32,145 bases of DNA from Candidatus Kaiserbacteria bacterium RIFOXYD1_FULL_42_15 (GTDB lineage Bacteria > Patescibacteriota > Minisyncoccia > Phycocordibacterales > UBA918): positions 29,408-61,552 of the forward strand of contig MFMT01000042.1 of the NCBI GenBank assembly GCA_001783565.1, written 5' to 3'. A model generated the notes under the pieces. The model made no database searches. It saw only the letters and a program-made list of their open reading frames with translations, and was not told where the DNA came from. The position numbers were made by a program, and so were the translations under genes. This document shows positions 1 through 32,145 of this stretch, one piece after another; within the stretch, counting starts at the first letter, position 1, and the number at the start of each line of letters is the position of its first letter.

Positions 1-86
1 CAATAGGAGGACAATGAAATTGACCACGGATTAGAATCTGTAGTCAATCATTTCCATTAGAGTTAAGAACCATAAAGAAAGTAAAT

Positions 87-170
87 GCGTCGGTGGCAGA
101 GTGGTCAATTGCAACAGACTGTAAATCTGTCGGACATCGTCCTACGAAGGTTCAAATCCTTCCCGGCGCA
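87..170 (+). tRNA. tRNA-Tyr(GTA)
   Basis: Cloverleaf: acceptor GCGTCGG/CCGGCGC, anticodon arm ACAGA-CTGTAAA-TCTGT, long variable arm, T arm GAAGG-TTCAAAT-CCTTC, discriminator A; CCA not encoded. Confidence 0.96.
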
Positions 171-828
171 CAGTAACAAAAATCAGCTCAACTTTTTAGT
201 TGGGCGATTTTTTGTCTGTGCGCCGGGAGTGAGTGATTTAATATCACTCACGTAAGGATTTGAAGCCCGATTGAGCTGGATTATGAGTGAAGCGAAATAA
301 TCCAGCCAATTGGGGTACTGAACATGTAATGTTCAAATCCTTCCCGACGCACCAAATACCAAAACTCAAGCGACAGCTTGAGTTTTGTTGTATTTGGTAG
401 CGCCGGGAAGGATTTGAAAGACGAAGCCGGGGCCCCTCTGGGCCGGCGAGTCGGGGTCGAGCGAATGAGATATTTTGTGAATGAAATGAAACAAAATATC
501 CATGAGAGTGACCAAATCCTTCCCGACGCACGCGTATAAAAATCAGCTCAAGCTTTTGCTTGGGCGATTTTTATTGCGTGCGCCGGGAGCAAGCAAATAG
601 TTTTGCTTGCGTAAGGATTTGAAAGCCACAGCGATGTAGCTTTGCTACGAGCGAGGCGGGTGAGAAGTGATTTGACATCACTTCGCAAGACCTTGCCCGC
701 TATCTTTGAAGCGAAGCGAAAAGTAACGACAAGGTGTACAGAATTCGTAGAATTCGCGAACACTTTGTAGAATTGAACGTAGTGAAAATTATACTTAGTG
801 ATTCGTGTTCAAATCCTTCCCGGCGCAC
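171..828 (+). repeat. Array of tRNA-Tyr 3'-end copies (3 inverted, 3 direct) separated by palindromic modules
   Basis: Inverted copies at about 217-264, 400-418 and 578-623; direct copies (GTT)CAAATCCTTCCCG(A/G)CGCA at 331-354, 513-531 and 807-828. Confidence 0.93.
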
Positions 829-830
829 TC

Positions 831-865
831 TTGACATAAGTTTAACTTAAGTTAAACTTATGTCA
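831..865 (+). promoter_or_regulatory. Sigma70-type promoter covered by a perfect 34-bp palindrome (likely TA operator)
   Basis: TTGACA 831-836, 16-bp spacer, TAAACT 853-858, ATG at 865; 832-865 TGACATAAGTTTAACTTAAGTTAAACTTATGTCA is its own reverse complement. Confidence 0.75.
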
Positions 866-1131
866 TGAATACAAAAACAGACAAGGATATTGTCGGTCTT
901 AAAGAACTTCGTGAAAACATGGAGACTTATATAGAGCGCGTAAACAAAGGTGAATCAATCACCGTATTTCGTCGTTCTACTCCCCTGTTCCGTATCACTC
1001 CGATCGATGCTGAAGAAGGGGGTTGGGAAACTGTCATCGACTTCACCAAAGAATCAGGTCACGGAGTTCCGATAGAACAACTACTCGCCTCAATGAAAAA
1101 AATGCATGGACAGAAATCAAAAATTTCTTAA
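865..1131 (+). CDS. Phd/YefM-family antitoxin
   Basis: 88 aa; N-terminal 'IVGLKELRENMETYIERVNKGESITVFRRSTPLFRI' fits the Phd DNA-binding pattern; overlaps the downstream toxin-like gene. Confidence 0.8.
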   Translation: MNTKTDKDIVGLKELRENMETYIERVNKGESITVFRRSTPLFRITPIDAEEGGWETVIDFTKESGHGVPIEQLLASMKKMHGQKSKIS

Positions 1132-1348
1132 AAGGCTCAGTAATAAAGAATTTGATGCCGTAGAGCATATTCTACGGAAGATTTTAGTCAGAGACACCTC
1201 TAGTCTTGATATTAAAAAACTATCTAGTTATAAAGATGTGTACCGAGTTCGAATAGGAAGCATTCGTATTATCTTTCTAGACACGGGAAATCATACTGAG
1301 GTTTTAGAAATCAGCAGAAGGAGTGAGAAGACGTATAAAGATTTTTAG
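1106..1348 (+). CDS. RelE/ParE-family toxin
   Basis: 80 aa basic protein with 'IKKL...YRVRIGSIRIIF...VLEISRR', typical of RelE. Confidence 0.85.
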   Translation: MDRNQKFLKRLSNKEFDAVEHILRKILVRDTSSLDIKKLSSYKDVYRVRIGSIRIIFLDTGNHTEVLEISRRSEKTYKDF

Positions 1349-1492
1349 TCCTCCCCAAACAAAGTTGTCGAACCAACTCCAACCTCACTCTCACAAGTAA
1401 AACGAAAACACTATCATATATGTGTTTTCGTTTTAGAAATTTAACCGCTTCTGGTTTCGTAATTGAGTTTGATGTGGAATCAAATAGCAAAA

Positions 1493-1524
1493 CGTGGATT
1501 GCTTCGTTGTGACTCGCAAAGACG
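1493..1524 (+). repeat. Single arm of CGTC-type palindromic repeat
   Basis: CGTGGATTGCTTCGTTGTGACTCGCAAAGACG; same sequence at about 25964-25995 and near-identical at 14384 and 17268. Confidence 0.85.
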
Positions 1525-1737
1525 GTAAAAAATAACAACAGTAACGCCAATATGAATTCTTTCCACATAACCTCAGATACATATCTGTATTCCTTAATGA
1601 TAAAAGAAAGTACTAAATGTGTTTAGACATTACAAAAAATATTTTTGGCAAATATTCCCTAAATCAACTGTAACTCAAAAACCTGTAGAATAATGTATAA
1701 TTAACAATAGATTTGAACCAACGCCAGGGAGGGCGCT

Positions 1738-2244
1738 ATGAGGAAAATGTTTGTTTTTATTGTCCTTGCCTGGTTGCTTATGACAAACGCCACGAGTGCA
1801 TTGACAATAACAGAAGCGCAGAAATGTGCCGACCGACTGCTCGAAGCATACAACAGTCGTAGTTACCCCGGGAAAATGCTCATGCTCGAAGCCATCACTC
1901 AACGCACCTTCGGTATGTTGTACCGTTCGATGACTAATCAAGAAAAAGCAGAGGCCACAAAGGCCACAAAGCGGGTACTGCGTGAATCGTTTGAACAGCC
2001 GACTGGACAGTACCAGTACAAAGACCTGGTGGTTGGTCCTGTCGAAACTACCAAACATGGCTTCCGTATTAATGGCACAGTTCATATTACTTCACCGAAA
2101 TATACTGGAACGGCCTCATTCATGGCACTAGTGTATCCTGGTTGCAAGGTTGAACAGGCCCGCATTGGCAACATTTACGCTCTTGATATCGCTTTGCGGG
2201 AAATGCTCAAGAAGGAATCAAAATGGAGAGATATCCTTGGCTAA
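1738..2244 (+). CDS. Secreted protein, possibly MlaC/Ttg2D-like lipid shuttle
   Basis: N-terminal signal peptide, GGGAGG SD, downstream hairpin; segment 'LEAITQRTFGMLYRSMTNQEKAEATKATKRVL' resembles the MlaC helices (by eye only). Confidence 0.6.
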   Translation: MRKMFVFIVLAWLLMTNATSALTITEAQKCADRLLEAYNSRSYPGKMLMLEAITQRTFGMLYRSMTNQEKAEATKATKRVLRESFEQPTGQYQYKDLVVGPVETTKHGFRINGTVHITSPKYTGTASFMALVYPGCKVEQARIGNIYALDIALREMLKKESKWRDILG

Positions 2245-2300
2245 CAAAAGAACAAACCGGCCACGCCCAAAGGGCGCGGCCAATTTATTTATTATGCCAA

Positions 2301-5003
2301 TTAATTCACTATTACTTCTTTGGACTTTTTAATTACTTTCTTAGTTACCCCGTTCCCCGCTCGAGCGCGTTTTTTGACGTCAAAATCAAGCTCGCCTTTT
2401 TTCATATCAACCCTAACTGTACCACCACGCAACATCCCTTCGTTAATCATCAATGAAGCGACAGGTGTCAGAATCTTGCTTTGGATCACCCGCTTTAATG
2501 GCCTAGCGCCAAATTTTGGATCATAACCTTCCTTGGCTAAATAATCCATCACGGCATCGCTTACTGTCAAAGCAATTTCCTTACGGCGCAGACGTTCCAT
2601 TACCTCGGTAATTTGTAGACCAACTATACTGCGAATAGTTTCGGGAGAAAGGATGTCAAAGACAACAATCTCATCCAAGCGGTTGAGAAACTCCGGTCGG
2701 AAAAAATGTTTCAAACTTTCCAAAACCTTTTCCTTAGCTTGACTATATTGAGCCACTTCCCCATGTTCGACCGAGAAACCAAAATTTGACATCCGGTCAA
2801 TGTGTTCGGCCCCGATATTTGAAGTCATGATTATGACCGTGTTACGGAAATTAACTTTACGTCCCTTAGCATCAGTCAAATGACCGGAATCAAGCACCTG
2901 TAGTAAAATATTGAAGACTTCTGGATCGGCTTTTTCAATTTCATCTAGTAATATGACCGAGTAAGGACGGTGTCGGACACGCTCAGTAATATTGCCACTT
3001 TCTTCATGACCAACATACCCAGGTGGAGAACCAATAATTTTCGACACGGAGTGCTTTTCCATAAATTCAGACATATCAATCCGTATCAGTGCATCGGGGT
3101 CATTAAACATGAATTCCGCCACCGCCCGTGATAACTCTGTCTTTCCCACTCCGGTTGGTCCAAGGAATAAGAACGAACCAATCGGACGATTAGGGTCTGC
3201 AATACCAGCCCGTGACCGCTTGATAGCATTAGCGATTAAATTGATGGCGTTCTCTTGCCCAATCACTCGTTTCTTGAGTTCGTCTTCAATTCGAGAAAGC
3301 TTCTGCACCTCGGCTTCAAGCATGCGCGAGACTGGTATGCCCGTCCAACGCGACACCACGGTAGCAATGTCTTCTTCGGTCACCTCCTCTTTTAGTAATC
3401 GGCGACTACGCTGTAGCTTCTTCAACCTTTTCAGCTTAGTATCCAAGTCTCGTTCTAGGGAGGGAATGGTATCGTAGCGAATCTCAGCTGCTCGGGTTAA
3501 ATCAGCTCTCGCTTCGGCACTGTCGGACTCAAGACGCGTTTCCTCGAGCTCTTTCTTCAGCTTTCCAATTTCACCCAAGGCGTCTTTTTCGTTATTCCAT
3601 TTTGTTTCTAGGGCAGAAGTAGTCTCACGCAACTCACCGATTTCGTGATCAATTTCTTTGAGACGAACTTTAATACGTATTTTTTGTTCAGATATTTCTT
3701 TTTCTTTCTTAAGAGCTTCCCGCTCAATTTCCAAACGCCTAACTTGTCTGTCAGCATCAACTAATTCATCTGGTTTATTTTCCAGAGAAATACGTAAAGC
3801 GGCCGCCGCCTCGTCTATCAAGTCCACGGCCTTGTCGGGCAAAAATCTGTCGGTAATATAACGAGCCGATAAATTAACTGCCGCAATAATAGCGTCATCA
3901 GTTATTCTTACTCCATGGAATAATTCGTATTTTTCCGCAATACCACGCAAGATGGCTACAGTATCATCCTGACTTGGTTCATTAACAAACACCGGTTGAA
4001 ATCGTCTAGTGAGGGCCGGGTCACGTTCAATATGTTTTTGATACTCTTTTAACGTAGTGGCGCCAATGACTCGCATCTCTCCGCGCGCCAAAGCCGGCTT
4101 CAGCATATTAGAGGCGTCCATTGATCCCTCGGCTTGACCAGCACCAACAATAGTGTGAAGCTCATCAATAAAAAGAATTACCTGGCCGTGCGATCCTTCT
4201 ATTTCTTTCATAACGGCTTTTAGTCGTTCCTCAAATTCACCACGAAACTTTGTTCCAGCTATTAAGAGACCCAAGTCGAGTGATAAAATTTCCTTACCTT
4301 TGATTGACTCGGGGACTTGACCCTGGGCAATTTGTTGTGCCAAACCTTCGGCGATTGCTGTTTTACCAACACCCGCTTCCCCTATAAGGACGGGATTGTT
4401 TTTTGTACGGCGCGACAGAATTTGAATTACTCTTTGCACTTCCATGTCGCGACCAATGACTGGATCAAGTTTATTATCCTGAGCCAACTTTGTTAAATTT
4501 CTAGTGTACTTGGTTAGGGCTCTAAATTTCTTTGGTTGTTCGGCATCAGTGACTCGATGCTCACGAATTTCTTTAATGACCTCCAGCACTCTATTTTTAT
4601 CAAGACCAATCCGCAAGATCATTTCCGCCGCTGGACCAGGATGCTCAAGCACAGCCACAAATAGATGTTCGACTCCTACATACGAATCACCCAGTTGTTC
4701 CGCTAGATGCCCCGAATACTCTAATGATTTTGCCAGCTCTGGAGTTAGATATAGTTGGTATGATTGAGAAACATTAGAAGCAGATTCAGGATCCTCCAGT
4801 GCCTCAAGGAGTAAGTCGGTAAAAGCGATGACGTCAATATCAAGTTTATCGAGGACAGAAATTACCATACTCTCATCCTGCATGGAGAGTGAGGTTAGTA
4901 AATGAATCGGACTAACATGATTTTGACCACGTTCAATAGCGAGTTCATGGGCTTTCCTAATGGCCTCTTTAGCTTTAGTTGTAAAATTTTGAAAATTTGG
5001 CAT
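2301..5003 (-). CDS. clpB: ATP-dependent chaperone ClpB
   Basis: 900 aa; Clp N-domain, Walker A GEAGVGKT and GPTGVGKT, long coiled-coil middle domain, GARPLKR sensor. Confidence 0.95.
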
Positions 5004-5214
5004 AGTCGAATTGTCTTATATTATTTTCACCTCTCTTCACTCAGTAATTATATTTCTTTCAGACACCAAGGGTGACGGTCTGTGACCGATTACTCTATAA
5101 TGCAATATATGGACGTCGCTGTCAAAAAATAGCTGGCCACCGTTGGTAATTAATATTTTATTAACTATAAGGTTCAGATTATTAGTAACTAATAGTGATG
5201 TTTAGAAACGACAT

Positions 5215-5498
5215 GGATTGCCACACTGCGGTTCGCAAAGACGGACGGTGACGTTCATCGTCTTTGCGAGGAGGGAGCCCGCAGGCGAGGGACGTGGCAA
5301 TCCAGGGTGACGGGGCGATGTGGACGGACGATGGCGGGCGTGGATTGCCATGCCTCGCAAAGACGGACGGTGGTGACGGACGTTCTTTGTCTTTGCGAGT
5401 GAGAAAAACATACTATGCTTTTCTCACTCGCAAAGACGCATTGGTGTATATACCAAAAATCAATATAGGTCGTCATTGCGAGCAAAGCGCGGCAATCC
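5215..5498 (+). repeat. Cluster of CGTC-type REP-like palindromic repeats
   Basis: Alternating arms GGATTGCC...TCGCAAAGACG and CGTC(T/A)TTGCGAG...G(T/C)GGCAATCC. Confidence 0.88.
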
Positions 5499-5529
5499 AG
5501 AGTTGGTGTGACGTCACAGATTGCTTCCC

Positions 5530-5612
5530 TACAGATGAACGAATGAGTGTCGTAAAAATAAGACGTAACGTAGTGTAGTTTTATTTTTACGACCGAGTGA
5601 GTGAAATCTGTA
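5530..5612 (+). repeat. Long hairpin with three tandem GA/GA mismatches
   Basis: TACAGAT-GA-AC-GA-AT-GA-G.. 16-bp stem 5549-5564/5578-5593 ..C-GA-GT-GA-GT-GAA-ATCTGTA. Confidence 0.75.
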
Positions 5613-5642
5613 TGTTAATACAGGGACTGTTCAGGTTGTAAG

Positions 5643-6863
5643 CTAAAGTTTCTTTAGCTCCTCAACATGTTTAGCCAAAATTGCCACAGTTTTATCAAGT
5701 TCCGCTTTGGTGGTGTCTTCACCTAAAGTAAACCTGAGGGTAGAAGTGGCCCGAATAGAATCTCCTGAAATCGCCTTCACTACCGTACTTTCCCCACCCC
5801 CAGCGGCACTACAAGCACTTCTAGTACTAGCCGAAACCCCATGAGTATCAAGCATCACTACCGCAAATTCACTATCAATACCCGGGATAGAAACATTGAC
5901 ATTGTTAGCCACCCTTTTTTCACCAACTGATCCATTTACGATACATCCTGAAATTTCATTTGTTAATTTTGCCATAAAATAATCTCGCAAGTTCCTAACT
6001 GATTCACTGCGTGATAAATATGATTGCTGGGCTATCTCTAGCGCTTTAACACCACCAACGATTTGAGCCAATGGCTCGGTTCCGGGGCGAAGACCGTTTT
6101 CTTGGCCACCACCAAAAGTGATAGCTTCTAATTTTATCCCTTTTCCGCATGCTAAAATCCCGACACCTTTAGGGCCACCAAATTTTCCAGCATCCAAAGA
6201 CATTAGATTAATCTTATGACGAGGTAATTCGCACGGTAACCACAATGGTGCCTGGGAAGCATCGATAAATAACAAAACGTGTTGCCCAAGCGCTTGCTCC
6301 TGCTCCAACACCCGACTTACTGCCCCGATATCCTCAATTGTGCCAATTTCACTATTCACGTACGATATGCAAACTAGAATAGTTTGTTCATTGATCAAAC
6401 CCCTAAGTTCCGAAAGGATGACCTGTCCTCCAGCATCGACAGAAACATAATGAATCTTGACTCCTTTCCTCGATAAATATACCAAGGTCTTCTCTGTAGC
6501 CGGGTGTTCAATTTTAGTGGTAATAATTTCCATTTGATTCATAGGTGTTCCATCTCTTCTTTTGGTGGACACAACTCCCCTGATGGCTAAATTATTACTT
6601 TCCGTTCCTCCACTAGTGAAGGTCACCCCGGCTGGTTGGATTTGCAAAATCTGTGCCACCTTGGAGCGGGCTTCATGAAGGGCATTCTTGGCTTCTTGAC
6701 CCTCAAGATGAATGGAGCTCGCATTGCCAAAATTATCAACCAGAAAAGGAGTCATGGCTTTAACAGCTTCTTTGTACATCGGCATAGCTGAAGCATAATC
6801 CAAATAGATTCTAGTAAGCTTAGATGTGGTTAAACCCTTTTTTATATTTTTCAAAAATGACAT
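5643..6863 (-). CDS. iscS: Cysteine desulfurase (NifS/IscS family)
   Basis: IYLDYA, FTSGGTESNN, EH, PLP-lysine region 'DAGKFGGPKGVG', GGGQE-GLR-GT, catalytic 'SACS'. Confidence 0.92.
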   Translation of the reverse strand: MSFLKNIKKGLTTSKLTRIYLDYASAMPMYKEAVKAMTPFLVDNFGNASSIHLEGQEAKNALHEARSKVAQILQIQPAGVTFTSGGTESNNLAIRGVVSTKRRDGTPMNQMEIITTKIEHPATEKTLVYLSRKGVKIHYVSVDAGGQVILSELRGLINEQTILVCISYVNSEIGTIEDIGAVSRVLEQEQALGQHVLLFIDASQAPLWLPCELPRHKINLMSLDAGKFGGPKGVGILACGKGIKLEAITFGGGQENGLRPGTEPLAQIVGGVKALEIAQQSYLSRSESVRNLRDYFMAKLTNEISGCIVNGSVGEKRVANNVNVSIPGIDSEFAVVMLDTHGVSASTRSACSAAGGGESTVVKAISGDSIRATSTLRFTLGEDTTKAELDKTVAILAKHVEELKKL

Positions 6864-6965
6864 GCTGAAATCATGACATGGGGTGTAATATATGTAAATA
6901 TCTGCTATACTCGCAGGACTAATTTACCAACGTGGGCTGCCGTGGCATTTTTATATCAAATTACT

Positions 6966-8465
6966 ATGACAAAAAATACTAAAACCAACACTCCGAATAT
7001 GACCAAGCGACCACCAATTGTGGTGGTTATGGGTCATATTGACCATGGCAAATCAACTCTTTTAGACTTTATTCGAAAAAGCCATGTGGTTGATAGTGAG
7101 ACTGGAGGTATCACTCAACATCTTTCCGCCTATGTGGTACCACACACTACCAAAGATGGCACCAATGAATCAATCACCTTCCTAGACACTCCCGGACACG
7201 CCGCTTTCCAAAAAATGCGTCTTCGTGGTGCTGATGTGGCCGATATCGCCGTCTTAGTAGTGTCTGCCGAAGACGGAGTAAAACCCCAAACCCTTGAAGC
7301 CCTTGAATCTATTAAGCAGGCAGGCATTCCCTTTATTGTTGCCATTAATAAAATTGACAAACCAGGGGCTGACATTTCCAAAACCCAAGCCAGCCTAATT
7401 GAACACGAAATATATATTGAAGGTATGGGGGGAGATATTCCATGGGCCCCCATCTCAGCCAAGGTCGGTACTGGTGTCTCAGAATTGTTGGACTTAATTA
7501 TTCTAGCCGCCGATATGACCGAACTCAAAGGCGATCAGAATGCACCGGCCGAAGGGATTATCATTGAAGGAAAGCTGGACCAAAAAAGAGGCAGTACCGC
7601 CACTCTAATTATCACTAATGGGACCCTCAAGAGTGGTCAGTTCATTGTTTCTGGTACCAGTTTTGCTCCAGTGAGAATTATGGAAGATGCCACTGGCAAA
7701 ACTATAAAAGAAGCTACTCTTTCAACCCCAGTCGGGATTGTTGGTTGGAGTACTATCCCTAAAGCCGGAAGTCAGTTTTATACCGTAGGCAGTAAGAAAG
7801 AAGCCGAGGTGGCCATCTTAGCAACAATCGCTCCGATTGTAACAGACCATAAAAAAAGCGGACTTCCCACTATCCCAGTCCTTATCAAGGCGGACGTCCT
7901 CGGTACCCTAGACGCGATTGAGCATGAACTAAACGCCTTTAAGTCTGAGCGTATCAGTGTGCGCATTATTGATACTGGTGTCGGACCAATTTCCGAGAAT
8001 GACGTTCAGGCCGTCAGTGCCACAAAAGACGCCATCATTGTTGGATTTAATGTAAAAGTGGAAAGAGGAGCAGTTGACATGGCCGAACGTCTTGGGGTTG
8101 AAATAAATACTTTTGATATTATTTATGAACTGTCCGAGTGGCTCAATACCGCTCTTAAAAATCGCACCCCAAAAAAAGAAGAAAGTGTTATTACTGGTCA
8201 TGCTAAAGTATTGAAACATTTTAGCACCCAAAAATACATTCATGTTCTTGGTGGTCGGATTGAAGATGGCGTTCTCAAACTTGGGCAAAGTGTTCGTATT
8301 CTACGTCGCGAGATTGAAGTGGCTAAAGGCATGGTTAAGAATCTTCAACAACAAAAGTCTGATGTTAAGCAAGTGAACGATGGTGAATTTGGTATGCAGA
8401 TTTATTCTAAAAACGAAATCGCTCCCGGAGATATAGTTGAAGGTTTTGAAATTGTGGTTTCATAA
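6966..8465 (+). CDS. infB: Translation initiation factor IF-2 (short form lacking the large N-domain)
   Basis: [39 protein letters not shown] motifs; start moved to ATG 6966 because a TGnTATACT promoter lies at 6903-6911. Confidence 0.95.
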
Positions 8466-8466
8466 T

Positions 8467-8847
8467 ATGGAAATAAAACCCATTACTTTTGATAGACATG
8501 ACCGAGCGGCTTCTTTAATTAAAGAAATAGTAGCCACCTTCATTCAACAAGAGGCAAATCCCAATCCTCTTATTACCGTAACTCACGTTACTGTTTCTCC
8601 AGATTATCGAAAAGTGACAGTGTTTTTTACCACCATCCCTGACGGTCGCGAAGAAGATGCTTTAATTTTCCTCAAGCGCAGTGCTAATGAGATGCGCGGA
8701 TTTGTGAAGAAAAAAAGTAGTTTAAGAATTATTCCCCACTTGGAATTCTCAATAGACTACGGCGAACGACATCGCCAACACATCGATGAGATTGCCCACG
8801 AGATTGAGCACAGTGATGCCGACACCCCTACAGAACCAACCACCTAG
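8467..8847 (+). CDS. rbfA: Ribosome-binding factor A
   Basis: 'ITVTHVTVSPDYRKVTVFFT' and 'LRIIPHLEFSID'; directly after infB. Confidence 0.92.
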   Translation: MEIKPITFDRHDRAASLIKEIVATFIQQEANPNPLITVTHVTVSPDYRKVTVFFTTIPDGREEDALIFLKRSANEMRGFVKKKSSLRIIPHLEFSIDYGERHRQHIDEIAHEIEHSDADTPTEPTT

Positions 8848-8874
8848 GACATCCGATGTCCTAGGTGGTTGGTT
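8834..8874. repeat. Palindrome with 20-bp perfect arms overlapping the rbfA stop
   Basis: AACCAACCACCTAGGACATC-C-GATGTCCTAGGTGGTTGGTT. Confidence 0.9.
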
Positions 8875-8932
8875 GTACAGCTTGATATCTTTTGTCTATA
8901 GCGACCAAAAATGCTAAAGTAATACGCGACCA

Positions 8933-9005
8933 GTCCTGGTGGCGAAGTGGTTAACGCTACGGTTTGCAAAACCGTCATTCGTGGGTTCGACTCCCACCCA
9001 GGACT
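8933..9005 (+). tRNA. tRNA-Cys(GCA)
   Basis: Acceptor GTCCTGG/CCAGGAC, anticodon arm ACGGT-TTGCAAA-ACCGT, T arm GTGGG-TTCGACT-CCCAC, U discriminator. Confidence 0.96.
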
Positions 9006-9199
9006 CATTTATATAAAAACGTACATTCGTACGTTTTTATATAAATGAGTCCTGGGAGTTGTGTGCCTGCGCACACAACGTTGGGAATCGAACAGCGGAG
9101 TTATGTTTTCTCCTCTTCCCTAGAGGAGAAAACAGACGAGCTGCGTCCAGCGTTCTTATGAGCGTCAGCAAATTAGAAAAAGAGGGACGATTTCCACCA
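8997..9199 (+). repeat. tRNA-Cys 3'-end inverted copy, module and degenerate direct copy
   Basis: Perfect 28-bp inverted repeat 8997-9024/9029-9056; inverted T arm TGGGAATCGAA 9082-9092; degenerate direct copy CGATTTCCACCA 9188-9199. Confidence 0.85.
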
Positions 9200-9245
9200 T
9201 AAAACAGAATCAAATTTGAAGTAAATCTAGAAAGGAGTTCCCCTT

Positions 9246-9329
9246 GCCGGGATGGTGTAATCGGTAGCCACGCAAGACTTAAAATTTTGTGGGCGCAAGC
9301 CCGTGCGGGTTCAAGTCCCGCTCCCGGCA
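9246..9329 (+). tRNA. tRNA-Leu(TAA)
   Basis: Acceptor GCCGGGA/TCCCGGC, anticodon loop CTTAAAA, long variable arm, T arm GCGGG-TTCAAGT-CCCGC. Confidence 0.95.
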
Positions 9330-9675
9330 CAATGTAATAGTACGTCAGATTTTTATCTGGCGTACTATTACATTTGCCCCAGGGACTTGAAGAGGTTGCC
9401 TGCTAGATTATGAGCTAGCGAAATAATCTAGCGACAACCTGTACTGAACTCGTAGAGTTCAAGTCCCGCTCCCGGCACAAATTAAAAACTATCATTCTTG
9501 AGAGTTTTTAATTTGTGCCGGGAAGAAAGCAAACTGCTTTGCTTTCGGGCGGGACTTGAAAGGCGGAGCGACGTGAGTTTACGAACAAGCGAGCCAGGGT
9601 CGTGAGCGATATATTTTTAAGGAGTTCACGACTATAAAAATAATCGACTCCTGACCAAGTCCCGCTCCCGGCACA
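9330..9675 (+). repeat. Array of tRNA-Leu(TAA) 3'-end copies (2 inverted, 2 direct)
   Basis: Inverted 9376-9391 (degenerate) and 9514-9560; direct 9457-9479 and 9656-9675 (CAAGTCCCGCTCCCGGCACA). Confidence 0.92.
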
Positions 9676-9751
9676 AAGTATTATTAAGAATATATAGATA
9701 GGTTGTCTAATTTAAATTTATCTTGTACACTTTGCTCTACCAAATATATAT

Positions 9752-9824
9752 GCGCCCTTAGCTCAGTTGGTAGAGCAGCTCCCTCTTAAGGAGACGGTCC
9801 AAGGTTCGAATCCTTGAGGGCGCA
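9752..9824 (+). tRNA. tRNA-Lys(CTT)
   Basis: Acceptor GCGCCCT/AGGGCGC, D arm GCTC-AGTTGGTA-GAGC, anticodon loop CTCTTAA, T arm CAAGG-TTCGAAT-CCTTG. Confidence 0.95.
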
Positions 9825-10107
9825 CAAAGGTAAAGCAAAAACACTATCATAATATGATAGTGTTTTTGTTTTAAAAACTGAACTGCTTCAGTTTTGTGCC
9901 TGTGTGCGAGACGGAGCGATGTTTTTCTGCCCCCTTAGGCAGGAAAATAAGTGAGTCGGGGTAGCGAGTGCTTAGTAAAATAAAGACAAAGTATTTATTT
10001 TGGTTAGCAACTCGTGACCACACAGATACATCTATGTGCTATACATGACATGATTTTGTGACTAAATGATAATGTGTTACACTCTGTCCACACGATTTTG
10101 TGTATCC

Positions 10108-10189
10108 GCGCGAGTGGCGTAATTGGTAGCCGCGTTAGTCTTAGGAACTAATGGAGCAATCCGTGGAGGTTCAAGTCCTCTCTCGCGCA
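10108..10189 (+). tRNA. tRNA-Leu(TAG)
   Basis: Acceptor GCGCGAG/CTCGCGC, anticodon arm TTAGT-CTTAGGA-ACTAA, variable arm, T arm GGAGG-TTCAAGT-CCTCT. Confidence 0.95.
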
Positions 10190-10339
10190 CAAAAGAAAAA
10201 CCGTCCCGCAAGGGCGGTTTTTTGACTGCGCGAGAAGTAGTGTGTGGGACACACTACGGGAGGACTTGAAGAGGTTGCCAGCTCTTTTGAAAAAAGAGCG
10301 ACAACCTGTACTGAACTCGTAGAGTTCAAGTCCTCTCTC
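10190..10339 (+). repeat. Terminator-like hairpin, then tRNA-Leu(TAG) 3'-end inverted copy, module and direct copy
   Basis: Hairpin 10196-10223; inverted copy 10227-10270; direct copy GTTCAAGTCCTCTCTC 10324-10339. Confidence 0.9.
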
Positions 10340-10362
10340 CACATTTCCTATATAATAAACAA

Positions 10363-10785
10363 ATGGCTCAACAAAATACCCAATTTGATTTCGGTGATGG
10401 AAAGCAACCAACTTCCTCATTCACCCTCTATGAATACATCATTAGTGACCGCGGTAGCCGGTATTCAGCCAGTATTGGTTTTGTCACCGGGCGAGAAGAT
10501 ATAAAAAATTTTCTATCCAAACTAAAGACACTAAAAAAATACGCTAGAGCAGATCATCACAGCTGGGCAGCTCGTCTTTCACATGAGGGTACCATTTACG
10601 AAACCAAAAGTGACGATGGTGAGACTGGTGCCGGCATGGTCATACTCCGGATTATGCAAAAAAGGAACGTCACCAACTGCATCATCTCTGTCACTCGCTG
10701 GTTCGGTGGCATTAAATTAGAAGGAGACCGTTTCAAGCATATTCAAGACGCCACCATCTACGCCATTGACCACCTTGATCAATAG
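10363..10785 (+). CDS. YigZ/IMPACT (UPF0029) family protein
   Basis: 'DRGSRY', 'ADHHSWAAR', 'SDDGETGAG', 'VTRWFGGIKL..DRFKHI'. Confidence 0.88.
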   Translation: MAQQNTQFDFGDGKQPTSSFTLYEYIISDRGSRYSASIGFVTGREDIKNFLSKLKTLKKYARADHHSWAARLSHEGTIYETKSDDGETGAGMVILRIMQKRNVTNCIISVTRWFGGIKLEGDRFKHIQDATIYAIDHLDQ

Positions 10786-10817
10786 ATTTATATCGCGATT
10801 AATCGCGATATAAATCT
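10784..10817. repeat. Perfect 34-bp palindrome overlapping the YigZ-family stop codon
   Basis: AGATTTATATCGCGATT|AATCGCGATATAAATCT. Confidence 0.9.
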
Positions 10818-10849
10818 TGATTCGTTGTTGTCACTTTTTTACAACACCA

Positions 10850-11004
10850 CGTCTTTGCGAGTGAGAAAGTCCAGTGGACTTTCGCAAGACCTTGCCAGCT
10901 CTTTTGTAAAAAGAGCGACAAGGTGTACAGTCCCTGTTAAGGGAAAGCGCGGCAATCCACGTCCATCATCGTGTTCGTCTTCGCGAGTCGCAACGTGGCG
11001 ATCC
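10850..11004 (+). repeat. Two CGTC-type arms, the first carrying an inserted three-hairpin module
   Basis: CGTCTTTGCGAG-[10862-10942]-GAAAGCGCGGCAATCC, then CGTCTTCGCGAGTCGCAACGTGGCGATCC. Confidence 0.85.
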
Positions 11005-11088
11005 ACTTCTTCACCTAAACCACAGCCGAGCGAAATCATAAATTGCTAAAATACCCTACAAAATAAGCCCAGAATACCGTCCTAAAAC

Positions 11089-11117
11089 TTGACTTCTGTC
11101 GTGATTTGTGCTAATAT
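11089..11117 (+). promoter_or_regulatory. Sigma70-type promoter
   Basis: TTGACT, 17 bp, TAATAT with extended TG; overlapping TATAAT at 11115-11120. Confidence 0.6.
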
Positions 11118-11263
11118 AATAGATGGAATGGGCGGGTTGTACCCCACTTCTCCGTAGTCACACGAAAACGTGATGATTACCAGCAAGTTGGGCATCCCGC
11201 TCATAAATGAAACAGTCCGCGGGTGAGAAGCACATGCTTCCCCGCTTTGACATGGAGAGAAAA

Positions 11264-12424
11264 ATGAAACGTGTAATCATTCTGGTGTTGATTCTGGCAT
11301 CTTTCTATATCATCCCGAAGTTCTATATCATCCCGAAGGCAGTAGGGTTTGTGTTGGCATTCACCTTGGGACTCGCTGCTTCTGCAGCAATTCTTTTGGG
11401 TATCGGTGCGTATGCTTCGTTACTATTCAAGAACGTACTCACCCACAACCCAGACAAACCGCACTACTGGCAACTTTTCGTAAAGGTTGACAAAAACCGG
11501 GCAGTTGCCATCAGCCGCGGAGATAGAGAGATTAGGGTTTTGTTTGGAAACCAACCACCCCTACCCTCTGACGCCCTCTGGGGTTTTTGGATGAAGTACA
11601 AGAAGATGGTCATGGAAAAACTTGGTCTCCATGTGATTTTCCCGTACTTCTGGGAACCAAAAACTATCCCTCTTCCTAGGTACAAGATTGACGAGGTCGA
11701 CGGAAAGATAAACTACCGAACCATCAAGAATGGGGAGGAGGGATTCTTTACGAATCACGTTCGTGTCGCCGACGAGGGGACTCCCTGGTACTACATTATA
11801 TCCGGGGCAGACGTCCAGACTATACCAGTGACGACAAAGGAGGTCGTTACCTACCGCATCAAGAAAGACGAACTAAGCGTAATTACTTCGCTCTATGGTG
11901 CTGAAACCTGGAATGTCGTATTGAGCAACGCCATCGGGTCGATGACCAGAAAGGTCCTCAGTCGAGATGCCACGATCGACATGATCGTGGGGTCGATTGG
12001 AAACGAGGTGTGGCCCGTAACTGTCAAGACTTCTTCTTCACAGGATACTGTCTACAGTGCTTTGGCGCAGCAAATTGAGCTTGAGCTCCAGCGCTATAAG
12101 CTCAAGAATGGCAAGAAACTTGCAGACATGGGGATCGAAATCCTCAAAGTGGACATTCTTGACTTCGAGCCCGAACTTACACCAGAAGAAAAACTGAAGC
12201 TCCACTCTGCCGTCCTGGCCATCCAAAATGCCAGGAAGACTGTCATCGAAGGCACGGCTACTGCCAACGCCCAAAAGGCACTGAAAGATGTCCACGCCCT
12301 CGGTGGCGGCGCTTCACCAGAAATCATCATGGCCGATGTCATGAAGAAATTTGCTGACGGAAAGGGTGGGGTGCTTGATCTCATTCTCACCGGCCTCGCA
12401 GCAAACCAACTTAAGGGGAAATAA
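11264..12424 (+). CDS. Membrane protein with probable SPFH/band-7-like domain
   Basis: N-terminal TM helices; 'VTYRI', 'LADMGIEILKVDILDFE' and Ala-rich coiled coil as in SPFH proteins; GGAG SD before ATG 11264. Confidence 0.6.
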   Translation: MKRVIILVLILASFYIIPKFYIIPKAVGFVLAFTLGLAASAAILLGIGAYASLLFKNVLTHNPDKPHYWQLFVKVDKNRAVAISRGDREIRVLFGNQPPLPSDALWGFWMKYKKMVMEKLGLHVIFPYFWEPKTIPLPRYKIDEVDGKINYRTIKNGEEGFFTNHVRVADEGTPWYYIISGADVQTIPVTTKEVVTYRIKKDELSVITSLYGAETWNVVLSNAIGSMTRKVLSRDATIDMIVGSIGNEVWPVTVKTSSSQDTVYSALAQQIELELQRYKLKNGKKLADMGIEILKVDILDFEPELTPEEKLKLHSAVLAIQNARKTVIEGTATANAQKALKDVHALGGGASPEIIMADVMKKFADGKGGVLDLILTGLAANQLKGK

Positions 12425-12425
12425 G

Positions 12426-13226
12426 ATGATGTATCTGTATGCGGTGCTGGCAGGGTTTGCTTCCCTGCTGGTATTGACACCGTCTGTTCTTCTTCTCCTT
12501 TGGTTTTCTTACAAGGTAAAGTCCAAAAGAGCACCCACCCCAGTACCTGTTGGTGTGGCCGGGGCAAGTACGACCACAACCACAACAACACCCGTACCGG
12601 CCAGAAAGGTGTCGACGTGGGTGAAGGCGCTGCTGGCGACAGTGCTGATGATTATATTGTTCTTTTGGGGCGGAGAAATTCTTTCCGCCCTGAAGGGCTG
12701 GGATTGGTCAACCACCAGCACTGGCAAATTCATCGAAGACAACGCCGGCTCCGGCTGGTCAAATCTTCTGTGGCTCTTTCTACTGGTGCCGCTCTACTTT
12801 CTTGTCGGACTTCCCAAAGGTCTGGCGAAGAATGCGGGGACGGTACTGAGCTGGGGAGTGGCCATCATTGGGATGATTGGACTGGTATGGTTCTTCACCC
12901 AAGACCCGCTACGGTGGTGGCATAACGACAATATTGTCAGGGTTGACCTCAACAGGGTCAATTCAGACACTGTGTCGATAAAACCCGACCAGACACTGAT
13001 TATTCTGGTTCGGCAAGCCACAGTCTACGGACGTGACTGCACCGGATACTTCATGCCGGCGCCGAAGTGGCGGGAGATGTATGACATGCATCAACCTGAA
13101 GATGTTCTTATATCATACACCAACCAGGGCCTGACGACCTATGTGTCCATTAAGGAACCCTACCGCACCATGCTACGCGATAGGGGGATGACTATGGACA
13201 TCTGGGTCTACAACCAAGGTTGCTAG
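12426..13226 (+). CDS. Hypothetical multi-pass membrane protein with Thr/Pro-rich linker
   Basis: About 4 hydrophobic segments, poly-Thr run, AGGGG SD overlapping the end of the upstream gene; start moved to ATG 12426. Confidence 0.7.
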   Translation: MMYLYAVLAGFASLLVLTPSVLLLLWFSYKVKSKRAPTPVPVGVAGASTTTTTTTPVPARKVSTWVKALLATVLMIILFFWGGEILSALKGWDWSTTSTGKFIEDNAGSGWSNLLWLFLLVPLYFLVGLPKGLAKNAGTVLSWGVAIIGMIGLVWFFTQDPLRWWHNDNIVRVDLNRVNSDTVSIKPDQTLIILVRQATVYGRDCTGYFMPAPKWREMYDMHQPEDVLISYTNQGLTTYVSIKEPYRTMLRDRGMTMDIWVYNQGC

Positions 13227-13259
13227 TCCCTTCGGTGGCCCGACACAGGACCACCAACA

Positions 13260-13298
13260 CCCCCGGCGGCGCGCAAGCGTTCGGCGGGGGTTTATTTT
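13260..13298 (+). terminator. Intrinsic terminator
   Basis: GC-rich imperfect stem with GCAA loop followed by TTTATTTTT. Confidence 0.7.
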
Positions 13299-13383
13299 TA
13301 TAAAATATGATTCAGAATTTAGCCAGGTTTAACCAAATTAAGGAGATTGCCATAAAGTTTATCACGGGATTAATAATCTCTTT

Positions 13384-13782
13384 CTACTGTGGTCCAGATA
13401 CAGGTGTGGTATATGTTGGGGCGGTAGCCGGAAGTTCAAAAACTCGGTTATTACAACCAGAAGCTGTTGGGTCTTTAGCACAATCTAGGGTGTCCTTCAA
13501 ACCAAAGGTGTTAGCGGCCACGGATAAAATGGCAAAAGCAGTTAGCATCACCAGTAAGCCGATAATGCCCCACATAATATGTTTTTGACCATCGGCACGC
13601 CCAGTCGGATCATTTGAATTAGCAATGTATTGAAAACTGCCGTACATAAAAACTAGTACCGCTACCGCCGTCAGAAGGATGATTAAGGGATAAAGAATAA
13701 CTTCATTGAATTTGGCGACAAAGCTGGTAGCTTCGGTAACACCTGGTACTGACTCAACGGCATAAGCAATATTTGAAAACAT
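13384..13782 (-). CDS. Small membrane 'pilin' (TrbC/VirB2-like CPR family)
   Basis: Two TM helices around 'GSFQYIANSNDPTGRADGQKHIMWGIIGL'. Confidence 0.75.
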   Translation of the reverse strand: MFSNIAYAVESVPGVTEATSFVAKFNEVILYPLIILLTAVAVLVFMYGSFQYIANSNDPTGRADGQKHIMWGIIGLLVMLTAFAILSVAANTFGLKDTLDCAKDPTASGCNNRVFELPATAPTYTTPVSGPQ

Positions 13783-13873
13783 ATGGCTAAATTATAGCAT
13801 CACAACAATCAAAAAACCGCACTGAAGGTGCGGGTTTTTGTCGGTAAAGTATTACCACTATCATCTAAGCAAA

Positions 13874-14257
13874 TTATGGAGTAGGTAAACCGGGTATAGT
13901 TGGTACAGTCGTTTGATCACCACCGATTGAGCCGGTAAGAAAGTTAACGATTCCCCATAAACTAAAAATCAATGCAAAACCGATAATCGAATAGATAATT
14001 AAGTTTCTACCTTCTTTTCTTTTCTCAGGGTCGTCACCGCCAACAATAAACATTTTGAAAATACCCCAAACAAACATCAGAAATCCTGCTGCCAGTAGTA
14101 GGGGCAATAAATAGTTTTTAATGAAAGTAGTGGTTCCAGAAAATGGAGCACCTAACAAGGTAGGATTATTTTCCAAAAGCCCAGCTGCACTAACGGTGGA
14201 TGCACCTGCAATCAATAAAAACATGGCTGAAAAAATAAAGAAATAGACGTTTTTCAT
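13874..14257 (-). CDS. Small membrane 'pilin' (TrbC/VirB2-like CPR family)
   Basis: Signal peptide plus 'WGIFKMFIVGGDDPEKRKEGRNLIIYSIIG'. Confidence 0.8.
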   Translation of the reverse strand: MKNVYFFIFSAMFLLIAGASTVSAAGLLENNPTLLGAPFSGTTTFIKNYLLPLLLAAGFLMFVWGIFKMFIVGGDDPEKRKEGRNLIIYSIIGFALIFSLWGIVNFLTGSIGGDQTTVPTIPGLPTP

Positions 14258-14383
14258 AAAATTAAATTGTTAATACTATTAATGAGTATTAATGGTAATT
14301 ATACATGATAATTTGGGGATTGTATGCTTTCTGGGGTGGGGTGTGTATAAAAAAGCTGGTTACAGAAATGAGTCCTGTGAAGA

Positions 14384-14638
14384 CGTGGATTGCTTCGCGC
14401 GACTCGCAAAGACGTTTCACTTTGTGTTCGTCTTCGCGAGGAGTGGAGTGGCAACGTGAAAAAGTGATTCAATATCACTTTGCAAGACTAGTTGAGCAGG
14501 TTTGTGAGTGAAACGAAACAAACTGGCCAACTAGTGGACAGTCCCTGTAAGGGAATGACGTGGCGATCCAGGGTGGCATGACGAACGATGTGGATTGCCA
14601 CGTTGCGACTCGCCTGTCTGCGCAGGCAGACAAAGACG
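14384..14638 (+). repeat. Composite CGTC-type element with a 96-bp inserted module
   Basis: Colinear and near-identical to 17268-17427 except for extra 14457-14552. Confidence 0.9.
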
Positions 14639-14657
14639 GAGGGGTTGAGACGGTGGG

Positions 14658-14924
14658 TTAAAAAATTGATGCCTTAAGAAAAGAAAGGATGCCCCAAATG
14701 CTGGCCATGATTACCATCACGATGACTGAAGTCAGTGCTATCATCTTACCCTCTTCGCGCTTGGTATCATTATCGGCATGGATAATCCAGGCATCAATAA
14801 TTTTCCACATCATCACAATGAAGGCCAGGGCAAAGATAACCACTATCAGGGAGTTGATGATGTCAACGAAAAAGACGACAAGCTCGGCGAAGGTGGTGGG
14901 CGTGACTGGTGTGGTTGGTGTCAT
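14658..14924 (-). CDS. Small membrane 'pilin'-like protein
   Basis: Two TM helices around 'HADNDTKREEGKMIAL'. Confidence 0.7.
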   Translation of the reverse strand: MTPTTPVTPTTFAELVVFFVDIINSLIVVIFALAFIVMMWKIIDAWIIHADNDTKREEGKMIALTSVIVMVIMASIWGILSFLKASIF

Positions 14925-14926
14925 AA

Positions 14927-15316
14927 CTAGAAACTTTCAACAGTTGATTGAATAATGTCACTAATGGCAACGGCGGCCAAAATCAAAACCCCACCAATAA
15001 TGGCATAAGTGAGGGCACGAGTCGCCTCCCCGACTTTGGTAGAATTACCACGAGCGGTGACGTATTTGAAACCAGCTAAAATAATAAAGAAGACGACGAC
15101 GGGTATCATCAGAATTTCCACGATATTGAGAATGGTCACCAAAAGACCTTCGATAGAACTGACATTTTTAAGAGGGTTTTCTAGGGTAACGGTGTCAATT
15201 TTACTTGTATTCGTCGGAGCAGCTTTGGTAAAAATTGGTAAAAGAAAAAGTAAACCAAGGATTAAATACAAACCGGCATTTTTTCTTATTTTCATTACTT
15301 GACAGTATTTTTTCAT
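14927..15316 (-). CDS. Small membrane 'pilin' (TrbC/VirB2-like CPR family)
   Basis: Signal peptide, 'LENPL', 'AGFKYVTARGNSTKVGEATRALTYAIIG'. Confidence 0.8.
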   Translation of the reverse strand: MKKYCQVMKIRKNAGLYLILGLLFLLPIFTKAAPTNTSKIDTVTLENPLKNVSSIEGLLVTILNIVEILMIPVVVFFIILAGFKYVTARGNSTKVGEATRALTYAIIGGVLILAAVAISDIIQSTVESF

Positions 15317-15324
15317 ATAAAGTA

Positions 15325-16626
15325 TTAATACACTTCCCTCAACCTCCCCACCGCATCATTAGCGGCTTCCCCGGGGCGGTGGCGGTTGGCGAGGACGTCC
15401 TCGACCATTTGGGTAAAGATGTCATTGGTAATGGTCGGCTTGGGACTGAGCCAACCACGCGCCACCGTGGCCGAACTGTAGATAATTCTACCATATTGGT
15501 CGTTACTACCGGTTGAGAGTGAAGAGCGATAAGTTGGTGCCATCTGCAAAGCATTAGCCAATGCCTCCACATTGGCCACACTGCCTAATTCCTGCATGAC
15601 AATCTGCGCGCCAGCACTATTACGAGATGATCGGAGAAGAGCATAGCCATAAAAGGTGCCGTAGGTTCGTCTGATGGTGGCTATAGCTCCCTGTGGTACC
15701 TCGGCCATGGCAAAATTAAGATTGGGATTTTGGGTTGCCAAACTGCTGGCTTCACTTCCTTTGCCAAAATACAGAACCAAGTCCTCACTCAAAAACTGCA
15801 GGCGGTCATTCGGCTGGGCTCGATTCCAACTATAAAGAGGGTTGCTCGGACTAGCAAAATTAGTATAGAAGGTCACGGCCGATTCAAAGGGTTGACCTGC
15901 CCCACTTCTAGATTGATTGAGATAAAGTTTGTAAGTGTCATTTTCCTCCATCACCAGCTTACTACCGCCTTGTAACAACAACATGGAAATGATCCCAAAA
16001 CCGTTGGTGACGTTGCGGTATTCACCAAAGGCCAGAGGACTGCGGATAATAGTTTTGTCAAAGTCGCGCTTAACTAAGGTCGGTACCGTTTCGTTTACCA
16101 CTGTTTCCCAAGTAGCAGGCGGAGTAATAAAATTGTAGGTGCTAAGAATATCACGATTCCAATACATCACCAGCGGATCAACTACGGCTGGAAAAGCATA
16201 GACGCCATCATTCATGGCAAAAATCTCTGTCCCATCAATGTAGCGGTTCTGAAAATCCGGTAACGGAAATTGGGTGTAGGAAAACGGCTGTATTTTTGTC
16301 CGATACTGAACTAATTGTTCATGTGATAAAAATAAAATGTCTGGACCAATTCCGTCAGCCAAGGCATTGAGTAATTCATCATCGAAGGTGCTGGGATCTT
16401 TTTGTTCATAACTAACCACACTATAAGCGGGAGTGGCTTCAACTAATGGGCGCAACATTTGCTGAAAAGCGTTTTTATCAACGGTGCCCCAAATAGTAAC
16501 TGAACTTCCCAGTGAGACAGCGGTGGTGTCGGGATTTGGTTTGTAGGTTGATAAAAGAGCCAAAGCAATCAAGCCCAAAGCACCAAAAATGGCAATCAAA
16601 GCTAATTCAAAAGGACGTAATTTCAT
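15325..16626 (-). CDS. Membrane-anchored extracellular solute-binding protein (sugar-type family)
   Basis: N-terminal TM, 'VTIWG', 'ALADGIGPDI', 'YAFPAVVDPLVMYWNRDIL', 'PPATWE'. Confidence 0.85.
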   Translation of the reverse strand: MKLRPFELALIAIFGALGLIALALLSTYKPNPDTTAVSLGSSVTIWGTVDKNAFQQMLRPLVEATPAYSVVSYEQKDPSTFDDELLNALADGIGPDILFLSHEQLVQYRTKIQPFSYTQFPLPDFQNRYIDGTEIFAMNDGVYAFPAVVDPLVMYWNRDILSTYNFITPPATWETVVNETVPTLVKRDFDKTIIRSPLAFGEYRNVTNGFGIISMLLLQGGSKLVMEENDTYKLYLNQSRSGAGQPFESAVTFYTNFASPSNPLYSWNRAQPNDRLQFLSEDLVLYFGKGSEASSLATQNPNLNFAMAEVPQGAIATIRRTYGTFYGYALLRSSRNSAGAQIVMQELGSVANVEALANALQMAPTYRSSLSTGSNDQYGRIIYSSATVARGWLSPKPTITNDIFTQMVEDVLANRHRPGEAANDAVGRLREVY

Positions 16627-17171
16627 AATTTTCTAAAAGCTAAACCATAATGATGGTCTCCAGCTGGGTACTCACGCTCCAACATAAAACCATGTGATTC
16701 AAATAAAGCAATAGCGGCGAGTTTGGTAATCACACTGGCCGGAGCGGGGCCAAGACCAGCAAAAGATTCAGTCCAATCAATGACATGTAATACTCCTCCC
16801 TGACGCAAAGTGCGACCCATTTCAATCACAGCCGTGTCTTTATCTTCAAGCTGAAATAAGGTGTTAACTAAAATACCAGCATCCAACGAGTCATCGGCGA
16901 TTTTGATTCCACCGGCCACTTCAAGATCACACCATAAGGGATTAACATTTTGAAAGCCCTTTGAGCGGGCAAAGTTACCAAGTTTTTCTACCAATGGTCG
17001 CTGAATTTCACAAGCGAAAACTTTACCGGTCTGACCGACTGCTGAGGATAGGATAGGAATGAAGAAACCGCCACCGGCGCCAAAGTCTGCCACCTTATCA
17101 CCCTCTTCCAGTAAAAAATGTGTGCCGACCACTTCCGGCATCACAAACCGTCCCAAGGTTGGTAAATTCAT
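16623..17171 (-). CDS. Class I SAM-dependent methyltransferase
   Basis: 'VADFGAGGG' motif I, 'LRQGGVLHVIDW', 'HHYG'; start placed at ATG 17171 behind TATACT. Confidence 0.85.
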   Translation of the reverse strand: MNLPTLGRFVMPEVVGTHFLLEEGDKVADFGAGGGFFIPILSSAVGQTGKVFACEIQRPLVEKLGNFARSKGFQNVNPLWCDLEVAGGIKIADDSLDAGILVNTLFQLEDKDTAVIEMGRTLRQGGVLHVIDWTESFAGLGPAPASVITKLAAIALFESHGFMLEREYPAGDHHYGLAFRKL

Positions 17172-17267
17172 TATCAATAGTATACCGCAAGGAAGTTAAA
17201 AAAAGTGTCGGTGGGGTGTAGAGAACCTGTTTATCCTTAAGACAAACGGTTACGTAACGGACGCAAA

Positions 17268-17427
17268 CGTGGATTGCTTCGTTGCGACTCGCAAAGACGT
17301 TTCACTTTGTGTTCGTCTTCGCGAGGAGCGGAGTGGCAACGGAGTGACGTGGCGATCCAGGGTGGCATGACGAACGATTTGGATTGCCACGTTGCGACTC
17401 GCCTGTCTGCGCAGGCAGGCAAAGACG
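17268..17427 (+). repeat. Composite CGTC-type element (empty form)
   Basis: Three arms; near-identical to 14384-14638 without the insert. Confidence 0.9.
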
Positions 17428-17468
17428 AAACTTTTCCATCTTCAATCTTCTCTATTTTTGTTTTCTCT

Positions 17469-19940
17469 CTAGACAAACACGATACTGGCAATAGAGTCGC
17501 CGGCTCGCATCTTCATTACTCGCACACCCTGTGTCTGACGGCCAAGAGTCGGCACGTCCTTGAGAGGTAATTTAATCACCTGCCCTTTCTTGCTCATAAT
17601 TACCAATTCTCCTTCTGTTCTATCCTCGCCACCAATCACTACTCCGCCGACAATCAGGCCGGTCTTGTCAGTGACTTTGGCAGTTTTGATACCAGAGCCA
17701 CCACGTTTTTGCACTTTGTACTCCTTTACTGGAGTGGTCTTACCATAACCATGTTCGGTCACAATCAAGATTTCAAAATCCTTAGAATCTTTTTTAATAA
17801 CATCAGCCGAGACTATTAAATCTCCCTTACCGAGTTTCATGGCGGCCACACCGGCAGCGGTGCGTCCCATTTCTCGGACATCGCTTTCTTTAAATCGTAT
17901 CGCTTGACCCTTGTGTGTAACTAAGGAAACCTCATCCCCTTTACCAACAAATTTGGCGGCTATCAAAGCATCGTCTTCGCGCAAGGTAATAGCAATCAGT
18001 CCGCTACGACGCACATCTTTGAAGGCAGAAGCATCAGACTTTTTGGCTACCCCATTTTTGGTAACCATCATCAAGCTCCACTGCCCTTCCCAAGCTTCTT
18101 TGCGAACCGCCAGGACTGAAGTCACCCGTTCTTCGGCTGACATTGAAAGGAAGTTCATGATCGACTTGCCTTTGGTGGCGCGACGACCCTCTGGTATCTC
18201 GTACATCTTGCTCTGATAGACCTTACCATTATCGGTAAAGAATAGAAGGTCACTGTGAGCCGAAGTAGTAAGCAGTGTCGTCACCACGTCTTCTTCCTTG
18301 GTATTCAAGTCAATTACGCCCACTCCGCCACGCTTTTGGGTTTTGTATTCTTCGGGGTTAGTACGCTTGACGTAACCGCCAGCAGTGAGCACTAAGACGC
18401 TTTCGTCGTCCGGTATCAAGTCTTCTTGACTCATCATTTTGACACCACCCTTGACGATTTTGGTACGACGGTCATCGCCATATTTTTCAGCAATCTCCAT
18501 CAATTCGCTTTTGACCAAGGCCAGCATCTTTGCCTTACTCTTTAGAATTGCTTCCAGTTCCTTGATAAGTTTTTGAACCTCAGTCAGTTCATCTTCTATT
18601 TTCTTACGCTCGAGTCCAGCCAACTTTTGCAGACGCATGTCGAGAATGGCCTGGGCCTGAATACTGGAGAACTTGAATTCTTTCATCAAAGCAGCGTGGG
18701 CTGTCGGTACATCTTTGGCAGCTCGAATAAGCTTGATGATTTGGTCGATATGATCAAGGGCTTTTTTCAGGCCAAGTAAAATATGCTCGCGATCCTGGGC
18801 TTTGGTGAGGTCGTACTGAGTACGACGACGGACGACGTTGGACCGATGCTTCACATATTCTTCTAAGATAACCTTGAGTGACACTGTCTGCGGTACGCCG
18901 TCAACCAAAGCCACCATGTTGTAGTGGAAGGTGTCCTCCAGTTGAGTATGTTTGTATAATTTATTTAAAACGGTTTGTGGTTGGGCACCAGTTTTGAGAT
19001 CAATCACTACCCGAATGTCATTGGTAGACTCGTCACGCATTTCACGAATACCCTCAATCTTTTTGTCGCGCACCAAATCAGCAATCTTTTCCTGCATGTC
19101 GGCCTTGTTCACCCGAAATGGAATCGAAGTAATAATGATAGAGAAAGCCCCTTTTTTGTCCTCAACAATCTCAGCTTCACCACGCACTACCACCCCACCA
19201 CGACCATAGGTATAGGCATGGGTAATATCTTTTTGATTAAAGGCCACCGCACCAAGTGGAAAGTCTGGACCTTTAACAAATTTCAACAAGTCCTCTGTAG
19301 TGGCTCCTGGATTATCAATCAAATATTCAATCGCCACTGATAATTCGCGCAAATTGTGGGGTGGAATATTGGTTGCCATTCCCACTGCAATACCCAATGT
19401 ACCCATGAGGAGTAAATTTGGTACTGCTGCTGGTAAAACCACTGGCTCTTTTTTGGTACCATCAAAGTTGGGGCGCCAATCAACTGTGTCCTTTTCCAAA
19501 TCACGGAGCATTTCTTCTGCTAAGCGCGACATCTTGGCCTCAGTGTATCGATAGGCAGCCGCCGAGTCACCGTCAATTGAACCGAAGTTTCCTTGACCAA
19601 GAACAAGTGGGTAACGGGTAGCAAATGGCTGAGCCAACTTTACCATTGATTCGTACACTGCCGAGTCACCATGAGGATGAAAGCTACCAAGCACATCTCC
19701 CACTACCGTCGCTGATTTTTTGAACTTTGCACTCGCTGTTAAACCATTAAGACGCATCGAGTAGAGGATGCGACGGTGTACTGGCTTCAGCCCATCGCGA
19801 ATATCCGGCAAGGCACGCGAAGTAATGACCGACATCGCGTAGTCAAGGTAGGAAGTTTCCATTTCACCCGTGATACTTTGGGTGATAATTCCTCGTTGTG
19901 GAGCTGGAGTGGTATCATCTGGAATGGTCTTTTTCGGCAT
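17469..19940 (-). CDS. gyrA: DNA gyrase subunit A
   Basis: [21 protein letters not shown], 'AAAYRYTE' active-site region, GyrA box QKRGG; probable ATG at 19940. Confidence 0.96.
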
Positions 19941-20047
19941 AACAGAAAACAAGAAATTTAATAATAATCTTCATATTATAGCATACTTGAGCTATGGTAC
20001 AGTGGTTTTTAAGAGTCCAACCACCAACCCTCTTACAAATCATAAAG

Positions 20048-20341
20048 TTTCAAATTTTGAGCGAAAAAGAATTAGATAGTTTGAGGAAGCATATAGATAT
20101 ATATTGATGAAAAATAACTAATTTGTAGCCAAATATTTGGAATCTTTTGGTGGCATACGGGGTTATTGGATGGGTTCTAAATAATACCATCCCCAATTAA
20201 CGCTTGGACATAAACGCCTTTCAAAATTTTGAGCGAAAAGCAAGCTGGAGTCCGAAGCATATTGGTATATGTTGAGGGCGAAGCGCGGTTTTGTAGCCAA
20301 AATTTGGGATTGCGTGTCCAATGGTTAATTGGAGATGGTAT
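20048..20341 (+). repeat. Two degenerate copies of a structured motif, the second enclosed by an inverted copy of the neighbouring gene's 3' end
   Basis: TTTCAAA(A)TTTTGAGCGAAAA...GAAGCATAT...TTTGTAGCCAAA at 20048-20142 and 20219-20310; 20184-20210 pairs with 20315-20341. Confidence 0.7.
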
Positions 20342-20798
20342 AAGGTAATCGCGATTCACTATTCACGGTTTCTCGTGGCTTAGTGGTCGTGCCAATCTGA
20401 ATGGTTTTAGTGGTGGTAGATTTGGCATTCATATTCGTTGAAGAACTAATCCTAATTTCAATCGGTGATTGATTCTGTTCTTCCCCTGATGATTTGGAGA
20501 CAGTAGTTGAGGTGGCAACGGAAGCAGAGAGGGTAGTGCTGGCAGATTGCCACACATTGGCCACAGATTTTTTTGCGCCCTCAAATTGGTTTTTTATTTG
20601 AGTTAAAAAACCAGAAAATGGAGCCGCCCCGACCGCTTCACTCTCCACCCCGCCAGAGATGTTTGAAAAACTTGCTGGTAAAGATACCAACCAAACCACT
20701 ACCAAAATAGCGGTAAAAACAAAAGCACTGCCAAAAGCATATCGCTCACGCACATGTTTTGGTTTTGTTCTTATTTTGTCTAGGGTTTCGAAGAACAT
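20325..20798 (-). CDS. Hypothetical single-pass membrane protein
   Basis: 'LDKIRTKPKHVRERYAF' then a TM helix and a Ser/Thr-rich tail. Confidence 0.7.
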   Translation of the reverse strand: MFFETLDKIRTKPKHVRERYAFGSAFVFTAILVVVWLVSLPASFSNISGGVESEAVGAAPFSGFLTQIKNQFEGAKKSVANVWQSASTTLSASVATSTTVSKSSGEEQNQSPIEIRISSSTNMNAKSTTTKTIQIGTTTKPRETVNSESRLPYTISN

Positions 20799-20827
20799 AT
20801 TTTAATAAGCAACCCTGCGGGTAGTAG

Positions 20828-21448
20828 CTAGACGGAGAGGACAACGACATCACCCTCCATAACAACTACATCACGTTTCTTGATTGTCAGTTTATCGACT
20901 GGTTTAACGGTCTCTGCCCCCACCTCTTTCAAAAAGGTATTCAATGATGTTTTATCATAGTGCATCGGCAAAATAAGTCTTGCCTCCAACTTGGTTGCCA
21001 GCTTGGCAGCGGCTGGTACATCCAAAACATCTCCGCCACCAATCGGTACAAATAATATATCAATATCGCCTAACTCACCAAGAATTTTTGGGTCAATTTC
21101 CGCATCGCCAAGAGCCCCTAAAAACACTAAATTCATTTCTTCCAGACGTACCTGATAAATAGTATTGAAGTGCTCCACATTTTCATAAGTGGTTTTTACA
21201 CCAAAACCACGGACCGTCACTTCACCAATTTCATATTCGCCAGGACCCGACACTACAAATGGTTGCTTGTTGCCAAGGGCTACTTGGCTAGAACCGTTGA
21301 AGTTTGGATGGTTAAGTGAAATAAAGGCCACATCTGAACCAAACTTTACTGATGTTAATTTAGATTCCTTCGCAATCGGATCAAAAGCCAGAGTGGTGTT
21401 ACCAAACGATACCTTAAAACATTGCCCACCGTGATATGTAATAACCAT
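20828..21448 (-). CDS. Metallo-beta-lactamase-fold protein (degenerate metal site)
   Basis: 'ITYHGGQCFKV', 'GPGEYEIG', 'DIDILFVPIGG', 'LPMHY'; start placed at ATG 21448. Confidence 0.85.
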   Translation of the reverse strand: MVITYHGGQCFKVSFGNTTLAFDPIAKESKLTSVKFGSDVAFISLNHPNFNGSSQVALGNKQPFVVSGPGEYEIGEVTVRGFGVKTTYENVEHFNTIYQVRLEEMNLVFLGALGDAEIDPKILGELGDIDILFVPIGGGDVLDVPAAAKLATKLEARLILPMHYDKTSLNTFLKEVGAETVKPVDKLTIKKRDVVVMEGDVVVLSV

Positions 21449-21561
21449 AATGACAGTAGTATACAAGAAGAGAGCGGAAATAGAAAATAGAATATGGAAA
21501 ATAGTTGAATAGTTTAATAGTTACAGTTGCATGGTTGTATGGTTGCAATTAATGCAACGTT

Positions 21562-21710
21562 GTCTTCGCGAGGAGCGAGCGCACGAGTGACGTGGCGATC
21601 CAGGGTGGCGACGATGACGAACGGTGTGGATTGCCGCGCTGTGGCTCGCCTGTCTGCCATGCCTGCCCTGCATACGCAGGCATGGCATGCAGGGCAGGCA
21701 GGCAAAGACG
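21562..21710 (+). repeat. CGTC-type element with expanded internal palindrome
   Basis: GTCTTCGCGAG...GACGTGGCGATCC and GGATTGCC...CTCG-[54 nt]-CAAAGACG. Confidence 0.85.
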
Positions 21711-21742
21711 TGACTTTCCCATATTCAATATTCTATTTTCCC

Positions 21743-21771
21743 TTGCCATTTTTCATTTTCTTTGTTATATT
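21743..21771 (+). promoter_or_regulatory. rpsA promoter
   Basis: TTGCCA, 17 bp, TATATT with extended TG. Confidence 0.55.
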
Positions 21772-21920
21772 TTTCCCACTTCGTAAGAAGATTATTAGTT
21801 TCTAGCGACACACGTTTAACCCCGCACTCACGGACAATGGCCGGTAGAAAAATTCAAAGAATTTTTCTACCTCGCGAAATGGTTGTGCGGACGCGTGTCG
21901 TCGGAAGTAAACATATATAT

Positions 21921-23039
21921 ATGTCAGATGTAACTACTCCAGTCGCTGATTCGACTGAAGCTAAAGGAGGTGTGATGCAGTTGTTGGCTGCCAACCTGCC
22001 GGACGCGCCAAAAGAAGGACAATTAATCGAGGGGACTGTTTCGGCTATTGGCCGAGCCCGACTGTATGTAGACCTACCACCATTTGGTACTGGTTTGATT
22101 TTTGGTCGTGAATATATGAACGCGCGCGATATTCTGCGTAAAGTTAGTGTTGGTGATACTATCGCCGCCAAAATTGTCGATACCGCCAACGAAGATGGTT
22201 ATATTGAATTATCTCTCAAGGAGGCTCGCCAAGCATTGATTTGGGCTGACGCTGACGAAGCGGTCAAACGAGGGACTGTTATGAGTTTGGAAGTTAAAGA
22301 GGCCAACAAAGGCGGTTTGATTATTGAGTGGCAGGGTATTCAAGGATTCCTTCCAGCTTCACAACTCGGATCTGACAATTATCCTCGAGTTGATAATGGC
22401 GACAAGGACAAAATCCTACACGCTCTTAATTCACTAGTAGGTAAACACCTCAGTGTGGTTATGATTACTGCTGATCAGAAGGAACATAAACTTATCTTCT
22501 CAGAAAAAGGACCCCAAGAAAAAGAAGAAAAAGAAGAAAAAGTTGGTAGGTATGAAGTTGGGGAGATTCTAAATGGTGAAGTAACCGGGGCTGTTGATTT
22601 CGGTATCTTTGTTAAGATTGAACAAGGACTGGAAGGACTGGTTCACATTTCTGAACTTGATTGGGGACTGGTAGAAGACACTCGCACCCTGTATAAAGTC
22701 GGAGATAAGGTTAAGGTTAAAGTCATTGAGGTAAAAGATGATAAGATTTCTCTATCCATCAAACAACTTCGTGATAACCCTTGGACTGAAGCTGCTAAAA
22801 AATATGCCAAGGATCAAGTAGTGCCTGGTGTTGTGATTAAATACAACAAGCACGGTGCTTTGGCCTCTATCCAAGAAGGAGTGGCTGGTTTAGTTCATAT
22901 TTCCGAATTTGAAACCGAACAAAATTTGAAAGCAAAACTTTCACTTGGTAATGTCTACCAATTCAAAATCACTCTTTTTGAACCGACTGAACAACGCATG
23001 ACATTATCATACAAGGAAGCAAATCAAGAAATAAAATAA
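21921..23039 (+). CDS. rpsA: 30S ribosomal protein S1 (four S1 domains)
   Basis: 'NKGGLII...GFLPASQL', 'FGIFVKI..GLEGLVHISEL', 'ISLSIKQL..NPW'; start ATG 21921. Confidence 0.9.
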   Translation: MSDVTTPVADSTEAKGGVMQLLAANLPDAPKEGQLIEGTVSAIGRARLYVDLPPFGTGLIFGREYMNARDILRKVSVGDTIAAKIVDTANEDGYIELSLKEARQALIWADADEAVKRGTVMSLEVKEANKGGLIIEWQGIQGFLPASQLGSDNYPRVDNGDKDKILHALNSLVGKHLSVVMITADQKEHKLIFSEKGPQEKEEKEEKVGRYEVGEILNGEVTGAVDFGIFVKIEQGLEGLVHISELDWGLVEDTRTLYKVGDKVKVKVIEVKDDKISLSIKQLRDNPWTEAAKKYAKDQVVPGVVIKYNKHGALASIQEGVAGLVHISEFETEQNLKAKLSLGNVYQFKITLFEPTEQRMTLSYKEANQEIK

Positions 23040-23050
23040 CAGTAAATAAA

Positions 23051-23085
23051 CAAAAAGACACGGGATCATGCTCGTGTCTTTTTTG
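23051..23085. terminator. Bidirectional terminator between rpsA and pth
   Basis: AAAAAGACACGGG-ATCATG-CTCGTGTCTTTTTT. Confidence 0.75.
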
Positions 23086-23164
23086 TTATCAATCTGCGAG
23101 GTCAGACCCCACAGATTGGGTGATGTTGTGGCGAAAGGTAAAAAACTTAAGGGTAGGGCTTTTT

Positions 23165-23761
23165 TTAATTAAACTTATTCATCGCTACTGTATGGCCTTC
23201 TGTTACAATCATAGCGATGGCGGCACAGGCAGACTCTTTTGCTTCCTTAAGGGCATTCTGCTCACGCTTCCCAAAACCACCCAAGACAAACCTCTCTAGT
23301 ATGCCGCCTCCACCCGGCCTCTTTATAGTTCCTTGTTGCCATGGCCAGAAGCCACTCTTACCAATACCAATTCGTACTCGCACAAAGTCCTTGGTATTGA
23401 GCTTATCAATAATCGAGGCAATGCCGTTATGTCCCCCACTTCCTCGGCCGAATGACACCCTTACTTGTCCCAGTGGTAAATCAACATCGTCATGAAGAAC
23501 GACTAGATGATCTGTTTCGACACTTGGCACCAATTTTTTCACCGCCCTACCAGAATTATTCATGAAAGTATCAGGATATAGCACCATGACGTCTTGTTGC
23601 TCCAATTGACCCGCACTCACTTTCCCACTATACTGGGCGGATAAAACCGCTGGAGGCAATCCTGCCCCTGAGACTAAAATATCAAGCACCATCCACCCGA
23701 TATTATGTCGGGTGTTCTGATATTTTTCTCCCGGGTTTCCTAGACCCACGATGTAATACAT
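23165..23761 (-). CDS. pth: Peptidyl-tRNA hydrolase
   Basis: IVGLGNPG..Y..TRHNIG, FMNNSG, HDDVD, GGHNG, RVRIGIG. Confidence 0.96.
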   Translation of the reverse strand: MYYIVGLGNPGEKYQNTRHNIGWMVLDILVSGAGLPPAVLSAQYSGKVSAGQLEQQDVMVLYPDTFMNNSGRAVKKLVPSVETDHLVVLHDDVDLPLGQVRVSFGRGSGGHNGIASIIDKLNTKDFVRVRIGIGKSGFWPWQQGTIKRPGGGGILERFVLGGFGKREQNALKEAKESACAAIAMIVTEGHTVAMNKFN

Positions 23762-23931
23762 CCAAAAATCATACCACAGCGGAAGTCATTTAGACCAATT
23801 TATCGGTAATTAAAAATAAATCACAAACAAAAACCATTCAGAGTCACTTAAATTCAGTCATAGTAAATTACTAAAATCGCAAAATTTGCGAAGCTGATTT
23901 TTATCGCGTATAATACAATTACTTCACCACT

Positions 23932-24582
23932 ATGAACTTGTTCTCTACTAAAAAATCAACTTCGGAAGATACCACCATCATCACCGATAATGAAAATAAT
24001 TTTGCTCCGACCCAGGAAAAAAAAGAGCACCCGATTCTTGAAATTATTCGTTTTTCTCTCATTGCCCTTATAATTGTTATCCCAATTCGGATGTTTATTG
24101 CCCAGCCATTCATTGTTTCTGGCGCCTCAATGGAAAACACCTTCCACACCGGCGAATATTTAATCGTGGACCAATTGAGTTACCATTTTAATCAGCCCAG
24201 TCGGGGTGATGTAATTGTTTTTCGTTACCCTCGTGATCCTTCAAAGTTTTTTATTAAACGCGTTATTGGTTTGCCTGGTGAAACTATTGTAATTGAAGGA
24301 CCAACTATCCATATCAAAAATAAAAATAATCCAGAGGGTTTTGTTTTGGAAGAGCCATATATCAAAAGTATGAATAATAGCACCAATATGACTGAAGTAT
24401 TGGGTGATCGTGAATATTTTGTTATGGGTGATAACCGAGATCAAAGTTCCGACTCCAGGGCATGGGGAATCTTACAACAAGATCGGATTATCGGTCATGC
24501 TTTTATCCGACTTTTTCCACCACAGAAATTTAAGTACCTTCCCGGCGCCATTACTAACACAACTGTTACCAGTTCATCATAA
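23932..24582 (+). CDS. lepB: Signal peptidase I
   Basis: TM, 'VSGASM', 'FIKRVIGLPGE', 'YFVMGDNRDQSSDSRAWG'. Confidence 0.95.
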   Translation: MNLFSTKKSTSEDTTIITDNENNFAPTQEKKEHPILEIIRFSLIALIIVIPIRMFIAQPFIVSGASMENTFHTGEYLIVDQLSYHFNQPSRGDVIVFRYPRDPSKFFIKRVIGLPGETIVIEGPTIHIKNKNNPEGFVLEEPYIKSMNNSTNMTEVLGDREYFVMGDNRDQSSDSRAWGILQQDRIIGHAFIRLFPPQKFKYLPGAITNTTVTSSS

Positions 24583-24593
24583 TTAAAATCAGT

Positions 24594-25766
24594 ATGCATA
24601 CAGAATGTAGTCCAACTGAGTTTTTGAAAATTGCTTCTCATACCGCCGAATATTTTGGGTTTAAAACAATAGAGGTGTTACGTAAAGATCCGATTTGTAA
24701 AAGTTGCGAAACTACCCTATCACATACAATTACTAAAGAAGATAGCCGACTCGATAATGCTAGCGGGTTAATTACTCGTGGGTTAGAGGTCTTCTGTAAC
24801 GAAAATCTACATGCTATTAATGGTCCAGTTTTGCTTTATACGATAGATACTACTGACACTAATGAAACAGCTGTTTCTTTTCATATTTTTAATGTTCAAA
24901 AAAGTATTGCCGAGGCCATATTGATTCAGCTTAGTCATGCTCTGACGGGAGAACTTGGCTACACAGACTATGTGGTTAAAATTAACTCCTTAGGTGACAG
25001 TGACTCAATGATTCGCTACAGTCGTGAAATAACCAATTTTTTGCGTAAACGTTTGGATTCAATGCCTCAAGAGGCCCGTGAACTAATGAAAGTACACGCT
25101 TTTACTGCTCTCCAATATCTAGTAGAACAAGGACATGAACTATCTCTTAAAAGTCCTAGTCCATTGGAATATTTAAGTGACCAGAGCCGTAAACACTTTC
25201 GCGACATTATTGAATATTTAGATATGAGTGCCACTCCTTATGAAATCGATCCAAAAATGCTTGCTCATCATGAGTATTATTCTGACACCCTATTTTCTAT
25301 CGACTTGCCGGCCATGACAGGAATGTCTACACCATCGCTCAGTTTGCGTGGTGGACGTTTTGATGAGTATGTTGAGCGTAAAACTCACCACCACACACCA
25401 GCCGTCGGTGCGGTCGCTATCCTACACGAAAAACCATCCCCTGCCCGTAATCCTCGTTTTAAGCTCCAGACACCAATTATTTATATAATTCAGCTTGGTT
25501 TTGGTCCCAAAATCAGAAGTTTGATGATAATCGATGAGTTACGTAAAGAAGGTATTTCAGTTTACCAAGACCTTGCCAACGATTCACTGTCAGCCCAACT
25601 TCGTAATGCTGAAGCGTGTGGTGTTAAATACGTTATTATTATCGGTCAAAAAGAATTCGTTGATGGTACAGTCATTTTGCGCGACATGGAAGCAAGAAGA
25701 CAGGAACCAATTCCGTGCGAAGCATTGCTACGAAAATTAAAACGAAATAATACCGTCACTGTCTAG
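24594..25766 (+). CDS. Degenerate histidyl-tRNA synthetase paralogue with HGTP anticodon-binding domain
   Basis: HisRS-like 'VKINSLGD', 'YEIDPKM...YYSDTLF', 'GGRFD', 'PAVG' and C-terminal 'LSAQLRNA...IIIGQKE...VILRDM'; motif 2 not recognisable. Confidence 0.75.
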   Translation: MHTECSPTEFLKIASHTAEYFGFKTIEVLRKDPICKSCETTLSHTITKEDSRLDNASGLITRGLEVFCNENLHAINGPVLLYTIDTTDTNETAVSFHIFNVQKSIAEAILIQLSHALTGELGYTDYVVKINSLGDSDSMIRYSREITNFLRKRLDSMPQEARELMKVHAFTALQYLVEQGHELSLKSPSPLEYLSDQSRKHFRDIIEYLDMSATPYEIDPKMLAHHEYYSDTLFSIDLPAMTGMSTPSLSLRGGRFDEYVERKTHHHTPAVGAVAILHEKPSPARNPRFKLQTPIIYIIQLGFGPKIRSLMIIDELRKEGISVYQDLANDSLSAQLRNAEACGVKYVIIIGQKEFVDGTVILRDMEARRQEPIPCEALLRKLKRNNTVTV

Positions 25767-25823
25767 GGCATTCGTGTTTATTAATTGCTCCACATTATTT
25801 AAGTAGATGATATCTAGACTTCT

Positions 25824-26602
25824 GGATTGCCTGCCTGCACATGTATAACACCTAACGAGCCAGCAGGTGGGCTTCATGACGACTTGCAAAAACGGTAGTC
25901 TTCGTCATTGCGAGAAGGGTGACCGCAGTCTAATGACGTGGCAAATCCATGACCGTACAGAAACGTGGATTGCTTCGTTGTGACTCGCAAAGACGGGTAC
26001 GAAGAACGACACCCCACCATCGTCTTTGCGAGGAATGAGCTGGCAAGCAAATGACGTGGCAATCCACACCATCACCGTCTTTGAGGAGGGAGCTGGCAAG
26101 CGTGAAAAAGTGACTCAATGTTGTGTAAAATAATAAGCGTAGCGACTATATTTTTCATACATAGAATTTTTTATCCTTAATAAAAATTCTTGCACTTTGC
26201 AGCCAACTTGAGCTGGTTTGTACCCACCTTTAGCTGCGAGCAAAGCGTGGCAGGAAATAAAATAGCCAATGAGTGGACAGTCCCTGTTAAGGTGAGAAAT
26301 GTCTGGGTGAGAAAGTCCAGTGGACTTTCTCAAGAGGTTGCCTACTATTTTGCAAAAATAGCGTCAACCTGAACAGCTTCTGTATAGAAGACATTTCGCA
26401 GCCACATTGAGCTAGTTTTACCCACCTTTAGCTGCGAGCGAAGCGTGGCAGGAAATAAAGTAGCCAATGAGTGGACAGTCCCTGTTAAGGTGAGAAAAGC
26501 ATGGGATGCTTTTCGCAAGACTCATTGAGGGATTTTGTGAGTGCAACTAAACAAAATACCCAATGAGTGGACAGTCCCTGTAAGGGAGCAACGTGGTGAT
26601 CC
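25824..26602 (+). repeat. Large composite CGTC-type repeat cluster with tandem and nested modules
   Basis: Multiple CGTC arms; about 100-bp direct repeat 26195-26299/26395-26498; CAATGAGTGGACAGTCCCTGT three times. Confidence 0.92.
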
Positions 26603-26780
26603 AGGATAATTACTGAGTGTATTGTTTCTTGAAACCTTTAGCTACCTCTTAAACGAAAGGTGGTTTTTGGGGTGGGGTACTAGGAAGTTTCTTTGGCCCA
26701 GAAATAGTCAAGAATTAATTAGTATGGGTAATTTGTTACCTTGCACTTTTTCTTCAGGAATGCTATGCTCTTGCCCACAT

Positions 26781-27026
26781 ATGGCAACAAACGTTGAAGT
26801 AGAAAAAAATACCAATGAGAGTAGTGCGAACGTAATTCGTCGTTTTACTAAGCGTGTTCAGGGAGCTGGCATTGTTCCTAAGGTTCGTAGTGGTCGTTAT
26901 CATAACCGTATTAAGAGTCGCAATGTACAGAGATTTGCTCGTCTTAAAAAACTTGGCAAAAAAGAAGTTTACGAAAAATTACTTAAGCTTGGAAAAATTC
27001 AAGAACAACGTCGCGGCCACCGCTAG
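26781..27026 (+). CDS. rpsU: 30S ribosomal protein S21-like
   Basis: 'VEVEKNTNESSANVIRRFTKRVQGAGIV..VR..RYH', basic, 81 aa; TTGCAC-17-TATGCT promoter at 26741-26769. Confidence 0.7.
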   Translation: MATNVEVEKNTNESSANVIRRFTKRVQGAGIVPKVRSGRYHNRIKSRNVQRFARLKKLGKKEVYEKLLKLGKIQEQRRGHR

Positions 27027-27038
27027 AATAAAATAGGC

Positions 27039-27070
27039 AGATAACCCCACTCACATGAGTGGGGTTATCT
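27039..27070 (+). terminator. Strong hairpin after rpsU
   Basis: AGATAACCCCACTCA-CA-TGAGTGGGGTTATCT followed by T-rich bases. Confidence 0.7.
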
Positions 27071-27101
27071 TATTGAGTGAATCATGTCATACTAAGTAAA
27101 T

Positions 27102-27485
27102 ATGCCACCTTTTACACTTTCAACCACCATAAAAAATTACCCCAAACAAATTCCTTACGAAACAATCAAGAATGATATTCTTGGTAAGCGCTATTCTCTG
27201 TCTTTCACACTTGTAGGTAAAAACCGCGCTCAAAAAATAAATCAAACTACCCGCAAAAAGGATTACGCCCCAAACGTACTCTCGTTCCCTCTTGATATCA
27301 ATTGCGGTGAAATTGTCCTCTGTCCCGAAGTGGCCCGCCCTGAGGCCAAGGATTTTTCATTAACTAAAGACGGCTACATTGCTTTTCTATTTATCCACGG
27401 TTTACTTCATTTGAAAGGATACGACCATGGCGATACAATGGAGAAGCTGGAGAGACGATATGTTAGTAAATATAGCCTTGTTTAA
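27102..27485 (+). CDS. ybeY: rRNA maturation RNase YbeY
   Basis: 'RKKDYAPNVLSFP', 'GEIVL', zinc motif 'HGLLHLKGYDH'. Confidence 0.93.
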   Translation: MPPFTLSTTIKNYPKQIPYETIKNDILGKRYSLSFTLVGKNRAQKINQTTRKKDYAPNVLSFPLDINCGEIVLCPEVARPEAKDFSLTKDGYIAFLFIHGLLHLKGYDHGDTMEKLERRYVSKYSLV

Positions 27486-27513
27486 ATTAGATTAATTCAC
27501 TACACATTATATT

Positions 27514-28686
27514 ATGTCAGAACATATCATTACTGGAATTGATGTCGGCACCTACCAAGTAAAGGTGGTGATTGTTCGTGTTTCTCACCAAAAAAATGAA
27601 CCCCATGGGTTACCACAGATAATAGGTACCGGCCATGCCGAAAGCAGAGGATTGCGTAATGGCTATATCATGAACGAATCCGATGTTATCCGTAGTATCA
27701 GAAGTGCCGTAACTCAAGCTGAAAAAACCGCAGGTGTCAGTGTAAAAAAGGCCTACCTATCTATCGGTAGTGTGGGGTTAGATGAAATTATTTCCACCGG
27801 TGAAGTCATCACTTCGCGAGCTGATTCAGAGATTACGACCATTGATATTGAGAAGGCCAGCCAAGATAGTGAGGATCGTATCACTGATCACATCCCCAAT
27901 CGGAAAATAATCCATGCCATACCCCTGCGCTTTCGGATTGATGGTGAACCGGTACTAGGAAAACCAGAAGGTATGCGTGGTACCAAACTTGAAGTCGACA
28001 CACTTTTTATCACTACTTTTGAACAACATCTTAATGATCTTATTGGCGCTGTCGAACGTACTGGTATTTATGTTGAAGATGTGATGGCTTCACCTCTAGC
28101 GGCTAGCTTTGTTATCTTAAACAAGGCCCAGCGCCGAGCAGGTTGCATTATGGCCAATATAGGCGCTGAGACAGTCTCCACGGTTGTTTTTGAGGACATG
28201 ACCCCAATTTCACTTAAGGTTTTCCCTATTGGCGCCAACGACATCACCAACGACATTGCTCTCGGATTAAAGATTACTTTAGAAGAGGCAGAGAAAGTTA
28301 AACGTGGTAGTATCACCACTACTAATTATCCAAAGAAAAGACTGGAGGAAATTATCAACGCTCGCCTTAGTGATATTTTTGAGCTAATTAATTTACACCT
28401 CAAGAAAATAAAAAAAGACGGTTTGCTTCCGGCTGGAATTATATTGACCGGTGGTGGCTCTATTACTCTTGGTATTCAGGAATTTGCCCGTAACACGCTA
28501 AACCTCCCGGCCAGAATCGCCACTTTGGAGTTTGATAAAAATACCAAAATACGCGACGCTTCTTGGGCTGTCGCTTATGGACTATGCATGATCGGAGCCA
28601 GTGACGGCGAAGAATCAACCACCATTGGCATCACTAAACAAGCCAAAAGAACTATTCTAGATTGGCTCAGTCAGTTCCTTCCATAA
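27514..28686 (+). CDS. ftsA: Cell division protein FtsA
   Basis: 'GIDVGT', 'SRGLRNG', 'ITNDIA..L....EAEKVK', 'GIILTGGG'; upstream of ftsZ. Confidence 0.93.
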   Translation: MSEHIITGIDVGTYQVKVVIVRVSHQKNEPHGLPQIIGTGHAESRGLRNGYIMNESDVIRSIRSAVTQAEKTAGVSVKKAYLSIGSVGLDEIISTGEVITSRADSEITTIDIEKASQDSEDRITDHIPNRKIIHAIPLRFRIDGEPVLGKPEGMRGTKLEVDTLFITTFEQHLNDLIGAVERTGIYVEDVMASPLAASFVILNKAQRRAGCIMANIGAETVSTVVFEDMTPISLKVFPIGANDITNDIALGLKITLEEAEKVKRGSITTTNYPKKRLEEIINARLSDIFELINLHLKKIKKDGLLPAGIILTGGGSITLGIQEFARNTLNLPARIATLEFDKNTKIRDASWAVAYGLCMIGASDGEESTTIGITKQAKRTILDWLSQFLP

Positions 28687-28829
28687 CATTTTTCTATATC
28701 CGTCAAACACACAAATCCGGTATTAGTCAATATCGTGACAGATGTTTTTAATACCTGTATGATATGGATACTTAGCAGACGGTAATAGCAACCCGGCTAG
28801 TGGAGGTAATCGGTATTAAATAATTATTT

Positions 28830-30062
28830 ATGGAACAAATAAAATCAGACGTTGAATCATTTGCACGTATCCGAGTAGTCGGCGCCGGAGGTTCTGGCAA
28901 CAATGCCGTGAACTACATGGTGTCATCAAAAGTCAAAGGAGTAGAATTTATTGCCGTCAACAGTGATGCTCAAGATTTACATCATTCACTTGCCAAGAAA
29001 AAAATTCACATTGGAAAAAATCTTACTCGTGGTCTTGGTGCTGGTGGTAATTCGGATATGGGACGCAGAGCAGCCGAAGAAACTCGTGAAGAAATTAATA
29101 ATGCCATCAAGGGTTCTGACATGATTTTTATCACTTGTGGTATGGGTGGTGGTACCGGTACTGGATCTGCTCCAGTAATCGCAAAAATTGCTCGTGACAG
29201 TGGAGCCCTAACTGTGGGTGTTGTCACCAAGCCATTTTTATTTGAAGGTCAAGAGCGAATGCGGGTTGCTATGCAAGGTATTGAAGAACTAAAGAAAGAA
29301 GTCGACGCTCTTATCACCATTCCTAATGATCGCCTTCTAGCTATTGTTGATAAAGAGACTTCAGTTCGCAGTGCTTTTGAACAATGTGATAATGTGCTCA
29401 AACAAGCAGTGGAGGGTATTTCTGACCTTATTACCATGCCTGGTATAATCAACGTTGACTTTGCCGACATCCGTAGTGTTATGGAAAATGCCGGCTCTGC
29501 TTTGATGGGAGTTGGGGTTTCTTCTGGAGAAAAACGGGCCGAGGAGGCGGCTCAATCAGCCATTAATTCCCCTCTACTTGAAGTATCTATCACGGGTGCC
29601 AAGGGAGTATTATTTGCCATTGCTGGCGGTGATGATTTGGGAATGTTGGAAATTCAAGATGCAGCTCGAGTCATTACTGAGTCAATTGACCCACAAGCAA
29701 AAGTAATCTTTGGCGCTATCAAGGATGACAAGCTAAAGAAAAATGAGGTCAAGGTTACCGTCATCGCTACCGGCTTTCCTGAAGAAACAGTTCACCAAAA
29801 CAGTATATCCAGGCGGGCACCTGTGGGTGCATCAATGGAAAATGGGGAGGAAAAAATGCCAGAAACTCGTGGTCGTATCTTTAATTCGCTTACCGCTCCG
29901 AGACGAATAGATCCAGAAGAAATGCCTATTCAGAAAAATGACTCAATTGAATCACATAAAGAATTACCCAGACGTGACCCAAAACCAGTTGATCCAGTAG
30001 ATGAGGAAGAGGACGACTGGGGCGCAGTACCTGCTTTTCTGAGAAGGTCAAAGTTGAAATAA
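28830..30062 (+). CDS. ftsZ: Cell division protein FtsZ
   Basis: GMGGGTGTG, INVDFAD, C-terminal 'VPAFLRR'. Confidence 0.98.
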   Translation: MEQIKSDVESFARIRVVGAGGSGNNAVNYMVSSKVKGVEFIAVNSDAQDLHHSLAKKKIHIGKNLTRGLGAGGNSDMGRRAAEETREEINNAIKGSDMIFITCGMGGGTGTGSAPVIAKIARDSGALTVGVVTKPFLFEGQERMRVAMQGIEELKKEVDALITIPNDRLLAIVDKETSVRSAFEQCDNVLKQAVEGISDLITMPGIINVDFADIRSVMENAGSALMGVGVSSGEKRAEEAAQSAINSPLLEVSITGAKGVLFAIAGGDDLGMLEIQDAARVITESIDPQAKVIFGAIKDDKLKKNEVKVTVIATGFPEETVHQNSISRRAPVGASMENGEEKMPETRGRIFNSLTAPRRIDPEEMPIQKNDSIESHKELPRRDPKPVDPVDEEEDDWGAVPAFLRRSKLK

Positions 30063-30112
30063 GACCGATTCTTCTACGGCAATGTCTTTTCTTCATATTA
30101 TTTAGTCGGAGG

Positions 30113-30245
30113 CAGGTGCTGCGAGGCGGAGCGATATGAGTCGCCCCTTCCTAGGGCGACGAAACAGCGAGCCGTGGTCAGAAGTACTTATTAGAATTTA
30201 TACAAAGTATAAATTATAGTTAGTAACTTGTGACCCGTACCGGCA
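30113..30245 (+). repeat. Structured module also found behind tRNA genes
   Basis: CGAGGCGGAGCGAT..hairpin..GCGAGCCGTGGTC..hairpin..GTGACC, colinear with 9907-10019. Confidence 0.75.
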
Positions 30246-30293
30246 TTTTTGCGACGCTCAAAGCTTAAATAAGATTTGATCGGCAAAACACTG

Positions 30294-30453
30294 GTGCAGC
30301 GGGGCGTAGCGGAATGACACAGCAATCTAGAGTGGCGATGTGGATTACCGCATTGTGACTCGCCTGTCTGCGCAGGCAGGCAAAGACGCGGGGGGTGTAA
30401 TCCACCATCGTCTTCGCGAGGAATGAGCTGGCAAGCGAATGACGTGGCGATCC
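30294..30453 (+). repeat. CGTC-type repeat cluster
   Basis: GGATTACC...GACTCGCCTGTCTGCGCAGGCAGGCAAAGACG and CGTCTTCGCGAGGAATGAGCTGGCAAGCGAATGACGTGGCGATCC. Confidence 0.85.
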
Positions 30454-30580
30454 AGGACGACTACGTGACAATCTATATTGACTACCGGTAGCATTAAAAG
30501 TGGCAAGGTCATACACCACCATTGTTTTTTATGTTATGCTGTTCCTTGTTAAATAAAAATAAGCAACCTTTTGAAATTTT

Positions 30581-31507
30581 ATGTACGACTTGATTATTAT
30601 TGGTGGTGGCCCAGCTGGTATTGCGGCTGGTGTCTATGCTGCCAGAAAGCGATTACGGACTCTTTTTGTTACTAAGGAATGGGGTGGACAAAGTATCGTC
30701 TCGCCCGATATTCAAAACTGGATTGGTACCCCATCAATTTCTGGAGACAAACTAGCCAAAGACCTTGAAAGTCACCTTGAGGCCTACGCCAAAGATATTG
30801 TTACTATCATGGCTGGAAGAACAGCAACCTCTCTAACTAAAGCAGACGATGGAACAAGTTTAGTAACGCTTGACGATGGTACTCAACACTCAGGCAAAGC
30901 TACACTGATTGCTAGTGGTTCAGGACGCAGGCAACTTAACGTACTGGGGGCAGATATTTTTGAACATAAAGGTCTCACCTATTGTGCCAGCTGTGACGGC
31001 CCGATGTTTTCTGGACAAGATGTCGTAGTGATTGGCGGAGGTAATGCTGGCTTTGAATCAGCCGCCCAACTTCTCGCCTATGCAAAAAGTGTTACACTCC
31101 TACACCGAAGCGCTTCATTCAAAGCAGACCCTATTACGGTAGAGAAGGTTTTGGCACATCCAAATATGACCGCTATCACAAACGCCACCCCGACCGAAGT
31201 TGTAGGAGACAAGTTTGTCAGTGGTATCAAGTACACTGATGCTGATGGTGTATCACACGACATGGCAGTGACTGGTATCTTTGTTGAGATTGGTATGATT
31301 CCAAATACAGAATATGTAAAAGATGTCGTAAAGCTGGACGAATACAATCGTATAGAAATAGACCCTTGGACCCAAAAGACAAGTGCCTCGGGTATCTGGG
31401 CGGCCGGTGATTGCACGAATGTGCGCTACCATCAAAACAACATTTCTGCTGGTGACGGGGTCAAAGCCCTTGAGGATATTTATGTCACCCTCAAGACCAA
31501 ATCCTAA
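30581..31507 (+). CDS. trxB: Thioredoxin reductase (TrxB/AhpF C-terminal type)
   Basis: GGGPAG, redox 'YCASCDG', 'IGGGNAG', 'WAAGD'. Confidence 0.9.
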   Translation: MYDLIIIGGGPAGIAAGVYAARKRLRTLFVTKEWGGQSIVSPDIQNWIGTPSISGDKLAKDLESHLEAYAKDIVTIMAGRTATSLTKADDGTSLVTLDDGTQHSGKATLIASGSGRRQLNVLGADIFEHKGLTYCASCDGPMFSGQDVVVIGGGNAGFESAAQLLAYAKSVTLLHRSASFKADPITVEKVLAHPNMTAITNATPTEVVGDKFVSGIKYTDADGVSHDMAVTGIFVEIGMIPNTEYVKDVVKLDEYNRIEIDPWTQKTSASGIWAAGDCTNVRYHQNNISAGDGVKALEDIYVTLKTKS

Positions 31508-31532
31508 ATAAAAGTAAAAGCTGACTATCCAA

Positions 31533-31568
31533 ACAAACAAAAGGCGCCGATTGGCGCCTTTTGTTTGT
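31533..31568. terminator. Intrinsic terminator after trxB
   Basis: ACAAACAAAAGGCGCC-GATT-GGCGCCTTTTGTTTGT. Confidence 0.8.
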
Positions 31569-31864
31569 ACAACGTAGAGTTTTGGCCTGCGTGCTCCAAC
31601 CTAAAAGAGTTTTAGTTAGTATGGAGAAAATCACCATCACACAAACCTATAACAAGCTTCTCATACCAGCGATAAGTGTCAATAAATTAAAATATCCTTA
31701 TTTATGGCCAACTCTGTGAATAATCAGTGGAAAAGATGGTGTGTAACAAAGGTACAACTTTGTACATAAATAGATGTATAAACAACTCCCCCACCTTAGT
31801 GAAAATATAATCAAAAAGCTATCTGACAGAAAATTTCAGTGTTATACTTGATGACTGTTGTTTA

Positions 31865-31951
31865 GGAAGAGTCGCATAGTGGTCTAGTGCACCGGTTTCG
31901 AAAACCGGCATCGGGGAAACTCGATCGAGGGTTCAAATCCCTCCTCTTCCG
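31865..31951 (+). tRNA. tRNA-Ser(CGA)
   Basis: Acceptor GGAAGAG/CTCTTCC, anticodon arm CCGGT-TTCGAAA-ACCGG, long variable arm, T arm GAGGG-TTCAAAT-CCCTC, G discriminator. Confidence 0.96.
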
Positions 31952-32107
31952 CAGTGAATGAAATGAACGAAGGAAGAGGAGGTTGCAGCATTTTGAAAAA
32001 ATGCGTAGCAAGATTTGAAGCCCGATTGAGCTAGATTATGAGCTTGCGAAATAATCTAGCCAATTGGGGTACTGAACATGTAATGTTCAAATCCCTCCTC
32101 TTCCGCA
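31952..32107 (+). repeat. tRNA-Ser 3'-end inverted copy, module and direct copy
   Basis: Interrupted inverted copy 31972-32019; module 32020-32084; direct copy GTTCAAATCCCTCCTCTTCCGCA 32085-32107. Confidence 0.92.
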
Positions 32108-32145
32108 ATGAAAAACTAGCTTTTTTTGACTTTTTTGGTATTATG

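What the first reader, a model, noticed from the sequence alone, without database searches (positions are those of the whole stretch)
87..828. tRNA 3'-end echo array: alternating inverted and direct copies of the tRNA's own T arm and acceptor strand
Seen: after tRNA-Tyr the roughly 22-nt segment from the T loop to the discriminator recurs six times in strict alternation (inverted about 217-264, direct 331-354, inverted 400-418, direct 513-531, inverted 578-623, direct 807-828). Direct-to-inverted gaps are simple hairpins. Inverted-to-direct gaps hold three different multi-stem modules, each joined at the TTCAA/TTGAA of the T loop. Established: tRNA 3' ends are classic attB sites for tyrosine integrases, but integration leaves one direct duplicate flanking a large element, not inverted copies about 50-200 bp apart. 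Inference: a process that copies locally adjacent sequence by fold-back and loads a shared module. Possible roles are decoy att sites, antisense control of pre-tRNA folding, or footprints of a non-autonomous ssDNA element. I do not know of a description of this architecture.
Basis: partly seen in the sequence, partly recalled or inferred. Interest (0 to 1): 0.92.

Follow-up and report, generated by a model that had tools for sequence, protein, structure and literature searches.

The report
Mosaic repeats echoing tRNA gene ends
Behind this tRNA gene lie three small folded DNA modules, each enclosed by a backward and a forward copy of the tRNA's own tail; about half of this tiny bacterium's tRNA genes carry the same construction, which looks like an undescribed kind of selfish repeat rather than a regulator.

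Summary
The last 21 nt of tRNA-Tyr (T loop to C74) recur three times directly and three times inverted, in strict alternation.

- In this 757-kb Patescibacteria genome, 20 of 37 tRNAs carry copies of their own 3' end downstream. Reversed-pattern controls gave 0-1.
- tRNA-Tyr also has three copies of its 5' end upstream, outside the window.
- The direct-to-inverted gaps are intrinsic terminators.
- The inverted-to-direct gaps hold members of a modular repeat family. Its 72-nt core has strongly covarying helices, with 95.7% of cells paired against 63.5% in shuffles.
- The core occurs 0-77 times per genome in 58 of 61 genomes of the genus, and in 1 of 150 other genomes of the phylum.
- A congener without the modules has no echoes at 0 of 30 tRNAs.
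- Echo sequences always match the local tRNA, while identical modules sit at different tRNAs.

Best reading: a non-autonomous, DNA-level mosaic element that settles at tRNA 3' ends and is framed by locally templated (fold-back) copies of the target. The enzyme and mechanism are unknown, and an RNA role is not excluded.

The parts
87..171 (+). tRNA-Tyr(GTA). X0 is its T loop to C74 (151-171), the sequence that is echoed.
   Evidence: ARAGORN; Rfam tRNA 60.9 bits.
172..217 (+). h1: intrinsic-terminator-like hairpin with a T run. It is the turn-around between X0 and the first inverted copy.
   Evidence: Terminator scan 186-205 plus T tail. 151-264 folds as one long hairpin, z -14.1.
218..264 (+). 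Inverted echo 1 (X'): complement of the acceptor 3' strand (218-228), inserted hairpin hp1 (229-253), complement of the T stem and T loop (254-264).
   Evidence: hp1 resembles 666-682 (family D5).
265..330 (+). Module E1 (type A): the bare 'GTACWG core', made of helix P2 enclosing a hairpin, then GTACTG, then a small hairpin with a GTA loop.
   Evidence: R1 covariance-model hit 261-334, 75.8 bits. 66 of 66 nt identical to the copy behind tRNA-Leu(CAA).
331..352 (+). Direct echo X1 (1 mismatch, G69 to A), followed by CA so that it reads CCA.
353..399 (+). h2: bidirectional terminator-like hairpin.
   Evidence: 360-387, both strands. 332-418 folds with z -11.9.
398..418 (+). Inverted echo 2, uninterrupted.
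419..510 (+). Module E2 (type B): two-hairpin frame that ends in GTGAC just before the echo.
   Evidence: Similar frames behind Trp, Ala, Phe, Arg-GCG, Leu-CAA, Leu-TAA, Leu-GAG and Lys-CTT. Fold z -6.1.
511..531 (+). Direct echo X2 (3 mismatches).
532..577 (+). h3: terminator-like hairpin. X2-h3-X' is 82% identical to X0-h1-X' over 77 nt.
   Evidence: Family D1.
578..623 (+). Inverted echo 3, split by hairpin hp1 (589-612).
624..806 (+). Module E3 (type C): a type-B frame with a nested hp1 plus GTACWG core (core at 685-755).
   Evidence: R1 hit 685-755, 75.5 bits. Related copies behind tRNA-Asp and tRNA-Val(TAC), and at sites without a tRNA.
807..828 (+). Direct echo X3 (0 mismatches). It abuts the palindromic promoter of the next operon.
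1..86 (+). tRNA-Tyr leader with a promoter-like site (8-37) and a 13-nt inverted copy of the D loop (15-27). It is the last piece of the upstream 5'-echo array, which lies outside the window.
   Evidence: Pair I10. Three direct copies of tRNA nt 1-18 at -545, -374 and -186.

Best explanation
The array is a cluster of three members of a lineage-restricted, non-coding, modular repeat family. The modules are a terminator-type hairpin h, a small hairpin hp1, a 72-nt 'GTACWG core' and a type-B frame. The family behaves like a non-autonomous mobile or mosaic DNA element and settles preferentially at the 3' end of tRNA genes. Each module E sits in the loop of a stem whose two arms are not part of the family. 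They are an inverted copy (X') and a direct copy (X) of the adjoining target, usually tRNA position 53/56 to C74. A unit therefore reads X0-terminator-X'-E-X.

Shown: the family, its conserved structure, its patchy copy number, its tie to the echoes, and the local origin of the arms.

Inferred: the arms are made at the DNA level by fold-back (snap-back) copying at the two hairpin turn-arounds, as in a miniature tandem-inversion duplication. A functional tRNA 3' end plus terminator is thereby always kept next to the tRNA body. Arrays then grow and shuffle by recombination between the direct copies and by module exchange at the T-loop and 3'-end sequences that all tRNAs share. The enzyme is unknown; a hairpin-nicking HUH/Y1 protein is one candidate.
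For: 1. Generality. In this genome, 16 of 37 tRNAs have a direct copy of their own last 18 nt within 700 nt downstream (reversed-pattern control 0). 16 of 37 have an inverted copy of the last 10 nt (control 0), 14 of 37 of the preceding 11 nt (control 1), and 20 of 37 have any of these.
2. Tie to the modules. 19 of 73 core copies lie within 700 nt downstream of a tRNA and are co-oriented with it, where about 1 is expected. The module-free congener G042 has 0 of 30 tRNAs with echoes. G007 (37 cores) has 9 of 32 by the strict test, and more with decayed copies.
3. Mobile-element behaviour. There are 0-77 cores per genome in 58 of 61 genomes of the genus, but only 1 of 150 other genomes of the phylum has any. 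The array DNA finds nothing in five congeners. A 66-nt module is identical at two tRNAs. Cores are nested inside type-B frames. 61 of 73 copies are intergenic, with no orientation bias towards neighbouring ORFs (27 same, 25 opposite).
4. Local templating. At tRNA-Tyr, five relatives with four different T-stem sequences each have echoes that match their own tRNA, and they carry different modules. The inverted copies complement the tRNA's 3' strand rather than copying its 5' strand: C opposite G69 in Tyr and A opposite U70 in Ala.
5. Terminators lie between each direct copy and the following inverted copy.
6. Structure is under selection. 95.7% of cells are paired against 63.5% in shuffles, 458 against 119 double changes, and slid controls give 36-42%.
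7. Possible unit-loss variants joining direct copies appear in other samples (skips of 181, 179 and 224 nt).
Against: - No autonomous partner was found. There is no RT, TnpB, RtcB, splicing endonuclease or Nop protein and no multi-copy transposase ORF, in a genome that is 84% complete.
- Y1 genes correlate with copy number (rho 0.55, not corrected for kinship). Ten genomes with 10 or more cores have none, and the four RAYT-like genes here are flanked by other palindromes.
- Invariant unpaired bases (AAG, GTAC.G, GTA loop), a G-U over A-C excess on the tRNA-sense strand (46 vs 19, 14 of them at one pair), complete co-orientation with tRNAs, and the placement of hp1 at the acceptor/T-stem junction would also fit a functional RNA or single-stranded DNA.
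- Fold-back copying alone should also occur in module-free genomes, but 0 of 30 tRNAs there show it, so something specific to the modules is needed and is not identified.
- No filled-versus-empty pair close enough to read the insertion event was available.
Confidence: 0.5

Rival explanations
1. Functional structured RNAs. Each X'-E-X unit would be transcribed and fold into a tRNA-like acceptor/T-stem minihelix carrying a module. It might be cut out by RNase P/Z or act through X' as an antisense to the tRNA 3' end, in tRNA maturation, quality control or decoy functions.
For: Helices covary strongly. G-U exceeds A-C on the tRNA-sense strand, 46 to 19. All 19 tRNA-linked cores are co-oriented with the tRNA. 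hp1 sits where the body of a tRNA leaves the acceptor/T stack. 7 of 20 direct echoes are followed by CA, giving CCA. X' can pair with either neighbouring copy.
Against: A terminator with a T run precedes every X'. Congeners live without any module or echo. Copy number ranges from 0 to 77. The same cores occur in another frame away from tRNAs, with random orientation to genes. Some frames use the trailer or half of the terminator instead of tRNA sequence. The C-A mismatch in Tyr units 1 and 2 falls on the sense strand. No RNA data were available.
Confidence: 0.2
2. Single-stranded-DNA elements mobilised by the genome's Y1/HUH (IS200- or RAYT-like) proteins, with the hairpins as recognition sites and the tRNA loops as hairpin targets.
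For: There are 5 Y1_Tnp hits in this genome. Y1 count correlates with core count (Spearman 0.55, n=61; 23 of 28 high-copy against 10 of 33 low-copy genomes have Y1). Conserved sequence lies at the module ends next to hairpins. Modules sit in loops of tRNA-derived hairpins: the T loop, and the anticodon loop in G007 tRNA-Ile.
Against: Ten genomes with 10-38 cores have no Y1 hit. The RAYT-like genes are flanked by unrelated palindromes. Known IS200/IS605 and REP mobility leaves no long target-derived repeats (recalled). Kinship was not controlled.
Confidence: 0.2
3. Pure replication accidents. These would be miniature tandem-inversion duplications at terminator hairpins, with pre-existing repeats merely marking the junctions and no mobile element involved.
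For: The direct-inverted-direct order with hairpins at both junctions is the signature of snap-back template switching (recalled from work on tandem inversion duplications). TTCGAA in most T loops is itself a palindrome.
Against: 0 of 30 tRNAs in a module-free congener show any inverted or direct copy, although they have terminators and T loops. More than 20 independent events per genome would be needed. Identical modules occur at different loci.
Confidence: 0.1
4. Scars of tyrosine-integrase integration at the tRNA T loop (att duplications, tandem accretion), or an assembly artefact.
For: Direct repeats running from the T loop to the 3' end are the classic attL/attR footprint (recalled).
Against: Units are 110-300 bp and contain no genes. 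Inverted copies are not explained. There is one tyrosine recombinase in the genome, on another contig. Twenty tRNAs are affected. Independent samples and 58 genomes show the same architecture.
Confidence: 0.03

Closest known systems
BIMEs / REP arrays of enterobacteria, and neisserial intergenic mosaic elements (recalled, not read here)
   Same: These are intergenic arrays in which a roughly 20-35-nt repeat alternates in orientation and is separated by two or more kinds of linker modules. Composition is mosaic, copy number varies, and Y1 (RAYT) genes are present in the genome.
   Different: In those systems the alternating repeat is one genome-wide consensus sequence. Here it is the local tRNA's own 3' end, unique to each locus, and the conserved family members are the 'linkers'.
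MITEs and other non-autonomous elements
   Same: Short, non-coding and strongly folded. Dozens of copies, patchy among close relatives, nested insertions, and no transposase of their own.
   Different: The terminal inverted repeats are not conserved between copies but derive from the target. No short target-site duplication is seen; instead there is a 21-nt direct duplication plus an inverted copy.
tRNA T-loop att duplications left by tyrosine integrases (recalled)
   Same: A direct repeat that starts in the T loop and ends at the tRNA 3' end, which keeps the tRNA gene intact.
   Different: There is no integrase and no cargo. Inverted copies are present, spacing is 110-300 bp, and about half of all tRNAs are affected.
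Tandem inversion duplication / DUP-TRP/INV-DUP by snap-back at quasi-palindromes (recalled)
   Same: Three copies with the middle one inverted, and junctions at hairpin-forming sequences.
   Different: The scale is 21 nt rather than kilobases. The events recur at a defined class of targets and depend on a repeat family.
Mobile tRNA introns of Thermoproteales and plant-mitochondrial t-elements (recalled)
   Same: Related short sequences sit in loops of different tRNA genes, or tRNA-like acceptor/T-arm mimics lie beside genes.
   Different: No splicing endonuclease or RtcB is present. The functional tRNA here is uninterrupted, and the modules sit in partial copies beside it.

Membership tests
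Integrase att scar at a tRNA | Direct repeat of the tRNA 3' segment flanking an element that encodes, or once encoded, an integrase | tested here: not met
   Direct repeats exist, but the units are 110-300 bp without ORFs. The one PF00589 hit lies on contig C29.
Integrase att scar at a tRNA | No inverted copies are expected between the att sites | tested here: not met
   Three inverted copies alternate with the direct ones.
REP/BIME (RAYT-associated) | The alternating repeat is a genome-wide consensus palindrome | tested here: not met
   The 19-mer occurs only at this locus, and each tRNA has its own echo sequence.
REP/BIME (RAYT-associated) | Alternating orientation with distinct linker types | tested here: met
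REP/BIME (RAYT-associated) | A cognate RAYT gene flanked by the same repeats | tested here: inconclusive
   There are 5 Y1 hits, but they are flanked by other palindromes. Spearman 0.55 with core copies, with 10 exceptions.
MITE | Terminal inverted repeats conserved among copies, plus a short target-site duplication | tested here: not met
   The arms differ at every locus and equal the local tRNA end.
MITE | Short, non-coding, multi-copy, and patchy among relatives | tested here: met
   73 copies here; 0-77 copies in 61 congeners.
Any Rfam RNA family (ribozymes, omega RNAs and others) | A covariance-model match | tested here: not met
   Apart from the tRNA, there were only sub-threshold miRNA-hairpin matches at E up to 5 over window 1-1200.
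TIGR-Tas array | 36-nt units with two 8-9-nt spacers, plus a Nop-domain Tas protein | tested here: not met
   Units are 110-300 nt. There is no PF01798 hit. Definition taken from passages of PMC12045711.
Tandem inversion duplication | Direct-inverted-direct copies with hairpins at both junctions | tested here: met
Tandem inversion duplication | Arises at any pair of quasi-palindromes, independent of a repeat family | tested here: not met
   0 of 30 tRNAs in module-free G042 show copies.
tRNA-like processing element | Transcribed and cut by RNase P/Z, or given CCA | not testable with these tools
   No RNA run was listed. Only the topological resemblance and encoded CCA after 7 of 20 echoes were seen.

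The most novel reading that the evidence does not exclude
A new class of mobile element inserts at the T loop or 3' end of tRNA genes and, as part of the insertion chemistry, rebuilds a working tRNA 3' end plus terminator. It does so by hairpin-primed copying of the target, leaving an inverted and a direct 21-nt copy as a 'programmable' stem around itself. The distal echoes would then be displaced former 3' ends: several still carry an encoded CCA that the working gene has lost. The elements would have remodelled most tRNA loci of a bacterial lineage.
Probability: 0.3. Interest if true: 0.85.

Novelty: new variant of a known kind. Interest (0 to 1): 0.7.

Why it matters
Patescibacteria genomes are small and are thought to be poor in repeats. 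Here a structured repeat family occupies about one site per 10 kb and has reshaped the flanks of about half of the tRNA genes.

If the arms are made during insertion, this is a transposition-like process that creates target-derived inverted plus direct duplications and protects an essential gene while invading it. I did not find this mode described in five literature searches.

There are practical consequences too:
- The units are built around terminator-like hairpins.
- They break short-read assemblies: Logan contigs end at the repeats.
- They could mislead the prediction of tRNA genes, genomic islands and att sites.

Tried and rejected
- Rfam scan of window 1-1200 at E up to 5: only the tRNA and spurious miRNA hairpins.
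- Searches of the own genome (84% complete) for RT, RtcB, tRNA splicing endonuclease, TnpB and Nop domain: none found.
- All-against-all ORF comparison for multi-copy transposases: none.
- RNA evidence: no RNA holder was listed, so expression could not be tested.
- Strand test by folding energy of 24 cores on both strands: no difference (11 of 24 more stable on the given strand).
- Test of whether X' is better kept than X. The result was significant only when units were chosen by X' (17 against 7). It was not significant when units were chosen by the module (n=24, p=0.21), so I dropped it.
- Test of whether the trailer of a module-free congener matches the distal or the proximal flank: intergenic DNA was too diverged.
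- Association of units with loss of encoded CCA within G007: 2 of 20 tRNAs with units against 4 of 13 without encode CCA, p=0.18, so not significant.
- Phage collection search with the array: no match.
- A 17-base core pattern hit 28 viral contigs, but none matched the covariance model, so these are chance hits.
- TIGR arrays were considered and rejected.
- Hammerhead, hairpin-ribozyme, C/D-box, H/ACA, group I intron, attC and IS91 target-site resemblances were considered by eye only. I dropped them because the motifs did not fit or the partner proteins were absent. They rest on recalled consensus sequences, not on calls.
- Five literature searches found no description of this architecture. 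I saw only the listings and abstract starts.

Full report
**1. The observation**

tRNA-Tyr(GTA) occupies window 87-171. Its last 21 nt, from the T loop to the base after the discriminator, recur directly at 332-352, 511-531 and 808-828. They recur inverted at 398-418. None was expected in 100 shuffles. Two more inverted copies are each split by a 25-nt hairpin: 218-228 plus 254-264, and 578-588 plus 613-623. The order is strictly direct, inverted, direct, and so on.

The motif occurs nowhere else in the 757-kb genome. Contigs assembled from other groundwater samples reproduce the junctions. Some of these contigs join one direct copy to the next, with skips of 181, 179 and 224 nt. These may be variants that lost a unit.

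**2. Anatomy of the array**

- The three direct-to-inverted gaps are intrinsic-terminator-like hairpins with T runs; the middle one is bidirectional.
- Each of these hairpins extends through the flanking copies into a 40-bp-arm hairpin (z -11 to -14).
- The three inverted-to-direct gaps hold different multi-stem modules, and the inverted and direct copies close a stem around each (z -6 to -11).
- Each inverted copy can therefore pair with either neighbour.
- X1 and X2 carry A where the tRNA has G69. This gives a C-A mismatch with their inverted partners on the tRNA-sense strand.
- The inverted copies complement the tRNA's 3' strand rather than repeating its 5' strand.

**3. It is genome-wide**

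An ARAGORN-based scan of all 37 tRNAs of the genome gave:

| Feature searched | tRNAs with it | Reversed-pattern control |
|---|---|---|
| Direct copy of own last 18 nt within 700 nt downstream | 16 | 0 |
| Inverted copy of last 10 nt | 16 | 0 |
| Inverted copy of the preceding 11 nt | 14 | 1 |
| Any of the above | 20 | – |
| Direct copy of own first 16 nt upstream | 4 | 0 |

tRNA-Tyr has three upstream 5' copies at -545, -374 and -186. They lie outside the window and are partly masked. The full pattern at tRNA-Tyr is therefore 5'5'5'-tRNA-3'3'3'.

The inserted hairpin always sits at the acceptor/T-stem junction of the inverted copy. Some units use the tRNA trailer, or half of the terminator, instead of tRNA sequence (tRNA-Leu-GAG, Lys-CTT, Arg-GCG). 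A stem made from local sequence is therefore the common denominator, not tRNA likeness.

**4. The modules are a repeat family**

Module 1 (265-330) is 66 of 66 nt identical to the module behind tRNA-Leu(CAA), whose flanks differ.

I aligned 24 copies of a 72-nt core. The core consists of AAG, helix P2 enclosing a variable hairpin, GTAC(A/T)G, and a small hairpin with a GTA loop. In this alignment 18 of 20 pairs show compensatory changes.

On 104 covariance-model hits (87 distinct), 95.7% of cells pair, against 63.5% in shuffles and 36-42% in slid controls. There are 458 double changes against 119. This alignment is fitted to the model, which favours pairing.

G-U pairs outnumber A-C 46 to 19 on the tRNA-sense strand, but 14 of the G-U pairs lie at one pair position.

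Module 3 is a type-B frame with a nested hairpin plus core. Module 2 is a bare type-B frame.

**5. Distribution**

- The genome holds 73 cores.
- 19 of them lie within 700 nt downstream of a tRNA and are co-oriented with it; about 1 is expected.
- The others cluster in a second, REP-like frame away from tRNAs.
- 61 of 73 are intergenic, with no orientation bias to neighbouring ORFs.
- In the genus, 58 of 61 genomes have the core, at 0-77 copies.
- In a phylum-wide sample, 1 of 150 other genomes has it.
- Five low- or zero-copy congeners have no match to any part of the array.
- ClpB relatives place the organism among Paceibacterota/Patescibacteria.

**6. Echoes depend on the modules and are templated locally**

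| Genome | Cores | tRNAs with direct echo |
|---|---|---|
| G042 (99% complete) | 0 | 0 of 30 (no inverted copy either) |
| G007 | 37 | 9 of 32 by the strict test |

More G007 units with decayed copies are visible by eye, and the affected tRNAs differ from those in this genome.

At the tRNA-Tyr locus of ten relatives, five have units and five do not. G003 has a plain CCA-encoding gene and a terminator. The five with units have four different T-stem sequences, and every echo matches its own tRNA, while the modules differ.

A different module with the same architecture follows tRNA-Ile in another family. This was 1 of 38 tRNAs sampled from 29 other families.

Modules also sit in the T loop of a tRNA-Arg pseudo-copy and, inverted, in the anticodon loop of a partial tRNA-Ile copy.

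**7. Possible polarity**

Encoded CCA is found in 13 of 30 tRNA genes of module-free G042, 6 of 33 of G007, and about 4 of 36 here (one of these calls is doubtful). Yet 7 of 20 direct echoes here are followed by CA, which gives CCA.

This would fit the distal echoes being displaced former 3' ends. It could also arise from junction microhomology. Within G007 the association is not significant (p=0.18).

**8. Enzymes**

No RT, TnpB, RtcB, splicing endonuclease, Nop protein or multi-copy transposase was found. There is one tyrosine recombinase.

Five Y1/HUH genes exist. Y1 counts correlate with core counts across 61 congeners (rho 0.55; 23 of 28 against 10 of 33). But ten genomes with 10-38 cores have none, kinship was not corrected for, and the RAYT-like genes here carry other flanking palindromes.

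**9. Verdict**

His inference, fold-back copying of adjacent sequence plus a shared module, is the best available description.

The weight of evidence points to a DNA-level, non-autonomous mosaic element rather than a regulator:
- a lineage-restricted family with patchy copy number;
- identical modules at different loci;
- nesting of modules within modules;
- terminators in front of every inverted copy;
- viable congeners that lack the system.

Against this, the conserved structure and the sense-strand G-U bias keep an RNA or single-stranded-DNA function alive.

The mechanism that writes the target-derived arms is not established. Snap-back copying at the two hairpins, as in tandem inversion duplications, is an inference. 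No description of this architecture turned up in five literature searches (listings only).

Noticed in passing
L001 889-1433 (G000:C42:28948-29492, just upstream of the window) and window 1-86: There are three direct copies of tRNA-Tyr nt 1-18. Each is followed by small hairpins inserted in the D-loop region and by a repeat of the promoter-like leader with an inverted D-loop copy. Parts of this stretch are masked as N. 5' echoes also occur at Arg-TCT (46 nt), Ser-GCT and Gln-CTG, and at tRNA-Tyr of G004, G006, G011 and G039.
   Followed up: partly
window 8933-10340 and 31865-32106: The same architecture follows five more tRNAs in the window. tRNA-Cys has an inverted copy at about 9047. tRNA-Leu(TAA) has two units (core 9388-9460; direct echoes about 9457-9478 and 9656-9674). 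tRNA-Lys(CTT) has a trailer-based type-B unit. tRNA-Leu(TAG) has core 10267-10327. tRNA-Ser(CGA) has core 32016-32088 and an echo at about 32085-32106.
   Followed up: partly
window 10884-10945, 14482-14555, 26330-26391, 26515-26588: Core copies lie away from tRNAs. They are embedded in a second dispersed frame (a 12-nt motif, then hairpin, core, and an 11-nt motif) that also occurs without the core and in both orientations.
   Followed up: partly
window 829-1348: A perfect 20+20-nt palindrome contains a TTGACA-16-TAAACT promoter on both strands. It directly abuts the last echo and overlaps the start of two small overlapping ORFs with weak, sub-threshold Phd/YefM-like and ParE-like matches.
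   Followed up: partly
whole genomes G042, G007, G000: The share of tRNA genes that encode CCA falls from 13 of 30 (module-free) to 6 of 33 to about 4 of 36 as module load rises. This is three genomes only.
   Followed up: partly
G000 contigs C7, C11, C23, C41 (L007-L010): There are four 209-231-aa RAYT-like Y1 genes. Each is bracketed by its own short palindrome family, and one of these families recurs behind tRNA-Arg(TCG) and tRNA-Gln(CTG).
   Followed up: no
L112 (G007 tRNA-Thr-TGT) and L111 (G007 tRNA-Ile-GAT): In L112, a 111-nt tandem repeat starts in the anticodon loop and duplicates the tRNA 3' half. In L111, a partial tRNA-Ile copy (nt 26-75) carries a reversed core in its anticodon loop.
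   Followed up: no
L269 (G233, another family of the class): tRNA-Ile(GAT) is followed by two tandem units of terminator, inverted T-arm copy, a different module, then a direct echo.
   Followed up: no
G000 whole genome: ARAGORN finds no tRNA-Asn or tRNA-Glu among 37 tRNAs. The genome is 84% complete, so they may be unassembled, or they may be interrupted by modules.
   Followed up: no
loose end at window 212 in run X7: A contig from another sample joins the same terminator half and hp1-like hairpin to an inverted copy that fits a different tRNA 3' end. This suggests that the same modules frame other tRNAs in related strains.
   Followed up: no

Follow-up and report, generated by a model that had tools for sequence, protein, structure and literature searches.

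A 9-bp hairpin within inverted copies of tRNA 3′ ends is a module of a gene-less, hairpin-built mosaic repeat family in a groundwater bacterium

The 9-bp hairpin that splits inverted copies of tRNA ends in this 757-kb genome of a groundwater bacterium (37 tRNA genes) is the conserved first stem-loop, hereafter hp0, of a gene-less mosaic repeat family built from hairpins, and is probably not a tRNA mimic. Behind tRNA genes the family forms units of 150–300 nt, with no gene remnants inside, in the order terminator, inverted copy of the tRNA end (I), structured core and direct copy of the same end (D), and these units stack in arrays. The closest known system is the E. coli tRNA-linked repeats (TLRs; RtT), which have the same layout and no detectable homology. 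The explanation we consider best, and to which we give about an even chance, is that the units are a DNA-level, hairpin-based mobile or duplicative cassette.

The window is the whole 32,145-nt stretch of DNA that was analyzed. Its first-pass annotation had reported five 9-bp hairpins behind tRNA genes; rechecking the coordinates located all five at those positions, each enclosed by an inverted copy of the last 21 nt of the upstream tRNA. Counting only perfect hairpins with a stem of 9 bp or more and a 3–5-nt loop, window positions 1–10800 contain 12, compared with a mean of 0.165 and a maximum of 2 in 200 dinucleotide shuffles of the same interval; a chance origin of the hairpins there is excluded. 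The tRNA-Tyr array is composed as follows.

87..171, + strand: tRNA-Tyr(GTA) (ARAGORN; Rfam tRNA, 60.9 bits)
151–171, + strand: D1, the tRNA's own last 21 nt, T54 to C74
172..217, + strand: spacer 1, a terminator-like hairpin (site 186–205) with A and T tracts; by folding, it extends the D1:I1 helix
218..264, + strand: I1, with acceptor arm 218–227, A228, hp0 229–251 (stem strands 229–237/243–251), GT 252–253 and T-stem/T-loop arm 254–264
262..334, + strand: core A (model R1, 91.8 bits)
332..352, + strand: D2, with one G-to-A difference, followed by CA
353–396, + strand: spacer/terminator 2 (terminator-like at 360–387)
397..418, + strand: I2, uninterrupted, without hairpin
419..513, + strand: core B, GGGGTCG...GTGACC type (nhmmer family)
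514..531, + strand: D3, tRNA positions 57–74
532–577, + strand: spacer/terminator 3 (terminator-like at 546–565)
578..623, + strand: I3, with hp0 589–610 of the third unit (stem strands 589–597/602–610)
624..807, + strand: core C, composite (R1 match 686–755)
808..828, + strand: D4, identical to D1

Core A comprises the stem CCCGATTG/CAATTGGG around a 9-bp hairpin with a GAG..CGAA loop, and a second hairpin whose 3′ strand is the GTTC of the next direct copy; core C includes a second generic module, GGTGAGAAGTGA..TCACTTCGCAAGAC..TGTACAG. Cores are exchangeable: elsewhere on this contig, tRNA-Leu(CAA) is followed by the very same 73-nt core A between different arms. The remaining loci of the window, the last of which lies beyond the range covered by the first-pass annotation, are the following.

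8933..9006, + strand: tRNA-Cys(GCA) (ARAGORN), with D1 at 8986–9006
9007–9046, + strand: perfect 24-bp palindromic spacer directly after tRNA-Cys
9047..9092, + strand: Cys inverted copy, with hp0 9058–9079 (stem strands 9058–9066/9071–9079)
about 9093–9215, + strand: Cys core, ending in a decayed direct copy
9246..9330, + strand: tRNA-Leu(TAA) (ARAGORN), with D1 at 9310–9330
9373..9478, + strand: Leu-TAA unit 1, with degenerate I 9373–9391, core 9389–9460 (R1) and D2 9458–9478
9515..9560, + strand: Leu-TAA unit 2 inverted copy, with hp0 9525–9546 (stem strands 9525–9533/9538–9546)
9561–9656, + strand: Leu-TAA unit 2 core B, followed by D3 at 9657–9674
10108..10190, + strand: tRNA-Leu(TAG) (ARAGORN), with D1 at 10170–10190
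10226..10270, + strand: Leu-TAG inverted copy, with hp0 10237–10257 (stem strands 10237–10245/10249–10257)
10268..10339, + strand: Leu-TAG core (R1 match 10268–10327) and truncated direct copy 10325–10339
31865..32106, + strand: Ser-CGA locus, with tRNA-Ser(CGA) at 31865–31952 (ARAGORN)
31970–32019, + strand: Ser-CGA inverted copy; its hairpin, at the T-stem/T-loop boundary, is longer and interrupted
32017–32088, + strand: Ser-CGA core A (R1), then direct copy 32086–32106

This anatomy recurs throughout the genome and its clade. We reverse-complemented the last 21 nt of each tRNA and used them as queries for split alignment at the loci of 251 tRNA genes (214 of them in 91 other loci, 37 in the genome studied here), which yielded 44 inverted-copy matches of at least 19/21, while control queries taken from a different tRNA matched at 5 of 251. 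Inserts of 24–27 nt that fold as a 9–10-bp stem with a 3–5-nt loop occupy 28 of the 44, and among these the split index is 10 in 17 and 9–11 in 24; insert position and stem length are therefore non-random, and the five hairpins first reported are not the chance subset that would have refuted the first-pass annotation. Within this genome, the automated search finds an inverted copy, split or unsplit, of the gene's own last 21 nt (T-loop to C74; at least 19/21) at 17 of 37 tRNA genes, and three further genes have one visible by eye with a decayed arm, bringing the total to 20/37. Manual reading of the alignments gives about 24 inverted copies: 13 are split, at the point where the partners of nt 65 and nt 64 would otherwise adjoin, by a 24–27-nt insert of the form A-G(9–10-bp stem)C-G-N; in two this hairpin, placed likewise, holds a nested ~80-nt module in its loop; in five the hairpin is longer and interrupted and lies 4–5 bp further along, where T-stem meets T-loop; three have no insert, and one is degenerate. 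The 65/64 split recurs in distant relatives. The notion that the hairpin always occupies the same structural position is thus borne out for 15 of ~24 copies here and for 24 of the 28 hairpin-bearing copies overall, and is not universal. Direct copies lie 135–440 nt downstream of the tRNA end (up to 644 nt in the Tyr array) and stop sharply at C74; every tRNA-linked unit is on its tRNA's strand, between terminator-like hairpins.

The same hairpin occurs away from tRNAs. At many places without tRNA arms we find a generic repeat in the order hp0, GCAAGA linker, stem-plus-hairpin, and hairpin with a TGTAA loop, and the free cores are preceded by the G..C-footed 8–9-bp hairpin seen in the tRNA units. 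Of the core copies, 40 retain their 5′ end intact; an hp0-like hairpin ends at most 22 nt upstream of 19 of these, and in 8 more hp0 is split by a nested module. This ~80-nt module sits in the hp0 loop in 9 of 9 copies with both ends visible (11 found), two of them inside inverted tRNA copies. In locus L039, adjacent Lys and Leu-TAG units have an identical 24-nt hp0 between wholly different arms. We accordingly rejected the idea that hp0 is an interruption aimed at a tRNA-like position, since it is also present in repeats that lack tRNA arms.

To characterize conservation of the stem, we aligned 27 inverted copies that are split by the hairpin, drawn from 10 genomes or contigs. Paired bases fill 97.1% of 210 cells, 7 of 8 pairs have changed on both sides, and none of 500 shuffles reaches this covariation. 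The first-pass proposal that structure rather than sequence is kept therefore survives in its structural half; its other half holds only in part, as sequence is constrained at some positions: an A precedes the stem and a G follows it almost without exception, the closing pair is nearly always G-C, and the pairs adjoining it are mostly A-U. Pairing of the inverted copy with the direct copy of the tRNA end is predicted to give the three-way junction that the annotation had foreseen (z-scores −9 to −12), for RNA or DNA and on either strand about equally well. It had further suggested that this junction is selected as a tRNA-shaped mimic or as a recognition site for tRNA-binding proteins. In its favor, the hairpin leaves at most 1 nt from the acceptor/T-stem boundary in 15 of ~24 copies here and in 24 of the 28 hairpin-bearing copies overall, with stem length held at 9–10 bp. 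We regard this as quite improbable, since the same repeat family carries hp0 without any tRNA arms and the branch point varies, five copies branching at the T-stem/T-loop boundary and three not at all. The acceptor end and the elbow are the usual handles of tRNA-binding enzymes, and here both are missing: the discriminator, C74 and the whole T-loop pair in the inverted copy, so that neither a free acceptor end nor a T-loop elbow is left.

The core stems show compensatory changes in 19 of 24 pairs, and the family's loops and linkers (GAG..CGAA, TGTAA, GCAAGA) are conserved; such deep covariation and conservation would also suit a functional RNA. The units could then be genes for small structured RNAs akin to the tRNA-linked repeats, released from tRNA-terminator read-through transcripts by tRNA-end machinery because the helix that closes them is a copy of the acceptor and T stems, with hp0 as a structural arm and the conserved loops as the acting parts. 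A conserved G-U pair in 6 of the 15 core copies aligned from this genome and the sharp end of the direct copy at C74 are consistent with this, as is precedent in E. coli, whose TLRs rrA, rrB and rrF are described in PMC8144298 as read-through sRNAs that bound Hfq and CsrA in vitro. The orientation of our units with their tRNA, between terminator-like hairpins, is shared with these expressed repeats as portrayed there, and counts against a DNA cassette. On the other hand, we see no excess of G-U over A-C in the stems of 38 distinct cores (28 versus 21), and both strands fold about equally well. Free cores lie in either orientation to the upstream gene (21 versus 19); as they are not co-oriented and lack a G-U excess, a requirement for sense-strand RNA is a poor fit. 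The number of core matches varies widely within one genus (0 to 73 per genome), close strains lack units, and older inverted copies (His, Ser-CGA, Leu-CAA unit 1 and Leu-TAA unit 1) have decayed without compensation. Taken together, we consider an RNA gene rather unlikely.

The TLRs have the layout in common with our units. These E. coli repeats are rrA, rrB and rrF, downstream of rRNA operons, and, in the tyrT-tyrV operon, the RtT/RttR units (Rfam RF00391). Like ours, they immediately follow a stable-RNA gene and share its strand; they occur in tandem arrays (four units in the E. coli locus L001) and end, according to PMC8144298, in a copy of the gene's last 18–19 nt. In the Rfam consensus, the RtT closing stem pairs a partial inverted copy, GgGaaGGAU, with the direct copy AUCCuuCcC. 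The RtT model, which scores E. coli units at 133–137 bits, has no match at E up to 1 in window positions 1–10800. The inverted copy spans 21 nt to C74 here, versus ~9–10 nt in E. coli, and is usually split by hp0, and the cores, unlike those of TLRs, are swappable and also found away from tRNAs.

Each unit consists of a terminator-like hairpin, I with hp0 inside, a structured core, and a D of 18–22 nt of the same tRNA end, terminating exactly at C74. In single-stranded form, I and D would pair into a helix of ~21 bp from which hp0 projects. Under the cassette reading that we prefer, these DNA-level mobile or duplicative elements would enter at, or be built on, the tRNA 3′ end, leaving the gene undamaged; they would stack into arrays and later be lost by recombination between D repeats. 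The hairpins may be kept by selection through a structure-specific enzyme acting on single strands, for which an HUH/Y1 transposase of the IS200/RAYT kind is a candidate. Turnover speaks for such elements: model R1 matches 38 of the 41 genomes of the genus, at 0 to 73 matches each, and tRNA-Tyr is followed by three units here, by one each in G004 and G006, and by none in G003, G014 and G025. Contigs from two other aquifer runs join 166 to 348, exactly the absence of Tyr unit 1, with break points resolvable only to within the D repeat. The genome-wide layout, hp0 as a family module, the exchangeable cores and the uncompensated decay of older inverted copies count in favor as well. The genome encodes five Y1 genes: one is an IS200 TnpA, and the other four are RAYT-like, each bracketed by its own palindrome. 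Genomes with more Y1 matches tend to have more core matches (Spearman 0.57 across 41 genomes, which as kin are not independent), yet up to 29 core matches occur in genomes that lack a Y1 match. None of the five transposase genes is flanked by hp0 or core modules; the IS200 copy has none of the RAYT-like genes' palindromes around it either, and its ends are unlike the modules. We also saw neither a target-site duplication of fixed length nor an excised form, and simple transposition leaves unexplained how I matches the local tRNA while hp0 and core are common to all.

Two families of hairpin elements offer partial models. In the single-strand hairpin elements represented by IS200/IS605 ends and their gene-less derivatives, a short guide sits at the hairpin foot. 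These elements resemble our units in a ~9–10-bp hairpin with a conserved foot, in a sequence 5′ of the foot complementary to the element-target junction, and in the lack of terminal inverted repeats and of a fixed target duplication; the guide is 4 nt there versus 10 + 11 nt here. To our knowledge, REPs have not been described as carrying copies of a neighboring gene's end. In other respects REP/BIME repeats, as characterized by Nunvar et al. 2010 (PMC2817692), are similar, being high-copy extragenic hairpins in mosaics of alternating orientation, the arrangement we find for the extragenic modules of this genome. Covarying stems and abundance that varies between relatives extend the likeness, as do the palindromes around the RAYT-like genes, although none of those genes is bracketed by hp0 or core modules.

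The order D1, hairpin, I, D2 would also fit a miniature inverted triplication, made without any mobile element when replication switched templates at two short palindromes, one being the terminator and the other the T-arm; hairpin modules would later have filled the unstable palindromic junctions. Direct-inverted-direct structures with palindromic, later remodeled junctions are known from ODIRA and tandem inversion duplications, as outlined by Brewer et al. (bioRxiv 10.1101/2023.09.19.558550), at a scale of kilobases versus 21 nt here. Indeed, D1, spacer and I form one long, often perfect palindrome centered on the terminator; TTCGAA T-loops are themselves palindromic; and I mirrors the full T54–C74 while D2 often begins only at nt 57, in a set ascertained through I. 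As predicted, an identical second terminator copy comes after the direct copy in L039 and L041. However, a duplicated terminator is present in only 2 of 23 units with D2, both from these near-identical contigs; elsewhere D1 and D2 precede different terminators, so the flank is rarely duplicated. The junctions here hold conserved modules; the fixed place of hp0 inside I, the common cores and the frequency of events (20/37 tRNAs) are left unexplained, and we judge a triplication improbable.

A last alternative, decayed integrase-borne islands that integrated in the tRNA T-loop and left attL and attR after deletion of their interiors, seems to us very improbable. The genome's sole tyrosine recombinase is Xer-like, on another contig and far from any tRNA; the units, at 150–300 nt, have conserved structured cores and neither integrase nor cargo; and the inverted copy and conserved hairpin modules have no counterpart in attL/attR elements. 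Classical tRNA att sites reportedly run from the T-loop to the 3′ end, as Williams is said to have noted in 2002, and the direct repeat here has that span beside an intact tRNA. Like attL/attR duplications and cis-mobilizable derivatives, the arrays also look like tandem accretion, with units lost between repeats, as seen for Tyr unit 1.

The five hairpins that the first-pass annotation had reported inside inverted tRNA copies were all found where it had placed them, and perfect hairpins of at least 9 bp number 12 in window positions 1-10800 against 0.165 expected from shuffles. The host genome (G000) comes from groundwater-type samples and comprises 757 kb in 43 contigs with 37 tRNA genes at 84% completeness; the window is part of its contig C42, and its first 10.8 kb offer an ordinary coding context (a weak Phd/YefM-like ORF, ClpB, a class-V aminotransferase, IF-2, RbfA and a UPF0029 protein). 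The anatomy of a unit is clearest behind tRNA-Tyr, where D and I denote direct and inverted copies of the last 21 nt of the tRNA, numbered along the array, and hp0 denotes the 9-10 bp hairpin that splits I.

Features of the first tRNA-Tyr unit (window positions)
151-171: D1, T54 to C74 of tRNA-Tyr; the tRNA ends at 171
172-217: terminator-like hairpin behind tRNA-Tyr, with the site called at 186-205
218-264: I1, reverse complement of D1, split past its tenth base by A-(GTGAGTGAT TTAAT ATCACTCAC)-GT
between I1 and D2: core of unit 1, 70 nt, structured
332-352: D2 of the Tyr array

Behind D2 follow I2 without a hairpin, D3, I3 with a hairpin and D4; the unit pattern thus recurs two further times, and the array therefore reads D-I-D-I-D-I-D. 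Directly past the last tRNA-Tyr end copy, a perfect 22-nt palindrome (838-859) overlaps a promoter-like site ahead of two small ORFs (865-1348), the first of which is a weak Phd/YefM antitoxin match under the Pfam cut-off.

Folded alone, I1-core-D2 is predicted to form a three-way junction, with an acceptor-side helix of 10 bp, the 9-bp hairpin and a T-side helix leading into the core. Its minimum free energy is -66.3 kcal/mol as RNA (z -10.1) and -40.3 kcal/mol as DNA (z -12.1), and that of the opposite strand as RNA is -63.5 kcal/mol (z -9.3). The junction foreseen in the first-pass annotation is thus borne out by prediction, whereas its reading of the structure as a tRNA-shaped mimic is weakened: a mimic would leave the discriminator unpaired and the 3' end free, but I pairs through N73 and C74, and every base of the T-loop, which a mimic would hold free for the elbow, is predicted to pair with its complement. 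When tRNA-Tyr is included, the minimum-energy structure is a D1:I1 helix across the terminator, leaving the tRNA 5' acceptor strand free to pair with D2. There are therefore two possible partners for I, namely D2 in the unit alone and D1 in the presence of the tRNA.

When each tRNA end was searched for its direct and inverted copies, the same layout emerged behind most tRNAs of the genome. Split alignment with the reverse-complemented 21-nt end placed an inverted copy of 19/21 or better behind 17 of the 37 tRNAs; in His, Gly-TCC and Ser-CGA, the acceptor arm of I has decayed. Our own reading of the searches and alignments gives a total of about 24 inverted copies in G000, of which 13 carry an insert of 24-27 nt.

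Inverted copies in G000, by form
Insert of 24-27 nt (13): Ala, Val-TAC, Gly-TCC, Thr-CGT, Thr-GGT, Ser-ACT, Phe, Leu-CAA unit 2, Tyr units 1 and 3, Cys, Leu-TAA unit 2, Leu-TAG
hp0 at the usual place, enlarged to 97 nt (2): Ser-TGA, Leu-CAA unit 1
Longer interrupted hairpin past a complete T-stem complement (5): Lys-TTT, His, Arg-TCT, Ser-GCT, Ser-CGA
Uninterrupted (3): Tyr unit 2, Arg-GCG, Trp
Degenerate (1): Leu-TAA unit 1

Among these copies the branch lies 1 nt inside the T stem in 15 and at the T-stem/T-loop boundary in 5, and 3 are unbranched. The direct copies are 18-22 nt long and end at C74. In G000, 6 of 12 downstream direct copies are followed by CA, so that these displaced copies read CCA, compared with 1 of 12 of the tRNA genes themselves; in other genomes CA follows 0 of 11 direct copies. 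As for the tRNA genes of G000 at large, 30 of 37 end in discriminator-C-A, and an encoded CCA is present in only 3 of 37.

The arrangement extends well beyond this genome. Across 251 tRNA genes, including same-genus loci and metagenome contigs found via IF-2, 44 are followed by an inverted copy scoring at least 19/21, against 5 of 251 in a control that took its query from a different tRNA; some of these loci (L058, L061, L072 and L088) have an IF-2 only 46-54% identical to that of the window. An insert of 24-27 nt occurs in 28 of the 44, with a split index of 10 in 17 and of 9-11 in 24. In an alignment of 27 hairpin-split copies, the A before the stem, the closing G-C pair and the G after the stem are all near-invariant. 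Over the eight stem pairs tested, 97.1% of 210 cells are paired, both-sided changes occur in seven of the eight pairs, and none of 500 shuffles equals the observed value; when the partner is slid along, pairing falls to 30-48%. This pattern of covariation speaks for selection on the pairing of hp0.

The cores belong to a small number of families that are found far from tRNAs as well. Their free form reads (G)TGAGAA-hp0-TTCGCAAGA-(stem around a GAG..CGAA-loop hairpin)-TGTACAG-(TGTAA-loop hairpin). In an alignment of 15 stem-plus-hairpin cores, compensation is seen at 19 of 24 predicted pairs. A covariance model built from these copies (R1) has 73 matches in G000 and is represented in 38 of 41 genomes of the genus, at 0 to 73 matches per genome, numbers that are not to be equated with exact copy numbers. 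Of the cores, 40 retain an intact 5' end; a hairpin of 8 bp or more ends no more than 22 nt upstream of 19 of them, and in 8 further cores the upstream hairpin is split by a nested module of about 80 nt. This module has 11 copies and lies between the halves of the hp0 stem in all nine with both ends in view, two of them inside inverted tRNA copies. Moreover, free copies have the same loop and inner stem as hp0 of Tyr unit 1 (AGTGATTTAAT..TCACT). Taken together, the hairpin upstream of free cores, the module nested in hp0 and the common loop identify hp0 as a module of this family that now sits inside I. Local direct or inverted copies were looked for around free cores, and none were found.

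The free modules nest in turn within still commoner repeats, whose 10-mers (e.g., GTCTTTGCGA and CGTGGATTGC) reach 118-150 occurrences in 757 kb. Very abundant intergenic repeats based on GTGGATTGC/GCAATCCAC and CTCGCAAAGACG/CGTCTTTGCGAG are seen at window 5215-5530 and genome-wide; they alternate in orientation and are spaced regularly at about 23-25 and 80-120 nt, in the manner of the BIME mosaics of enterobacteria. Another small palindrome, ACTTAGGGGTT.AACCCCTAAGT, has eight copies, two of which (C24:501 and C29:9647) centre locally unique palindromes reaching 12 and 18 bp beyond it; inverted copying of flanks around a hairpin is thus not confined to tRNA ends.

Cores are interchangeable between units. 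A 73-nt core is identical behind tRNA-Tyr and tRNA-Leu(CAA), with arms that differ throughout, and at locus L039 one 24-nt hp0 is common to the Lys and Leu-TAG units, set in unrelated arms. tRNA-Tyr has three units in G000, one each in the congeners G004 and G006, with other cores, and none in G003, G014 and G025; G003 has only 5 core matches. In contigs of two other aquifer runs, position 166 is joined to 348, so that exactly unit 1 is missing, and in one contig 345 nt around tRNA-Leu(TAA) are replaced by 195 nt. The 166/348 break falls inside the repeat, which permits no finer placement. In the empty form, tRNA-CCA leads straight into the flank found behind D2 in the window, and its tRNA has the G that is present in D1 and absent from D2. 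The simplest reading is that the insert is the block spacer 1, I1, core and D2. This comparison draws on assembled contigs only, which can reveal a missing unit and not ends, circles or rare variants. A scan of metagenomes for IF-2 gave no match closer than 78% identity and therefore yielded no filled-versus-empty pair at the sequence level.

E. coli has been known to carry tRNA-linked repeats since 1978, to our knowledge without explanation to date. Like the E. coli TLR, or RtT (RF00391), which directly follow a tRNA or rRNA gene in its own orientation, the present units come straight after a tRNA gene and share its strand. PMC8144298 defines the TLR by a 3' end in which the final 18-19 nt of the gene upstream recur; the 3' end of our units likewise repeats the upstream tRNA end, here over 18-22 nt. 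The RtT covariance model gave no match at E up to 1 in window 1-10800, nor at the gathering score in the whole window, and detected four E. coli tyrT-tyrV units at 133-137 bits as a positive control. In the Rfam consensus of RtT, the closing stem is a 9-nt partial inverted copy paired with the direct copy, and the layout is therefore common to RtT and the units; the inverted copy in E. coli differs in being short and unsplit. As in REP/BIME elements, there are short extragenic palindromes in high copy, forming mosaics of alternating orientation, but the RAYT-like genes of G000 are not bracketed by the hp0/core palindromes. A search of the published literature did not find this tRNA-linked form described, which is not proof of its absence. 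The feature is a new, modular and far richer form of the tRNA-linked-repeat layout. More than half of the tRNA genes in this 757-kb genome are followed by it, and it recurs widely among Patescibacteria. These tiny genomes devote a visible share of scarce intergenic DNA to such structures. Their value for study lies in an inverted copy that covers the tRNA end in full, with a covarying, conserved hairpin at a preferred place inside it, in interchangeable cores, and in presence/absence differences among strains. With these properties the origin of the repeats becomes directly testable, and it can be asked how a shared module gains arms matching each tRNA.

Whether the units act as RNA or as DNA can be weighed from several of these properties. 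A structured RNA is the less favoured reading; the covariation and conserved loops speak for it, as do the co-orientation of units with the tRNA, the terminator-like hairpins that flank them and the precedent of the E. coli rrA/rrB/rrF repeats, described as read-through sRNAs in PMC8144298. Against RNA, G-U is not in excess over A-C among 38 distinct cores in an alignment fitted to the model (28 vs 21, p 0.39), an excess present in the 15 copies of G000 being lost in this larger set. Free cores have no orientation bias relative to neighbouring, crudely called ORFs (21 vs 19), both strands fold nearly equally, abundance is very different among relatives, and older arms decay uncompensated. An Rfam search of the units at E up to 1 matched only the tRNA family; weak matches to microRNA families were rejected as a mere reflection of long hairpins. 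Hammerhead-like motifs in the core and box C/D or H/ACA-like guides were considered from sequence and dropped. On balance we favour a DNA-level element, though not strongly.

Candidate machinery was sought among the genes of G000. The reverse transcriptase domain RVT_1 has no match in this 84% complete genome, which speaks against retroelement-made copies; a primer-binding-site reading was dropped for the same reason. A direct repeat running from the T-loop to the tRNA 3' end flanks the insert, as at integrase att sites; a Phage_integrase search of the genome found no tyrosine integrase gene or remnant in or beside the insert. The one Phage_integrase match, on contig C29, scores 182 bits to XerC and XerD models, and from this homology the sole predicted tyrosine recombinase of G000 is Xer-like. 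Folded sites of the integron attC or CTX type were dropped because this only tyrosine recombinase is Xer-like. For annotation, partial tRNA copies in such tiny genomes are not to be taken as integrase scars.

G000 has five Y1_Tnp matches, namely one IS200/IS605 transposase and four RAYT-like proteins of 209-231 aa; among NCBIfam models these fit the REP-associated tyrosine transposase best, at 29-63 bits and thus under its cut-off of 80. The four RAYT-like (HUH Y1) genes (L115-L118, on contigs C11, C7, C41 and C23) are each bracketed by their own palindrome family; within 1.5 kb of them there are no hp0 or core motifs, and the flanks of the IS200 TnpA gene (L114) likewise lack hp0/core modules. 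The ends of this resident IS200 copy, with which gene-less IS200/IS605 derivatives would share homology, do not resemble those modules. The C7 gene's palindrome (CCTAGGACATC..GATGTCCTAGG) is found again over the rbfA stop codon (window 8843-8865), where it is flanked by the last 9 nt of that gene and their inverted copy (about 8834-8874). Core and Y1 matches correlate across 41 genomes (Spearman 0.57, with kin not independent), with a mean of 25.8 core matches in 24 genomes with a Y1 match versus 8.2 in 17 without, the latter having up to 29. The association is a lead and not a link. Four GIY-YIG matches occur in G000, and GIY-YIG enzymes were set aside as unit machinery, no link to tRNA units having been found. 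One small GIY-YIG ORF lies inside a presumed 16S rRNA gene, read by eye (L120, C41:2620-5832), and is probably an intron endonuclease; a second (L122, C22:9381-12599) has abundant repeat modules on both sides.

As to the origin of the arms, simple transposition leaves arms matching each tRNA unexplained. The direct-inverted-direct order would result if replication switched template at the terminator and the T-arm (bioRxiv 10.1101/2023.09.19.558550); the duplicated terminator expected from such a switch was observed in a single organism. As an improbable alternative, the halves of I might form a split guide of 10 + 11 nt around an enzyme-binding hp0, aiming an HUH-type enzyme at the tRNA end. 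In such a model the single-stranded guide would pair with the tRNA 3' end, the candidate enzyme would cut and join exactly past C74, and the cassette would be a programmable, guide-bearing single-strand DNA element that could be re-aimed at any tRNA via changed arms. It would extend the "guide at the hairpin foot" principle of IS200/IS605 from 4 nt there to about 21 nt here. The sharp repeat boundary at C74, the CA behind displaced copies, and the complementarity of all three I of the Tyr array to the true tRNA and not to the adjacent variant copies fit this model and are not proof of it. I matches the tRNA's own end rather than the other direct copy by 81 to 0, in a set selected by similarity to that own end, so only two single-base cases (Tyr and Ser-GCT) carry weight.

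Further rearrangements and unusual genes were seen at other tRNA loci. Downstream of tRNA-Leu(GAG) (C5:6630-6990), the tRNA trailer, terminator and core form a tandem duplication of about 150 nt from which a tRNA-end copy is absent. ARAGORN calls a tRNA-Ser with anticodon ACT adjoining tRNA-Ser(GCT) in G000 (C26:7984-8071) and in its relative G002 (L029:1338-1425); a serine tRNA with A34 would be unusual. At L005 (C5:10100-10830), the 5' two-thirds of tRNA-Arg(TCT) are copied about 200 nt upstream of the intact gene, with a core module and small T-arm fragments between the two, and this locus is an insert that duplicates the 5' part of the tRNA, not the 3' part.

Follow-up and report, generated by a model that had tools for sequence, protein, structure and literature searches.

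Alternating inverted and direct copies of tRNA 3' ends around shared hairpin modules in a groundwater Patescibacteria genome

In the 757-kb genome of a groundwater member of the Patescibacteria (Paceibacteria), 17 of the 37 tRNA genes are followed by short units that contain both an inverted and a direct copy of the gene's own end. These copies, the inverted one (X') and the direct one (X, or echo), always come from the adjacent tRNA, a copy pattern that we call templated, and the modules between them are common to many sites and dispersed over the genome and the lineage. Patescibacterial genomes are among the smallest and most streamlined in bacteria; this lineage devotes approximately 7% of its DNA to nested hairpin repeats (7.4% of the assembly), and about half of its single-copy essential tRNA genes are affected. 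The genome is available as a bin of 43 contigs with N gaps (84% complete), from which a stretch of 32,145 nucleotides, hereafter the window, was analysed. We lean slightly toward an explanation at the DNA level, in which BIME-like mobile hairpin modules are combined with local templating by hairpin-arm expansion or snap-back copying. A literature search, outside which most subscription journals and supplements lay, returned no account of tRNA-end echoes or of modules of the M1 and M2 type; the echo layout is thus apparently without a published description, and related families could be among the repeats listed in the supplement of PMC3733652.

Layout of the tRNA-end units

The units are organized in the order X (tRNA nucleotides 54 to 74), a long hairpin (capT), X', a module of type M1 or M2, and X again, with X extending to the discriminator plus C74. 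X' is often interrupted by a small hairpin, B, which in most units stands at or near the junction of the acceptor and T-stem. Each unit is 130-360 nt long, filled with hairpins and devoid of genes, and one to three units are present per locus. As in REP/BIME clusters, the mosaics alternate in orientation (X, X', X at the 17 tRNAs), and tandem M1 and CGTC mosaics also occur elsewhere in the genome; many contigs of the bin terminate in these repeats. At four of the 37 tRNAs the inverted copy is found alone, and at none of them is the direct copy found alone.

The local origin of the flanks, proposed in an earlier note on this DNA, is supported by all 21 direct echoes of at least 15 nt: compared with the other 36 tRNAs, the adjacent tRNA is the strictly best match in every case, which refutes the possibility that the flanks resemble a different tRNA more closely. 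In the 1,500 nt upstream of the tRNAs of this genome there was no direct and one inverted match. The 21 echoes start at positions 52 to 60 (G53 in eight, C56 in seven) and run to C74 or beyond, forming, as expected of integrative elements, a direct repeat that reaches from a loop of the cloverleaf to the 3' end of the tRNA. Of the 25 inverted T-arm pieces, 20 stop exactly at T54 and five extend 1-3 nt more. At the G.U pairs in the T-stem of tRNA-Ala and at U4.G69 in tRNA-Tyr, where the 5' strand of the tRNA differs, X' matches the complement of X exactly, and therefore X' appears to have been copied from X and not from the 5' half of the tRNA.

In the Ala, Arg-TCT and Arg-GCG arrays, CCA is absent at the gene copy and present after the distal echo; the same was read by eye for Ser-TGA, Ser-GCT and the first Tyr echo, making six arrays in all. 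This suggests that the original end of the gene is the distal copy, the new DNA having entered at the T-loop. Direct 5' echoes were observed upstream of tRNA-Tyr, Ser-GCT, Gln-CTG and Arg-TCT, and partial tRNA copies with modules inside their loops involve the D-loop, the T-loop (upstream of tRNA-Arg-TCT) and the anticodon loop.

Units in the window

The features of the window are collected in the table. The strings and coordinates quoted in the earlier note are all correct, and of the arrays that it placed at Cys, Leu-TAA and Leu-TAG both Leu arrays stand, but tRNA-Cys has no direct echo downstream; CCCAGGACTC occurs at 8997 (+) and 9047-9056 (-), that is, as an inverted copy only, and so the Cys locus represents a half unit, not an array. 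Its long hairpin starts inside the acceptor 3' strand and ends with the acceptor piece X'acc at 9047-9056, and its X'T is followed by a degenerate M2-like stretch (~9093-9170); positions 9063-9141 are repeated elsewhere in the genome. At tRNA-Leu(TAA), CCCGCTCCCGGCACA is present three times in the window, at 9317, 9465 and 9661, all on the + strand (expected 0, 100 shuffles). In the first unit of this array the acceptor part of X' is degenerate, and M1 consists of an outer stem P1, an inner hairpin P2, the linker GTACTG and a hairpin P3; in the second, the hairpin starts inside X2 and its end is X'acc (9515-9523). Downstream of tRNA-Lys we found a composite hairpin (9831-9873, 9879-9896) and an M2 copy at 9905-10023 (contig C42, 39312-39430), with just a 5-nt inverted match and no direct echo. 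At tRNA-Leu(TAG), GTTCAAGTCCTCTCTC is located at 10169 and 10324 (0 expected); the 8-mer reported previously is present but too short, the real echo being 16 nt, and this echo lacks the final 7 nt of the acceptor strand and is therefore classed as truncated.

Table. Features of the window (positions of the 32,145-nt stretch; X1-X3, successive direct copies of the tRNA-Leu-TAA end; X'acc and X'T, acceptor and T-arm pieces of the inverted copy)
Feature	Positions	Strand	Basis
tRNA-Tyr, then three units	87..830	+	echo, M1 and M2 searches
REP-type hairpin after rbfA	8834..8874	.	20-nt arms, 100%
tRNA-Cys(GCA)	8933..9006	+	tRNA predictions (ARAGORN, Rfam)
Long perfect hairpin, Cys	8997..9056	+	28-nt arms, 100%, 4-nt loop
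Hairpin B of Cys unit, splits inverted copy	9058..9079	+	reading; lies between two inverted pieces
X'T of tRNA-Cys (T-loop + T-stem 3' strand)	9082..9093	+	X3-14, 1 mismatch
tRNA-Leu(TAA); X1 = last 22 nt	9246..9330	+	tRNA predictions
capT hairpin, Leu-TAA unit 1	9331..9374	+	20-nt arms, 95%
X'T, Leu-TAA unit 1 = GGGACTTGAA, inverse of T54 to C63	9382..9391	+	X4-13
Module M1, Leu-TAA unit 1	9387..9461	+	85.0 bits
X2, first direct echo of tRNA-Leu-TAA	9457..9478	+	G53 to C74, 22/22
Hairpin, Leu-TAA unit 2	9470..9523	+	25-nt arms, 96%
Hairpin B, Leu-TAA unit 2	9524..9546	+	reading; paired in fold
X'T, Leu-TAA unit 2 = GCGGGACTTGAA	9549..9560	+	inverted-repeat search
Module M2, Leu-TAA unit 2	9556..9662	+	nhmmer, C42 38963-39069, E 8e-24
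X3, second direct echo of tRNA-Leu-TAA	9656..9674	+	C56 to C74, 19/19
tRNA-Lys(CTT)	9752..9825	+	tRNA prediction
tRNA-Leu(TAG)	10108..10190	+	tRNA predictions
G+C-rich hairpin, then T run	10197..10224	+	reading and fold; terminator-like by eye
X'acc, Leu-TAG unit = TGCGCGAGA	10227..10235	+	inverted-piece match
Hairpin B, Leu-TAG unit	10237..10259	+	reading and fold
X'T, Leu-TAG unit = GAGGACTTGAA	10260..10270	+	X4-14
Module M1, Leu-TAG unit, short inner hairpin	10266..10328	+	69.7 bits
Truncated direct echo of tRNA-Leu-TAG	10324..10339	+	G53 to C68, 16 nt
M1 copy nested in CGTC-type REP element	10883..10945	+	64.1 bits
tRNA-Ser(CGA), then one M1 unit with 22-nt echo	31865..32105	+	echo and M1 searches

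The sharing of modules between loci, as described in the earlier note, holds throughout: 9430-9466 equals 10297-10333 (100% over 37 nt), 9383-9404 and 10262-10283 are 95% identical, the hairpin 9402-9432 aligns with the inner hairpins of the Ser-CGA and Tyr modules, and the hairpin 10281-10299 recurs at 10898-10916 in a CGTC-type element (88% over 43 nt), the M1 copy nested there and the Leu-TAG module having a common inner hairpin. Beyond that description, we observed an inverted tRNA-end copy in every unit, and the modules proved to be a repeat family of the whole genome and lineage.

The Tyr array has the same architecture as the Leu arrays. The first of its three units contains M1 and the second M2, and the third is a composite that opens M2-like and goes on to a generic M1 and additional sequence; the direct echoes of the array end at window positions 352, 531 and 828. 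The two middle direct copies share an A, whereas all three inverted copies are complementary to G; the neighbouring X' was therefore not simply the template of the middle direct copies. Local inverted templating is also seen at a gene other than a tRNA gene, namely in the hairpin after rbfA, the right arm of which (8855-8874) is an inverted copy of the last rbfA codons and the stop. The genome contains the core of this hairpin, CCTAGGACATCNGATGTCCTAGG, seven times, each time with a palindromic extension unique to its site (3, 3, 10, 1, 1, 6 and 9 nt), and the same hairpin flanks a RAYT-like gene on contig C7.

As RNA, the arrays fold far better than shuffled sequences (z -12.5). A strict terminator scan of the + strand called none of the hairpins after the four tRNAs, and the term terminator-like thus reflects solely our reading of the Leu-TAG hairpin. 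At gathering scores, Rfam gave six tRNA matches in the window and nothing else; in a permissive Rfam scan of 8850-11050 the non-tRNA matches were far below gathering and mostly to hairpin-like microRNA precursor models. Within the units, ARAGORN and Rfam detected nothing tRNA-like, calling the true tRNAs only.

Modules, relatives and candidate enzymes

M1 is a 75-nt two-helix element with 83 matches in the 757 kb, a short multi-copy extragenic hairpin in the sense of REP/BIME. All 18 genus genomes contain it, and so do 7 of 12 sister families. Most copies lie inside CGTC-type REP elements, at a fixed site, and 64 of the 83 are located away from tRNAs. Downstream of tRNAs, M1 is co-oriented with the tRNA in 19 of 20 cases; relative to the upstream protein gene (called for 73 of 82 copies), 34 generic copies have the same and 39 the opposite orientation, and this lack of preference argues against a general role in transcripts. 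The M1 stems covary, with 96.3% of cells paired versus 64.0% in shuffles and double changes in 17 of 21 pairs, and on the tRNA-sense strand G.T exceeds A.C (44 versus 13), an excess indicating that one strand matters and hence compatible with an RNA. M1 also contains conserved unpaired and loop motifs, including G(T/G)AC(A/T)G before P3, in which AC-G is invariant. This motif differs from GTAG and CGTC; CGTC is the start of the host elements of most M1 copies, and capT has no common tag. M2 is ~110 nt long and has 14 of its 15 copies at tRNA flanks; this confinement, together with the unpaired motifs of M1, would suit a function or a sequence-specific enzyme. By eye, the inner-hairpin motif TGAG..CGAAA resembles the hammerhead core, and a hammerhead was rejected since the positions matching C3 and G5 do not fit.

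The combinatorial shuffling of sub-modules suggested in the earlier note is supported more modestly: the inner hairpin CTCTTTT..AAAAGAG is combined with three different outer-stem classes, CTAGATT.. likewise with three, and one set of inner and 3' hairpins is complete for all four combinations. A hairpin of the GAG..CGAA type is also present in M2, and in aligned rows the same near-identical module core is enclosed by Tyr-specific and by Leu-CAA-specific flanks. Flank duplex energies were -15.5 kcal/mol for tRNA-linked M1 versus -12.5 kcal/mol in cross-paired controls (76 of 82 copies usable) and -13.8 versus -12.7 kcal/mol for generic M1, a comparison that is uninformative because neighbouring B hairpins pair together.

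Across 10 further genomes of the genus, a direct echo of the tRNA's own tail was present at 15 of 40 tRNAs, despite acceptor stems that differ between species; the species representatives compared are 68-85% identical in this region. The echoes track the local tRNA in every species examined and remain perfect while the surrounding modules diverge: downstream of the orthologous tRNA-Leu-TAG in 11 genomes we found M1, M2, other sequence or nothing, and any echo copies the local tail. In a near-complete relative assembled in two contigs with no N (G007), an inverted copy follows 24 of the 45 tRNAs and a direct copy 12; nine have both, leaving 15 with the inverted copy only; the upstream control gave no direct and five inverted matches, and the inverted pieces have the same T54 boundary. 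Three of the 12 direct-copy tRNAs of G007 lack an inverted copy, and two of these are partial duplicates starting in the anticodon loop, which looks more like recombinase action or tandem duplication. Echoes accompany the modules: four M1-free genomes of the order had no echo at any of the 18 tRNAs examined, and five M1-holding outgroup genomes had echoes at three of nine. The compact co-oriented cluster Cys, Leu, Lys, Leu is retained in the M1-free genomes, and the order and orientation of the tRNA cluster vary between species.

Searches of the genome (84% complete) for reverse transcriptases and TnpB-type proteins returned no match. One canonical Y1 transposase (143 aa) is encoded at a contig end, and each of the four RAYT-like frames (211-234 aa) has its own, different flanking hairpins, so that a cognate RAYT flanked by the same repeat, as known for REP, was not observed. 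A Y1_Tnp (PF01797) match is missing in 6 of the 18 M1-holding genomes of the genus and present in three M1-free genomes, and in G007 the M1 sense strand has no replication-strand bias by GC skew (leading 22, other 19; n=41). Because Y1 does not track M1 and this bias is lacking, single-strand transposases gain no support as candidates, and the orientation bias with replication direction expected of IS200/IS605-type elements was not observed. IS110 elements with a bridge RNA, in which a DEDD transposase adjoins a structured non-coding end with target and donor guides, were rejected: two PF01548 frames (contigs C4 and C12) have flanks with no M1, M2 or tRNA copy. The only tyrosine recombinase (a single PF00589 match in a 325-aa frame) is located on contig C29, away from the units, and no integrase with cargo was found between the echoes.

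Origin of the units and comparison with known systems

In the DNA-level explanation that we favour by a small measure, a lineage-specific modular hairpin population (capT, B, M1, M2 and CGTC REPs), similar to the REP/BIME mosaics of enterobacteria, would have settled downstream of tRNA genes, where such DNA would do no harm since the tRNA itself is left whole in every case. Copying across the tRNA-adjacent hairpin, by template switching of the polymerase or by snap-back priming, may then have lengthened its arms, giving X' from X across capT and the following X from X' across the module. The turn-around could happen at the near-palindromic T-loop (TTCGAA) or at a nick at T54, the modules would sit in single-stranded loops of DNA secondary structures, and repeated homogenisation of the hairpin arms would keep the copies identical to the selected tRNA. 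If X' precedes the next X, inverted-only units are expected as intermediates, and they are indeed common (4 here, 15 in G007). Away from tRNAs, REP hairpins also have locally unique palindromic extensions (10, 9, 6 and 19 nt). Homogenisation and expansion of inverted-repeat arms by template switching are established according to the available portions of PMC8604942 and PMC13100816. Hairpin-arm expansion does not explain the upstream 5' direct echoes, and pure arm expansion does not predict CCA at the distal echo. Since the tRNA end cannot change freely, the arrays have a built-in ruler from which the direction and timing of copying can be read.

Two bolder ideas, which together we regard as doubtful, are a self-extending hairpin concertina seeded by tRNA genes or, alternatively, expressed mimics of the tRNA top half. 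In the concertina, copying that turns around at T54 of the near-palindromic T-loop, or starts from a nick there, and proceeds by snap-back across the mobile modules would write the alternating copies into the chromosome; this would be repeat propagation by an element that lacks its own target and borrows host sequence each time. The mimics would be a new RNA class, each with the acceptor identity of the neighbouring tRNA.

A role of the units as RNAs that mimic the top half of their own tRNA is, in our judgement, unlikely. X' and the following X would rebuild the acceptor/T-stem pairs as a 12-bp minihelix extended through the T-loop, B would stand where the D and anticodon arms leave the tRNA, the module would cap the helix, and RNase P, RNase Z or the CCA-adding enzyme might be attracted by the mimic, so that the module RNAs are released or marked; in a different RNA role, X' would pair with the tRNA 3' end and control its maturation. 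The exact geometry (the position of B, and X reaching the discriminator plus C74) speaks for such a role, as do the co-orientation of 19 of the 20 M1 copies downstream of tRNAs, the placement of 14 of 15 M2 copies after tRNAs, the covariation, conserved loop motifs and G.T excess of M1 (44 versus 13), the folding of the arrays (z -12.5) and the persistence of perfect echoes between diverging modules. However, X' is an exact complement even where the tRNA tolerates G.U pairs, an exactness that RNA constraint would not demand; the G+C-rich hairpin and T run separate tRNA-Leu(TAG) from its X', so that read-through would be needed for transcription of X'; and an X1:X' duplex of more than 20 bp, if transcribed, would compete with folding of the tRNA. 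Moreover, unit presence and module type vary between species at the same tRNA, the 18 tRNAs examined in four genomes of the order have no echoes, 64 of 83 M1 copies lie away from tRNAs in either orientation to neighbouring genes, and ARAGORN and Rfam do not see the units.

Within tRNA genes, tyrosine integrases recombine at the T-loop or the anticodon loop, leaving a direct repeat from the loop to the 3' end; a rule for integrase sub-location within tRNA genes reportedly goes back to Williams in 2002. The echoes could accordingly be att-site duplications from site-specific recombination, and the short units worn-down remains, or else miniature integrative elements that are non-autonomous and mobilised in trans. 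Direct repeats from the T-loop to or beyond the tRNA end form the classical att pattern, CCA follows the distal copy in six arrays as for a displaced original end, the anticodon-loop duplications of G007 have no inverted copy, 5' partial copies occur upstream, and the order and orientation of tRNA clusters differ between species; partial tRNA copies from integrated elements are also described in the available portion of PMC9897764. We nevertheless rate this origin as quite unlikely, because units of 130-360 nt contain no gene, the sole tyrosine recombinase is on another contig, the direct copy is here always accompanied by an inverted copy (17 of 17 tRNAs), which integration does not produce, and most M1 copies (64 of 83) are not at tRNAs; with the same modules between the flanks of many tRNAs, each mini-element would need its own attP. 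That the arrays are repeats mis-joined in a metagenome bin is extremely improbable. The 43-contig bin does have N gaps and repeat-ended contigs, and Logan contigs break at a 37-nt repeat common to both Leu modules, but such contigs from four runs in three studies tile 8951-10813 in the same order, and a single 650-nt contig of run X7 covers 10164-10813 (the tRNA-Leu-TAG end, module, echo and next gene), which speaks against the chimeric assembly considered in the earlier note; the runs were examined as contigs, in which rare excisions, inversions and new insertions are invisible. In addition, the inverted and direct copies of each unit agree with the same tRNA, and the architecture is the same in 10 other genomes of the genus, including G007.

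Pneumococcal BOX elements (boxA-B-C) and Neisseria Correia elements are non-coding, combine sub-modules variably and fold into hairpins, whereas the units described here have locally templated flanks and a link to tRNAs. Human DUP-TRP/INV-DUP rearrangements have the order direct, inverted, direct and are attributed to two template switches at inverted repeats; they span kilobases to megabases as single events, in contrast to the recurrent 20-nt pattern at one gene class found here. A CRISPR array, which was rejected on the layout of repeats and inserts, is similar only superficially, in the alternation of a short direct repeat with longer inserts beside a fixed end: here the repeat is the tRNA's own end and differs per locus, the would-be spacers are shared structured modules accompanied by an inverted copy, and there are one to three units. 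As at attL/attR, the direct repeat covers the 3' part of the tRNA from a loop onward, the tRNA is left intact and arrays can accumulate, but the units lack cargo and integrase, have an extra inverted copy and share their interior across different tRNAs. Template-switch (quasipalindrome) mutagenesis, as portrayed in the abstracts of PMC7202029, PMC8604942 and PMC13100816, likewise yields perfect, locally unique arm extensions identical to a constrained arm; the cases there range from a few nucleotides to short arms, unlike the ~21-nt copies relayed here across two hairpin kinds, and those abstracts describe no relay at half of the tRNA genes.

The closest resemblance is to REP/BIME sequences, which are short extragenic multi-copy hairpins in alternating-orientation mosaics with other motifs between them; CGTC units are abundant here. 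In the available text of Di Nocera et al. 2013 (PMC3733652), REPs form GTAG- and CGTC-tagged super-families with the tag at one end of the stem-loop, and some families always lie within small 'target' palindromes that do not occur empty at other places, and M1 and M2, enclosed by the X'/X palindrome, look the same in this respect. Unlike in REP/BIME, the alternating unit here is a copy of the neighbouring tRNA end and not a family consensus, the motif before P3 of M1 is neither GTAG nor CGTC, and the RAYT-like genes are associated with other hairpins and do not co-occur with M1. The arrays are a natural record of the spread of short palindromic repeats and of hairpins copying their surroundings, and for REP/BIME both questions are pending decades after their discovery. 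If the units are expressed, they would constitute a new tRNA-mimic family. Rearranged tRNA clusters and contig breaks are found where the units lie, a point relevant to assembling and annotating genomes of this kind.

As a minor observation, one contig of run X7 joins 9012 to 9652, with only 26 nt on the shorter side.

Units downstream of tRNA genes

The genome bin that holds the window (757,479 nt in 43 contigs; 84% complete) contains 37 tRNA genes, and the unit anatomy was read from the flanks of all of them. Four tRNA genes of the window, itself a part of contig C42, lie in one shared orientation downstream of infB and rbfA (see the table). The DNA of the window was found again in groundwater metagenomes, and the record titles of its relatives name Parcubacteria, Paceibacteria or Patescibacteria genome bins. 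A C directly follows the inferred discriminator in 35 of the 37 genes, the next base usually being A and not the start of a full CCA, which is encoded by only 3 genes.

The recurring unit consists of the tRNA, a long and often perfect hairpin (capT), the acceptor part of an inverted copy (X'acc), in most units a small hairpin (B), the T-arm part of the inverted copy (X'T), a module, and a direct copy of the tRNA segment X (an echo), which can itself open the following unit. X extends from T54, the start of the T-loop, to C74. Because the capT stem (with arms of 28 nt at Cys and 25 nt in the second Leu-TAA unit) begins inside the acceptor 3' strand, its far arm ends in X'acc; X'T, located after B in most units, comprises the inverted T-stem 3' strand and T-loop. 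Inverted and direct copies occur together at 17 of the 37 tRNAs, where 21 direct echoes reach 15 nt or more; inverted pieces alone were found at four tRNAs and a direct copy alone at none. The control regions, 1,500 nt upstream of the same genes, yielded 0 direct matches and one inverted match. T54 is the exact end of 20 of the 25 inverted T-arm pieces, four others being longer by 1 base and one by 3 bases, whereas direct copies begin around the T-loop (8 at G53 in units with module M1, 7 at C56 in units with module M2) and extend to C74 or past it. Many contigs and scaffolding gaps of the bin end within these repeats (e.g. after window 32145, C8 14975, C42 29035-29073); assembly of the tRNA flanks is thus probably incomplete, and the echo counts are lower bounds.

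The earlier note had described arrays at Cys, Leu-TAA and Leu-TAG that copy the adjacent tRNA and enclose a shared module. The strings quoted there lie where it placed them, far above chance expectation (100 shuffles), and the Leu-TAA 15-mer occurs 3 times (0 expected in 100 shuffles). The Leu-TAG echo is present (its 16-mer occurs twice; 0 expected in 100 shuffles) but ends early, after 16 nt, while the Cys 10-mer, found once per strand (0.01 expected), represents inverted copies only, with no direct echo. Copying from the adjacent tRNA was upheld at every echo: all 21 match their own neighbour better than any other tRNA of the bin.

Coordinates of tRNA genes, repeats and transposase frames
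Feature	Sequence	Positions
tRNA-Cys	window	8933-9006
tRNA-Leu-TAA	window	9246-9330
tRNA-Lys-CTT	window	9752-9825
tRNA-Leu-TAG	window	10108-10190
CGTC-tagged REP-like mosaics	window	5193-5640, 10842-11015, 14376-14647, 17252-17458, 21550-21739, 25871-26705, 30332-30480
5' echo site just upstream of window 1	C42	28949-29325
5' echo site	window	1-86
5' echo site	C26	3398-3535
5' echo site	C42	8417-8436
5' echo site	C5	10359-10404
Partial-copy sites, Ile-GAT and Thr-TGT (G007)	C1	21700-21875 and 95597-95830
TTA-anticodon tRNA call (G028)	L082	1292-1364
TTA-anticodon tRNA call (G020)	L084	1201-1273
RAYT-like frame	C7	5957-6628
RAYT-like frame	C11	~7804-8151
RAYT-like frame	C23	~31192-31425
RAYT-like frame	C41	~39741-39962

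Shared modules and their distribution among genomes

The modules form a common population of structured repeats, with copy numbers that differ from genome to genome. M1 (~75 nt) is composed of an outer stem P1 stacked on an inner hairpin P2, a linker conserved as G(T/G)AC(A/T)G, and a hairpin P3 with the loop usually TGTAA. Of the 21 predicted pairs, 17 are maintained through two-sided changes among 25 aligned copies, and 96.3% of cells are paired, versus 64.0% in column shuffles and 32-47% with partners slid. Covariance model searches identified 83 M1 copies in the bin, 5-90 copies in each of the 18 genomes of the genus, and 3-10 copies in 7 of 12 other families of the order; no Rfam family matches the units or modules. 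Only 19 copies of the bin lie at most 400 nt downstream of a co-oriented tRNA, and one lies downstream in the opposite orientation; most others occupy a fixed place within CGTC-tagged REP-like elements or belong to tandem mosaics. Relative to the nearest upstream protein gene, 34 copies are co-oriented and 39 opposed (82 copies taken, 9 without a neighbour, one partial hit excluded), and M1 has no replication-strand bias in the relative G007, which was taken whole (two contigs, no N, 45 tRNAs). M2 (~110 nt) follows a co-oriented tRNA in 14 of its 15 nhmmer hits and holds a hairpin of the GAG..CGAA type, to which the inner hairpin of M1 also belongs. Repeat comparison bore out the shared module of the Leu units and both hairpin recurrences reported previously, and the proposed shuffling of sub-modules is matched by reticulate combinations, including one case in which inner-hairpin and P3 variants of M1 occur in all four combinations. 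Repeats make up 7.4% of the assembly. The CGTC-tagged mosaics (CGTC.TTGCGAG ... GACGTGGCAATCCAC) are intergenic, contain nested M1 and other hairpin modules, and have up to 41 partner matches each in the genome.

In the genus, ten loci with the same tRNA cluster, taken from ten further genomes, contain 40 tRNAs, 15 of which have a direct echo of their own tail; the echoes follow that tail though tails vary by species. The unit downstream of orthologous tRNA-Leu-TAG is built on either M1 or M2, depending on the species; a 41-nt spacer is present at this place in one of them, and the direct copy is missing from some. Among the 45 tRNAs of G007, 24 have an inverted copy, 12 a direct one and 9 both; the inverted copy likewise ends at T54, and the upstream control gave 0 direct and 5 inverted matches. 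Outside the genus, echoes were found at 3 of 9 tRNAs in five outgroup genomes holding M1 and at none of the 18 tRNAs examined in four M1-free genomes of the order. The Cys, Leu-TAA, Lys-CTT and Leu-TAG genes form a tight, co-oriented cluster in the M1-free genomes G020, G026 and G028 (loci L083, L085, L086); within the genus (loci L013-L022) the cluster is expanded, with single tRNAs inverted or reordered. In two outgroup genomes, ARAGORN called a tRNA with anticodon TTA ('Stop') where relatives carry tRNA-Lys-TTT, which may be an anticodon-loop miscall or a suppressor-like tRNA.

Local copying and competing explanations

The arrays are genuine and not a product of chance, and they belong to a system that extends across the lineage. 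Chimeric assembly, the concern attached to the original observation, is highly improbable as the source of the arrays: contigs from four sequencing runs of three studies, which break at repeats of at least 31 nt, tile window 8951-10813 in identical order, one 650-nt contig of run X7 spans the whole Leu-TAG unit, and the same architecture is present in independently assembled genomes (the ten genus loci and G007).

The flanks are copied from the adjoining tRNA, inverted as well as direct. The inverted copy X' complements X exactly, also at positions where X forms G.U pairs with the tRNA's own 5' strand (the T-stem of tRNA-Ala, position 4 of tRNA-Tyr), and X' was therefore made from X. Judged from sequence, the units could alternatively act as RNA, in which X' would pair with the X that follows it and so restore the acceptor and T-stem pairs, as a mimic of the tRNA top half. 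In favour of such a role are the position of B where the tRNA body would branch off, the co-orientation of M1 with tRNAs (19 to 1), the tie of M2 to tRNAs (14/15 hits), the conserved loop motifs, and the excess of G.T over A.C in M1 stems (44 versus 13). We favour a DNA-level reading, because X' is made from X, inverted-only units are frequent whereas direct copies in the bin never stand alone, hairpins unrelated to tRNAs show the same local inverted copying, units turn over between species, and generic M1 copies ignore gene orientation. Away from tRNAs, copies of a REP core are extended by palindromes unique to their site (10, 9 and 6 nt), another hairpin family has such an extension of 19 nt, and the hairpin after rbfA holds the last rbfA codons in inverted form.

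Template switching at imperfect inverted repeats is known to make their arms uniform and longer (PMC8604942, PMC13100816). In the arrays, copying across hairpins could form a relay from X to X' and back to X, in which the tRNA arm would be under selection while template switching would keep rewriting the other arm. The frequent inverted-only units (four in the bin, 15 in G007), together with the absence of direct-only ones from the bin, fit this relay. The T-loop TTCGAA is its own reverse complement and would offer a natural turn-round point for the copying strand, a possible reason for the T54 boundary. Partial tRNA copies were found with modules in their D-loop, T-loop or anticodon loop, which suggests entry into single-stranded loops of folded DNA.

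REP/BIME mosaics and the GTAG/CGTC REP super-families come closest among known kinds, and PMC3733652 describes some of these families as sitting inside palindromes never found empty; unlike in REP/BIME, the alternating unit of the echo arrays is borrowed from a host gene. Next come the att-site duplications made by integrative elements at tRNA genes (described in PMC9897764), whereas echo units differ in size, carry no cargo and have an inverted copy. No published description of the tRNA-end layout was found in the part of the literature that the search covered. We class the echo arrays with the mosaic hairpin repeats, among which their local templating at tRNA genes is an unusual architecture.

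Exceptional arrays and candidate enzymes

Several features do not fit simple arm expansion and suggest that a recombinase, or nicking at the loop, acted beside it or in its place. The two middle Tyr echoes have a base in common that the adjoining inverted copies do not complement, three G007 tRNAs have direct but no inverted copies (two of these duplications start in the anticodon loop), direct 5' echoes, leader copies included, lie upstream of four tRNAs of the bin, and in six of its arrays CCA follows the distal echo and is absent after the gene copy, as if new DNA had entered the T-loop of a formerly CCA-encoding gene. Downstream of G007 tRNA-Ile-GAT is a partial tRNA copy with a reversed M1 within its anticodon loop; tRNA-Thr-TGT is followed by tandem partial copies from the anticodon loop, separated by a 67-nt spacer and with no inverted copy.

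Upstream of tRNA-Tyr are three direct copies of the leader and nt 1-18, each of which has its D-loop interrupted by a hairpin and also carries another small hairpin and a shared module ending as window 1-40. The layout is the same at tRNA-Ser-GCT, and at tRNA-Gln-CTG a 5' copy spans 20 nt; the 5' echoes of these three genes showed no inverted copies. The module upstream of Tyr and Ser-GCT (window 1-40; C26 3485-3520) includes AGGAGG followed by ATG and a frame of 6-8 codons, which may be a chance feature or a mini-ORF. At tRNA-Arg-TCT (C5 10359-10548, L050), an exact 46-nt 5' copy is followed by a B hairpin, M1 and a decayed segment from the T-loop to the 3' end; this partial copy precedes the intact gene by ~45 nt and resembles a tRNA copy that M1 has split at the T-loop.

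No enzyme could be linked to the echo system among RAYT-like, IS110-type, reverse transcriptase and TnpB candidates. The RAYT-like genes are flanked by their own hairpins and present in a pattern that does not track M1, and the IS110-type genes are unrelated to the units; neither a reverse transcriptase nor TnpB was found in the 84%-complete bin. Each of the four RAYT-like Y1 transposase frames (211-234 aa) has a hairpin family of its own on both sides, as in a classical REPtron, one flanking hairpin being that found after rbfA (window 8834-8874), and a canonical 143-aa IS200-type transposase is located at the end of contig C21.

Follow-up and report, generated by a model that had tools for sequence, protein, structure and literature searches.

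A family of short three-hairpin modules in the REP repeats and gene ends of a Candidatus Kaiserbacteria genome

Results

A 96-nt insert splits a short repeat in an intergenic region

The stretch of DNA analysed here (the window; 32,145 nt) is contig C42:29408-61552 of Candidatus Kaiserbacteria bacterium RIFOXYD1_FULL_42_15, a genome of 757 kb in 43 contigs with 41.7% G+C and 84% completeness; groundwater metagenomes contain sequence near-identical to the window. The insert lies between a T4SS-pilin-like ORF (13874-14257, minus strand) and a small ORF without a family match, beyond which are gyrA and a methyltransferase. Here a 45-nt-class repeat, CGTCTTCGCGAGGAGTGGAGTGGCAACG^GAATGACGTGGCGATCCA (^ marks an insertion point throughout), is split by 96 nt at 14429-14570. 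The features used in the comparison are listed below, with positions counted from the first letter of the window.

14429..14456, plus strand: left half of an interrupted 45-nt-class CGTC-type REP, CGTCTTCGCGAGGAGTGGAGTGGCAACG, compared with the intact copy at 17314-17359
14450-14456, plus strand: left junction, GGCAACG, directly before the 96-nt insert
14457..14552, plus strand: module, 96 nt, starting TGAAAAAG and ending TGTAAGG, with GAATGACG beginning at 14553; hairpin hp1 (TGAAAAAGTGATT..ATCACTTTGC), AAG, stem 2 (ACTAGTTG/CAACTAGT) around an inner hairpin, GGACAG, and hairpin hp3 (5' arm and loop) as far as the first base of its 3' arm
14553..14570, plus strand: remainder of the interrupted REP to the right of the insert, GAATGACGTGGCGATCCA, beginning with the GA that pairs with the module's TC and so closes hp3
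17314..17359, plus strand: uninterrupted paralogue (empty site), CGTCTTCGCGAGGAGCGGAGTGGCAACG^GAGTGACGTGGCGATCCA
10862..10942, plus strand: second module, 81 nt, ACCTTG/CAAGGT subfamily, between GCGAG and GAAAGCGCGGCAATCC
5471..5499, plus strand: uninterrupted 29-nt REP, the empty counterpart of 10850-10959, GCGAG^CAAAGCGCGGCAATCC

An earlier note, made from the sequence alone, had paired the interrupted repeat with the unbroken repeat cluster at 17268-17427, and all of its coordinates check. At the empty site the junction (~17335-17349) reads GGCAACG^GAGTGACG, and the flanks on either side of the gap are 98% identical over 58 nt on the left (14399-14456 vs 17284-17341) and 96% identical over 90 nt on the right (14549-14638 vs 17338-17427); the boundary at 14457-14552 is backed by five empty paralogues. 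The second pair proposed in that note, in which the module at 10862-10942 occupies a 28-29-nt-class REP (10850-10861 plus 10943-10959) that is empty at 5471-5499, also holds, with one substitution at the junction (C in 5471-5499 vs G) and a head reading CGTCATT vs CGTCTTT.

Logan contigs from four groundwater runs (X3, X5, X7 and X8) end at the repeats and bridge no module. They contain one solid joint, in X8, where 5135-5642 is replaced by 123 letters; the remaining joints have sides of at most 35 nt and are probably repeat-derived. Genes of relatives are only ~72-80% identical in DNA, and their intergenic regions are not alignable for orthologous empty sites.

The modules form a family with a common grammar

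Module copies read G^TGA(G/A)(G/A)A-hp1-(T)CGC, AAG, stem 2, inner hairpin, stem 2', G(T/G/A)AC(A/T)G and hp3, the last of the form N1N2N3CT-gta-AGN3'N2'N1'. A structural regular expression (AAG, a stem of 6-8 nt, a loop of 8 to ~90 nt, the stem complement, G.AC.G) found 50 places in the whole genome, two of them evident false positives, and a covariance model of the module core built from 11 copies gave 73 matches at E<=0.01 in the 757 kb, the best at 9e-25; both searches bear out the module grammar proposed in the earlier note. The model matches the module at 14457-14552 over 14479-14557 and scores the copy at 10862-10942 at 88.8 bits (E 6e-25). Stem 2 occurs as ACCTTG, AGGTTG, ACTCATTG, ACTAGTTG, ACTCGC and other types. 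Further modules within the window are as follows.

661..753, plus strand: module in a 'type 2' tRNA-linked unit downstream of tRNA-Tyr; hp3 GAATTC-gta-GAATTC; covariance match 682-757
9385..9462, plus strand: module core; stem AGGTTG/CAACCT, GTACTG, hp3 AACTC-gta-GAGTT; 54.3 bits
10264..10329, plus strand: AGGTTG/CAACCT-type core downstream of tRNA-Leu(tag), adjoining GTTCAAGTCCTCTCTC (a tRNA 3'-end copy); 76 bits
26103..26292, plus strand: degenerate module, read by eye and absent from the covariance-model matches
26308..26388, plus strand: module nested in the hp1 loop of another (outer module 26293-26307 plus 26389-26490); 76.6 bits
26491..26585, plus strand: ACTCATTG/CAATGAGT-subfamily module, after which the host REP resumes with its right half (GAGCAACGTGGTGATCCA); covariance match 26512-26590

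The host unit type of the module at 661-753 occurs in empty form at 9540-9655, and the core at 9385-9462 adjoins, at the T loop, a duplicate of the tRNA-Leu(taa) 3' end. One REP (26072-26603) is filled by four modules. The first of these, the degenerate copy at 26103-26292, carries nested inserts of its own: its hp1 loop holds ~75 nt of AT-rich sequence, and its inner hairpin loop a 30-nt CACCTTTAGCTGCGAGCAAAGCGTGGCAGG piece. The junctions of the module at 26308-26388 read GTCTGGG^TGAG.. and ..TATAGA^AGACATTT, and three exact empty hp1 loops read GTCTGGGAGACATTT.

By DNA similarity, the module was present in 17 of 24 sampled genomes of the same genus and in 4 of 16 other families of the order. 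Of 150 other genomes drawn evenly across the phylum, only one matched, under strict filters with 34 candidates scored per genome. An exact-pattern scan with the 30 specified bases of the ACCTTG subfamily against 185,579 species genomes returned 44 loci, nearly all in Patescibacteria MAGs; their labels comprise Paceibacteria, Kaiser-, Nomura-, Zambryskii- and Yonathbacteria, 'Saccharibacteria' and Patescibacteria, along with one 'Acidimicrobiales' and three given only as 'bacterium'. As far as these searches reach, the family appears confined to Patescibacteria (CPR), and its patchy distribution fits a mobile element. Two module patterns had no match in viral contigs. In scans with Rfam 15 only tRNAs reached threshold and no family matched the module; the other rows of two sub-threshold scans, mostly miRNA-precursor families, fell far below their gathering scores. 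No long, ORF-bearing version was found in this genome or in loci L010-L070 (hp1 and stem 2 partners 0.1-4 kb apart), and a full-text literature search found, in the portions of text it covered, no description of the module or of tRNA-end arrays in CPR.

The fold covaries and is strand-asymmetric

As single-stranded DNA, 14456-14554 (99 nt) folds into exactly three hairpins (-20.6 kcal/mol, z -5.2); the complementary strand folds with a z of -5.8, and the copy at 10861-10944, folded as RNA, also forms three hairpins (z -4.7). Covariation was examined in 101 model-aligned copies (97 distinct) from this and other genomes, in an alignment that is fitted to the model and in which the helices are ungapped and slid controls score far lower: 97.3% of cells are paired, compared with at most 55% in the slid controls. 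Double-sided changes occur in 14 of the 14 modelled pairs, and compensatory cells number 213 against 41 +/- 5 in shuffles. The middle stem covaries fully, as the earlier note had described it. Pairs were distributed among the helices as follows.

Stem 2: Watson-Crick 573, G·T 0, A·C 0
Inner hairpin: Watson-Crick 686, G·T 32, A·C 4
hp1: Watson-Crick 468, G·T 6, A·C 0

The excess of G·T over A·C pairs indicates that the folded species is the GTGAG-sense strand, as RNA or as single-stranded DNA, and the absence of any wobble in stem 2 suggests that this stem varies by discrete subfamily types rather than by stepwise drift.

Insertion is precise and the target completes the terminal hairpin

Empty sites were sought for 66 of the 73 matches (two partial matches, four weak ones and one cut by a contig end were left out) by searching the rest of the genome, with at most one mismatch, for junctions of the two flanks, 11 nt from each side, taken at all nearby offsets. 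Both ends were recognisable in 45 of the 66, and for 23 of these 45 one or more empty paralogues were found. Whatever the context, the best-supported insert extends from the T of TGAG to N3' of hp3, or lies one base leftward, an ambiguity that exists because a G precedes the insert and the insert usually ends in G. The ends therefore occupy the same relative positions in every mapped context and are not ragged.

The targets include three classes of REP, entered after GCGAG (28-nt), after CGCACG (27-nt) and after GGCAACG (45-nt), together with the hp1 loop of another module (GTCTGGG^AGACA, with three exact empty copies), positions directly 5' of a module, and 'type 2' tRNA-linked units. None of the 23 mapped sites, which lie in repeat and module contexts, carries a target duplication. 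To that extent the proposal of insertion after a G without duplication stands; in unique genes and tRNAs a long gene-end duplication is present (see below).

At each of these sites N2N1 of the inserted module complements the target dinucleotide, be it GA, AA, AG, TG or CG, and where the downstream module starts CGAG rather than TGAG, the guide is CG rather than CA. Across the genomes covered, 76 distinct contexts of hp3 plus flank contain ten dinucleotide combinations at the outer pairs; both outer pairs are Watson-Crick in 70, one in five and none in one, while 1000 shuffles of the flanks gave both pairs in 13.8 contexts on average and in 24 at most. The idea that the target completes the terminal hairpin is thus backed by the empty-site mapping, with exceptions in two related copies, 26280-26292 and 26479-26490, which are followed by TG where GA would pair.

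One and the same 80-100-nt sequence, its relative ends unchanged, sits in six or more contexts that are unrelated to one another, and filled forms are outnumbered by empty ones. Deletion cannot produce such a pattern, and we take it as shown that the long forms arose by insertion, in agreement with the direction of change originally proposed.

The host repeats are CGTC-type REPs that nest further hairpins

The motif GTC[TAC]T[TC]GCGA occurs 241 times in the genome. REP units fall into size classes of 27-29 nt (n=90), 44-46 nt (n=50), 51-53 nt (n=9) and 63-65 nt (n=3), with a tail of longer, filled units and 32 heads that have no tail within 450 nt, so that empty REPs, with ~90 units of 27-29 nt and 50 of 44-46 nt, are far commoner than filled ones. 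The larger classes are smaller units with extra small hairpins, e.g. the 30-nt CGCCTTTAGCTGCGAGCGAAGCGCGGCAGG piece or the CCTGCCTGCGCAGGCAGG hairpin, and the genome is thus layered with hairpin elements nested in one another. Among the filled REPs many share 92-99% identity, flanks included; some are therefore copies of a repeat that was already filled, and independent insertions number fewer than copies.

In its CGTC head, short stem, CCA tail and dimers in opposite orientation the host repeat fits the CGTC-tagged REP super-family of Di Nocera et al. 2013 (PMC3733652), where CGTC REPs are described as lacking a dedicated transposase and some REPs as lying within other palindromes. A REP or REPIN is a palindrome of 20-40 bp with a GTAG or CGTC head, often found as inverted pairs around a RAYT gene, a definition that the host repeat fits (PMC3733652). 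The module itself is not a REP or REPIN: it is not a simple palindrome, has three separate hairpins in 80-100 nt, lacks a GTAG or CGTC head, and is the guest rather than the host.

Modules at genes and tRNAs lie in duplicated gene ends

A feature that the earlier note had missed, and that is new here, is that modules at unique genes and tRNAs are accompanied by a 10-45-nt duplication of the gene end and lie in a truncated gene copy. Among the 44 loci from other genomes, 15 carry a 10-43-nt direct repeat that stops exactly at the first base of the module and recurs 27-197 nt after ACAG, where it runs on into the intact gene. The repeated pieces include, by our reading of the locus sequences by eye, the 5' ends of putative GH1-like genes (MKKTFPEGFYWG) and MsrA-like genes (..GGCFWG) and a probable 5S rRNA, as well as other ORFs, tRNA-fMet and tRNA-Tyr. 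One locus (L034) has three identical tandem units with a period of 160 nt. At two others (L066 and L047) the truncated copy runs 14-16 nt past the insertion point, placing the module precisely within a partial gene-end duplicate, and the same arrangement is found upstream of a gene whose translated N-terminus we read as that of nusA (on contig C22 of the present genome) and, at the same place, in locus L036.

Of the 37 tRNA genes in this genome, 16 have between one and three units of 148-378 nt downstream, and the arrays hold in total 20 copies of the last 17 nt of the tRNA, each with at most two mismatches. In most units a terminator-like palindrome occurs together with antisense and sense copies of the tRNA 3' end, the antisense one often interrupted by an hp1-like hairpin, and with either a module core or a different, 'type 2' structure of ~100 nt. 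The sense copy starts in the T loop and stops at the tRNA 3' end, the right extension being 0-2 nt in 19 of 20; five of the 20 downstream copies have CCA where the gene copy lacks it. These duplications and tRNA-end facts are not predicted by simple cut-and-paste, and we therefore keep both an RNA route and a nick-primed snap-back route under consideration (see Discussion).

Candidate mobilising enzymes

Five Y1_Tnp matches in the genome comprise one IS200-like TnpA (141 aa, contig C21) and four RAYT-like proteins of 209-231 aa with HUH motifs. The terminal hairpins and ends of the IS200-like element are unrelated to the module, and each of the four RAYT-like genes is bracketed by its own palindrome, none by the host REP or the module. 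Among 40 relatives, 15 have both module and Y1, six the module only, 10 Y1 only and nine neither, an odds ratio of ~2.3 among kin that are not independent; there is no clear co-occurrence. For 67 of the 73 matches, the orientation of flanking ORFs (crudely called) is same/same in 15, opposite/opposite in 15 and mixed in 19, with 18 at contig ends. Local GC skew, a weak proxy on fragmented contigs, divides the modules 30 vs 37 and the REPs 125 vs 116; a lagging-strand bias of the IS200/IS605 kind would predict otherwise for the modules.

TnpB, Cas1 and reverse transcriptase were not found in this 84%-complete genome. The sole tyrosine recombinase found is Xer-like, scoring 182 bits with XerD/XerC models and 71.7 bits with the integron-integrase model, whose cut-off is 265. 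Two IS110-family genes are present, and the non-coding ends and flanks of their loci contain no module-like sequence. Each of the three most copy-rich relatives (G001, G018 and G024) has a reverse transcriptase, while four RT-positive relatives (G014, G025, G027 and G031) have no module match; we judge the G001 enzyme to be that of a diversity-generating retroelement, from a putative Avd-like four-helix-bundle ORF and a repeated coding stretch alongside it. On these grounds reverse transcriptase was set aside as the main mobiliser.

Discussion

In this work we describe modules that form a family with a covarying, strand-asymmetric fold, exact ends, nesting, and dinucleotides matched to their targets. 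Leaving the enzyme aside, we think it rather probable that they are guide-assisted mobile hairpin elements, protein-less and 80-100 nt long. In GTGAG sense the module folds as a single strand into three hairpins, with hp1 (TGAGAA..TTCGC), AAG, stem 2 around the inner hairpin, G(T/G/A)AC(A/T)G, and hp3 as N1N2N3CT-gta-AGN3'. On this reading its insertion points are exact, follow a G and lie apically in sequences that themselves form hairpins: CGTC-type REPs, the hp1 loops of other modules, the tRNA T loop, tRNA-linked units and sites just 5' of a module. N2N1 of the module pairs with the two bases that come next on the 3' side of the insertion point, and the 5' arm of hp3 probably serves as a short guide, or else it filters where copies persist.

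As to chemistry, the single-stranded DNA may be cut and joined by a trans-acting nuclease of the HUH/Y1 type that recognises hp3, with its conserved CTGTAAG loop region. We regard this as possible but doubtful, and retain the idea because the module folds as a single strand with hairpins at both ends, inserts without duplication and has a short paired guide, and because Y1 enzymes are present. We keep it as the single most likely chemistry among those considered, even though several characters of IS200/IS605 members are not found in the module. In the IS608 model, the target is chosen by pairing of a few bases between the flank and an internal guide beside a hairpin, and the paired flank is 5'. 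The module, by contrast, pairs with its 3' flank and has only one G in common upstream, where IS200/IS605 elements require a tetra- or pentanucleotide; no strand bias is apparent by the weak GC-skew proxy, and insertions at genes and tRNAs carry long duplications. The link to IS200/IS605 chemistry suggested in the earlier note is thus not borne out, given also the unrelated ends of the IS200 and RAYT loci and the lack of clear co-occurrence among the 40 relatives. Against the element as we read it count the lack of a linked enzyme, of an orientation bias and of an autonomous version, together with the gene-end duplications and the two pairing exceptions.

An RNA-mediated route strikes us as quite unlikely. 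An intron-like or RNA-borne element would join RNAs at G^NN through hp3 and enter the genome by reverse transcription or RNA-templated repair, which would explain why the duplicated gene pieces end at RNA termini: at 15 of 44 loci a repeat of the downstream gene or tRNA 5' end stops at the module start (several beginning near the start codon, others reaching up to ~27 nt upstream), and the duplicated tRNA pieces stop at the tRNA 3' end, some with a CCA that the gene lacks. Nevertheless, the antisense tRNA-end copies mirror the 3' flank of the gene rather than CCA, and while the tolerance of G·U-type pairs on the sense strand only speaks for RNA, 573 Watson-Crick pairs without one G·U in stem 2 would be unusual for an RNA helix under point mutation. 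The module begins GTGAG and, wherever it lies at a gene or tRNA, always points the same way as that gene, but relative to flanking ORFs generally it occurs in both orientations; and the reverse transcriptases of the three copy-richest relatives must be set against their absence from this genome, the probable DGR type of the one in G001, and the four RT-positive relatives without a module match. A site-specific or guide-RNA-directed recombinase, either an attC-like tyrosine enzyme working on folded single strands or one of the IS110 bridge-RNA type, with the module as a minimal cassette, seems to us very unlikely. Integron core sites cross over between G and T, and with a G before the module and a G at its end the crossover could be G^T here too; yet the only tyrosine recombinase is Xer-like, and the two IS110-family genes that might supply the alternative have non-coding ends without module-like sequence. 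The tRNA contexts do contain a guide-like 20-nt target-antisense stretch before the module, and their 3'-end duplications resemble the attL/attR of integrative elements, although each array carries the sequence of its own tRNA, which a fixed attP cannot explain.

It is highly improbable, in our view, that the module is not mobile but a functional structured RNA (a terminator, attenuator or RBS-sequestering hairpin) spread passively with host repeats. Some 70 copies in 757 kb in both orientations relative to genes, nesting in each other's loops, a tandem trio in L034, a patchy taxonomy and the lack of Rfam matches apart from tRNAs all argue otherwise, despite the strong conservation of structure, sequence motifs conserved across distant CPR lineages, and a 3' arm of hp3 that reads AAGGAG or AAGAAG ~10 nt before the start codon of several genes in other genomes. 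That the short forms are deletions, or the repeats an assembly artefact, is scarcely credible: the Logan contigs of the four other groundwater runs break at repeats, so that the local assembly is not independently bridged, but the hosts are unrelated (three REP size classes entered at three positions, hp1 loops, type-2 tRNA units and, elsewhere, gene 5' ends), the relative ends are identical everywhere, and the 44 loci come from MAGs assembled by different groups.

Returning to the guide-assisted element, one extension, which we consider unlikely, is that modules, 'type 2' tRNA-linked units and smaller nested inserts all belong to a single undescribed class of self-guided CPR hairpin elements. 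Their guide, 2-3 nt in hp3 and ~20 nt antisense in tRNA contexts, would be programmable and would place a nick at the base of hairpin loops, among them the T loop that is universally conserved in tRNA genes; strand displacement primed at the nick and followed by palindrome snap-back would produce the alternating sense and antisense gene-end copies, and the element could thereby enter essential genes without killing them. An RNA-templated variant of such a class is hinted at by the CCA on five of 20 copies and by the duplications ending at RNA termini.

In style the module is related to IS200/IS605-derived and REP-type elements; its ancestry is not demonstrably so. PATEs and 'Nezha' of cyanobacteria are short and protein-less, with subterminal hairpins, no target duplication and strand-specific folding, and the module resembles PATEs in these respects (the lack of a duplication holding for REP and module contexts) and in its paired guide. 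It was set aside as a PATE by end likeness, as the resident IS200-like copy on C21 has different terminal hairpins and no long version was found. A MITE of a DDE transposon, which would have terminal inverted repeats and a target duplication of fixed length, was rejected as well, since TGAGAA.. and ..CTGTAAGG are not inverted repeats and no duplication occurs in the 23 mapped sites. Group II introns are six-domain ribozymes of several hundred nt with a domain V and usually an RT ORF, class C targeting hairpins; the module, at 80-100 nt and with neither an Rfam group II match nor an RT, shares with them (class C included) only its GTGAG start. An attC site is a single long imperfect hairpin with a GTTRRRY core, whereas the module has three hairpins in series and the genome only a Xer-like recombinase, so that an integron cassette was likewise discarded. 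Finally, IS110/IS1111 elements carry a DEDD recombinase gene and encode a structured guide RNA in their non-coding end, and the absence of module-like sequence from the flanks of the two IS110-family genes led us to reject a bridge RNA or seekRNA.

Parallels in modularity and nesting are offered by the very small nested repeats of cyanobacteria, reportedly treated by Elhai et al. in 2008, the pneumococcal BOX elements and the Rickettsia palindromic elements, all of which are modular, hairpin-forming, protein-less and nesting, with no known mobilising enzyme; the likeness drawn here is one of description. To our knowledge, none of them has a target-completed terminal hairpin, matched dinucleotides or tRNA-end arrays. 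Integrative elements at tRNA 3' ends and free-standing homing-endonuclease genes keep the host gene intact through a duplicated end, and serial events yield arrays. The tRNA-linked units are similar to those integrative elements in that a duplicated terminal segment keeps the gene intact and in forming arrays, but they differ in being 150-380 nt long and without a gene, in that each array matches its own tRNA, and in including an antisense tRNA-end copy.

The genomes of CPR/Patescibacteria are tiny (0.6-1.2 Mb), and in this one a single module family amounts to ~1% of the DNA, on top of some 240 REP-like units. IS200/IS605, TnpB and bridge RNAs have made DNA insertion guided by base pairing a topic of current interest, and an element that encodes no protein and whose 2-nt guide tells where it inserts would be a compact case of it. 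Furthermore, insertion into tRNA, 5S rRNA and protein genes would appear to be tolerated through duplication of the gene ends. Such duplication also bears on annotation: where CPR MAGs show a truncated gene start or a surplus tRNA 3' end, an element of this kind, and not an assembly error, may have left it, and the elements may also explain why CPR assemblies break in intergenic regions.

tRNA-linked arrays and duplicated gene ends

Downstream of 16 of the 37 tRNA genes in this Kaiserbacteria genome we identified arrays of 148-378-nt units, most of which contain a palindrome resembling a terminator, the tRNA 3' end in antisense, a structured core and the tRNA 3' end again in sense orientation. 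The sense copies, 20 in total, extend from the T loop through to the final nucleotide. CCA is encoded by only three of the 37 tRNA genes, discriminator-C-A being found in most, and is present in five of the 20 downstream duplicated 3' ends where the gene copy itself reads otherwise. Directly after the tRNA-Tyr array lie two small overlapping ORFs of 88 and 80 aa (window 865-1348), which from their layout look like a putative toxin-antitoxin pair.

A second structured unit linked to tRNAs (type 2), distinct from the core of the 80-100-nt three-hairpin module, has a core of ~100 nt in which a variable hairpin comes after AAAG and precedes a long hairpin rich in G·T pairs (GGGTCG..ACTTAGTAG..TACTTAGTGA..GTGAC), and which adjoins C56 of the duplicated T loop. 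The type 2 core had no match in Rfam; its AGAAAGCAAACTGCTTTGCTTTC hairpin is near-identical across distant CPR MAGs.

At the opposite gene end, the stretch immediately preceding the module, both in other CPR genomes and at the copy upstream of nusA in this genome, is a truncated repeat of the 5' end of whichever gene, tRNA or 5S rRNA lies downstream. Insertion sites recur in different lineages, namely ..TGGGG| in GH1-like and MsrA-like genes and AGCGGGG| in tRNA-fMet.

Structured units at tRNA genes and duplicated gene ends (L numbers, loci in other genomes)
Window 172-828, 9331-9678, 10191-10340, 31953-32106; also contigs C1, C5, C8, C9, C26, C38: tRNA-linked arrays
Window 395-530, 9540-9678, 9826-10020 (the last degenerate); L035, L048, L059, L067: type 2 cores
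L027, L032, L034, L038, L039, L055, L066, L070; L033, L043, L044, L053, L054; this genome, C22:770-900: modules after truncated 5'-end duplicates

REP-like units and nested inserts

REP-like units, headed by CGTC and tailed by CCA, number ~240 in the whole genome and fall into discrete size classes of 27-29, 44-46, 51-53 and 63-65 nt, the larger of which look like smaller ones carrying inserted small hairpins. A piece of ~30 nt, (C)CGCCTTTAGCTGCGAGCGAAGCGCGGCAGG, occurs in two settings, either in the middle of REP units of the 51-53-nt class or replacing the loop in the inner hairpin of the module, and is a second nested insert, even smaller than the module. A third kind of nested insert is an AT-rich piece of ~75-85 nt, TGTGTAAAATAAT..AATAAAAATTCTTG, which occupies the loop of hairpins of the type found first in the module (hp1).

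REP-like units and nested inserts
Window 5252-5304, 17314-17359, 21550-21613, 25896-26066, 30402-30454: examples of REP-like units
Window 26225-26255, 26425-26455; also C10, C28, C32, C38: (C)CGCCTTTAGCTGCGAGCGAAGCGCGGCAGG piece
Window 26122-26196; also C5 (after tRNA-Ser tga), C42:23992-24227, C28, C41: AT-rich piece

In a contig from a groundwater metagenome (X8), representing one related population, 123 other letters stand in place of the repeat-rich intergenic stretch at window 5135-5642 (508 nt), so that regions of this kind are subject to turnover among closely related strains.

RAYT-like genes and flanking palindromes

The perfect palindrome CCTAGGACATC-GATGTCCTAGG at window 8834-8874 also brackets a RAYT-like Y1 gene of 222 aa on C7 (C7:5960-6628 and flanks), and each of the remaining three RAYT-like genes (C11, C23, C41) has a flanking palindrome of its own. 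In the module-rich relative G001, a reverse transcriptase gene (L094, on its contig C18) adjoins both an ORF with the appearance of an Avd-like four-helix bundle and a duplicated coding stretch, and from these neighbours we read the locus as a putative diversity-generating retroelement.

Follow-up and report, generated by a model that had tools for sequence, protein, structure and literature searches.

A discrete DNA module of about 70-105 nt, which consists almost wholly of hairpins, was identified in many copies in the genome of Candidatus Kaiserbacteria bacterium RIFOXYD1_FULL_42_15. Its ends are exact, it occupies its sites without a target duplication, its helices covary, two bases of its last hairpin are complementary to the two bases that follow it, and its spread is genus-wide. 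The module is very probably a mobile DNA element of some kind. The preferred reading, to which a probability of roughly 0.55 is given, is a family of small non-autonomous mobile elements, which are moved in trans as a folded single strand and follow a G|NN guide rule.

According to this reading, the element would insert between a G and a dinucleotide NN, with no target base duplicated or deleted, and NN would be able to pair with the two bases that open the 5′ strand of the last hairpin, P4. Targets would be REP-like repeats, hairpin loops in other modules and tRNA T loops (G53|T54T55, guide AA). The element probably moves as a folded single strand, and a trans-acting HUH Y1 enzyme (the IS200 TnpA or a RAYT-like paralog) may cut and rejoin this strand.

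The window, i.e., the whole analyzed stretch of 32,145 nt, is part of contig C42 of a draft genome of 757 kb (G000; 43 contigs, 41.7% G+C, 84% complete), the size of which suggests a bacterium of the candidate-phyla-radiation type. The public runs with window sequence are groundwater and aquifer metagenomes. Of the 101 genomes searched in the genus, 96 have matches to a covariance model (R1) built from 25 copies. Their number ranges from 1 to at least 41 per genome, and full-length matches score 80-100 bits. A BLAST search with one copy resulted in matches in 6 of the 17 genera of the order, its own genus included. When viral contigs were scanned for exact words, one scan gave 0 places and another one 15, of which R1 recognized none as a module. 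The genomes of the relatives comprise 0.5-1.7 Mb, mostly 0.6-1.2 Mb. In these small and supposedly streamlined genomes, a structured and very probably mobile module would thus be present in dozens of copies. Full-text searches of the openly accessible literature revealed no description of elements of this kind.

Filled and empty sites and the ends of the module

The first-pass annotation had proposed that 14384-14638 and 17268-17427 are the filled and the empty form of one site, and the comparison revealed an exact insert of 96 bases (Table 1). In the filled form, the left flank ...GGAGTGGCAACG is followed by the insert TGAAAAAG...CCCTGTAAGG (14457-14552) and then by GAATGACGTGG..., while the empty form reads ...GGAGTGGCAACG|GAGTGACGTGG... 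from 17330, with the junction at 17341|17342. The left flank is 98% identical to 17284-17341 over 58 nt (repeat family D19) and the right flank 96% identical to 17338-17427 over 90 nt (repeat family D2). The junction is ambiguous by one base, as both the left flank and the insert end with a G.

For the second pair, the proposed insertion was found as an insert of 81 nt between TTGCGAG and GAAAGCGCGGCAATCC, and the empty form TTGCGAG|CAAAGCGCGGCAATCC is located in a paralogous unit at 5470-5499. The proposed empty position 5471 had to be corrected, as it is the start of the repeat unit and the junction lies at 5482|5483. This pair is paralogous and shows a G/C difference at the first flank base. 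Five more copies of the module at 10862-10942 are present elsewhere in the genome with at least 98% identity.

The 40 nt on either side of each module were searched separately against the genome, and places where the two flanks abut were kept. This way, two pairs were found beyond those already proposed, giving four filled/empty pairs in total. One has its empty site in the window, with GCGAG|GAATGAGC at the junction. The other one is a nested pair, in which contig C5 is empty (...ATGTCTGGG|AGACATTTCGCAAG..., likewise C9) and contig C28 is filled (...ATGTCTGGG, then the insert TGAGAAAG...CTTCTGTATAGA at C28:13208-13288, then AGACATTTCGCAAG...). The 34 and 40 flank bases are 100% identical between C28 and C5, the insert has 81 nt, and zero target bases are duplicated or lost, which bears out the claimed lack of a target duplication over 74 identical flank bases. 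Insert ends and flanks share no base, so the junctions are unambiguous, and it is the cleanest filled/empty pair. The module at 26308..26388 in the window belongs to the same type of event.

The nested site lies in the P1 hairpin loop of another module. Since an intact P1 is a family-wide rule, this pair represents an insertion rather than a deletion that gave rise to the empty form. Ragged ends, or short forms that are deletions, had been named as counter-evidence beforehand. Neither was found, as an interrupted P1 cannot be ancestral to the normal, intact one and as the constant ends across copies show that the ends are not ragged.

The module ends read 5′-TGAGAA...YTGTA(A/T)AGR-3′, and TGAGAA... 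and ...CTGTAAGG are not inverted repeats of each other. A regular expression for the full module gave 46 matches in G000 (41 distinct), all of which start with TGA(G/A)(G/A)A and 45 of which are preceded by a G. The claimed insertion after a G also holds in other genomes (25 loci), where a G precedes 26/26 modules and GG 21/26, and in G007 for 10 of 13 modules. The proposed module grammar is likewise reflected in the sequence: the pattern GCAAGA-N20-50-GKACAG occurs four times in the window compared with 0.16 expected occurrences, and none of 100 shuffles reached four. The same exact ends were found in REP-like units (at two positions), P1 loops, an hp1 loop of a tRNA unit in G004 and tRNA T loops as well as in unique intergenic DNA (G007 and 25 other loci).

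In species-level relatives, the flanking genes are 65-72% identical to those of G000 and the intergenic DNA is not alignable. Public contigs from four groundwater runs, compared with 8801-28800, all end at repeats and none spans a module, so that neither a circular junction nor an empty allele at the strain level was seen in them. Contig joints listed at modules were rejected as alleles, as they are paralogous copies which cross-map.

Table 1. Modules, their parts, empty sites and tRNA-linked units in the window
Feature	Position	Strand	Remarks
tRNA-type unit 1 after tRNA-Tyr	151..331	+	Replacement 3′ end T54 to A73, P4 AACAT GTA ATG|TT
Module, P4 = AATTC GTA GAA|TT	661..752	+	Within third unit of array downstream of tRNA-Tyr
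Paralogous empty site of pair 2, TTGCGAG|CAAAGCG	5482..5483	+	Read directly
tRNA-type unit after tRNA-Leu(taa)	9310..9457	+	Second unit, type B, follows to about 9685
tRNA-type unit after tRNA-Leu(tag)	10170..10324	+	Distal tRNA copy truncated
Module, 81 nt, ACCTTG/CAAGGT subfamily	10862..10942	+	Within REP-like unit (GCGAG|...|GAAAGCG); filled site of pair 2
Module, 96 nt	14457..14552	+	Filled site of pair 1; ssDNA fold -20.6 kcal/mol, z -5.9
P1 hairpin, TGAAAA...TTTGCA	14457-14484	+	Part of module 14457..14552
Linker AG	14485-14486	+	Part of module 14457..14552
P2 stem ACTAGTTG/CAACTAGT around P3 hairpin	14487-14535	+	Part of module 14457..14552
Linker GGACAG	14536-14541	+	Part of module 14457..14552
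P4 5′ strand TCCCT	14542-14546	+	Loop GTA follows
P4 own 3′ strand AGG	14550-14552	+	Part of module 14457..14552
Target bases GA completing P4	14553..14554	+	Pair with TC at 14542-14543; also at empty site 17342-17343
Empty site of pair 1, GGCAACG|GAGTGACG	17341..17342	+	96-98% identical copy of host repeat
Empty site GCGAG|GAATGAGC	26032..26033	+	Filled counterpart: contig C17, module ~27052-27147
Module, 81 nt, AGGTTG/CAACCT subfamily	26308..26388	+	In P1 loop of host module (GGG|...|AGACATT)
Module, ACTCAT/ATGAGT subfamily	26491..26585	+	Directly after end of preceding module (AAGG|TGAGAA)
tRNA-type unit after tRNA-Ser(cga)	31932..32085	+	Distal copy and inverted arm match own tRNA

Hairpins and the two-base target

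The helices were determined in an alignment of 25 copies using RNAalifold and pair counting. Three covarying hairpins were found, namely P1, P2 enclosing P3, and P4 at the right end. P1 starts at base 1, where TGAGAA pairs with TTYGCA, and conserved linkers connect P1 with P2 (AG) and P2 with P4 (GKACAG). The P4 loop is GTA, or GTTA/GTAT. In this alignment 96.5% of the cells are paired, and both sides are changed in 17 of 21 pairs. Doubly changed cells amount to 122 compared with 35.6 ± 5.9 in shuffles, none of 500 being as high, and their number falls to 8-31 with slid partner columns. All four covarying middle stems quoted in the first-pass annotation are present. Near-identical P2/P3 segments were found with different P1 and P4 hairpins, which indicates that hairpins are exchanged between copies and that these are mosaics.

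The P4 stem comprises 5 bp, of which three are the module's own (e.g., CCT/AGG) and two are formed between element and target across the right junction. In the module at 14457..14552, P4 reads TCCCT-GTA-AGG|GA (14542-14554), so that the proposed completion of the terminal hairpin by target bases is directly visible. Pairing between the first two bases of the right flank and the first two bases of P4 was found in 28 of 29 parsed copies. Counted as distinct contexts, 22 of 23 obey it compared with 4.5 ± 1.9 in 5000 shuffles, the maximum of which was 12. The script parsed 29 of the 41 modules, and 10 of the 12 unparsed ones have the GTTA loop, which it does not accept. The sole exception is a tandem, in which a second module sits between the first one and its original flank. 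Each of the four empty sites already contains one copy of the dinucleotide, which is thus part of the target rather than of the element.

The guide dinucleotide differs between subfamilies, with TC at G|GA, TT at G|AA, CT at G|AG, CA at G|TG and AA at G|TT. In one REP-like host, the TC (G|GA) and TT (G|AA) subfamilies occupy different positions. In G004, a short module in the hp1 hairpin loop of a tRNA unit (GGG|AG) follows the same rule. A contiguous 5-mer target, for which the guide would also read the left flank, was rejected, as the left flank is G whatever the last three bases of the element are.

In the tandem composites C10:14515-14720, C22:10517-10690 and C41 ~1633-1732 (minus), the downstream module starts with C or A in place of T. 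This change keeps the upstream P4 fully paired at the cost of the first pair of the downstream P1. It needs either a later compensation or a mechanism outside the proposed one, and is counted against the preferred reading.

For the known families, no such rule is described, in which two target bases complete a hairpin without duplication and without a shared core. The element would be a compact, naturally occurring case of DNA structure that programs the choice of a target. If the guide is truly instructive, a change of two bases would retarget the element.

Units at tRNA genes

In the T loops of tRNA genes, longer variants, referred to as tRNA-type units, are located at G53|T54 and bring a substitute for the tRNA 3′ end. 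In the 1.5 kb downstream of 15 of the 37 tRNA genes of G000 (about 40%), the 3′ end of the respective gene is repeated one to three times, counted with up to 3 mismatches in 19 nt. On contig C1 of G007, 9 of 29 tRNA genes are occupied, mostly other tRNAs than in G000. The units have a size of 130-300 nt and were found in the window at 87-828, 9246-9685, 10108-10335 and 31865-32107.

Each unit starts with the tRNA 3′ end from T54. A terminator-like hairpin, an inverted complementary copy of that 3′ end, the body and the next tRNA 3′ end follow in this order. The inverted arm is often split by a hairpin, as in the unit at 151..331 (hairpin hp1), after which the tRNA-Tyr array continues with two more units to about 828. 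The type-A body consists of P2/P3, GTACTG and then P4, which takes the forms AACAT-GTA-ATG|TT, AACTC-GTA-GAG|TT and AAACT-GTA-AGT|TT. All 8 type-A units, inspected by eye, read AA...|TT with the guide AA pairing T54 and T55. The terminal hairpin of these units is therefore completed by target bases as had been claimed, whereas the GAAC/GTTC pairing given for it is better read as AACAT-GTA-ATG|TT. The apparent G53 of the distal copy is the last base of the element, and the module start G|TGAGAA resembles G53|TTCGAA. In type B units, the body ends with ...YGTGACC|GAATCC, and the distal copy is GACC and not GTTC.

As the P4 grammar of type A equals that of the module, the tRNA form and the short module belong to one family. 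Judged from the sequence, P1 would have become a long palindrome in the tRNA form, and its 5′ strand would replace the tRNA 3′ end. The long P1 of this variant carries the copy of the tRNA 3′ end together with a terminator-like hairpin, and the gene which it interrupts thereby remains intact. This would be a way for a tiny element without a gene to occupy essential tRNA genes. Many stray fragments of tRNA 3′ ends, a possible source of confusion in annotation, are also explained by the units.

The tRNA-Ser(cga) unit was found in G000, G044, G009 and G053 but not in G018, and its distal copy and inverted arm match the own tRNA in each species. The exact reverse complement of the own tRNA 3′ end in each tRNA-type unit is left unexplained by the preferred reading and is counted against it.

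Candidate enzymes, known systems and alternative explanations

Five matches to Y1_Tnp (HUH Y1) were identified in G000, i.e., one IS200 TnpA (130.6 bits) and four RAYT-like paralogs (28.9-63.3 bits to NF047646), which are the only multi-copy protein family of mobile type in this genome. G000 also encodes two IS110-family proteins and one Xer-like tyrosine recombinase, none of which adjoins a module, while no match to a reverse transcriptase, a serine recombinase or a TnpB-type protein was found in it. A search for Y2 (IS91) gave no match in G000 and none for its positive controls either.

The RAYT-like genes are located at C7:5960-6628, C11:7510-8181, C23:30997-31626 and C41:39486-40181. Three of them have a perfect palindrome on both sides, and the C11 gene has a pair of 19-nt inverted repeats. 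Each flanking repeat family recurs in the genome with 12-18 strand-hits, including a member of the C7 family at 8843-8871 of the window. The palindrome families differ among the four genes, and none of them is the module.

Tyrosine, serine and IS110 recombinases need shared core bases. Junctions without a duplication and without a shared base are in line with an HUH enzyme which cleaves single strands independently, and they argue against DDE, tyrosine, serine and IS110 enzymes. Across 101 genomes, the module count correlates with the Y1 count (Spearman 0.47, p = 8e-7, uncorrected for relatedness or general repeat load), with a median of 8 modules in the 37 genomes without Y1 and of 16.5 in the 64 genomes with Y1. 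Exceptions exist in both directions, as six genomes without a Y1 match hold 14-37 modules (37 in G048) and four genomes with 4-10 Y1 matches hold at most 10. At 14 Y1/IS110 loci, no R1 match adjoins the genes, the only hit being one of 27.8 bits about 270 nt from a Y1 gene of G002. An autonomous parent was rejected, since the surroundings of the Y1, IS110 and integrase genes contain no module ends. Four IS200-type loci have only one DNA stretch in common, which comprises 52 nt and is shared by two of them. No bias to the lagging-strand template was detected on contig C1 of G007, where 14 of 26 R1 hits, tRNA-linked copies included, lie on the strand predicted from a GC-skew turn at about 395 kb. 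In G000, the orientation relative to replication and gene strand shows a mixed pattern on short contigs.

HUH Y1 proteins of the IS200 or RAYT-like type are the best enzyme candidates. The assignment itself, an HUH Y1 enzyme acting on single-stranded DNA, is tentative and stands at slightly below even odds. The module offers a concrete substrate for testing the role of RAYT-like Y1 proteins.

According to an account of IS608 (PMC5027513), this element inserts without duplication 3′ of TTAC, which is recognized by the guide AAAG through guide-to-target pairing, and the left end of IS200/IS605 elements is always located 3′ of an element-specific tetra- or pentanucleotide. The module resembles IS200/IS605 elements and PATEs in lacking terminal inverted repeats, in having hairpins at both ends (P1 and P4, by covariation), in lacking a target duplication, in its strand-specific structure and in the presence of Y1 HUH genes in the genome. 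In contrast to them, its hairpins are terminal and not subterminal, its left flank is only G or GG and no tetra- or pentanucleotide, and neither a replication-orientation bias nor an autonomous parent with the same ends was found. IS200/IS605 elements recognize their cleavage site or target by pairing with an internal guide located 5′ of the hairpin foot. The two-base complementarity of the module may serve target recognition in a similar way, but in contrast to IS608 its paired target bases are on the right flank, in a stem crossed by the junction. Thus, the link to IS200/IS605 HUH chemistry drawn by the first-pass annotation fits the junctions without shared bases, the five Y1 genes and the module-Y1 correlation and keeps its conditional standing, whereas the left flank, the position of the paired bases, the lack of a module beside any Y1 gene and the lack of a lagging-strand bias do not agree with it. 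The module behaves like a single-strand HUH element of the IS200/IS605 type but lacks several defining features of this family, of which it is not a demonstrated member.

With REP, BIME and REPIN sequences and their RAYTs, the module shares the character of short extragenic hairpin repeats in many copies, the four RAYT-like genes, and a left end (GGTGA... tail plus hairpin) resembling the layout of the REP flanking the RAYT-like gene of C41. It differs from them as a three-hairpin composite with defined junctions, which does not flank any RAYT-like gene and which inserts into another REP-like family without being that family. The tRNA-linked units are similar to tRNA-gene islands and prophages in the duplication of the tRNA 3′ end from T loop to discriminator, with the element supplying the functional end, and in the tandem arrays at one tRNA. 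They are unlike these in their size of 130-300 nt, the lack of an integrase, the inverted copy of the tRNA end and the occupation of 15 of 37 tRNA genes. It is possible, though rather doubtful, that all this amounts to an undescribed class of guide-bearing single-strand mini-transposons, of which one branch is specialized on tRNA G53|T54T55 and colonizes essential single-copy tRNA genes harmlessly by means of its spare 3′ end and terminator.

The strong covariation of three helices and the retention of the family in 96 of 101 genomes would also be expected if the module mainly served as the gene or a cis-element of a small structured RNA (e.g., tRNA-minihelix-like) and its multiplication were secondary. 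G-U cells exceed A-C cells on the given strand (about 24 compared with about 6, counted by hand), and the flanking arms of the tRNA units would fold into a helix like that of acceptor and T stem, with the discriminator base at its end. This explanation is nevertheless unlikely. Only tRNAs reach the Rfam gathering score in the window, nothing credible was found at E-values up to 1-10 in 1-900 and 14380-14640, and a ribozyme or riboswitch identity was rejected for lack of an Rfam match. Moreover, both strands fold equally well as DNA (the complementary strand of 14457-14552 nearly as well as the given one), the P1 of tRNA units is terminator-like and lies ahead of the remainder of the unit, P1, P2/P3 and P4 are shuffled between copies, and copies nest in each other's loops and in REP-like repeats, which would destroy the host RNA. 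The shuffling shows recombination among copies and would suit an immobile module, whose forms arise by deletion, slippage or gene conversion among REP-like repeats. The host repeat family is huge (172 strand-hits of the word CGTCWTYGCGAG), and many copies sit at the same host position, so that part of the copy number may be due to a joint spread of repeat and module. This explanation is hardly credible, as the same exact ends occur in unrelated contexts, flanking direct repeats that could drive a precise deletion are missing, the guide-flank complementarity is left without explanation and the nested filled/empty pair largely refutes it.

Among recombinases, a tyrosine recombinase could act on a folded hairpin site (P4 or the P1 palindrome of the tRNA units) by one-strand exchange, as XerCD does for CTX-phi and integrases for attC sites. 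The layout after such an integration resembles that of the tRNA units, which show 3′ end, loop, inverted complement, body and 3′ end in the expected order, with a long imperfect palindrome, a bulged hairpin and G|TT at both junctions. In addition, the terminal stem obtains its 3′ strand from the downstream neighbor, as in attC arrays, and small units form arrays behind one entry site. However, this route is quite unlikely. An integron integrase and genes within the units are missing. For attC sites, R/L boxes with a G|TT crossover at both junctions would be expected, while G|TT junctions occur only in tRNA-type units and the right junctions of the REP type (G|GA, G|AA, G|AG) share no core. The single tyrosine recombinase of G000 is Xer-like and not beside any module. 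Tyrosine recombinases need an identical overlap, and the nested insertion has no base common to donor junction and target. Recombinases of the RNA-guided or DEDD (IS110-type) kind are very unlikely as the mover, and so is an enzyme which these genomes do not encode and which comes from a phage or a host cell. The two IS110-family genes of G000 and the module-rich genomes without any Y1 match speak for it, but IS110 matches are present in only 4 of 41 relatives and absent from the module-rich G001, G018 and G024, the IS110 count shows no relation to the module count (Spearman 0.03, 25 genomes), no core dinucleotide is shared at the junctions, and R1 recognized no module among the exact-word places on viral contigs.

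Several other repeats were observed in the window and elsewhere in G000. The abundant REP-like repeat CGTCWTYGCGAG ... GGCRATCC, with its inverse, gives 172 strand-hits in 757 kb and is the commonest host of the module. It flanks no RAYT-like gene and was found in the window at 5252-5304, 17265-17427, 25896-26080 and 30299-30465. Another REP-like unit (TACCCRCCTTTAGCTGCGAGCRAAGCGYGGCAGGAAA) is located in the P3 loop of several modules (26213-26256 and 26412-26455 as well as on C10, C32, C38 and C28), which indicates that REP-like and module families insert into each other. A small insert of about 75 nt with its own hairpin, TTGTGTAAAATAAT...ATAAAAATTCTTG, is present at 26120-26196 and also on C28, C41 and C42:24050-24130. 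It lies in P1 hairpin loops after ...AATG and looks like a second nested family with a site rule of its own.

The word GTGAATGAA was found in P3 loops and in the palindrome loop of the tRNA-Ser unit (466-502 and 31953-31970 in the window), and it is also the conserved 5′ tail (GGTGAATGAAGTCC...) of the REP family flanking the RAYT-like gene of C41. It may be a shared recognition word for a protein, or a chance similarity.

Finally, a MITE of 159 nt was identified at 20181-20339. It has terminal inverted repeats of about 25 nt (ACCATCCCCAATTAAC... / ...GTTAATTGGAGATGGT) and ATAA on both sides. Like DDE-derived MITEs, the module is small, non-coding and multi-copy, but in contrast to this MITE it has neither terminal inverted repeats nor a target duplication. 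Contigs of the public runs X1, X3 and X7 join 20180 to 20340, and the MITE may therefore vary within the population.

What the first reader, a model, noticed from the sequence alone, without database searches (positions are those of the whole stretch)
14457..14552. Filled versus empty site defines an 80-100-bp mobile three-hairpin module inserting after a G with no clear target duplication
Seen: 17268-17427 reads GGCAACG|GAGTGACG, while the near-identical 14384-14638 reads GGCAACG-[96 bp]-GAATGACG. Likewise 10850 TTGCGAG-[10862-10942]-GAAAGCGCGGCAATCC versus 5471 TTGCGAG|CAAAGCGCGGCAATCC. Module grammar: TGA(G/A)AA-hairpin-CAAG-stem-G(T/G)ACAG-hairpin-G, with fully covarying middle stems (ACTAGTTG/CAACTAGT, ACCTTG/CAAGGT, ACTCATTG/CAATGAGT, AGGTTG/CAACCT). 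The terminal hairpin is completed by bases of the downstream target (TCCCT/AGG-GA; GAAC/GTTC of the tRNA T loop). Established: IS200/IS605 HUH elements insert without target duplication and choose targets by base-pairing. The link to that chemistry is inference.
Basis: partly seen in the sequence, partly recalled or inferred. Interest (0 to 1): 0.8.

Follow-up and report, generated by a model that had tools for sequence, protein, structure and literature searches.

The report
Tiny three-hairpin mobile DNA module
A 96-base, three-hairpin, non-coding module sits precisely inside a repeat of this small groundwater bacterium, belongs to a large family of nested insertions across its bacterial order, and appears to pick its landing sites by base pairing through an unidentified mechanism.

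Summary
Window 14457-14552 is a clean 96-nt extra block between two otherwise near-identical copies of a GC-rich repeat. It is one copy of a family with the grammar TGAGAA-hp1-GCAAG-P2(P3)P2'-GNACAG-hp4(GTA loop).

- Copy number: 53 parsed copies and 90 nhmmer hits in this 757-kb genome.
- Structure: 98.8% of cells pair and 16 of 17 pairs show compensatory changes in 55 copies from other genomes. G.T outnumbers A.C 25 to 3, so the TGAGAA strand is the folded one.
- Ends: 40 of 42 recognisable starts follow a G, and there is no target duplication.
- hp4: the outer two or three pairs are made with the first bases of the 3' flank in six target contexts. These include loops of other modules and the tRNA T loop.
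- Distribution: 96 of 101 genomes of the genus, 77 of 151 of the order, 1 of 150 other genomes sampled across the phylum. No Rfam family matches.

The HUH link stays inference. Co-occurrence with Y1 transposases is weak (50 of 77 against 41 of 74), and the geometry differs from IS608. The tRNA-linked palindromic frames are unexplained.

The parts
14457..14552 (+). The module of the finding (class with P2 ACTAGTTG/CAACTAGT). Sub-parts: 5' TGAAAA 14457-14462; hp1 14461-14468/14474-14481; GCAAG 14482-14486; P2 14487-14494/14528-14535; P3 14496-14526; GGACAG 14536-14541; hp4 14542-14554. The last two bases of hp4 (GA, 14553-14554) are flank.
14430..14570 (+). Host repeat R, a CGTC-tagged REP-like unit (CGTCTTCGCGAG - 26-nt centre - GCGATCCA), interrupted by the module after GGCAACG.
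17315..17359 (+). Uninterrupted copy of the same host repeat. The empty site is at 17341|17342 (GGCAACG|GAGTGACG).
10862..10942 (+). Module (P2 ACCTTG/CAAGGT, GTACAG, hp4 TCCCT-GTTA-AGG|GA) in the apex of an R unit after TTGCGAG. This composite of repeat plus module recurs at 95-99% identity on at least six contigs.
5471..5499 (+).
26103..26585 (+). Array of four modules inside one R unit: M1 26103-26293 (with a 70-nt AT-rich insert in its hp1 loop, 26120-26190, and a GC-rich insert in P3); M2 26294-26490; M3 26308-26388, nested in the hp1 loop of M2 (GGG|...|AGACA); M4 26491-26585. Each of M1 and M2 ends ...TCCCTGTTAAGG| directly before the next TGAGAA. Only the last module keeps the GA flank.
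661..752 (+). Module (hp4 GAATTC-GTA-GAAT|TC) nested in a 'core B' element of the third tRNA-Tyr frame.
172..828 (+). Three tRNA-Tyr-linked frames. Each is: copy of the tRNA 3' end - hairpin - inverted copy of that end split by hp1 - core A (261-333) or core B (about 421-510, and 615-806 with the nested module) - next copy of the tRNA 3' end (331-352, 510-531, 807-828).
9331..9676 (+). Two frames after tRNA-Leu(taa). Core A lies at 9389-9459 with hp4 GAACTC-GTA-GAG|TTC, then a core B unit. Copies of the tRNA 3' end lie at 9460-9480 and 9656-9676.
10191..10340 (+). One frame after tRNA-Leu(tag), with core A (P2 AGGTTG) at 10268-10330.
31953..32098 (+). One frame after tRNA-Ser(cga), with core A (P2 CCCGATTG/CAATTGGG, one G.T pair). 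It is 96% identical to the tRNA-Tyr core over 53 nt.

Best explanation
14457-14552 is one copy of a lineage-specific family of small, non-coding, non-autonomous mobile modules. The mobility is present or recent.

**Anatomy.** A module is about 80-100 nt of single-strand-folding sequence:
- 5'-TGAGAA;
- hairpin hp1, whose base includes the first two bases of the element;
- GCAAG;
- a long helix P2 capped by the variable hairpin P3;
- GNACAG;
- a short hairpin hp4 with a GTA(N) loop.

**Shown.** It lands immediately 3' of a G, with no duplication of the target. The element supplies the 5' arm, the loop and three bases of the 3' arm of hp4. The first two target bases (three at tRNA T loops) complete the stem. 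Sub-classes with different first bases in the hp4 5' arm sit next to correspondingly different flank bases: GA, AA, AG, TG, TC, TTC. Preferred targets are apices of other hairpins. These are the centre of CGTC-tagged REP-like repeats, the loops of hp1 of other modules, the junction left by an earlier copy, and position G53|T54 of the tRNA T loop.

**Inferred.** I read the hp4-flank match as target choice, or at least target retention, by base pairing of a two-to-three-base guide in the folded TGAGAA strand. Repeated hits at the same junction would then build tandem and nested arrays. The strand-transfer enzyme acts in trans. The most likely kind is a single-strand nicking-joining enzyme of the HUH type. 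RAYT-like or IS200-type proteins are present in this genome, but none is tied to the module.

Many copies arise secondarily, because host repeats carrying a module multiply as composites.
For: **Precise insertion.**
- 96-nt gap between near-identical flanks.
- The class with hp4 TTCCT-GTA-AGG sits in CGCACG|AAGCAATCC or the related 10-nt centre. It is filled on C23 and C11 (CGCACG|), and on C8 and C5 in the related TCGCAACG|/TCGCCACG| centres. It is empty in 8 units with centre CGCACGAA.
- The TGAAAAAGTGA class lies after GCAA(C/G)CG| in the 26-nt centre. One search lists this start after that site on seven further contigs (C13, C28, C36 twice, C38, C42 outside the window, C43), against 43 uninterrupted 26-nt centres.
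- One module splits the hp1 loop of another: GAAATGTCTGGG|...|AGACATTTC. The intact loop is seen on C5.

**Ends and hp4.**
- 40 of 42 recognisable starts follow G. One of the other two follows the AGA end of an upstream module, and one is a false start.
- Both outer hp4 pairs are Watson-Crick in 47 of 53 copies. In two of the exceptions hp4 was broken by a later copy inserted at AGG|AA.
- The same body (for example P2 ACTCATTG) carries four different hp4 arms, each matching its flank.

**Structure.**
- 98.8% of 924 cells pair; 16 of 17 pairs show double changes; 0 of 500 shuffles reach this; slid controls give 32-51% (on an alignment fitted to the model).
- G.T 25 against A.C 3.
- Fold z-scores of -5.5 to -7.8.

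**Behaviour of a mobile family.**
- Copy number per genome ranges from 1 to at least 41, in 96 of 101 genus genomes.
- Orientation is random relative to neighbouring genes (13 same/same, 12 opposite/opposite).
- No split module with cargo was found.
- The tRNA-Tyr locus is empty in some species and carries 1-3 units in others.

**Candidate enzymes in the genome.** One IS200/IS605 transposase scores 130.7 bits. Four RAYT-like proteins score 29-63 bits, below the curated cut-off of 80.

**Precedent.** Guide-based target choice and its reprogramming are established for IS608 (PMC3201880, passages read).
Against: - **No enzyme is linked.** Y1 hits occur in 50 of 77 module-bearing and 41 of 74 module-free genomes of the same order sample. 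G143, G150, G128 and G223 have 11-15 modules and no Y1 hit.
- **No flanking association.** The RAYT-like genes are each flanked by their own, different palindromes. The IS200 copy has unrelated ends.
- **Geometry differs from IS608.** The paired flank is 3' of the folded strand, and the junction lies inside the hairpin stem.
- **No active movement was seen.** Public contigs break at the repeats, so no filled/empty allele or circle junction could be observed.
- **Some modules may be functional.** Modules at corresponding places upstream of a tRNA-Met in two species (G103, G108), and near-universal presence in the genus, could mean some copies are conserved functional RNAs or DNA structures.
- **The hp4-flank match has other readings.** It could arise after insertion by compensatory change. 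The 10862 class has G where all listed empty 9-nt centres have C.
- **The tRNA frames do not fit simple insertion.** The tRNA-specific inverted copy next to every core is not explained by insertion of the module alone.
- **Counts overstate events.** The copies are not independent events, because composites of repeat plus module are themselves repeated.
Confidence: 0.72

Rival explanations
1. The modules are copies of a functional structured RNA, either a small ribozyme or a protein-binding RNA. The conserved junction bases (TGAGAA, GCAAG, GNACAG, GTA) would be its core. Multiplicity would reflect gene-family expansion with the host repeats, not transposition of the module itself.
For: About 18 invariant or near-invariant bases lie in junctions and in one loop, while all helices covary. 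There is a strand-specific G.T excess. Modules lie at corresponding positions near a tRNA-Met in G103 and G108. The family is present in 96 of 101 genus genomes. tRNA-linked units would be co-transcribed with tRNAs and have an acceptor/T-arm-like closing helix.
Against: No Rfam family matches, even at E up to 10. Orientation is random relative to flanking genes. Copy number ranges from 1 to at least 41 between species of one genus. Modules interrupt the conserved hairpins of other modules and leave broken hp4 stems. The junctions in unrelated contexts are exact. No RNA run holds the region, so expression is untested.
Confidence: 0.12
2. The modules move through RNA. A transcript that pairs with both sides of its target, as an intron does, is reverse-spliced or copied by a reverse transcriptase and fixed as DNA.
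For: The element pairs with its 3' flank, and hp1 brings its 5' end to a helix base, as exon-binding sites do in self-splicing introns (established knowledge of group I and II introns, recalled). Group-II-like reverse transcriptases occur in 6 of 24 genus genomes sampled, among them three high-copy ones: G001, G018 and G024.
Against: No RVT_1 match in this genome, which is 84% complete. RVT_1 is found in only 10 of 41 relatives, while G007 (33 copies), G016 (31) and G022 (29) have none. The reverse transcriptases score far below the group II maturase cut-off (132-134 against 300 bits) and may belong to diversity-generating or defence systems. At 80-100 nt the element is far below any known self-splicing intron. 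No Rfam intron match.
Confidence: 0.07
3. The modules are exchanged by a tyrosine recombinase acting on folded single strands, as integron cassettes are at attC sites or as CTX phage is by XerCD. The terminal hairpin would be cut in its 3' arm, and the distal part of that arm always belongs to whatever lies downstream.
For: The formal likeness to cassette arrays is close: insertion after a G, no duplication, a terminal hairpin completed by the next unit, and tandem growth at one site (integron rules recalled). One Phage_integrase-family gene is present.
Against: The flank bases are not a constant core site such as TTRRRY. They differ by class, and the hairpin 5' arm matches the target, not the element's own first bases TG, so a circular form would have a mismatched site. 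The single integrase is most simply the housekeeping Xer-type enzyme, but this was not tested.
Confidence: 0.06
4. The short forms are deletions from long ancestors, or the pattern is produced by recombination among repeats without any insertion activity.
For: Where a module abuts another, the shared TGAGAAAG start makes junctions ambiguous over about 9 nt. That is compatible with unequal recombination. Composites of repeat plus module are themselves repeated.
Against: The same module body occurs in at least six unrelated flank contexts. 43 uninterrupted 26-nt centres compare with eight interrupted ones. Insertion splits hairpins that are otherwise conserved. Ends are exact.
Confidence: 0.03

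Closest known systems
IS200/IS605 insertion sequences and their non-autonomous derivatives (PATEs); the model is IS608
   Same: Single-strand logic and subterminal hairpins at both ends. No target duplication. One strand is the active or folded strand. The site beside the element is read by base pairing with bases inside the element, and changing the guide changes the target (PMC3201880, passages read; PMC5934647, abstract seen in the listing). 'PATE' is a recalled name.
   Different: - Only one base (G) is fixed on the 5' side, and two or three bases are paired on the 3' side. IS608 reads a tetranucleotide on the 5' side.
- The junction lies inside the stem of the terminal hairpin, not 10-19 nt away from it.
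- There is no tnpA or tnpB inside any copy, and no TnpB in the genome.
- Co-occurrence with Y1 genes is weak.
REP/BIME repeats with RAYT transposases; CGTC-tagged REPs
   Same: The host repeat begins with CGTC followed by a short palindrome (TTGCGA-G-TCGCAA). It is highly repeated (178 left arms) and often occurs in inverted pairs. This fits the CGTC super-family, for which no dedicated transposase is known (PMC3733652, abstract read). Four RAYT-like genes are present.
   Different: The module is not a simple palindrome. It is a three-helix unit with conserved junctions that inserts into such repeats. The RAYT-like genes are flanked by other palindromes.
Small hairpin elements of organelle genomes (yeast mitochondrial GC clusters, double-hairpin elements, repetitive hairpin-forming elements)
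   Same: Tiny structured repeats without coding capacity. They are nested, GC-rich against an AT-richer background, and their mobility is inferred from filled and empty sites (PMC4478555 and PMC2800124, seen only as listing and abstract).
   Different: These belong to different hosts and have no sequence relation. No guide-like pairing with the flank or tRNA T-loop targeting has been described for them, to my knowledge (recalled).
Integron gene cassettes (attC)
   Same: The element follows a G. The 3' terminal hairpin is completed by the start of whatever lies downstream. Tandem arrays grow at one site, and folded single strands are the substrate (recalled knowledge).
   Different: No constant core site, no cassette ORF and no integron integrase context. 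The hairpin matches the target and not the element's own start.
Integrative elements at tRNA genes, and transposition of archaeal tRNA introns
   Same: The tRNA 3' end is duplicated from the T loop onward, so the tRNA stays intact. The position G53|T54 is used. Similar cores occur at different tRNAs. Comparison with the archaeal case is from recall.
   Different: Units are only about 150-190 nt and have no integrase. Each carries an inverted copy of the same tRNA end plus a hairpin. Bacteria are not known to have the archaeal splicing endonuclease (recalled).

Membership tests
IS200/IS605 (as non-autonomous derivative) | A Y1 HUH transposase is available and associated with the element | tested here: inconclusive
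   One IS200-type gene (130.7 bits) and four RAYT-like genes are in the genome, but none is adjacent to a module. In the order sample, Y1 hits occur in 50 of 77 genomes with modules and 41 of 74 without.
IS200/IS605 (as non-autonomous derivative) | Subterminal imperfect hairpins at both ends; activity on one strand | tested here: met
   hp1 and hp4 are present in the minimum-energy folds. hp1's three outer pairs, P2 and P3 covary; hp4 was not in the tested structure, but 25 different 5' arms keep complementary 3' arms. G.T 25 against A.C 3 marks one strand.
IS200/IS605 (as non-autonomous derivative) | Insertion 3' of a conserved tetra- or pentanucleotide, without duplication | tested here: not met
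   There is no duplication. However, only the G at -1 is constant (40 of 42), and the bases before it vary.
IS200/IS605 (as non-autonomous derivative) | A guide 5' of the hairpin foot pairs with a cleavage site that lies at a distance, with the 5' flank as target | tested here: not met
   Complementarity is to the 3' flank and forms the outer pairs of hp4 itself. For comparison see PMC3201880.
REP/RAYT (REPIN) | A short tagged palindrome, with the RAYT gene flanked by the same repeats | tested here: not met
   The module is not a simple palindrome. The RAYT-like genes are flanked by four other palindromes. The host repeat R does fit a CGTC-tagged REP by eye (PMC3733652).
MITE of a DDE transposon | Terminal inverted repeats and a target-site duplication | tested here: not met
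   The ends TGAGAA... and ...GTAAGG are not inverted repeats. No duplication is seen.
IS110 family / bridge-RNA elements | DEDD transposase with an adjacent non-coding RNA; element and enzyme co-occur | tested here: not met
   Two IS110-type genes lie at contig ends with no module beside them. The family is found in 4 of 41 relatives and in none of the high-copy genomes G001, G018 and G024.
Known RNA families, including small ribozymes, introns and IS605-associated RNAs | Match to a curated covariance model | tested here: not met
   Rfam 15 at gathering thresholds gives only 6 tRNAs. At E up to 10, nothing overlaps a module apart from spurious microRNA hits on long hairpins.
Group II intron or other retroelement | Reverse transcriptase and ribozyme domains | tested here: not met
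   No RVT_1 in the genome. RVT_1 occurs in 10 of 41 relatives. No intron model matches.
Integron cassette | G|TTRRRY core site, attC with R/L boxes, IntI integrase | tested here: not met
   The flank bases after the G are GA, AA, AG, TG, TC or TTC. IntI was not searched for specifically.

The most novel reading that the evidence does not exclude
A previously undescribed kind of miniature mobile element. It is programmable by a two-to-three-base guide in its terminal hairpin and seeks the apex of hairpins in single-stranded nucleic acid, including G53|T54 of tRNA T loops. At tRNA genes it builds, or rides in, palindromic frames that copy the tRNA 3' end in both orientations. Movement would depend on an enzyme not yet recognised as a transposase, or on catalysis by the folded strand itself, because no known transposase family tracks it.
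Probability: 0.25. Interest if true: 0.88.

Novelty: new variant of a known kind. Interest (0 to 1): 0.72.

Why it matters
Genomes of the ultra-small Patescibacteria are thought to be streamlined. Yet by a rough reckoning from the 90 profile hits, this family alone fills about 1% of a 757-kb genome. With its host repeats it shapes most intergenic regions and about half of the tRNA loci.

The family offers a natural series of 'guide' variants matched to different target bases. If the guide reading holds, it makes base-pair-directed insertion testable in a system far smaller than IS608 or bridge-RNA elements. If the enzyme turns out not to be a known transposase, this is a new route of DNA mobility.

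The tRNA-linked frames pose a separate open problem: how a target-specific inverted copy is made.

On the practical side, the repeats break short-read assemblies of these organisms, so a model of the family helps annotation and binning.

Tried and rejected
- **Public reads.** 21 runs were listed, all DNA kept as contigs. Four were laid on 8800-27000. Contigs stop at the repeats: in X1, 10935-14428 and 14600-17295. Nothing bridges 14457-14552, and the listed joints are cross-repeat chimeras. This gave no evidence for or against a filled/empty polymorphism or a circle junction.
- **Replication-strand bias.** Local GC skew against module strand gave 27/25/22/16, so no signal.
- **Module with cargo.** A search for a split module (P2 halves 130-6000 nt apart) gave one hit, a tandem artefact.
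- **Loci looked at and set aside.** IS110 loci, TnpB and reverse transcriptase loci of relatives.
- **TIGR guide arrays** were considered for the host repeat, because it alternates two conserved blocks with short centres. I rejected this. The centres fall into a few recurrent types, and the repeats are dispersed in both orientations, not clustered beside a Nop-domain gene (PMC12045711, passages read).
- **Hammerhead and other small-ribozyme cores** were compared by eye with recalled consensus sequences. No match, in agreement with Rfam.
- **A 'left guide'** (GCAAGA pairing with the GTCTTTGCGA arm of the host repeat) was considered. I dropped it because GCAAG is equally conserved where the left flank is unrelated, for example in G103.
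- Two early parsers under-counted copies and were replaced. One call failed on wrong coordinates and was repeated correctly.
- **Literature searches for a prior description found none:** 'Patescibacteria / miniature inverted-repeat / tRNA'; 'nested insertion / hairpin loop / repetitive extragenic palindromic / non-autonomous'; 'Parcubacteria / palindromic / repeat / intergenic / hairpin'. The library does not hold most subscription journals.
Full report
**What is at the coordinates**

Window 14457-14552 is a 96-nt block. It is absent from an otherwise near-identical copy of the same GC-rich repeat at 17269-17429 (reads; alignment). The alignment has one gap of 96 columns. It also has a 1-nt ambiguity of placement, because a G stands on both sides: GGCAACG|TGAAAA...GTAAGG|GAATGACG against GGCAACG|GAGTGACG. 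Nothing is duplicated.

The module at 10862-10942 and the uninterrupted unit at 5471-5499 lie in the same repeat family after TTGCGAG. However, every empty 9-nt centre listed starts with C, whereas the filled copies have G at that place. It is therefore not an exact empty site.

**The family**

The block follows this grammar:
- TGAGAA (or TGAAAA, TGAGGA);
- hairpin hp1;
- (T)YGCAAG;
- helix P2 enclosing hairpin P3;
- GNACAG;
- hairpin hp4 with a GTA(N) loop.

Copy counts in the 757-kb, 43-contig, 84%-complete genome:
- A strict pattern requiring perfect P2 complementarity finds 48 true copies and one false one.
- A profile from these gives 90 nhmmer hits at E<1e-3.
- A structure-aware parser gives 53 copies after I dropped 7 of its 60 rows as false by eye (coding sequence, no GTA loop, or, in one row, a wrongly set loop).

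Both strands fold into the three hairpins, with z-scores of -5.5 to -7.8. The first two bases of the element (TG) pair with the CA of GCAAG at the base of hp1.

No Rfam family matches, at gathering thresholds or at E up to 10.

**Selection on structure and on one strand**

I built a covariance model from 35 copies. It was used to align 55 copies from 47 loci of other genomes. On that alignment:
- 98.8% of 924 cells form standard pairs.
- 16 of 17 pairs have changes on both sides.
- None of 500 shuffles reaches the observed values.
- Sliding the partners by one to three columns drops pairing to 32-51%.

The alignment was fitted to the model, which favours the structure, but the margin is large.

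In the same pairs G.T occurs 25 times and A.C 3 times. A G.T pair on one strand is an A.C mismatch on the other. The folded, selected strand is therefore the TGAGAA strand, as RNA or as single-stranded DNA.

The hp4 arms are very diverse: 25 different 5' arms in 55 copies. The GTA loop is kept in 53 of 55.

**Ends and targets**

Of 42 copies with a recognisable start, 40 follow a G. One follows the AGA end of an upstream module, and one is a false start in a tRNA frame.

Filled and empty comparisons within the genome fix the 3' junction inside hp4:

| Class / context | hp4 and junction | Evidence |
|---|---|---|
| P2 ACTAGTTG, in the 26-nt centre of the host repeat | AGG\|GA | window pair, plus C38 and C28 with the same P2 in the parse; the TGAAAAAGTGA start follows the same site on seven further contigs, and 43 uninterrupted 26-nt centres are listed |
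| hp4 TTCCT, in CGCACG\|AAGCAATCC | AGG\|AA | four filled units (C23 and C11 in this centre; C8 and C5 in the related 10-nt centre), eight empty CGCACGAA centres |
| Nested in the hp1 loop of another module (GGG\|AGACA) | AGA\|AG | |
| Directly before the TGAGAA of another module | AGA\|TG | |
| In 'core B' elements (GGGG\|TCG) | GAAT\|TC | |
| At tRNA T loops | ATG\|TTC, GAG\|TTC, AGA\|TTC, GAC\|TTC | |

In each case the flank bases complete the stem opened by the first bases of the hp4 5' arm.

Across the 53 copies both outer pairs are Watson-Crick in 47. The exceptions are:
- two with G.T pairs;
- two whose hp4 was broken by a later copy landing at the same AGG|AA junction;
- one disrupted by another small insert;
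- one with the loop set wrongly by my parser.

The same body (P2 ACTCATTG) carries four different hp4 arms, each matched to its flank.

The array at 26103-26585 shows the result. Four modules sit in one host repeat, one of them inside the hp1 loop of another. Only the last keeps the GA flank.

**Insertion and not deletion**

The same body occurs in unrelated contexts. It interrupts hairpins that are conserved elsewhere. Uninterrupted host units far outnumber interrupted ones.

Many copies are not independent events, however. The composite of host repeat plus the 10862-type module recurs at 95-99% identity over 111 nt, flanks included, on at least six contigs.

**The host repeat**

CGTCNTNGCGAG - centre - GCRATCCA has 178 left arms in the genome. 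In its basic form it is CGTC-T followed by the palindrome TTGCGA-G-TCGCAA. This matches the published description of CGTC-tagged REPs, for which no dedicated transposase is known (PMC3733652, abstract read). The resemblance was judged by eye.

Several other mini-inserts live in the same places:
- a 70-nt AT-rich insert in hp1 loops;
- an insert of about 85 nt in hp4 loops;
- GC-rich inserts in P3 loops;
- a small CCTGTCTGCGCAGGCAGG hairpin within R units.

**tRNA-linked frames**

In my script's screen of the 37 tRNA genes, 17 have a downstream duplicate of their 3' end, and 18 have an inverted copy of it starting within 50 nt. The unit is:
- tRNA 3' end from T54;
- a hairpin;
- an inverted copy of the acceptor 3' strand and trailer;
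- hp1;
- an inverted copy of the T-stem 3' strand and T loop;
- (A/G)AG;
- a core;
- the next copy of the tRNA 3' end.

The core is either 'core A' (P2/P3, GTACYG, and an hp4 whose stem ends in the TTC of the T loop) or an unrelated 'core B'. The distance from the inverted copy to the next direct copy is always 54-67, 92-102 or about 180 nt. No frame lacks a core.

Cores are near-identical at different tRNAs: 96% over 53 nt between the Tyr and Ser(cga) loci. The direct and inverted copies and the hairpin are specific to each tRNA.

At the tRNA-Tyr locus five species have only a plain terminator (or none) and no inverted copy of the tRNA end (G013 has what may be a decayed remnant). Eight species have one to three units. 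One species carries core A in a frame whose hairpin and hp1 are orthologous to a frame that holds core B here.

The core thus behaves as the exchangeable part. How a target-specific inverted copy arises is unexplained.

**Distribution**

| Sample | Genomes with a model match |
|---|---|
| Order | 77 of 151 |
| Phylum draw, excluding this genome (one of the 150 belongs to the order) | 1 of 150 |

Titles of public records hit by a module pattern name Kaiserbacteria, Nomurabacteria, Zambryskibacteria and Paceibacteria.

In low-copy complete genomes, several of the copies I inspected are tRNA-linked, including the single copy in G054; others lie elsewhere, two of them just upstream of a tRNA-Met.

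**Who moves it?**

This genome has the following candidate enzymes:
- one IS200/IS605 transposase (130.7 bits);
- four RAYT-like proteins that score below the curated cut-off;
- no TnpB;
- no RVT_1;
- one Phage_integrase-family gene;
- two IS110-type genes at contig ends.

None is flanked by modules or by the host repeat. Each RAYT-like gene has its own palindromes.

Across the order sample, Y1 hits occur in 50 of 77 genomes with modules and 41 of 74 without. I cross-tabulated these counts by hand, which drew the same genomes. Four genomes with 11-15 modules have no Y1 hit.

IS110 occurs in 4 of 41 relatives. RVT_1 occurs in 10 of 41, including three high-copy genomes, but not in others with about 30 copies. 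The reverse transcriptases are group-II-like, far below the maturase cut-off.

Related genomes are not independent, and MAGs often lack repeated genes. These numbers weaken the HUH link but do not exclude it.

**Mechanism**

The shown steps are:
- exact ends;
- insertion after G;
- no duplication;
- flank-completed hp4 in six contexts;
- a preference for hairpin apices;
- repeated use of one junction;
- one folded strand.

The inferred steps are that the first bases of hp4 act as a guide, and that a single-strand nicking-joining enzyme acts in trans.

IS608 is the closest tested precedent for guide-directed choice and for reprogramming by guide changes (PMC3201880, passages read). The geometry here is different. 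The paired flank is 3' of the folded strand, and the junction lies within the stem.

An integron-like exchange on folded strands, RNA-mediated movement, and a functional RNA family remain possible and are scored as rivals.

**What could not be done**

Public runs holding the organism are stored as contigs that break at the repeats. No allele without the module and no circle junction could be sought. No RNA run holds the region. Supplements of the papers cited were not consulted.

**Verdict**

It is an order-wide family of nested three-hairpin modules with guide-like pairing to their landing sites, plus an unexplained tRNA-linked architecture. It is a new variant among small non-autonomous bacterial repeats, and its enzyme is unknown.

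Noticed in passing
window 172-830, 9007-9680, 9826-10020, 10191-10340, 31953-32110: Most tRNA genes of the window are followed by palindromic frames: copy of the tRNA 3' end - hairpin - inverted copy split by a small hairpin - a structured core - next copy of the 3' end. Across the genome, 17 of 37 tRNAs have a downstream duplicate and 18 an inverted copy starting within 50 nt. How the inverted copy arises is unexplained.
   Followed up: partly
window about 421-510, 9540-9655, 9900-10010: A second kind of core ('core B') has a GC-rich hairpin, ...GAGTCGGGG TCGAGCGA..., and an AT-rich hairpin, and ends ...GTGAC before the tRNA 3' end copy. It is unrelated to the three-hairpin module, occupies the same position in the tRNA frames, and itself hosts modules.
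   Followed up: partly
window 26120-26190 (also C5, C13, C26, C28, C36, C41, C43 of the genome): A 70-nt AT-rich insert (GTTGTGTAAAATAATRAGCGTAGCGAYTATATTTTTCATACATAGAATTTTTTATCCYTAATAAAAATTCTT) recurs in the loop of hp1 of modules and tRNA frames. It contains promoter-like hexamers (by eye) and its own hairpin.
   Followed up: partly
genome contigs C36, C41, C43: An insert of about 85 nt (TTAACATACAGATTTCACTCACTCGGTCATAAAAATAAAACTACAC...) sits in the GTA loop of hp4 of some modules, apparently with the GTA repeated on both sides.
   Followed up: no
window 5471-5499, 10976-11006, 14384-14456, 14553-14638, 17269-17427, 21550-21700, 25896-26102, 30299-30465: The GC-rich host repeat CGTCNTNGCGAG-centre-GCRATCCA has 178 left arms in the genome. 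Centres are of 8, 9, 10 or 26 nt and fall into a few recurrent types. Units are often in alternating orientation, so neighbouring arms can pair. The 26-nt centre looks like a 10-nt mini-hairpin flanked by a 6-nt direct repeat (GAGKGA).
   Followed up: partly
window 14613-14630, 17402-17419, 21642-21700, 30355-30372: A small hairpin, CCTGTCTGCGCAGGCAGG (with a T.G pair), is inserted between CTCGC and AAAGACG of inverted R units. Longer nested versions lie at 21642-21700.
   Followed up: no
window 8834-8874; genome C7 5398-7061: The perfect palindrome AACCAACCACCTAGGACATC/GATGTCCTAGGTGGTTGGTT matches the palindromes that flank one RAYT-like gene on contig C7. This is an ordinary REP/RAYT pair, separate from the module family. 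Three further RAYT-like genes each have their own flanking palindromes.
   Followed up: partly
genome C12 12796-13712 and C4 1-1100: Two IS110-family transposase genes lie at contig ends. They are not associated with the modules.
   Followed up: partly
L106 (G018:C6) 1417-3042; L107 (G001:C18) 2031-3086: Group-II-like reverse transcriptases of 351-383 aa occur in some relatives. In G018 a 131-aa ORF lies directly upstream. They may belong to a diversity-generating retroelement or a defence system, but were not characterised.
   Followed up: no
window 13874-14257 (-): A type IV secretion system pilin gene (PF18895, 54 bits) lies next to the module-bearing intergenic region. The rest of the window is housekeeping: ClpB, IF-2, GyrA, S1, Pth, signal peptidase, HisRS-like, YbeY, FtsA, FtsZ and thioredoxin reductase.
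   Followed up: no
window 87-171 and the other tRNA genes: The tRNA genes of this genome mostly do not encode the 3' CCA, whereas two relatives (G003, G034) encode it at tRNA-Tyr.
   Followed up: no

Follow-up and report, generated by a model that had tools for sequence, protein, structure and literature searches.

A CGTC-tagged REP unit interrupted by nested three-hairpin modules in an intergenic spacer of a Candidatus Kaiserbacteria genome

Layout of the interrupted REP unit

The window analysed here is a stretch of 32,145 nucleotides from Candidatus Kaiserbacteria bacterium RIFOXYD1_FULL_42_15, a groundwater member of the candidate phyla radiation whose 0.76-Mb assembly is 84% complete and consists of 43 contigs with N runs (this source genome is labelled G000, and its contigs G000:Cn or Cn). 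A HisRS-like gene, an S21-like open reading frame, YbeY, FtsA and FtsZ are neighbours in the window, and the intergenic spacer between two housekeeping genes is filled with small hairpin elements nested in hairpin loops.

The spacer contains several REP units, which lie on the plus strand unless stated otherwise. Unit a (25902..25952), a CGTC-tagged variant of the 26-nt-loop class, was delimited from its sequence, direct repeat D3 and the loop classes, and also occurs in a related strain of 97% identity. It forms an inverted pair with unit b (25964..25996, minus strand), which belongs to the 10-nt-loop class by its sequence and its loop TCACAACGAA. Unit c (26021..26067) is uninterrupted and, by direct repeats D3 and D4 and the loop classes, is of the 26-nt-loop class; the alignment with the related strain ends within it, at 26066. 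Unit d is the interrupted host, with its 5' half at 26077..26102 and its 3' half at 26588..26605. The sequence-only reading that preceded this analysis had taken as the two arms 26090-26102, the last 13 nt of the 5' half, and 26591-26602, and had used as its uninterrupted comparator the REP unit at 30409..30454. The related strain has an uninterrupted REP with the same terminal bases as the 3' half of unit d, followed by the same right flank. Directly after the REP comes a repeat some 105 nt long, bearing a terminator-like hairpin and a T run (26606..26680, plus strand), of which three further copies exist (C2:218-324, C17:6883-7028 and C16:12291-12400); the hairpin was not among the calls of the terminator scan.

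Units of this kind are abundant in the genome. The 5' motif GTC.TYGCGAG was found 247 times, usually preceded by C, and 201 of these occurrences have the 3' motif GC(A/G)ATCCA downstream. CGTC-tagged REPs are recognised by an unpaired CGTC (or TGTC/CCTC) tag with a short CCA-like tail at the opposite end, and the host units conform to this; instead of a stem of 8-9 bp around a loop of 4-5 nt, however, they have only about 4-5 complementary bases around the loop. Loop lengths fall into classes of 8-10, 25-27, 32-34, 44 and more than 80 nt, reaching over 800 nt, and the loops contain modules, a 32-mer or an 18-nt palindrome.

From 26077 to 26605 the sequence reads as a CGTC-tagged REP unit interrupted by three head-to-tail modules of three hairpins each. 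All parts of this arrangement proposed earlier are present, no more than a few bases from the positions first given. Module 1 (26103..26292, plus strand) has the AAAGTG type of hairpin 1 and two secondary inserts. The first, in hairpin 1, is a 71-nt AT-rich element (26122..26192, plus strand); a different insert had indeed been noticed at this place, but its length had been put at about 80 nt. An uninterrupted paralogue (G000:C38:7685-7804) fixes the bounds of this element exactly and reveals no target duplication. The AT-rich element has at least 11 copies in the genome; most of those shown are in module hairpin 1, and two are in another kind of hairpin. Neither a promoter nor a terminator could be assigned to the insert, with 3 promoter-like sites as compared to 1.9 +/- 1.7 in shuffled sequences and no call from the terminator scan. 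The second insert of module 1, a REP-like mini-hairpin of 32 nt, occupies the hairpin-2 tip (26223..26254, plus strand), and the same 32-mer is found in the corresponding place in module 2 (26421..26452, plus strand), so the shared middle-loop piece of the two modules recognised by the sequence-only reading is real. A 32-34 nt form of this piece also occupies the loop of 9 REP units.

Module 2 (26293..26490, plus strand) is interrupted in hairpin 1 by a complete inner module of 83 nt and three hairpins (26308..26390, plus strand), as had been proposed. Uninterrupted paralogues confirm this: compared with four such hairpins (C5:4162, C9:18265, C2:124 and C25:8939), the inserted piece is 26308-26388, and an nhmmer match at C42:55715-55794 provides further support. 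The uninterrupted hairpin 1 consists of arm, GGG and arm, with arms one base longer than first described. Module 3 (26491..26587, plus strand) is simple, uninterrupted and 97 nt long, as judged from its fold and from a covariance-model match of 98.2 bits (E 4.8e-19); the matches of the array modules, with E-values down to about 1e-19, exclude chance, as does the fold of the locus against shuffled sequences. The joint first described as ending in TGAGAA, here CCCTGTTAAGG followed directly by TGAGAA, was seen at both inter-module boundaries, 26292/26293 and 26490/26491. Both joints lie inside a 90-nt direct repeat of 93% identity (26218-26307 versus 26416-26505), and the 38-nt 3' end of the module occurs three times in the array.

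A dispersed module family that enters DNA precisely

The modules form a dispersed family whose fold is conserved. Each measures 83-100 nt and forms hairpins H1, H2 and H3, with the invariant linkers ..TTYGCAAGA.. between H1 and H2 and ..GT.nACAG...CTGT.. at H3. The two ends are unlike each other: H1 begins 3 nt from the 5' end and H3 closes the 3' end, so that the module has hairpins beside both ends but no terminal inverted repeats, as in miniature elements of the IS200/IS605 kind. G000 contains 39 distinct simple modules, and nhmmer returned 83 matches, 52 of them near full length. A covariance-model search, which the sequence-only reading had suggested for parsing the copies, was run on the genus with model R1 and detected modules in 58 of 61 genomes, at 1 to at least 67 copies each, up to 68 candidates per genome being scored. 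Compensatory changes affect 18 of the 26 predicted pairs in G000 and relatives. Among 40 copies from five other genomes, aligned by fitting to the covariance model, 97.8% of cells are paired and 22 of the 26 pairs have changes on both sides; none of 500 shuffles reached this level, and controls in which the pairing was slid were 35-43% paired. Copies of one subfamily differ at 1-12 of 83 nt in all comparable pairs except for one outlier (57). Rfam 15 contains no match to the module, only tRNAs reaching the gathering score, and between 25800 and 26700 the best Rfam scores were 14.9 and 13.8 bits versus cut-offs of 65 and 53.

Modules enter DNA precisely, without target duplication and in one orientation relative to the host hairpin. 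Their targets are hairpin loops, or places next to such loops, in REPs, in other modules and in 5S rRNA and tRNA gene copies; module copies were found inside genes of the last two kinds. Three comparisons of filled and empty sites, in 5S rRNA, in hairpin 1 and for the AT-rich element, are clean and lack target duplication. In record L048, for example, an intact 5S rRNA copy adjoins a copy with two modules, one of which is inserted cleanly, with an ambiguity of 1 nt and nothing duplicated. Upstream of 30 of the 59 module 5' ends lies the REP 5' motif, on the same strand each time; the opposite orientation does not occur. Hairpin 1 of a module contains another module at 7 places by our count made by eye, and hairpin 3 is the site of an 85-nt element with 8 copies. 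These data support insertion at hairpins, either within the loop or at its edge, as the rule in this genome.

The bases bordering the modules are less sharply defined. TGAGAA is preceded by G in 43 of the 44 G000 matches beginning at model position 1, and a count by eye gave G in 36 of 40 copies of relatives; the dinucleotide before the module is mostly GG, AG or CG. A 5'-flanking GTG fits the target in some contexts and the element in others. The module ends are fixed only to within 2 nt, the 5S rRNA case and the REP and hairpin-1 cases fitting bounds two bases apart.

Candidate mobilising enzymes and related systems

We consider the locus to be, more probably than not, a real composite of non-coding miniature mobile elements that would have been inserted by an enzyme at hairpins and whose composites would have been spread by recombination. 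In this reading a CGTC-tagged REP unit has been opened near its centre by a three-hairpin element of 83-100 nt. The inserting enzyme would act in trans, recognise the hairpins and the invariant linkers, and place modules at extruded or single-stranded hairpins. Nested composites would then spread as units, and arrays would expand through recombination or duplication among like modules.

The best candidate for this enzyme, put forward tentatively, belongs to the HUH Y1 transposases (IS200/RAYT kind). G000 has five Y1_Tnp matches, namely one IS200 TnpA and four RAYT-like genes. Across 61 genomes the module count follows the Y1_Tnp count with a Spearman coefficient of 0.60, uncorrected for kinship, and this correlation may reflect merely the general load of mobile elements. 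A Y1 gene is present in 15 of the 16 genomes with at least 20 modules, and 9 genomes that lack any Y1 match hold 10-34 modules. The four RAYT-like proteins score 28.9-63.1 bits, below the cut-off of 80 for the NCBIfam REP-associated transposase (REP_Tyr_transpos), and there are no REP pairs or modules within 1.2 kb of their genes. The single IS200 (G000:C21:10702-11133) was rejected as the parent of the modules, its ends being unlike theirs and a second copy absent. Elements of the IS608 type are expected to show a replichore orientation bias, which was absent from the near-closed genome G007 (on the replichore led by the plus strand, 6 modules are plus and 4 minus; on that led by the minus strand, the numbers are 14 and 11; Fisher p = 1.0 for 35 matches). 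As to other enzymes, the 84% of the G000 genome at hand contains no RVT_1, the domain of retroelements, no TnpB-type domain and no rve; the Y2 (IS91-type) transposase gave no match, and control genomes were equally silent.

IS200/IS605-type insertion takes place 3' of a fixed tetra- or pentanucleotide. The modules differ in that their left flank is fixed only as G or GTG, in having no full-length parent with matching ends, in the lack of replichore bias in G007, and in a right-end hairpin that is variable and partly complementary to host bases. What they share with the single-strand "peel and paste" elements and their miniatures is the absence of terminal inverted repeats, hairpins near both ends, absence of target duplication, one target orientation, a short conserved left-flank motif and head-to-tail copies. 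Transposition of the IS200/IS605 kind is the subject of Lavatine et al. 2016 (PMC5027513).

A more speculative reading, to which we give a low probability, is that the modules represent a new kind of mobile DNA that seeks out hairpins, in which the 3' hairpin is matched to, or completed by, the first bases of the target, and in which a RAYT-like Y1 enzyme acts at hairpins that have been extruded, not at the replication fork. Site choice would then be guide-like, with subfamilies homing to REP loops, to one another's hairpins, to the T-arm region of tRNA genes or to 5S rRNA genes, and polar tandem arrays would form beside tRNA genes. Pairing by the 3' hairpin, if real, would be a new mode of target choice.

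The host units resemble the CGTC-tagged REPs, for which Di Nocera et al. 2013 (PMC3733652) note that no dedicated transposase is known, as is true of the present units; the locus bears on this open question of what moves CGTC-type REPs. The likeness to CGTC REPs and to the REPIN-RAYT system (PMC3733652; Bertels and Rainey 2011, PMC3116915) extends to the CGTC start and CCA-like tail, to extragenic units that number hundreds and are often inverted neighbours, and to the presence of RAYT-like Y1 genes. In contrast, the described CGTC families have loops of 4-5 nt (PMC3733652), whereas here the stem is weak and loops measure 8-10, 26, 32-34 and from 80 to more than 800 nt. Unlike in REPIN-RAYT systems, the RAYT-like genes are not flanked by REPs, and the three-hairpin modules are not REPs. 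Mosaic intergenic regions of Neisseria, in which CGTC-1 (dRS3) repeats are interleaved with other families, resemble the spacer in the clustering of CGTC-type repeats with other repeat families (PMC3733652); here, however, the guests are inside the REP unit and one another's hairpin loops, and the sequences are unrelated. REPs are also hot spots for insertion sequences, according to Tobes and Pareja 2006 (PMC1525189), and G000 has an IS110-family element in a REP; such insertion sequences, in that account, are about 1 kb or more with their own transposase, whereas the guests here are non-coding and 32-100 nt long. Among the papers listed, our literature search found none linking candidate-phyla-radiation bacteria with REPs or miniature inverted-repeat elements, which is not proof of absence in print. 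In Nostoc, small dispersed repeats (SDR) of 21-27 nt reportedly insert into themselves in a nested manner, the known instance being cyanobacterial. They are said to be tiny, non-coding and of conserved secondary structure and to lie inside their own copies and other repeats, as do the modules, which differ in having 83-100 nt, three hairpins and an unrelated sequence, and in occurring in a candidate-phyla-radiation genus.

Bacteria of this radiation are regarded as extremely streamlined. At least 4.3% of the 0.76-Mb assembly is nevertheless made up of short dispersed repeats with at least 3 other copies each. Very small genomes can thus host busy populations of miniature mobile elements, one family of which is common to nearly the whole genus, and the modules provide an unusual natural set of sites, filled and empty, for tiny non-coding elements that target hairpins.

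Among the alternatives to a Y1 enzyme we regard as doubtful a site-specific recombinase acting on folded hairpins, either of the IS110 bridge-RNA type or a tyrosine recombinase, with arrays growing at a regenerated target. Tyrosine recombinases act on single-stranded hairpins at integron attC sites and in CTX phage. An IS110-family element in G000 (C4:8-1384) is itself inside a REP unit, between bases of the REP 5' motif, and has a 300-nt non-coding tail with REP-like stretches, but it cuts the REP elsewhere than the modules do. IS110-family genes were detected in only 8 of 61 genomes, as compared to 58 with modules, and are absent from the module-rich G001, G050, G018 and G007. One Phage_integrase gene is present in the genome, and, in the window, units that follow tRNA-Tyr (172-830) and two tRNA-Leu genes (9331-9479 and 10191-10338) resemble integration at a tRNA end, since they begin with an inverted tRNA 3' end, continue with module parts and close with a direct tRNA 3' copy. 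Against this, no integrase gene adjoins the arrays in the window, and the modules have no duplicated flanking core dinucleotide.

The modules might instead be a multi-copy structured RNA, either a small RNA or a cis-acting mRNA element, with expansion segments in its loops and with the array as tandem RNA genes. The strong covariation of H1 and H2 and the invariant unpaired linkers across distant genomes would suit such an RNA. So would the fold of the 533-nt locus, far above shuffles (z = -6.6 versus 100 shuffles), and its position between a gene end and a terminator-like hairpin, which would allow a 3' untranslated region. G-U pairs, however, are without strand asymmetry (44 of 1219 on the module strand versus 56 of 1224 on the complement), and orientation is independent of the genes, with 24 sense and 17 antisense modules between co-directional genes. 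The genus alone spans copy numbers from 0 to more than 60, copies are present inside 5S rRNA and tRNA gene copies, presence differs between strains of 97% identity, and no Rfam family matches. Together these observations render an RNA improbable. Hammerhead and hairpin ribozymes and group II intron ends were also rejected, positions required by their motifs varying among the copies when inspected by eye.

Composites, strain alleles and assembly

Nested composites recur elsewhere in G000 as units. Module 2 with its inner module is found again at C42:21945-22144 (96%) and C17:6980-7188 (88-90%), and its nested joints recur at C28:13193-13312, where the host module differs further on. Similarly, the left REP arm together with module 1, its insert and the 32-mer recurs on C43, C36, C28, C13 and C33 (91-97%), the copies of module 1 being full-length on the first three and shortened on C13 and C33. 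The 90-nt repeat across both joints is as a local duplication would give. From the recurrence of composites and this duplication, the array probably consists mostly of inherited building blocks plus a local duplication and is not a stepwise local record. Insertion into hairpin loops, as proposed from the sequence, stands, but the idea of an array that records successive events in order, built at this place event by event, is not supported. Nesting gives the relative order of old events, most of which did not take place at this locus. Neither a leader nor polarity was seen in the array, nor a constant repeat alternating with unique spacers. CRISPR and integron cassette arrays resemble it in the head-to-tail order of units only; leader or attI, attC-type site and adjacent cas or intI genes are absent, and the units are copies of dispersed repeats.

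Hybrid modules with mismatched bases at the foot of H2 (C17:7090 and C40:25784) support recombination between modules. They also raise the question of copying without any dedicated enzyme, in which loop contents would pass between sites by template switching or gene conversion through homology of the conserved hairpin arms, and tandems would arise by slippage. The existence of hybrids, the copying of whole composites, the position of the joints within the 90-nt duplication, the fixed orientation relative to the REP (30 to 0), the absence of target duplication, and the last bases of hairpin 3, which often coincide with host bases, all agree with it. As a general explanation it is nonetheless very unlikely. 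In REP-free relatives none of the 40 modules examined is part of a REP unit; their surroundings vary, and some of them are embedded in other conserved repeats or adjoin parts of tRNA genes. One module is in a 5S rRNA gene without matching arms, and the unpaired linkers, being invariant, point to a protein that recognises them. Enzyme-free copying could still account for the tandem part of what we otherwise interpret as an enzyme-inserted composite.

Modules are present or absent between close strains. Contigs L101 and L102, with flanks of 96.8-97.6% identity, lack window positions 26067-26581 and have one uninterrupted REP instead, an allele that could be a deletion through REP-REP recombination and not an empty site. 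In a contig of run X8, 25944 is joined to 26700 with 87 other letters between. The comparison of strains, which had been proposed for the polarity of unit addition, revealed close strains differing by whole blocks at the site. Elsewhere between G000 and the 97% strain, spacers have been replaced wholesale, with few clean indels. In other species of the genus the orthologous spacers measure 60-130 nt and are repeat-free and unrelated, and the closest HisRS is only 72% identical. In practical terms, the repeats cause spacer turnover between strains with 97% gene identity, break assemblies and create false open reading frames.

Misassembly, raised from the outset as a possible source of the nesting, would have misjoined dispersed repeats in a short-read metagenome bin; it has in its favour the 43 contigs with N runs, the 18 of 83 module matches at contig edges, and the lack of any listed public contig across the stretch, several joints leading to other copies. 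The public runs consist of short contigs broken in repeats, and the three-module order is without a spanning read or contig; array stretches that lack contig cover in X3 and X8 were left out as evidence. Junction unitigs from runs of two studies nevertheless have the single-copy depth of the flanks: those of X1 (26037-26112 and 26228-26292) have a depth of 9.2 versus 9.4-9.8, and those of X3 (26276-26343 and 26314-26394) have depths of 5.4 and 3.8 versus 5.4-6.8. An artefact is hardly credible, given also that these nested blocks are found at further loci, 3-12% divergent and with other flanks, that an independent metagenome assembly has the composite of hairpin 1 and AT-rich element (L101:9227-9325, 91%), that genomes of 1-6 contigs contain modules, and that other genomes have tandem or closely spaced modules.

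The nested locus and its host repeat

The nested array sits in a 1-kb intergenic spacer of the assembly under study (757 kb, 43 contigs, G+C ~42%, completeness 84%), of which the window covers positions 29408-61552 of contig C42. Upstream lies an ORF with a histidyl-tRNA-synthetase-type anticodon-binding domain (24594-25766), and downstream a small ORF starting near 26766, S21-like by eye with no Pfam match, that is followed by the genes YbeY, FtsA and FtsZ. The halves of a host REP unit (26077-26102 and 26588-26605) enclose three head-to-tail copies of a three-hairpin module (26103-26292, 26293-26490 and 26491-26587), and the two joints between them are identical. Further parts are an inner module (26308-26390), a 71-nt AT-rich insert (26122-26192) and two copies of a 32-mer (26223-26254 and 26421-26452), while a 90-nt direct repeat (93%) spans the 3' half of modules 1 and 2, joints included. 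Every item described in the sequence-only reading (REP halves, modules, joints, inserts and 32-mer) was located, and the nested feature is real and was accurately observed. As single-stranded DNA, the 533-nt locus has a folding z of -6.6. At four loci (window 26606-26680; G000:C2:218-324, C17:6883-7028 and C16:12291-12400, where G000 is the assembly and C-numbers its contigs), the 3' end of a REP is followed by a repeated element of ~105 nt that contains a terminator-like hairpin and a run of T.

The REP 5' motif has 247 copies in G000, with the 3' motif downstream in 201. The units bear a CGTC tag and a CCA-like tail, which Di Nocera et al. (PMC3733652) give as the defining marks of the CGTC-tagged REP superfamily, but the stems in G000 are weak. 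Loop lengths fall into discrete classes: 8-10 nt (90 units), 25-27 nt (51 units), 32-34 nt (9 units, the loop being the 32-mer of the locus, which has a REP-like core of its own), 44 nt (an extra 18-nt palindrome) and 80 to more than 800 nt (modules inside the unit). The palindrome, perfect or near-perfect and of the CCTGCC..GGCAGG type, lies in the 3' arm of some REPs, at window 30366-30390 and in several units genome-wide, and produces the 44-nt class. Within the genus, a strict REP pattern matched 12 of 61 genomes (122 matches in G000 and 77 in a relative, G001). Genome-wide in G000, 70 of the 247 5' motifs fall within crude ORF calls of at least 110 aa; REP arrays apparently give rise to false ORFs.

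A widespread family of three-hairpin modules

G000 holds 39 distinct simple modules, and an nhmmer search of it gave 83 matches, 52 of them near full length. The three-hairpin fold is common to all. In an alignment of 35 copies (from G000, three named records and four further genomes of the genus), the unpaired linkers are invariant and the stems variable; of 26 predicted pairs, 18 show compensatory changes. At least seven types of hairpin 3 exist, covarying as NNNC..GNNN. A second alignment, of 40 copies taken from five other genomes and fitted to the covariance model itself, had 97.8% of cells paired and both-sided changes at 22 of 26 pairs, which none of 500 shuffles matched (slid controls, 35-43% paired). 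By covariance model, 58 of the genus's 61 genomes have modules, at 1 to at least 67 copies per genome among the best 68 candidates scored in each. A strict module pattern also matches three named records, whose labels are Candidatus Kaiserbacteria, Minisyncoccia and "bacterium"; this puts the group in the candidate phyla radiation. An Rfam scan of the locus returned no family, and the module family is widespread and apparently undescribed.

Modules have neither G-U strand asymmetry nor a sense-strand preference relative to neighbouring genes (24 versus 17), observations that, at the level of sequence, would argue against an RNA role. They resemble known kinds of miniature mobile DNA and are new in form. 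Elhai reportedly described, in 2008, nested self-insertion of very small elements in Nostoc. REP units are known targets of full insertion sequences (PMC1525189), and in Neisseria CGTC REPs are interleaved with other repeats (PMC3733652). Among the literature matches listed, none linked the candidate phyla radiation to REP or miniature elements.

Insertion into hairpin loops and the order of the array

The sequence-only reading had proposed repeated insertion into hairpin loops, yielding an array that records successive events; the first part is supported and the second is not. Comparisons of filled and empty sites support the insertion. In L048, a record labelled Candidatus Kaiserbacteria, an intact 5S rRNA gene (1-99; Rfam 59 bits) adjoins a second 5S copy (153-440) that holds two modules in opposite orientations, one a clean insert with 1-nt ambiguity and no target duplication, the other clean save one base. 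(Further on, L048:605-720 is a third 5S 3' fragment, which also carries a module.) Four paralogous uninterrupted first hairpins set the inner module as an exact insert at 26308-26388, and the module at G000:C38:7685-7804 equals module 1 without the AT-rich element, which exactly bounds the 71-nt insert. A pattern found eight copies of an 85-nt element inside hairpin 3 in G000. Such ~85-nt elements have short terminal inverted repeats and sit in the hairpin 3 loop with CTGTA on both sides, on C43, C36 (two), C33, C13, C4 (two), C41, C32 and C42 outside the window; one copy is internally deleted. Modules in REPs have constant orientation: across 59 module 5' ends, 30 had a same-strand REP 5' motif upstream and none an opposite one. 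The base preceding the module start is G in 43 of 44 matches in G000 and, by eye, in 36 of 40 copies from relatives. In five relatives (four lacking a strict REP match, and G048 absent from the REP-pattern sample), modules lie outside REP units, some of them next to parts of tRNA genes or in conserved repeats of other kinds. Divergence within one subfamily is 1-12 of 83 nt, one outlier pair aside.

The array was not borne out as an ordered record of events, as nested blocks recur elsewhere as units. Module 2 with its inner module is copied at C42:21945-22144 (96%) and C17:6980-7188 (88-90%), C28:13193-13312 has the same nested joints in a host module that diverges further on, and the left arm with module 1 is found again at five loci. 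Recombination is shown by hybrid modules whose hairpin-2 bases are mismatched. Tandem joints are of two kinds, full hairpin 3 followed directly by AGAA.. (C41, C22, C10 and C2) and hairpin 3 minus its last two bases followed by TGAGAA (the studied locus, C28, C5, C9 and C25); both joints of the locus lie inside the 90-nt duplication. The array locus had no leader, polarity or unique content.

Between close strains, alleles at the locus differ by whole blocks. Metagenome contigs L101 and L102, whose flanking genes are 96.8-97.6% identical to those of the window, lack 26067-26581 and have just one, uninterrupted REP (26-nt-loop class) before the same right flank; a contig of sequencing run X8 passes from 25944 to 26700 through 87 other letters. 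Since these forms and the array differ, there are at least three alleles among close strains, and those of L101/L102 and X8 could each represent either a deletion between two REP units or an empty site. The two strains differ wholesale in other spacers too: genes are ~97% identical, yet whole intergenic spacers are swapped for different repeat contents (window 23087-23161 versus L101:220-499; 30274-30402 versus L101:7081-7221). In other species of the genus (HisRS identity at most 72%), the spacer is 60-130 nt and repeat-free, or occupied by other genes.

Misassembly of the array is unlikely. Public runs with the locus sequence were groundwater or aquifer metagenomes only and have it as short contigs, none spanning the array, and unitigs from runs of two studies cross the REP/module 1, module 1/module 2/inner module and inner module/host joints at the single-copy depth of the flanks. 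Nested blocks also occur elsewhere in G000, 3-12% diverged and with other flanks, as well as in an independent assembly; the order in which the three modules stand appears less secure.

Candidate enzyme and tRNA-linked units

Read as a whole, the locus is on balance probably a composite of mobile elements. Its modules were probably mobilised in trans at hairpins, and a Y1 enzyme (HUH class) is tentatively proposed as the most likely agent. G000 encodes one IS200 TnpA and four RAYT-like ORFs in which HUH-like and tyrosine motifs occur. It also has one integrase, one DDE_Tnp_1 and two genes of the IS110 family; searches of this 84%-complete genome for a reverse transcriptase, a TnpB-type domain and an rve domain were negative. 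The proposal draws on the correlation of module with Y1_Tnp counts (Spearman 0.60 over 61 genomes; a Y1 gene in 15 of 16 genomes with at least 20 modules; kinship ignored in both) and on the rarity of IS110. Weighed against it are that RAYT-like genes are not adjacent to REPs or modules in G000, that IS200 ends differ from module ends, and that module orientation in the relative G007 is independent of replichore (two contigs with a clear GC-skew switch). IS200 was rejected as the parent of modules on account of those ends, and IS110 genes, present in 8 of 61 genomes, are much too scarce. An IS110-family element (~1.38 kb) lies within a REP unit at G000:C4:1-1420, between ..GTCTTTG and CGAGGAGC..., and its 300-nt non-coding 3' tail has stretches similar to each of the REP ends, as might an RNA that guides targeting.

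Units related to modules also lie beside tRNA genes. Three tandem units (window 172-830) follow tRNA-Tyr (87-171). In each, the tRNA 3' end (~20 nt) is repeated in inverted form at the start and in direct form, after a terminator-like hairpin, at the finish; module hairpins lie inside, with a complete module at 661-742. The units look as if integration had recurred at a tRNA end that is regenerated. Module-like hairpins 2 and 3 also follow tRNA-Leu(taa) and tRNA-Leu(tag) (9331-9479 and 10191-10338); there the 3' arm of hairpin 3 continues as 16-24 nt that directly repeat the T-arm and acceptor end of that tRNA, and an inverted copy of those bases lies upstream. In L084:1476-1734, from G048, the first 24 nt of tRNA-Asn and upstream bases are duplicated, the upstream copy directly abutting a module; 160 nt later comes the intact tRNA-Asn, and a second module with tRNA T-arm fragments lies beyond it. 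L096, from the relative G062, has a similar D-arm-like left flank.
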